Positions 1 through 32,000 of a stretch of 32,000 nucleotides of DNA are shown piece by piece. A model generated the notes under the pieces. The model was given only the letters and a program-made list of their open reading frames with translations, had not been told where the DNA came from and searched no databases. A program made the position numbers and the translations under genes. Each line of letters begins with the position of its first letter. Within the stretch, counting starts at the first letter, position 1. Where the stretch lies: positions 150,001-182,000 of the forward strand of contig NZ_CP040006.1 of assembly GCF_005696695.1 (NCBI RefSeq). The letters are read 5' to 3'. This DNA comes from Schaalia odontolytica (lineage in GTDB: Bacteria > Actinomycetota > Actinomycetes > Actinomycetales > Actinomycetaceae).

Positions 1-11
1 CGCCGACAAGT

Positions 12-34
12 CCCGGCCGCGAGGCCGGGGCTTT
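12..34 (+). terminator. Small GC hairpin with a short T-run at the window edge; possible terminator of an upstream gene
   Basis: cccggcc (12-18), loop gcga, ggccggg (23-29), then gcTTTcg. The stem is only 7 bp and there are only three T residues. Confidence 0.3.
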
Positions 35-277
35 CGCGTATCTGGGCGGGAACGGGGCCGGGGCGCACCCCTCGGTGGATATGGGGAAATGAGCGGCCAA
101 CTGGCCGTGAGGATTTGCCGCCCACGGCCGCATACATACGCCGCCAGCGACTGCGTGCCCTCGCCAAGCCGGCCGCGTCGATCATCCCACATGGGACACG
201 CGTGCGAGGCAACCCCGCCCGGGCCTCGGGGGTGAGACACTAGAGATTCAGCATCCCGCCTAGCAGGAAGGATCACC

Positions 278-694
278 ATGGGCATCGTCGTCTACTTCTC
301 GTCGGCGACGGGCAACACCCGCCGTTTTGTCGAAAAGCTCGGCCTCCCGGCGGCGCGAATCCCGTTGCTTCCCAAGGATGAACCCCTGCGCGTGACCGAG
401 GAGTACGTGCTCGTCGTGCCCACCTACGGCGGCGGAAATCTCAAGGGAGCGGTGCCCAAACAGGTCATCAAGTTCCTCAATGACCCCGACAATCGGGCCC
501 TGTGTAGGGGCGTCATCTCGTCGGGAAACACTAACTTCGGCAAGGCCTACTGCATCGCGGGCGACATTATCGCGGCCAAGCTGGGGGTCCCCCACATGTA
601 TAAGTTCGAGCTCCTCGGTACGCCCGAGGACGTCTCCAGAGTTCGCGAAGGACTGGAACAGTTTTGGCAGAAAACTACACCGACACAGGCGTAG
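278..694 (+). CDS. nrdI: NrdI, flavodoxin-like class Ib ribonucleotide reductase assembly protein
   Basis: 138-aa ORF. The N-terminus [21 protein letters not shown] is typical of NrdI. A good SD (aggaagga) lies 6 nt upstream of the ATG. The gene sits immediately upstream of, and overlaps, nrdE. Confidence 0.9.
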
Positions 695-2820
695 AGGAAG
701 CTCCCTCCCCGGAGCTGGACTACCACGCGCTGAACGCGCAGCTTAACCTGTACGACGCGAACGGACACATTCAGTTCGACGCGGACCGTGCGGCGGCTCG
801 CCAGTACTTCCTCCAGCACGTCAACCAGAACACGGTGTTCTTCCACGACCTGGAAGAGAAGCTGAAGTACCTGGTAGACGAGGGCTACTACGAGAAGCAC
901 GTCCTGGACCAGTACGACTTCGCGGACATCAAGGAGCTGTACAAGCAGGCCTACGCCCACAAGTTCCGCTTCCCGACGTTCCTGGGCGCGTTCAAGTACT
1001 ACACGTCGTACACGCTCAAGACTTTCGACGGTAAGCGCTACCTGGAGCGCTTCGAGGATCGTGTCGCCATGGTGTCGCTGTACCTGGCGCGCGGCGACAT
1101 CGAGCTTGCTCGTAGCTTCGTGGACGAGATCATGACGGGCCGCTTCCAGCCTGCCACCCCGACCTTCCTCAACGCCGGTAAGGCGGCGCGCGGCGAGCTG
1201 GTCTCCTGCTTCCTGCTGCGCATCGAGGACAATATGGAGTCGATCGCGCGAGGCATCAACTCGGCCCTGCAGCTGTCCAAGCGCGGTGGCGGCGTCGCCC
1301 TGCAGCTGACGAACCTGCGTGAGTCGGGTGCCCCCATTAAGAAGATTCAGAACCAGTCCAGCGGCGTCGTGCCCGTCATGAAGCTGCTCGAGGACTCCTT
1401 CTCCTACGCGAACCAGCTGGGTGCGCGTCAGGGCGCGGGCGCTGTGTACCTGCACGCGCACCACCCGGACATCATGCAGTTCCTGGACACCAAGCGTGAG
1501 AACGCGGACGAGAAGATCCGCATCAAGACGCTGTCCCTGGGCGTCGTCATCCCGGACATCACGTTCGAGCTGGCCCGCAAGAACGAGGACATGTACCTGT
1601 TCAGCCCCTACGACGTGGAGCGCGTGTACGGCGTGCCCTTCTCCGAGATTTCGGTGACGGAGAAGTACCACGAGATGGTGGACGACGGCCGTATCCACAA
1701 GCGCAAGATCAACGCTCGTCGCTTCTTCCAGACGATCGCGGAGATCCAGTTCGAGTCCGGCTACCCCTACATCGTCTTCGAGGACACGGTGAACAAGGCG
1801 AACCCGATCAAGGGTCGCATCACCATGTCGAACCTGTGCTCGGAGATCCTCCAGGTGTCCGAGGCTTCGACCTACAACGACGACCTGTCCTACGCCCACG
1901 TCGGCAAGGACATCTCCTGCAACCTGGGCTCGCTCAACATTGCGAAGACCATGGATTCCCCGGACTTCTCCAAGACGATTGAGATGGCGATCCGCGGCCT
2001 GACGGCCGTCTCGGACCTGTCGGACATCGGCTCGGTCCCGTCGATCGCCCGCGGCAACGCGATGAGCCACGCGATCGGCCTGGGTCAGATGAACCTGCAC
2101 GGTTACCTGGCGCGCGAGCACGTGCACTACGGGTCCGAGGAGGCCCTGGACTTCACGAACATGTACTTCATGACGGTCCTGTTCGAGGCCATTAAGGCCT
2201 CGTGCAAGATCGCGCGTGAGCGCGGCGAGACCTTCGAGGGCTTCGAGGAGTCGAAGTACGCGTCGGGCGAGTTCTTCCGCAAGTACATTGACGAGGAGTG
2301 GGCCCCCACCACGGACAAGTGCCGTGAGCTGCTCGCCGCCTCGTCGATCAAGGTCCCGACCCAGGCGGACTGGGAGGCCCTGGCGGCCGACGTCGCCACG
2401 TACGGCATGTACAACCAGAACCTGCAGGCCGTGCCTCCGACGGGTTCCATCTCGTACATCAACAACTCGACGTCGTCGATTCACCCGATCGTGTCCCGCG
2501 TGGAGATCCGCAAGGAAGGCAAGATCGGCCGCGTCTACTACCCGGCGCCCTACATGTCGAACGAGAACCTGGAGTACTACCAGGACGCGTACGAGATCGG
2601 CCCGGAGAAGATCATTGACACCTACGCGGTGGCCACCCAGCACGTGGATCAGGGCCTGTCGCTCACGCTGTTCTACCCGGATACGGTGACGACGCGTGAC
2701 CTGAACAAGTCCTACATCTACGCGTGGAAGAAGGGCATTAAGACCCTGTACTACATGCGCCTGCGCCAGATGGCCCTGGAGGGCACGGAGGTCGAGGGCT
2801 GCGTGTCCTGCATGCTGTGA
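664..2820 (+). CDS. nrdE: Ribonucleoside-diphosphate reductase class Ib alpha subunit NrdE
   Basis: 718-aa ORF with motifs [40 protein letters not shown] (catalytic Cys/Glu) and a C-terminal CVSCML redox pair. The only in-frame start before the conserved N-terminus is TTG at 664, which overlaps nrdI by 31 nt. Confidence 0.93.
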
Positions 2821-2842
2821 CGTGACGCCCGTTTGTCGGGTG

Positions 2843-2880
2843 GTGCGGGGGTCGGGAAACCGGCCCCCGCACCCTTTTAT
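2843..2880 (+). terminator. Intrinsic terminator after nrdE
   Basis: gtgcggggg (2843-2851) pairs with cccccgcac (2864-2872), followed by ccTTTTat. Confidence 0.7.
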
Positions 2881-2978
2881 GTGGGACGAGGCCGGGGCGG
2901 GCCGGGAGCACCGGCGTGAGGTTGGGGCGGGCTGCGTCGGGTTGTGGTGAGTGGTGAGAAGGGACAATGAGGCGGAAC

Positions 2979-3007
2979 TTCCGTGTTGCAGAGGTTGCTC
3001 GTATGAT
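2979..3007 (+). promoter_or_regulatory. Candidate promoter for the paralog array: -10 TATGAT with a weak -35 ttccgt
   Basis: TATGAT at 3002-3007 fits the actinobacterial TANNNT form. A 17-nt spacer separates it from ttccgt at 2979-2984. This is a pattern match only. Confidence 0.25.
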
Positions 3008-3046
3008 GTGGGAGGATAAGATCCCACAATCTGACCGGAGCTATTG

Positions 3047-3553
3047 ATGAGCGACCCCTCCAATCCCTACGGCTCGGGCGGTGCGACCCCCTACGGCAGC
3101 CAGCCAGCGTACGGCGCCCAGGCCTCGTACGGTGCCCAGCCTGCCTATGGACAGGCCCCCGTCGTGCAGCAGCCTGCATACGGTACCCAACCCGCATACG
3201 GTGCCCAGGCCTCGTACGGCGCGGGCGCTTCCTACGGGCAGCCGATGTACGGCCAGGTCGTGTACGCCCTGAACCCCGCCGTCGAGCGCGTGCGTTCAAA
3301 CGCGTCCATGGTGCGCATCATGTCTTTCGTTAGCTTTGTGACGGTCGGGCCGCTCCTGTCGTTCGGTGCGTGGTTCTGGAGCATGAACCTCCTCAGCGAG
3401 GCCGAGAGCCTGGGTGCCCCCGAGGACGTGCTGAGGGACGTGCGCGGTGCCCGAACGACGGCTCTCATCTGCGGAATTGTCGGCATCGTGCTGTTCGGTC
3501 TTCTGATCGCCGCGCTCTTCCTCTCTGTCTGGCTCGTGGAATCTGCGAAGTGA
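3047..3553 (+). CDS. Paralog 1 of a small membrane-protein family (168 aa): Y/G/Q/P/A-rich N-terminus plus a two-helix C-terminal module
   Basis: ATG at 3047 is preceded by ggag 6 nt upstream. The protein starts MSDPSNPYG. It has (Q/A)(P/A)(A/S)YG repeats, then ALNPAVERVRSNASMVRIMSFVSF...LGAPEDVLRDV...ICGIVGIVLFGLLIAALFL, with two hydrophobic helices. It is homologous to the next three ORFs. Confidence 0.75.
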   Translation: MSDPSNPYGSGGATPYGSQPAYGAQASYGAQPAYGQAPVVQQPAYGTQPAYGAQASYGAGASYGQPMYGQVVYALNPAVERVRSNASMVRIMSFVSFVTVGPLLSFGAWFWSMNLLSEAESLGAPEDVLRDVRGARTTALICGIVGIVLFGLLIAALFLSVWLVESAK

Positions 3554-3565
3554 TTGGTTGTTGAC

Positions 3566-4276
3566 ATGAGTGACGAACAGATGCCCTCGCGGGCAATTCC
3601 GGCCGGCTGGGACTGGCCTCAGCAAAGCGACGGGCCGGTCGCGCCCCAGGTGGGAGCTCCCGCCTCGTCGTGGTCGAACGCTCCCGCCCAACCGCAGGCC
3701 CCTGCCCCCGCGCAGTTTGCGCCCCCGGTGGGTGCGCCCGTGAACGTCGCGCCCGTCGCGCAGCAGTCGCCCTACGCTCCCGGACACAGCGGGGTCGCGG
3801 CCGCCAGTGTGGCCCCGGCGTACGGCACCCCTGCTGCGTATCCCCAGCAGGGTGCACCCGCCCAGCCGATGCCGTCCTACGGCCAGCCGAGCGCCTATCA
3901 GGCGCAGCCTGCGCCCGTCGCCCAGCCGATGCAGCAGGCCGCCACCCCGCAGTACGGCGTGAATCCGCAGGCCGCGTACGCGAGCCAGCCGGTGCAGCCG
4001 TCCACGGATCAGCTCCGGCAGCTGGCCTTCTCCCGCCTCAAGTCCAACGCCACCGTCGCCATCGTCATGTCCTTCGTGTGGTTCTTCACGACGCCGGTCA
4101 TTCTGCTGCTCGCCAACGCGGTTCGGGCGCAGCGCCTGTGTACCCACGCCCGGGAGATCGACGCTCCGTCCGACGTGACACGGAAGGTGAACACTGCGCG
4201 CGGCATTGCGTTCGGCATGCTCCTCCTGCAGGTGAGTCTGATTATCTTGCTGATTGTCTCGGAGAACATGCGTTAG
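3566..4276 (+). CDS. Paralog 2 (236 aa): longer P/A/Q-rich N-terminus with the same C-terminal two-helix module
   Basis: Starts MSDEQMPS, 12 nt after the paralog 1 stop. The C-terminus RLKSNATVAIVMSFVWFF...IDAPSDVTRKVNTARGIAFGMLLLQVSLIILLIV aligns with the other paralogs. Confidence 0.7.
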   Translation: MSDEQMPSRAIPAGWDWPQQSDGPVAPQVGAPASSWSNAPAQPQAPAPAQFAPPVGAPVNVAPVAQQSPYAPGHSGVAAASVAPAYGTPAAYPQQGAPAQPMPSYGQPSAYQAQPAPVAQPMQQAATPQYGVNPQAAYASQPVQPSTDQLRQLAFSRLKSNATVAIVMSFVWFFTTPVILLLANAVRAQRLCTHAREIDAPSDVTRKVNTARGIAFGMLLLQVSLIILLIVSENMR

Positions 4277-4395
4277 CGATCTAGTGGCGGCCGTTGTGTT
4301 CGTAGTAACTAAAGGTCGTTTTGTTTATTTTTGTACTCTCGCGTCGGCTACGATGACAGCCGTATCCGATCGACACAAGCCATTTGGAGTCACTC

Positions 4396-4827
4396 ATGAG
4401 CGATCCCGTGAACGCCTACCCCGCCGCCGGCCAGGACCAGCCCCAGCAGGCCTACGGCCAGCAGCAGGCTTACGGTCAGCAGCAGGCTTACGGTCAGGCG
4501 CAGCCGGCGTACGGTCAGCCCGTCTACGCCCTCAACCCTGAGATTGAGAGGATCCGTTCGAACGCGTCGACGGCCCGCATGCTCTCCTTCGTGAGTTTCC
4601 TGTTCGGCCACCTCCTGCTTGCCGGTGGCATGTGGATCTGGGCCAACAAGCTGGTCGAGGACGCCAAGATCCTGGGCGCCCCGATGGACGTGATGGCCGA
4701 TGTGGAGAATGCTCGCTCGGCTGCGAAGATCTGCTCGATCATCCAGATCGCGCTCATCGCTGCGGGTTTCTTGTTCTTCATCATCTTGATGGTGATCGTC
4801 GGCGCGACTGCGGCCGCCAACAGCTGA
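4396..4827 (+). CDS. Paralog 3 (143 aa)
   Basis: ATG at 4396 has ggag upstream. The protein starts MSDPVNAYP and carries QQAYGQ x3. The C-terminus ALNPEIERIRSNASTARMLSFVSF...LGAPMDVMADVENARSAAKICSIIQIALIAAGFLFFIIL follows. An AT-rich intergenic region (4277-4395) lies upstream. Confidence 0.75.
   Translation: MSDPVNAYPAAGQDQPQQAYGQQQAYGQQQAYGQAQPAYGQPVYALNPEIERIRSNASTARMLSFVSFLFGHLLLAGGMWIWANKLVEDAKILGAPMDVMADVENARSAAKICSIIQIALIAAGFLFFIILMVIVGATAAANS
4445..4498 (+). repeat. In-frame 18-bp tandem repeat x3 inside paralog 3, encoding QQAYGQ
   Basis: cagcaggcctacggccag, cagcaggcttacggtcag, cagcaggcttacggtcag. Confidence 0.9.
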
Positions 4828-4842
4828 CGTATCGTTACGTGT

Positions 4843-4877
4843 GGGGCCCGAGGAAACGGCGAGTTTCCTCGGGCCCC
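4843..4877 (+). terminator. Perfect 15-bp stem hairpin after paralog 3
   Basis: ggggcccgaggaaac (4843-4857), loop ggcga, gtttcctcgggcccc (4863-4877). No T-run follows. Confidence 0.55.
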
Positions 4878-4950
4878 AACGCATAGTGGTTGACGACCGC
4901 TGCTACGATAGCGCCCATCGTCATCCGCACGGAACTATCTGGAGTGCACC

Positions 4951-5424
4951 ATGAGCGATCCGGCTTACCCCTACGGGGCCAATCCTGCGAGTGCGCAGGA
5001 TCCCTACTCGCAGCAGACGCCCTATGGTCCGGCTGCATCCGCGCCGTACGGCCAACCCGAGGCGGCGTACGGCCAGCAGCCTGCCTACGGCATGCCCAAT
5101 GGGACGGCGTACAGTCAGCCCGCGCCGGCCTATGCGCAGCCGTACTATGTGAGTTCAAACCTTGCGGCCGTCGCAAACCTGCGTTCCAATGCGCAGCTCG
5201 CCATGATCTTGGCTGGCGTGAGTTTCCTGACTGTCTATCTGCTTCTCTCGTTCCCCGCGATGGTGTGGTCCTTCACGCTGCGCACGAAGGCGAAGGACCT
5301 GGATGCCCCGCAGGACATCAAGTCACTGACGAATACCGCGGTGGTCGTCACGTCCATATGCGCATCACTCCAGCTGCTCGTGCCTCTTGCCTTTTTCCTC
5401 GCCTTTTTCCTCAGTGAACGATAA
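4951..5424 (+). CDS. Paralog 4 (157 aa), the most divergent member
   Basis: Starts MSDPAYPYG and has a Y/Q/P/A-rich N-terminus. The C-terminus reads NLRSNAQLAMILAGVSFLTVYLLLSF...LDAPQDIKSLTNTAVVVTSICASLQLLVPLAFFLAFFL. Confidence 0.7.
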   Translation: MSDPAYPYGANPASAQDPYSQQTPYGPAASAPYGQPEAAYGQQPAYGMPNGTAYSQPAPAYAQPYYVSSNLAAVANLRSNAQLAMILAGVSFLTVYLLLSFPAMVWSFTLRTKAKDLDAPQDIKSLTNTAVVVTSICASLQLLVPLAFFLAFFLSER

Positions 5425-5488
5425 GTCGTGTGCTGATACCACCTTGCCACCCGTGAGACTCGCGCGACAGCGTCGACTCTTCACACCC

Positions 5489-5529
5489 CGGAGCCTGTAG
5501 GAACGGTGATGCCGTTTCCGCAGGCTCCG
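5489..5529 (+). terminator. Long imperfect hairpin between paralog 4 and the ABC-class ATPase gene
   Basis: cggagcctg (5489-5497) pairs with caggctccg (5521-5529). There is an inner ggaacgg/ccgtttcc pairing. No clear T-run follows. Confidence 0.4.
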
Positions 5530-5546
5530 CCTGTATTCTTGAGGGT

Positions 5547-7313
5547 ATGACTCCCCGATACGAAGCACCCTCGCGCTCGACGTCCGGAACCGACGCAGAC
5601 CTCCTCGATCAGCTGCGATACGCGGACGGGCGCCCCTACGGCTTCTACAAGAACGCCCTGGGTGCCTGGGATTACGGGGACTTCACCCTCGCGATCGATC
5701 ACGTGCAGGCCGATCCCTACGCCCCGCCCTCGTCCCTGCGTGCCTGGTCGACACCCGAGGCCATGGGACTGCCCGAGGCCGCCCTGGCCTCGTCCGACGC
5801 GCGCCTGGCGGCCGCGGACTTCATCGCACGCTCCTTCGACGAGGCTATCCGCGCCCGCGACACCCGCGACGTGTCCATTGCCCGCGCCGGCGCCCTCATC
5901 CTCCAGCGCTCCTACGCGACCGTCCTACCCGACCGCGTCGAGGTCCGCTTCCAAGTCAAGCTCCCCGCGCGCGGACGCACGATCCTCGGCAAGAGCGCCG
6001 CTCACCTCTTCGATGTGGACGTGCCCAACATCGTCATGGACTGCTTCGACTTCGTCTCCGAGGACCCGGCCACCACCCGCAAGCGCTCCCGCCTCCTCGG
6101 CCACGTCGCCGCCTACGAGGACTACCGCGCCCTCCAGGGAATCCTCGAGGAACGCGGCTGGGTGTCCTTCGTCGCCGACGACGCCCTGTTGGCGCGCCGA
6201 TCCGGCGTGTCCGAAACACCCCTGACGGGTGACGGCGTCGTCGCTTTCAATGCCCCCGAGACCCTGCGCGCCACCGTCACCCTGCCGCACGCCGGCGAGG
6301 TGTCGGGCATGGCGATCCCCCCGGGCCTGACCCTCATCGTGGGCGGCGGCTACCACGGCAAGTCCACGCTCCTGGAGGCCATCGCCCAGGGCGTGTACGC
6401 GCACATCCCCGGCGACGGCCGCGAGCTCGTCGCCACCGACCCCACCGCCACGAAAGTGCGCGCCGCCGACGGGCGAGCCGTTACCGGCGTTGATATCTCG
6501 CCGTTCATCACCCACCTGCCCGGCGGCGCCGACACCACCTCCTTCTCCACCGAAAACGCGTCCGGCTCCACCTCGCAGGCCGCCTCCATCATCGAATCCC
6601 TCGAGCTGGGCGCCCGCACGCTCCTCATCGACGAGGACACCTCCGCGACCAACCTCCTCATCCGTGACACGCGCATGCGCGACCTCGTCGCCGCCGAGAA
6701 GGAACCCATCACGCCCCTCGTCGACCGCGTCACCTCCCTCACCGAGGCCGGGGTCTCCCTCATCATGGTCGTCGGCGGCTCCGGCGCGTTCCTCGACGCC
6801 GCCGACCGGGTCCTCATGATGGACAACTACCGCTGCCTCGACGTCACCTCCCGCGCACGCGAGGTCGTGGCCAACCTGCCGCGCCCCCGCACCGACGCCC
6901 CCACCAGCTGGGAGGCGGCACCCCGCGTGCCCGCCGCGAAGGCCCGCGTGGACCGCCCGCGCACCAAGGCCTCGGGCACTTCCGTGCTGACGATCGACCG
7001 CTCGACCGTCGACATTTCCGACGTCGCCGCAGTCGTCGACCCCGGGCAGGCCGAGGCCATCGCCTGGTGCGTGCGCGGCGTCCTCGAGGAGATGGCCGGC
7101 AAGCAGTCGATGCCCGACCTCATGGCCAAGCTCGGACGGCGCCTCGCCTCCGAGGGCCTGGACGCCGTCTGCAAGTTCGGCGCCCGCTCCTACCCGGCGT
7201 TCCTGGCGCGCCCGCGCCTCATCGATGTGGGCGCCGCCATCAACCGTTATCGCGGGCTGTCCCTGCGCGAGCCGCGCGGCGAGGCTGTTGCGAGCGAGGT
7301 TTCCGAGTCGTAG
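5547..7313 (+). CDS. Predicted ATPase of the ABC class (COG3044/ABC_ATPase-type, function unknown)
   Basis: 588-aa ORF with SD gaggg upstream. Walker A is in LIVGGGYHGKSTLLEAI, and Walker B-like LLIDEDTSATNLL is present. Length and layout are typical of the stand-alone soluble ABC-class ATPase family. The family assignment is from memory, not a search. Confidence 0.8.
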   Translation: MTPRYEAPSRSTSGTDADLLDQLRYADGRPYGFYKNALGAWDYGDFTLAIDHVQADPYAPPSSLRAWSTPEAMGLPEAALASSDARLAAADFIARSFDEAIRARDTRDVSIARAGALILQRSYATVLPDRVEVRFQVKLPARGRTILGKSAAHLFDVDVPNIVMDCFDFVSEDPATTRKRSRLLGHVAAYEDYRALQGILEERGWVSFVADDALLARRSGVSETPLTGDGVVAFNAPETLRATVTLPHAGEVSGMAIPPGLTLIVGGGYHGKSTLLEAIAQGVYAHIPGDGRELVATDPTATKVRAADGRAVTGVDISPFITHLPGGADTTSFSTENASGSTSQAASIIESLELGARTLLIDEDTSATNLLIRDTRMRDLVAAEKEPITPLVDRVTSLTEAGVSLIMVVGGSGAFLDAADRVLMMDNYRCLDVTSRAREVVANLPRPRTDAPTSWEAAPRVPAAKARVDRPRTKASGTSVLTIDRSTVDISDVAAVVDPGQAEAIAWCVRGVLEEMAGKQSMPDLMAKLGRRLASEGLDAVCKFGARSYPAFLARPRLIDVGAAINRYRGLSLREPRGEAVASEVSES

Positions 7314-7455
7314 TTGCTTGTGGCCCCACGGGTGTTCCGTGCGCCGGAGGGCCCGGCCGCCCGCGAGGCTAGGCGGCCTCACTTCGTTCGGCGCCGCGCC
7401 TCGAAGCCCGCCCGTGCCCTCCGGTCCCTCCGGCACCCTCCACACCAGTGGGGCC
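7314..7455. repeat. Repeat module M1, copy A (142 nt)
   Basis: Starts directly after the ATPase stop codon. It matches 11876-12017 with 4 mismatches counted by eye. Confidence 0.9.
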
Positions 7456-7537
7456 GGGTCGCTGTGCTAGCCCGGCCAGGCCCCGCCACCGCCCATGGGC
7501 CCGCAGTCAGGCCGTGCCGACCAGGCGGCCCGGTTGT

Positions 7538-7710
7538 CTGAAACCGGTGTCGCCTTTGCTCATGTGTGGCTGTGTGGGGTTGAAACCGTCATCGCCTTTG
7601 CGTGTGAGAAATGGGTGTTTTTGGTGCGGTTTTTGGGTGCAGTGGTGATGTCGGTTTCAAGGGGCCCTTGTTGGGGGTGAGCAGTGGTGTTGTTGGTTTC
7701 AATGTCGCCA
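7538..7710. repeat. Double-armed palindrome set 1: TTGAAACCG-type motif, 2 direct then 2 inverted copies
   Basis: Direct copies are ctgaaaccggtgtcgcctttgc (7538-7559) and ttgaaaccgtcatcgcctttgc (7580-7601). Inverted copies are gtgatgtcggtttcaa (7645-7660) and ttggtttcaatgtcgcc (7694-7709). Both pairs are centred near 7620. Confidence 0.75.
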
Positions 7711-7724
7711 TGGTGTCGCGTCTG

Positions 7725-7889
7725 GTGCGCGAAAAAGATCGCCCGGCGGTGCTGTGTCATCGCGAAAGTGCGAAAAAGTTCGCCCAACGCGCTCAAATTG
7801 GCCCAAATTCAGCGTTTTTGCGCTTGCTGGGCGAGTATTTTCGCGGAAGAGCCGCTGGAGGGGCCGTGCTGGGCAAGTTTTTTCGCGCC
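7725..7889. repeat. Double-armed palindrome set 2: GCGAAAAAG(A/T)TCGCCC motif, 2 direct then 2 inverted copies
   Basis: Direct copies are gtgcgcgaaaaagatcgccc (7725-7744) and gtgcgaaaaagttcgccc (7768-7785). Inverted copies are gggcgagtattttcgcgg (7829-7846) and gggcaagttttttcgcgcc (7871-7889). Both pairs are centred near 7807 and the arms are imperfect. Confidence 0.65.
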
Positions 7890-7943
7890 AACCGACCCTG
7901 CGTCGATCTTGGATGCGATGCGGTGCACTTCAGGCTGGCTGCG

Positions 7944-8023
7944 ATGGGGGTTTTACGCCATGCGAAGCCCTCTGACGGCGTGTCGTCGGCGTGTCGGAGG
8001 CTTGGATGGCGTCATTCCCCCCG
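7944..8023. repeat. Repeat module M3, copy A (~80 nt)
   Basis: atgggggttttacgccatgcgaagccctctgacggcgtgtcgtcggcgtgtcggaggcttggatggcgtcattccccccg matches 12394-12472 with about 6 differences. Confidence 0.85.
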
Positions 8024-8064
8024 ATTGGTGGCGGCGCGGCCGCGCTGTTTGATGTGAACCGACC

Positions 8065-15470: not shown

Positions 15471-18400
15471 ATGGCAACGAGTCGAGCGCGCGCAGGCCAC
15501 GCGCGGACCAAGCGAGCAGGAGTCGCGTCCCGCGCCCTGGCCGCCCTGGCCGTCGTGGCAACCGCCACCGGTACGCTGGTCGTCTCCCAGGTCGCCACCC
15601 CCCAGGCGGCTCAGGCCGCCCAGGAGCCTGCCGCCACCGGAATTGAAGTTGGCCCCGTTCGCGCCAACATGGGAACGGGCTTCGTCAACGCGTCTGCGAC
15701 GGACACGACCACCAGCCTTCCCGACAACTTCATCCGCTACGGCATCGTCAAGGCCATGAGCGACAAGCCTGCTGACAGGATCAGGACGGGCACTGCCCCG
15801 ATGACGACGTTCCTTGGCGGCGAGTACGCGAAGAATAATGATGCCTGGACCTACATCGCCCGCGGCTGGCCCTGGAAGTGGGATGAGAACCCTGCGAAGG
15901 CGGACGATAGTCAAAAGTGGATGCAGGCCCACTATGAACAGTGGAAGAATGGTGGCGACGGCACGATCTGGGTGAATGGCCAGTCCGCTATCGGCTTTAA
16001 GCCGAACGACCCGGGCACCGTCCAGCCGGGTCAGACCTTCCTGCTCGGCGCCATCCGTCATAACAACCTGCCGATCCGTGGCGGCGCAAATGTCAAGCAG
16101 TTCCTGCACTCGAGCCTGAATCTCACGCTCCCGGACCTGGTCGGCAGCACGCCTGAGAACTTCCCCTTCGTCAACCAGGAGACGTCCAACACCCTGGCGA
16201 CGACGATCATCTACCGCAAGGGCGGCGCCTACGTGAAGACGGCCGGCGAGCCTGGCACGGGCACCTGCTCCTCCGACTTTGGGCTCAACGGTTGGCCCGC
16301 GACCCAGCAGATCGAGGGTAAGTGGCCCCGCGACTGGCTCCTTGCAGGTGGCAAGTACGGTACCCCCGGTTACACGCCCTCCGGTTCCTTCATTGGTCCC
16401 GCCTACGAGCCGGACCCGGTCGACGCGAGCGATCGCTCGAAGGGTTACGTCAACAAGCCCGAGACCCAGTCCGGACGTATGTACTGCGTCAAGTACGTGG
16501 GCGAGGGCAACGGCGAGTACGACCTCTACAGCCAGTACTACAACAAGGGTGCCGAGCAACCCGCCAGCACTCTGGGTACCAATCATCCCGAGGTTCTGCC
16601 GCGTGAGTGGCCGGGCGCCAAGGGTAACGTCAACGAGAACCCCTACGTGTGGGATAACGTGAAGCTGACGAAGACGACGTCGGACCAGACCTTCACGAAG
16701 AACGGTCGTACCTACCGCCTGCAGCTGTGGGGCTTCGTTCCCGCGGACAACCCCAGGACGCTGATCACCCCGGAGAATATTCAGAGTATTCCGACGGCTC
16801 AGTGCCCGGCGACCCCCGCTCCGGATGCCAAGCGCACCGACACCTTCATTACGCAGGAGCTCTCGGTCAACTACGGCTGCCTCTACGGCGTCATCACCGA
16901 GGAGCGCTCCGTGCGCATCGCGAAGGCCGTTGAGGATCCGGCGGGCGCCAACCCGACCATCCCCGCCGCCAACTTCTCGGTGGAGACCGGCGCGACCTGG
17001 CACGATAACACCGACCGTACCCCGGCGACCACCGGCACGGTGACCGTTTCGAAGCCCACGGCATCCTCCGCCCCCGCCAAGGCCTCGTACATCTCCGCAG
17101 CCGACCCGGCTGCGACGCTCACCCCCACCGCCTTCGGTGAGACCCAGGCGAAGTACGACTCGGTGTTCATCCCCTTCGAGGTCGGCAACTCCGACTTCAC
17201 CATCACGGAGAAGGACATCAACACCGGCGGCGAGGACAAGTGGAACCTCAAGGACATCAAGTGCGTCAACGGCATCGGTGAAGACGTCGCCGTGACCAAG
17301 ACCGAGCGCGGCGTTAGCTTCAAGAACGTCGGCGGTGCAAAGTCCGATGAGGCAGCCCCCATCACCTGTACGTTCGTCAACGAATACCAGGCTCCCAAGC
17401 TGCGCGTCGAGAAGTCCATCGAGGCGAACGGCGGCGCCAACGGCGCCACGAGCTTCAACGTGGACTACAAGATCGTCGCCACCAACGACGGCTCGCTGGC
17501 CGCCAACACCGGCAAGCTCACCGACAAGCCCGACTTCGCCAAGGGCCTGGAAATCCAGTCCGCGAAGATCGCCGAAACCCAGGCCGGCCTGGACTCCGCG
17601 TCCAACGCCACCGCCACGAACGGCGTCTACACGCTGACCGACGGCGTCGAGCTCGCTGCCGGGGCCACCAAGGAATACTGGATCCGCTTCGCGGTCGTCC
17701 GCAACACTGCGGCCGCCGGCTACAACGAGGCCGACCTGGCCTGCTCGACTCCGAGGGAGAATATCCCCGTTGCCGGCTACGGCCTCTTCAACGAGGTCCT
17801 GGCTGAGAACGGCAAGGACTGGGACGGCACGGACAACAACAAGGCCTGCGGCCCCACCGTCCCCCACGACTTCGTGGTGGTGAAGGCCGGCACGCAGAAC
17901 ACGGGTAAGACCTTCACCGACGCGGATAACCAGTACACGGGCCCCAATGGAGTCAAGCTGTACCCCCTCGCGGGCGCTGAGTTCGAGATCTACAAGTCCA
18001 ACCCCAACACGGACGCCAACGCCCAGGTCGTCAAGACCCTGACCCAGGCGACCGCGACCGACGGCTACTACTGGTCCGTCAGCGACCTGAACATCGACAC
18101 TGCCTACTGGCTGGTCGAGACCAAGGCCCCCGCCGGACACTCCCTGCTGCCCCAGCCCCTCGAGTTCAAGCTGACCACCGTCCACGCCGGCGGCTCCGGC
18201 ACGAACGTTGAGCTCGCGGCCGACCTGAAGGACCAGGCCAAGTGGGCCACGAGCGCCGTCCAGGCGTTCGCGTCGGACAGTAGCATGCCCGGCGACAAGG
18301 GCTTCCTGGCCGCCGGAACCCGCAAGGCCACCATCGTTGTCAAGGACACCGAGGTTGGCGAGCTGCCCAAGGCTGGCAGCACCGGAATCTACCCCTACAT

Positions 18401-18479
18401 CGGCGTCGCAGCGGCGCTCATGTCCGGGGCGATGGTGATGACCGTGGTCACCACCAAGAGGCGCAAGGCAATCGCCTGA
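15471..18479 (+). CDS. Large sortase-substrate surface protein, tip-fimbrillin-like adhesin (1002 aa)
   Basis: ATG at 15471 follows aaggag. A signal peptide is present (RALAALAVVATATGTLVVSQVATPQAAQA). The C-terminal region has Cna-B/pilin-like features including the E-box-like YWLVETKAPAGH. The sorting signal is LPKAGSTG plus a hydrophobic helix plus KRRK. It is the first gene of a pilin-sortase cluster. Confidence 0.85.
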   Translation: MATSRARAGHARTKRAGVASRALAALAVVATATGTLVVSQVATPQAAQAAQEPAATGIEVGPVRANMGTGFVNASATDTTTSLPDNFIRYGIVKAMSDKPADRIRTGTAPMTTFLGGEYAKNNDAWTYIARGWPWKWDENPAKADDSQKWMQAHYEQWKNGGDGTIWVNGQSAIGFKPNDPGTVQPGQTFLLGAIRHNNLPIRGGANVKQFLHSSLNLTLPDLVGSTPENFPFVNQETSNTLATTIIYRKGGAYVKTAGEPGTGTCSSDFGLNGWPATQQIEGKWPRDWLLAGGKYGTPGYTPSGSFIGPAYEPDPVDASDRSKGYVNKPETQSGRMYCVKYVGEGNGEYDLYSQYYNKGAEQPASTLGTNHPEVLPREWPGAKGNVNENPYVWDNVKLTKTTSDQTFTKNGRTYRLQLWGFVPADNPRTLITPENIQSIPTAQCPATPAPDAKRTDTFITQELSVNYGCLYGVITEERSVRIAKAVEDPAGANPTIPAANFSVETGATWHDNTDRTPATTGTVTVSKPTASSAPAKASYISAADPAATLTPTAFGETQAKYDSVFIPFEVGNSDFTITEKDINTGGEDKWNLKDIKCVNGIGEDVAVTKTERGVSFKNVGGAKSDEAAPITCTFVNEYQAPKLRVEKSIEANGGANGATSFNVDYKIVATNDGSLAANTGKLTDKPDFAKGLEIQSAKIAETQAGLDSASNATATNGVYTLTDGVELAAGATKEYWIRFAVVRNTAAAGYNEADLACSTPRENIPVAGYGLFNEVLAENGKDWDGTDNNKACGPTVPHDFVVVKAGTQNTGKTFTDADNQYTGPNGVKLYPLAGAEFEIYKSNPNTDANAQVVKTLTQATATDGYYWSVSDLNIDTAYWLVETKAPAGHSLLPQPLEFKLTTVHAGGSGTNVELAADLKDQAKWATSAVQAFASDSSMPGDKGFLAAGTRKATIVVKDTEVGELPKAGSTGIYPYIGVAAALMSGAMVMTVVTTKRRKAIA

Positions 18480-18560
18480 GCCACCCATGAGGTCCCGTGA
18501 CCACGAGACCCACCATCAGAAAAAACTCCCGAAATCACACACACAGGAGAAAGAAAACCA

Positions 18561-20171
18561 ATGAGCACCACGAAGACCCGCCGCAGCCTGAGCCTGCTCG
18601 CAGCCTTCGCCGTCGCCGCCGGCGCGCTGGCCCTGCCCGCCGCCACCTCCGCGACCCAGGCTGCCCCCGCCTTCGGCCTTGCGGCGACCGTCACGCGCGC
18701 CCCGTCGCTGGTCGACCTCGACGCCACCAAGACCGGCTCCATCACCATCCACAAGCTGGTCAAGGACGCCAACAACGGCACCACCGCTGGCAACGGCCTC
18801 GAGGACGCCACCGCGACCGGCGACCCCCTCGACGGCGCGACCTTCACCGTCGAGAAGCTGACCAACGTCGACCTCACCACGCAGGCCGGCTGGGAGAAGC
18901 TCGCTGGCTTCAACGGCAACGTTGACACCGCGAAGGCTGACGGCGTTGACGCTGCCGTCACCAAGACCACCGCCGGTGGCGGTCTGGCTAAGTTTGACAG
19001 CCTCCCCCTCGGCGCCTACGTCGTGACCGAGACCGTGACCCCCGCCGGCTACGTCGGCTCCAAACCCTTCATCATCACGGTGCCCATGACGCACCCGACC
19101 GACCTCAACAAGTGGGTCTACGACGTCCACGCCTACCCGAAGAACTCCAAGGCCGGCATCGAGAAGACCGTCGCCGACGAGAACACCCCGGCCATCGGCT
19201 CGGACATCTCCTACACCATCAAGTCGGACATCCCCGCCGCTGAGGCCCTCGACTTCTACGACGTCGTCGACCAGTACGACAAGCGTGTGGAGCTGCCCGA
19301 GGCCGGCATCACGCTGAAGATCGTCGACGGCAAGAACGGCGAGGTCGCCCTGGCCAAGGGCACCGACTACAAGCTGATCGCCGCCGATGGCACCGATGGC
19401 AAGACCAAGTTCTGGACCGCCGAGTTCACCGCTGATGGCCGCGCCAAGCTGATCGCCAACCGCAAGGACGACAACACCAAGGTCCAGATGGACCTGGCCG
19501 GCACCGTCAAGGACAAGGTTGAGGCTGACGGCCTGTTCAAGAACAAGGCCATCCTGCTCCCCAACGCTCCCTCCAATGGCTGGAAGCCCAACTCGGGTGA
19601 GGTTCCCCCGCCGGATTACCCGAACTCCGAGGTTGTCTCCAAGTTCGGCAAGGTGAAGATCACCAAGGTCTCCGCTAAGGACACCAACGCCAAGCTGAAG
19701 GGCGCCGAGTTCGAGGTCTACCAGTGCACGCCTCAGACCACCCCGACCGCGAACTTCGAGTCCGTTGACGCGACCCTCGACAAGAAGCTGTCGCCCGCCG
19801 GCACCGAGACCTACACCACCGACGCCAACGGTGAGGTCACCATCGACGGCCTGCGCAACAACGACTGGGCGAACAACGCCGCCGTCGCCAACCCCGGCTA
19901 CTACTGCCTCGTTGAGACCAAGGCTCCCGAGGGCTTCGAGCTCCAGACCCGCCCGATCGCCTTCCAGATCCTGCAGTCCAACTCCAAGGCTGACAACGAG
20001 TACACCCTCAACACCACGGTGAAGGACGTCCCGAAGAACGGTGGCTTCAACCTGCCGCTGACCGGTGCTGCCGGTGTTGGCGTCCTGATCGGCGCTGGCG
20101 CCCTCCTCGTGGGCGGCTCCGGTGCGATCGCGCTGGCCAACAAGCGCCGCAAGGAGCAGGCCGACGCCTGA
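18561..20171 (+). CDS. Major (shaft) pilin, SpaA/FimA-type LPXTG fimbrial subunit (536 aa)
   Basis: SD aggaga lies upstream and a signal peptide is present. Features: pilin motif WVYDVHAYPKN, E-box YCLVETKAPEGFEL, LPLTG sorting signal plus TM plus KRRKEQ tail. Confidence 0.9.
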   Translation: MSTTKTRRSLSLLAAFAVAAGALALPAATSATQAAPAFGLAATVTRAPSLVDLDATKTGSITIHKLVKDANNGTTAGNGLEDATATGDPLDGATFTVEKLTNVDLTTQAGWEKLAGFNGNVDTAKADGVDAAVTKTTAGGGLAKFDSLPLGAYVVTETVTPAGYVGSKPFIITVPMTHPTDLNKWVYDVHAYPKNSKAGIEKTVADENTPAIGSDISYTIKSDIPAAEALDFYDVVDQYDKRVELPEAGITLKIVDGKNGEVALAKGTDYKLIAADGTDGKTKFWTAEFTADGRAKLIANRKDDNTKVQMDLAGTVKDKVEADGLFKNKAILLPNAPSNGWKPNSGEVPPPDYPNSEVVSKFGKVKITKVSAKDTNAKLKGAEFEVYQCTPQTTPTANFESVDATLDKKLSPAGTETYTTDANGEVTIDGLRNNDWANNAAVANPGYYCLVETKAPEGFELQTRPIAFQILQSNSKADNEYTLNTTVKDVPKNGGFNLPLTGAAGVGVLIGAGALLVGGSGAIALANKRRKEQADA

Positions 20172-20190
20172 GCCTAGCTAGCGACACACA

Positions 20191-20222
20191 GGGGGGTGTG
20201 GACCCGCGGGTCCACACCCCCC
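20191..20222 (+). terminator. Perfect 32-nt palindrome between the pilin and sortase genes; attenuator or terminator candidate
   Basis: ggggggtgtggacccgcgggtccacacccccc, followed by ttgcgttg. Confidence 0.6.
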
Positions 20223-20289
20223 TTGCGTTGCCCGCAACCGCCCCCAGCGGTACTACCCTGTAACCAGACAAACTTCCACGGCCTCGGCA

Positions 20290-21423
20290 ATGAACGGAGA
20301 AAGCGTGAGCACCCAAGCGCCCGACAAGAAGAAGACACCCCTCAAGTGGCGTCTCCTCACCATCGCGCCCCCGATCCTGCTGCTGGCCGGCATCCTGGTC
20401 CTCCTGTACCCCGTCTTCGCGACCCAGTACAACAACGCGCGCCAGGAACGCATCGCCTCTGAATTCAGCGCCGTCGCCGAGCAGGCCGGCCCCGACGCCG
20501 TCGCCGAGTCCCTGCGCCGCGCCGACGAATACAACCTCAAGGCCTCCGAGTCGCCGATCCTCGACCCCTGGCTGGACGCCCAGCGCCCCGGCACTGCGCA
20601 GTACCAGGACTACCTGAGCCAGCTCAACCTCAACGACGTCATGGCGACCATCAAGATCCCCTCGATCGACGTCAACCTGCCGATCTACCACGGCACCGAC
20701 ACCGCGACGCTCGACAAGGGCATCGGCCACCTCTTCGGCACCGCCCTGCCCGTCGGCGGCGAATCCACGCACACGGTCCTCACCGGCCACACCGGCCTGG
20801 GCAACGCCACCATGTTCGACCAGCTGACCAGCGTCAAGATGGGCGACTACTTCTACATCGAGACCGCCGGGCGCCACCTCAAGTACCAGGTCACCGACAT
20901 CCGCGTCGTCCTGCCCCACGAGACCGAGTCCCTCAACAAGGTCGAAGGCAAGGACCTCGCCACCCTCATCACCTGTACCCCCTACGGAGTCAACACGCAC
21001 CGCCTCCTCGTGACCGGCGAGCGCGTCCCCATGGACGAGGAGGCCGTGGCCGCCGAAGCCGCGCAGGTCAAGGGCTCCGTCATGAAGCCGTGGATGATCG
21101 CCGTCCTCGCGTCCGTCGCCGTCATCCTGCTCGTTGCCGGCATCCTCTGGCTGCGCTCCCGCAAGCGCAACGACGAGGAGCCGCAGGAGATTGAGGGCGC
21201 CGCCGCTGCTGCGCTCGCCTCCGCCGAGGCCGGGGACGAGGCCGGGGCTGAGTCCGCCGAGGCCGCTGAGTCCGCCGAGGCCGCTGAGTCCGTCGCCGAC
21301 GCCCCCGACGCGCCCGCCGCCCCCGACCTGCTGACGGACGCCGAGCAGATCTCCGAGGAGGAGATCAACGCCGGCCGCACCGCCGCCCTGAGGAAGATGC
21401 TTGAGGAACGCGGCAAGCAGTAA
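20290..21423 (+). CDS. Class C (pilus-specific) sortase with an extended acidic C-terminal tail
   Basis: Features: N-terminal TM, lid-like ILDPWLDA, HTVLTGHTGL (His), TLITCTPYGVNTHRLLV (TLxTC Cys, Arg), C-terminal TM PWMIAVLASVAVILLVAGILWL, then a tail of about 90 aa. An alternative start is GTG at 20305, which has ggaga 5 nt upstream. Confidence 0.9.
   Translation: MNGESVSTQAPDKKKTPLKWRLLTIAPPILLLAGILVLLYPVFATQYNNARQERIASEFSAVAEQAGPDAVAESLRRADEYNLKASESPILDPWLDAQRPGTAQYQDYLSQLNLNDVMATIKIPSIDVNLPIYHGTDTATLDKGIGHLFGTALPVGGESTHTVLTGHTGLGNATMFDQLTSVKMGDYFYIETAGRHLKYQVTDIRVVLPHETESLNKVEGKDLATLITCTPYGVNTHRLLVTGERVPMDEEAVAAEAAQVKGSVMKPWMIAVLASVAVILLVAGILWLRSRKRNDEEPQEIEGAAAAALASAEAGDEAGAESAEAAESAEAAESVADAPDAPAAPDLLTDAEQISEEEINAGRTAALRKMLEERGKQ
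21247..21300 (+). repeat. In-frame 18-bp tandem repeat x3 in the sortase tail, encoding AESAEA
   Basis: gctgagtccgccgaggcc occurs twice identically (21247-21264 and 21265-21282). A third, degenerate unit is gctgagtccgtcgccgac. Confidence 0.9.
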
Positions 21424-21458
21424 GCAACCCTTTCACGTGCCCCCGTGGGGCACCTGAG

Positions 21459-21512
21459 ACGCGGAAACGCGCGGACGAGCGAGTAAGCTCACCCGCGCGT
21501 TTCCGCGTATTT
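21459..21512 (+). terminator. Strong hairpin after the sortase gene
   Basis: acgcggaaacgcgcgg (21459-21474) pairs perfectly with ccgcgcgtttccgcgt (21493-21508), followed by aTTTa. A smaller hairpin, gtgcccc/ggggcac, lies at about 21436-21452. Confidence 0.7.
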
Positions 21513-21555
21513 ACGCTAGAGTCAGTGAGTAACTGTCAAACGACCTGGAGGGTAC

Positions 21556-24153
21556 GTGGAGCACCACCCCAGCGGCGCACGCTCCCGCCGCGCCACGCAC
21601 GCGAGGGCCAAGTCCCGGCCTCGCGGCACCGTCGCGCGTGCCCTCGCCGCCCTCCTCGTCGCGGGCGCAGCCCTCCCCGGCCTCGTCGCCCCCGAACGCG
21701 CGGACGCCGACGCCACGCTGGAGCCCCCCGGCGGCGGCACCGTCCCCGTCACCTCGTCCACAGGCCGCCTCGGCGCGACCACCATCAACGGCTCGGCCAC
21801 GGACCGCACGACCAACGTTCCCGACAATGCCTACGTCGGAACCGTGCGCGGCGCGGGCCCCTTTGATGCGGCCGACCCCGCCCAGTCCTCGGCCCCCCTC
21901 CAGGCCGGGACCGCCCAGCCAATGCTGGACGCCGCCGTCGCGTCGGGGGACTACTGGACCTACATCGCGCGCGGCCTGCCCGCCGCCAACCCCGTCGCCA
22001 CCGGCGTCATCTCGCCGCAGAACACCAACGCCCTGGGCTACAAGCCCAACAACCCGGGCGACGTTCCCATCGGCAAGCCCTTCCTCCTGGGCACCGTGCG
22101 ACACAACAACTTCCAGGTGCACTCGGCCAGCCGGTGGGTCCACTCGTCGATCGACGTCAACATCGGCGGCATCGAGGACTCCTTTCCCTTCGACCAGGAG
22201 GAGACCGAGGACGACACCGACACCACCGCCGCCCTGAGCGACGAGGGCGCCTACATGCTCGCCTCGCGCGCCAACGGACCGAACTCCTGCCCCGCGAACG
22301 CGCCCTACGCCGCCCTCAACCGCGACGCCGGATCGGGCGTCTGGTACTGCTACCGTCACGTCGGCAAGGGCCGAGGCAACCGCGACATCTACACGAACAA
22401 CCCGGCTGCGTACCCCGACGCCGCGGGTACGCCCGACCAGAGCCCCAACTCCGACGACGTGCTGACGATCTCGCGGACCACCTCGAACAAGACCGTCATG
22501 ATCGACGGAATCCCGTACCGCCTCGTCATCGCCGGCTTCACCCCCAGCGGCGACGGCACCTGCCCGGACACGCCGCCCGAGGGCGTCACCCCCGTATCCA
22601 CCTTCAGCTCGAAGGAAAACAAGACCTCGTATGGGTGCCTGTACGCCACCTTCAGCCAGGAGCGCTACATCCGCATCGCCAAGACCGTGACCCCTGAATC
22701 CGAGGCGATCGGCGGCAAGATCCCCTCCTTCAACTTCACGACGCTGGGTATCGGTGATTTCGTCTCGCCCACGGGCGAGCCCCTCAAGACCGCCGAGAAC
22801 GCTGGCGGCTTCGTCGACTGGTCCTCCTTCGAGGACAGTCCCCTGACCCCCACGGGCTACGGCAAGGACGGCACGGTGACGTCGGGGTACCAGGCCTTCA
22901 TCCCCGGCTACTCCCAGTTCGTCATCGCCGAGACCGGTCCGCGCATCCCCGGGCGCCGCCCCCTGCGCTTCGGCGAACCCGGCTACTTTGGCCCCTGGAA
23001 GGTCTCCGACGACCCGAACTCCGCGCGCTGGGAGCTCACCGACATCAACTGCGTCAACGGCATCGGCGAGGCCGTCAACGTCACCCGCGACCCCATGACC
23101 GGCGGCATCGACTTCTCCGACGTGCCCCCGGCCAAGACCGCGGCCGCCGTGCCCATCACCTGCAACTTCACGATCCAGCAGCAGGCCCCCAAGCTGCGCA
23201 TCGACAAGACCGTCGAAAGCGTCGAGGGCGCCTCGGGCGACACGATCACCGTCACCTACCGCGTGACCGCCACGAACGACGGCACGATCGCGGGCACGAC
23301 CGGCCGCCTCGTCGACACCCCGGCCTTCGCGCCCGGCCTCACCCTGCGCTCCGCGGCGATCGCCACCTCTCTCGATGGGCTGCGCGGCGCCCGCGAACAG
23401 AACCGCGCCGCCACCTACGTCCTCACCCAGGGCACCACCGTCGAACCCGGAAAGTCAGCGACCTGGTTCATCCGCATGAAGGCCGCCCGCGACAAGGCGG
23501 CGGCCGGATACAGCGAGGCCGCCCTCGAGTGCGTCCCCTCGAACGGGCGCCTCACCCCCAAGCGCGGCCTCTACAACTCCGTCGCCGGCCCCTACGACCA
23601 CGACGGCGCCGCCAACAACGAGGCCTGCGCGCCCGCCCGACCGCGCACCATCCGCATCGAAAAGGCCGGCACCCAGCCCGTCGGCACGGCCAACGAGGAC
23701 GGCACCTACCCGCTCGAGGGCGCCGCCTTTGCGATCTACGACAACGAGGCCCTGACCGGTACCCCCGTCTCCACCTCCGACGGCGAATCGCAGTTCGTCA
23801 CCGCGCCCCTTGAGACCGGCAAGACCTACTGGCTCGTCGAGACCCGCGCCCCCGCCGGGCACGTCCTCCTGCCCCGCGCCGTGCCCTTCCACATCGAGGT
23901 GGGCGCCGACGCCTCGGCCTCCACGGTGATCACCACCGACTTCGGCGCCGACGAGGGCTTTACCTCCGTGCGCGTCATCCCCGCCGCCTCGGGTACGGGC
24001 GCCGCCGCGCTGCCCGCCATCCGCGTCGTCGACACCCAGGTCGGCGTCCTGCCCAACTCCGGCTCCGCGGGCATCTACCCCCACCTCGGCCTCGGCGCCG
24101 CCCTCCTCGGCCTCGCCGGCGTGTGCGCGTGGGTGCGCCGCCGCTCCGCCTAA
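21556..24153 (+). CDS. Second large sortase-substrate surface protein, paralog of the 15471 adhesin (865 aa)
   Basis: GTG start follows ggaggg. A signal peptide is present (ALAALLVAGAALPGLVAPERADA). Motifs shared with the first adhesin include WTYIARGLP, FLLGTVRHNN, YGCLY...ERYIRIAK, INCVNGIGE...PITCNF, QAPKLRIDK and YWLVETRAPAGH. The sorting signal is LPNSGSAG plus TM plus RRRS. Confidence 0.85.
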   Translation: MEHHPSGARSRRATHARAKSRPRGTVARALAALLVAGAALPGLVAPERADADATLEPPGGGTVPVTSSTGRLGATTINGSATDRTTNVPDNAYVGTVRGAGPFDAADPAQSSAPLQAGTAQPMLDAAVASGDYWTYIARGLPAANPVATGVISPQNTNALGYKPNNPGDVPIGKPFLLGTVRHNNFQVHSASRWVHSSIDVNIGGIEDSFPFDQEETEDDTDTTAALSDEGAYMLASRANGPNSCPANAPYAALNRDAGSGVWYCYRHVGKGRGNRDIYTNNPAAYPDAAGTPDQSPNSDDVLTISRTTSNKTVMIDGIPYRLVIAGFTPSGDGTCPDTPPEGVTPVSTFSSKENKTSYGCLYATFSQERYIRIAKTVTPESEAIGGKIPSFNFTTLGIGDFVSPTGEPLKTAENAGGFVDWSSFEDSPLTPTGYGKDGTVTSGYQAFIPGYSQFVIAETGPRIPGRRPLRFGEPGYFGPWKVSDDPNSARWELTDINCVNGIGEAVNVTRDPMTGGIDFSDVPPAKTAAAVPITCNFTIQQQAPKLRIDKTVESVEGASGDTITVTYRVTATNDGTIAGTTGRLVDTPAFAPGLTLRSAAIATSLDGLRGAREQNRAATYVLTQGTTVEPGKSATWFIRMKAARDKAAAGYSEAALECVPSNGRLTPKRGLYNSVAGPYDHDGAANNEACAPARPRTIRIEKAGTQPVGTANEDGTYPLEGAAFAIYDNEALTGTPVSTSDGESQFVTAPLETGKTYWLVETRAPAGHVLLPRAVPFHIEVGADASASTVITTDFGADEGFTSVRVIPAASGTGAAALPAIRVVDTQVGVLPNSGSAGIYPHLGLGAALLGLAGVCAWVRRRSA

Positions 24154-24262
24154 CCGGTACGAGGCCGGGGCTCGGTCCCGCTTCGCGTCCCCTGTGGCGC
24201 GCGCCCCGCTGTGCCGCCACCGCGCGAGGCGAGCGCGACCGCGGCGGGCCTCGTCCCCTACG

Positions 24263-32000: not shown

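What the first reader, a model, noticed from the sequence alone, without database searches (positions are those of the whole stretch)
3047..5424. Tandem array of four paralogous MSD-initiated membrane proteins with Tyr/Gly/Gln/Pro/Ala-rich tails
Four consecutive same-strand ORFs (168, 236, 143 and 157 aa) share one architecture:
- Each starts with MSD.
- Each has a low-complexity N-terminus built from (Q/A)(P/A)(A/S)YG-type units.
- Each has a conserved ~95-aa C-terminal module: [RK]-SNA-x4-5-(M/I/L)-x-(S/A)-(F/G)-V-(S/W)-F in helix 1, then an acidic loop with (L/I)-(G/D)-A-P-x-D-(V/I), then an A-R/A motif leading into helix 2.

I do not recognise this module as a named family. The hairpin-loop-helix layout and Y/P-rich tail are reminiscent of CD225/dispanin-like or DUF4190-like small actinobacterial membrane proteins, but that is only an analogy.

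Four diverged copies in a row suggest diversification, for example of a surface-exposed loop or an interaction tail. They lie between a terminator (2843-2880) and an uncharacterised ABC-class ATPase. I consider this the best candidate in the window for an undescribed system.
Basis: partly seen in the sequence, partly recalled or inferred. Interest (0 to 1): 0.72.

Follow-up and report, generated by a model that had tools for sequence, protein, structure and literature searches.

The report
Fast-evolving DUF4190-like membrane protein array
Four neighbouring genes in the oral bacterium Schaalia odontolytica encode small related membrane proteins with floppy tyrosine-rich tails; they are diverged, locally multiplied copies of a widespread but uncharacterised family (DUF4190) that change unusually fast between strains, so this is a variant of a known kind rather than a new system.

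Summary
There are four same-strand genes of 168, 236, 143 and 157 aa. All start with MSD, all have Y/G/Q/P/A-rich tails, and all share a roughly 95-aa module with two hydrophobic segments (pairwise BLASTP E 6e-10 to 3e-29).

They are real genes. GC3 is 0.75-0.87, dN/dS is 0.26-0.71, repeat indels are in frame, and the genes are intact in more than 40 related loci.

No curated model reaches its threshold. Profile-profile comparison nevertheless links the module to DUF4190 (hhalign probability 92-97%, against 5% or less for controls). A single-copy gene at the same position in more distant Actinomycetaceae carries a weak precomputed DUF4190 hit. CD225/IFITM is not supported (probability below 1%).

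The ancestral arrangement is nrdHIE, one copy, then the ABC-class ATPase. Schaalia and Pauljensenia expanded this to 3-4 copies. The array is an island of divergence: 60-93% nucleotide identity, against 93-98% in the flanks. The 28-residue loop is the most conserved part. The tails vary by six-residue units.

Strong hairpins split the array into separate transcription units. Most ABC-ATPase homologues lack such neighbours, so this is not a multi-gene "system".

Function is unknown. My best inference is a membrane-anchored tether carrying a disordered tail. Interest is moderate.

The parts
2842..2873 (+). Intrinsic terminator of nrdE. It marks the upstream boundary of the array.
   Evidence: A 14-bp stem with 12 GC pairs followed by CUUUUAU. 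It folds at -35 kcal/mol, z = -4.3.
3047..3553 (+). P1, 168 aa. The disordered tail (aa 1-~74) is built of xQxxYG hexapeptide units. The C-terminal membrane module is aa 72-168 (nt 3260-3550). A GGAG Shine-Dalgarno sequence lies 7 nt upstream.
   Evidence: The AF2 model is disordered over residues 1-74 and has helices at 77-99, 102-122 and 126-167. The protein is identical to KSW13386.1/QCT34675.1.
3092..3141 (+). 18-nt tandem repeat that encodes the hexapeptide units of the P1 tail.
   Evidence: TRF finds period 18 with 2.8 copies, and the repeat finder recovers families D1, D4 and D5. Alleles mostly differ by multiples of 6 aa, with lengths of 150/156/162/168.
3566..4276 (+). P2, 236 aa. It has the longest tail (~145 aa, Pro/Ala/Gln-rich). 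The module is aa 146-236 (nt 4001-4273). It starts 12 nt after the P1 stop codon, with no strong Shine-Dalgarno sequence. It is probably co-transcribed and translationally coupled with P1.
   Evidence: This paralogue is absent from the 3-copy arrays.
4396..4827 (+). P3, 143 aa. The tail is aa 1-~47 and contains QQQAYG repeats (18-nt repeat at 4444-4519). The module is aa 43-143 (nt 4522-4824). A GGAG sequence lies 9 nt upstream.
   Evidence: The AF2 model has pLDDT 78 and helices at 48-70, 72-93 and 97-142.
4843..4877 (+). Perfect 15-bp GC-rich hairpin after P3. It is a likely terminator or insulator, though it has no U tract.
   Evidence: It folds at -39 kcal/mol, z = -6.3, and none of 200 shuffles fold as well.
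4951..5424 (+). P4, 157 aa. The tail is aa 1-~64 and the module is aa 65-157 (nt 5143-5421). A GGAG sequence lies 9 nt upstream. It is the most divergent position of the array between strains.
   Evidence: Between strains this position is 33-100% identical, including wholesale replacement in L005/L006.
5489..5529 (+). Hairpin between P4 and the ABC-class ATPase gene, followed by a partly U-rich stretch.
   Evidence: It folds at -33.3 kcal/mol, z = -4.3.
5547..7313 (+). Neighbouring gene, given as context only. It encodes an ABC-class ATPase with ABC_N + ABC_ATPase + MRB1590_C domains.
   Evidence: The Pfam match has E = 8.7e-115. Most homologues have no family member upstream.

Best explanation
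The four ORFs are real genes for a fast-evolving, tandemly expanded subfamily of DUF4190-type small integral membrane proteins. The expansion is specific to Schaalia/Pauljensenia.

Each protein has two parts. The N-terminal tail is intrinsically disordered, almost free of positive charge, and rich in Tyr/Gly/Gln/Pro/Ala. It is built from hexapeptide units whose number varies between strains. The C-terminal module is a compact helical membrane anchor. Its first hydrophobic helix is broken at the centre. A conserved 28-residue helix-turn(G-A-P)-helix connector follows, and then a long second hydrophobic helix.

Shown here: the anatomy, the paralogy, the coding status, the remote homology to DUF4190, the origin from a single gene between nrdE and the ABC-class ATPase gene, the 3-4 copy expansion, and the strong local divergence.

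Inferred working model: the module anchors the protein in the cytoplasmic membrane and probably lets it self-associate. The tail then acts as a flexible, multivalent, Tyr-based binding leash. It most likely lies on the cytoplasmic face, because other DUF4190 proteins carry an N-terminal zinc ribbon. The paralogues would put different tails on one conserved anchor.

These proteins are not enzymes or transporters, and they are not subunits of the neighbouring ATPase. The biological process they serve is unknown. Confidence is about 0.85 for the identity and evolutionary statements and about 0.3 for the tether mechanism.
For: Paralogy and hydrophobic segments.

Coding status: GC3, dN/dS of 0.26-0.71 and mostly in-frame six-residue indels.

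Structure: AF2 models of P3 and P1 give the same layout. The tail is disordered. Helix 1 breaks at H71 in P3 and at G100-P101 in P1. There is a GAP turn and a long final helix.

Family size: only 64 representatives at 50% identity among 1.84 billion proteins.

Link to DUF4190:
- 12 of 40 representatives give full-length, sub-threshold hits to PF13828.
- P0171 carries a precomputed (weak) PF13828 hit. It sits between nrdE and the ABC-class ATPase gene, as the window's array does.
- hhalign of the modules against bona fide DUF4190 proteins gives probability 92%, P = 6.7e-7 and score 38.5, against a score of 18.3 or less (probability 5% or less) in 62 reversed or shuffled controls.
- With 40 family representatives the probability is 96.6% and P = 4.8e-10.
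- Bona fide DUF4190 proteins share the M-S/T-D start and the QPxYG-rich tail. They also share an enriched N-terminal [DN]P[YFW] motif.

Synteny and copy number.

Divergence island.

Conserved loop and tail composition.

Zn_Ribbon_1 + DUF4190 fusions place the N-terminus in the cytoplasm.

Non-essentiality: none of the four genes is among the 203 putatively essential XH001 genes. That list jumps from APY09_03180 to APY09_03785, while nrdI is APY09_03310 (PMC12369343).
Against: - None of the four window proteins hits PF13828 even at E <= 1. The best family relative scores 26.8 bits against a cutoff of 35.
- The family's consensus sequence does not hit DUF4190 either.
- Hydrophobic composition inflates profile-profile scores, although the controls argue against that here.
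- Topology is unresolved. K/R counts are 3.9 in the loop, against 1.5 in the N-flank and 0.1 in the C-tail. Under the positive-inside rule this puts the loop inside and the tail outside, which conflicts with the N-in inference from the zinc-ribbon fusions.
- No experiment or expression datum for these genes could be retrieved. The supplementary tables were truncated just before their rows.
- The tether function is inferred from composition only.
Confidence: 0.55

Rival explanations
1. Surface display. The uncharged tail is translocated (N-out, loop-in, C-out). It forms a strain-variable surface or cell-wall-zone structure under diversifying pressure from phages, Saccharibacteria epibionts or the host.
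For: - The array is an island of divergence: 60-93% nucleotide identity, against 93-98% in the flanks. P2 is present or absent between strains, and the P4 position is wholesale replaced in some.
- dN/dS is 3-20 times that of the flanks, and dS is also higher.
- The tails have essentially no K/R.
- The loop is the K/R-rich segment.
- The organism is the XH001-type host of TM7x.
- A 2026 preprint reports four consecutive 'hypervariable, surface-anchored' genes induced by Saccharibacteria in strain F0309 (PMC13622651). Whether those are this array is unknown.
Against: - Zn-ribbon-DUF4190 fusions imply a cytoplasmic N-terminus in the superfamily.
- There is no signal peptide.
- Tails of 44-145 aa are long for translocation without a signal peptide.
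- dN/dS is below 1 everywhere.
- The identity with the preprint's genes could not be tested, because no supplements are held.
Confidence: 0.2
2. IFITM/CD225-like membrane modulator. The first hydrophobic segment would be a re-entrant helical hairpin. The conserved loop would be an interfacial cytoplasmic element, and only the last helix would span the membrane. The proteins would then alter membrane curvature or fusion.
For: - UniProt's name for P1 is 'Interferon-induced transmembrane protein'.
- Helix 1 is broken at its centre in both AF2 models.
- Foldseek's weak best matches are three-helix bundles, not two-helix hairpins.
- An N-in inference combined with a K/R-rich loop would fit an IFITM3-type topology.
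Against: - The Pfam CD225 hit is only E = 0.046, it lies in the wrong register, and it is seen in 3 of 40 members.
- hhalign against IFITM1/3/5 gives probability 0.2-0.9%, no better than reversed controls.
- CD225's signature motifs are absent: the CC-x-LG in segment 1 and the G-D...A loop (read directly).
- The IFITM alignment was small and limited to vertebrates.
Confidence: 0.1
3. Membrane partners of the adjacent soluble ABC-class ATPase (PF09818), together forming a membrane-associated machine.
For: A family member lies immediately upstream of the ATPase gene in every Schaalia/Pauljensenia locus. The same holds in distant single-copy relatives where the ATPase is only 58-66% identical.
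Against: - Strong hairpins lie after P3 and after P4, and each gene has its own Shine-Dalgarno sequence.
- In the same metagenome scan, five loci with a 57-61% identical ATPase and at least 3.9 kb of sequence upstream of it have no family member. No locus at 52% identity or below has one.
- Demequina DUF4190 pairs sit between clpP and tig instead.
- The whole nrdHIE-X-ATPase block is syntenic, so the adjacency is not independent evidence.
Confidence: 0.05
4. Spurious ORFs in GC-rich, low-complexity non-coding DNA.
For: The tails are low-complexity. Long antisense ORFs also exist here.
Against: The codon-position GC pattern, dN/dS below 1, mostly in-frame repeat indels, the conserved Shine-Dalgarno + ATG + MSDP block (D6), intact orthologues in more than 40 loci, and homologues across Actinomycetaceae.
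Confidence: 0.01

Closest known systems
DUF4190 (Pfam PF13828): small actinobacterial/firmicute membrane proteins of unknown function
   Same: - The overall architecture matches: an M-S/T-D start, a P/Q/Y/G-rich disordered tail, then two hydrophobic helices joined by a charged loop.
- There is significant profile-profile similarity across both helices and the loop.
- The gene at the same position in distant Actinomycetaceae is flagged as DUF4190.
- DUF4190 genes also occur in tandem, as in Demequina.
- Both share an N-terminal [DN]P[YFW] motif.
   Different: - The window proteins score below the Pfam threshold, with no hit at E <= 1.
- The connector is longer (28 aa) and has its own motifs: RSNA before helix 1, W-x-W at its end, and G-A-P-x-D-V. 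DUF4190 instead has G-H...KRGEADNRG...LAGLI.
- Expansion to 3-4 copies at one locus, with extreme divergence between strains.
- DUF4190 itself has no known function. The literature search found one incidental mention of DUF4190 and none of PF13828.
NCBIfam NF040945 'CCC motif membrane protein'
   Same: Sub-threshold matches cover nearly the whole model (about positions 1-84 of 99). E-values range from 5e-9 to 7e-5 for distant members, for the family consensus and for P3.
   Different: Scores are 23-36 bits against a cutoff of 65. The eponymous CCC motif is absent. That family is also uncharacterised.
CD225/dispanin (IFITM, PRRT2; PF04505)
   Same: These are small proteins with a proline-rich N-terminus, two hydrophobic segments and a conserved connecting loop. 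UniProt names P1 an 'Interferon-induced transmembrane protein'.
   Different: There is no detectable sequence or profile relationship, and the signature motifs are absent.
Zn-ribbon-DUF4190 fusion proteins (e.g. P0299, P0310)
   Same: They have the same Q/P/Y/G-rich linker followed by the hairpin module.
   Different: They carry a folded N-terminal zinc ribbon in place of a free tail. They are used here only to infer the topology of the superfamily.

Membership tests
DUF4190 (PF13828) | Score above Pfam's gathering threshold (35 bits) | tested here: not met
   None of the four window proteins hits the model at E <= 1. The best family relative, P0171, scores 26.8 bits. Twelve of 40 representatives give sub-threshold hits. 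The family consensus gives no hit.
DUF4190 (PF13828) | Profile-level homology of the two-helix module to bona fide members | tested here: met
   hhalign gives probability 92%, P = 6.7e-7 over 71 columns, and 96.6%, P = 4.8e-10 with 40 representatives. Reversed and shuffled controls score 18.3 or less (probability 5% or less). A DUF4190 HMM built here hits the ATPase-proximal copy of the 3-copy arrays at E = 4e-5 to 8e-4.
DUF4190 (PF13828) | Two hydrophobic helices joined by a short charged loop, preceded by a disordered P/Q/Y/G-rich tail | tested here: met
   Supported by hydropathy, the AF2 models, and a side-by-side alignment with Demequina, Streptomyces and Leucobacter members.
DUF4190 (PF13828) | Orthology with recognised members | tested here: met
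   P0171 has a precomputed PF13828 hit flagged weak. It occupies the nrdE-X-ABC_ATPase slot in a distant relative.
CD225/dispanin (PF04505) | HMM or profile similarity to the CD225 domain | tested here: not met
   The Pfam hit is E = 0.046 and 14.3 bits against a cutoff of 27.1, and it is out of register. Only 3 of 40 members hit. hhalign against validated IFITM1/3/5 gives probability 0.2-0.9%.
CD225/dispanin (PF04505) | Re-entrant first segment plus a single spanning helix (IFITM3-type topology) | not testable with these tools
   There are only indirect hints: a broken helix 1 and the K/R distribution. Topology mapping is needed.
DUF2510-type N-terminal domain proteins | Pfam hit | tested here: not met
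   DUF2510 does not appear among the hits at E <= 1 for the four proteins. It is also not among the 25 families listed for the 40 relatives.
NF040945 CCC motif membrane protein | Score above the NCBIfam cutoff (65 bits) and the CCC motif | tested here: not met
   Scores are 23.1-36.5 bits. No CCC motif is present in the sequences.
Known anti-phage defence or phage proteins (PADLOC, PHROGs) | Any model hit | tested here: not met
   There are no hits at E <= 0.01 for the four proteins in either library, nor for the ATPase in PADLOC.

The most novel reading that the evidence does not exclude
The array could be a host-side, strain-variable envelope determinant in the arms race between Schaalia and its Saccharibacteria epibionts (or phages). 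The repeat-length-variable Tyr-rich tails would be exposed outside the membrane. The array might be the same as the four 'hypervariable, surface-anchored' genes (OBNOAD_00248-00251) that TM7-008 infection induces in S. odontolytica F0309 through the Esr1 threat-sensing pathway (PMC13622651).
Probability: 0.12. Interest if true: 0.75.

Novelty: new variant of a known kind. Interest (0 to 1): 0.4.

Why it matters
DUF4190-type proteins are abundant in Actinobacteria, and no paper in the library searched here assigns them a function. This locus offers an unusually tractable entry point for three reasons.
- It is a non-essential array of 3-4 genes.
- The organism, S. odontolytica XH001, is genetically manipulable.
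- The locus has a clear evolutionary signature: conserved anchor and loop, variable tails, and an island of divergence inside near-identical flanks.

If the variability reflects biotic conflict with phages or Saccharibacteria, it would give the superfamily its first functional handle. If not, the result still removes a false "new system" lead. It also corrects two misleading database names: 'Interferon-induced transmembrane protein' for P1, and 'isopentenyl-diphosphate delta-isomerase' for the neighbouring ATPase.

Tried and rejected
- Pfam, NCBIfam, PADLOC and PHROGs scans of the four proteins gave nothing above threshold.
- A sequence search of the PDB gave nothing below E = 0.29.
- Foldseek of the P3 model against the PDB gave no match at E <= 1e-3, only generic helical bundles.
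- The family consensus scanned against Pfam gave no DUF4190 hit.
- An Rfam scan of 2700-5700 gave no RNA family, so there is no riboswitch or leader upstream of the genes.
- No sigma-70-like promoter was found by the consensus scan.
- The first attempt at a genome scan with the four-paralogue alignment failed, because no stretch was conserved enough. It was redone with P1/P3-like sequences.
- The CD225 hypothesis was tested with IFITM1/3/5 written from memory and then validated against Pfam. The result was negative.
- Functional coupling to the ABC-class ATPase was rejected after the metagenome scan.
- Gene conversion among the paralogues was rejected. There are no long identical tracts, only the Shine-Dalgarno/start block and the 18-nt tail repeats.
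- The literature gave no result. There was no hit for the locus tags or accessions. The XH001 transcriptome tables are cut off one row before nrdE and the array. No supplements are held for the F0309 preprint.
Full report
The window carries four consecutive + strand ORFs at 3047-3553, 3566-4276, 4396-4827 and 4951-5424. They encode proteins of 168, 236, 143 and 157 aa, here called P1-P4, and each starts with MSD.

The similarity is not an artefact of low complexity. With the tails cut off, the ~95-aa C-terminal modules match pairwise at BLASTP E 6e-10 to 3e-29 (33-53% identity). Each module has two strongly hydrophobic windows.

The frame is coding. GC at codon positions 1/2/3 is 0.61-0.70 / 0.43-0.55 / 0.75-0.87, as in nrdE and the ATPase gene. 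P1, P3 and P4 each have GGAG 7-9 nt before the ATG. This Shine-Dalgarno/start/MSDP block is itself a conserved direct repeat (D6). P2 starts 12 nt after the P1 stop codon.

**2. Organism and neighbourhood.** P1, P2, P4 and the downstream ATPase are identical to proteins of Schaalia odontolytica: KSW13386.1/QCT34675.1 (FBF35_00720), QCT34676.1, KSW13389.1 and KSW13390.1. The same locus is found in GCA_001462375.1, contig LLVT01000001.1. This is the assembly used in the XH001 Tn-seq study.

- Upstream lie nrdH, nrdI and nrdE, followed by a strong terminator at 2842-2873 (-35 kcal/mol).
- Downstream lies a PF09818 ABC-class ATPase.
- A perfect hairpin follows P3 (4843-4877, -39 kcal/mol, z = -6.3).
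- Another hairpin follows P4 (5489-5529, -33 kcal/mol).

The array is therefore most simply read as three transcription units (P1-P2, P3 and P4), insulated from both neighbours. This is an inference from the structures, not from RNA data.

**3. Anatomy.** AlphaFold2 models built on family alignments give the same layout for P3 (pLDDT 78) and for P1 (for P3, for P1):

| Element | P3 | P1 |
|---|---|---|
| Disordered tail | residues 1-47 | residues 1-74 |
| First hydrophobic helix | 48-70 and 72-93, broken at H71 | 77-99 and 102-122, broken at G100-P101 |
| Turn | G-A-P | G-A-P |
| Final helix | 97-142 | 126-167 |

Across 40 family representatives the tails are 75-86% Y/G/Q/P/A/S. They contain almost no K/R: none in P1, P3 and P4, and a family mean of 0.7. 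The best-conserved columns are L-R-S-N before helix 1, P-A-W-x-W-G at its end, and A...G-x-P-x-D-V in the connector. The connector was 28 residues long in all eight sequences printed.

The tails are encoded by 18-nt repeats. Fifty P1 alleles from metagenomes range from 150 to 169 aa. Most of the spread is in six-residue steps (150/156/162/168), and all of the length variation lies in the tail.

**4. What family is it?** No curated model reaches its threshold for the four proteins in Pfam, NCBIfam, PADLOC or PHROGs. The PDB gives nothing by sequence or by fold.

An exhaustive HMMER scan of 1.84 billion cluster representatives finds only 64 relatives at E <= 1e-3. None of the 120 close homologues listed carries a Pfam domain. 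The few that a source names are called 'hypothetical protein', from Actinomyces.

The more distant representatives connect the family to DUF4190:
- 12 of 40 give full-length but sub-threshold hits to PF13828, and several also hit NF040945 below its cutoff.
- P0171 carries a precomputed (weak) PF13828 hit, and its nearest relative is a Demequina 'DUF4190 domain-containing protein'.
- I aligned 20 bona fide DUF4190 proteins and ran hhalign on the trimmed modules. The result was probability 92%, P = 6.7e-7 and score 38.5 over both helices and the loop.
- Two reversed and 60 column-shuffled controls never exceeded score 18.3. These included shuffles that preserve the TM/loop layout.
- With 40 family representatives the probability rises to 96.6% and P falls to 4.8e-10.
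- The bona fide DUF4190 proteins also share the M-S/T-D start and the QPxYG-type tail.
- They share an N-terminal [DN]P[YFW] motif too. It occurs in 12 of 40 and 12 of 20 proteins within the first 16 residues, against about 0.07 expected.

The Pfam hit is E = 0.046 and out of register. hhalign against Pfam-validated IFITM1/3/5 gives 0.2-0.9%, equal to reversed controls. UniProt's name for P1, 'Interferon-induced transmembrane protein', is therefore not backed by the current models.

**5. Evolution.** In 19 genome loci and more than 20 metagenome loci from Schaalia, Pauljensenia and 'Actinomyces', the slot between nrdE and the ATPase gene holds 3 or 4 family members. In more distant relatives the same slot holds a single copy. 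In those, the ATPase is 58-66% identical, NrdE is 87-96% identical over the stretch held, and GC is 55-71%. One of these single copies is P0171, the DUF4190-flagged protein. The Schaalia array is thus a tandem expansion of one ancestral DUF4190-like gene.

The array is an island of divergence:
- Against the window, nrdE is 96-98% identical at the nucleotide level and the ATPase gene 93-96%.
- Array genes are 51-93% identical in 4-copy genomes and 59-70% in 3-copy genomes, where P2 is missing.
- The intergenic spacers diverge as well.
- In Schaalia sp. ORNL0103 the P4 position holds a paralogue only 33% identical in its module, although P1-P3 are 91-95% identical.

Within the 4-copy class, dN/dS of the modules is 0.26-0.71, against 0.03 for NrdE and 0.08 for the ATPase. 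dS is also raised for P2 and P4 (0.42-0.47, against 0.12-0.16 in the flanks). The genes are therefore constrained but evolve much faster than their surroundings, and old alleles appear to be exchanged.

There is no sign of recent gene conversion between paralogues. None of the four genes is among the 203 putatively essential genes of XH001 (PMC12369343). That list passes from APY09_03180 directly to APY09_03785, while nrdI is APY09_03310.

**6. Is it a 'system' with the ATPase?** Probably not. Beyond the hairpins, the metagenome scan argues against it. Five loci with a 57-61% identical ATPase and at least 3.9 kb of upstream sequence have no family member. No locus at 52% identity or below has one. 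Demequina DUF4190 genes form a tandem pair between clpP and tig. The adjacency is lineage-specific synteny.

**7. Mechanism (inferred).** The proteins have no catalytic or transport features. The most economical reading is a conserved membrane anchor with a conserved, probably protein-binding, helix-turn-helix connector. This anchor would carry a flexible, multivalent Tyr/Gln/Pro leash of adjustable length, possibly ending in a short N-terminal recognition motif.

Topology is unresolved, because two lines of evidence disagree:
- DUF4190 proteins with an N-terminal zinc ribbon argue that the N-terminus, and therefore the tail, is cytoplasmic.
- The K/R distribution (loop 3.9, N-flank 1.5, C-tail 0.1) argues that the loop is cytoplasmic.

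Both can be true only if the centrally broken first segment is re-entrant, as in an IFITM3-like topology. That is a hypothesis, not a result. The alternative, an exported tail, would fit the hypervariability and the ecology of this organism as a host of Saccharibacteria.

A 2026 preprint reports four consecutive 'hypervariable, surface-anchored' genes induced by Saccharibacteria in strain F0309 (PMC13622651). I could not determine whether they are this array.

**8. Verdict.** It is a divergent, locally expanded, fast-evolving branch of the uncharacterised DUF4190 superfamily. Interest is moderate. The evolutionary signature and the tractable host make it a reasonable place to find a first function for this superfamily.

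Noticed in passing
window 15354-24153 (+): A sortase-dependent pilus/fimbrial operon. It encodes a 1041-aa SpaA-domain protein, a 536-aa major pilin (GramPos_pilinD1 + SpaA), a 377-aa sortase and an 865-aa SpaA-domain protein. PMC13622651 says fimbrial operons are repressed in S. odontolytica on Saccharibacteria infection. I did not test whether this operon is one of them.
   Followed up: partly
first 16 residues of P1 (window 3047-3094) and of many relatives; P0229 and others: A short N-terminal motif, M-S/T-x(1-8)-[DN]-P-[YFW], is enriched in this family (12 of 40) and in bona fide DUF4190 proteins (12 of 20). About 0.07 would be expected from the rest of the tails. It may be a conserved linear recognition motif at the tip of the tail. 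It remains unexplained.
   Followed up: partly
window 5547-7313 (+): The PF09818 ABC-class ATPase is named 'isopentenyl-diphosphate delta-isomerase' in GenBank and UniProt. It has only ABC_N/ABC_ATPase/MRB1590_C domains, so this is a likely misannotation. Homologues at 40-50% identity occur in very diverse metagenomes with GC of 29-76%.
   Followed up: partly
L029 5312-7128 (Demequina rhizosphaerae): Bona fide DUF4190 genes also occur as a tandem pair, followed by a 196-aa ORF with no Pfam hit, between clpP and tig. Many Demequina members end in a conserved Cys-containing tail (ECGGxNPAxWC). That hints at an extracytoplasmic, disulfide-bonded C-terminus.
   Followed up: no
window 7400-8300; window 25727-26665 (-): A stretch of about 1 kb between the ATPase gene and the ABC transporter has only short, weak ORFs, for example the 148-aa ORF at 7611-8057 that is called in L002. 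In one relative (L004) the corresponding gap holds a DUF559/MTES_1575 endonuclease-like gene on the opposite strand. A similar DUF559/MTES_1575 gene lies at 25727-26665 in the window. This may be a small mobile or variable element.
   Followed up: no
window 664-2820 and all Schaalia loci: nrdE is 96-98% identical at the nucleotide level and 96-100% at the protein level across genomes that GTDB treats as different species. The neighbouring ATPase gene is 93-96% identical (83% in S. meyeri). nrdE is thus unusually conserved. nrdF is not adjacent; it is APY09_03180, about 25 genes away.
   Followed up: no
L013, L016, L005 (record titles): Assemblies titled Xylanimonas cellulosilytica 352_XCEL, Sanguibacter keddieii 250_SKED and 'uncultured Xylanimonas' carry this Schaalia locus, with NrdE 99-100% identical. 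The public records are probably mislabelled.
   Followed up: no
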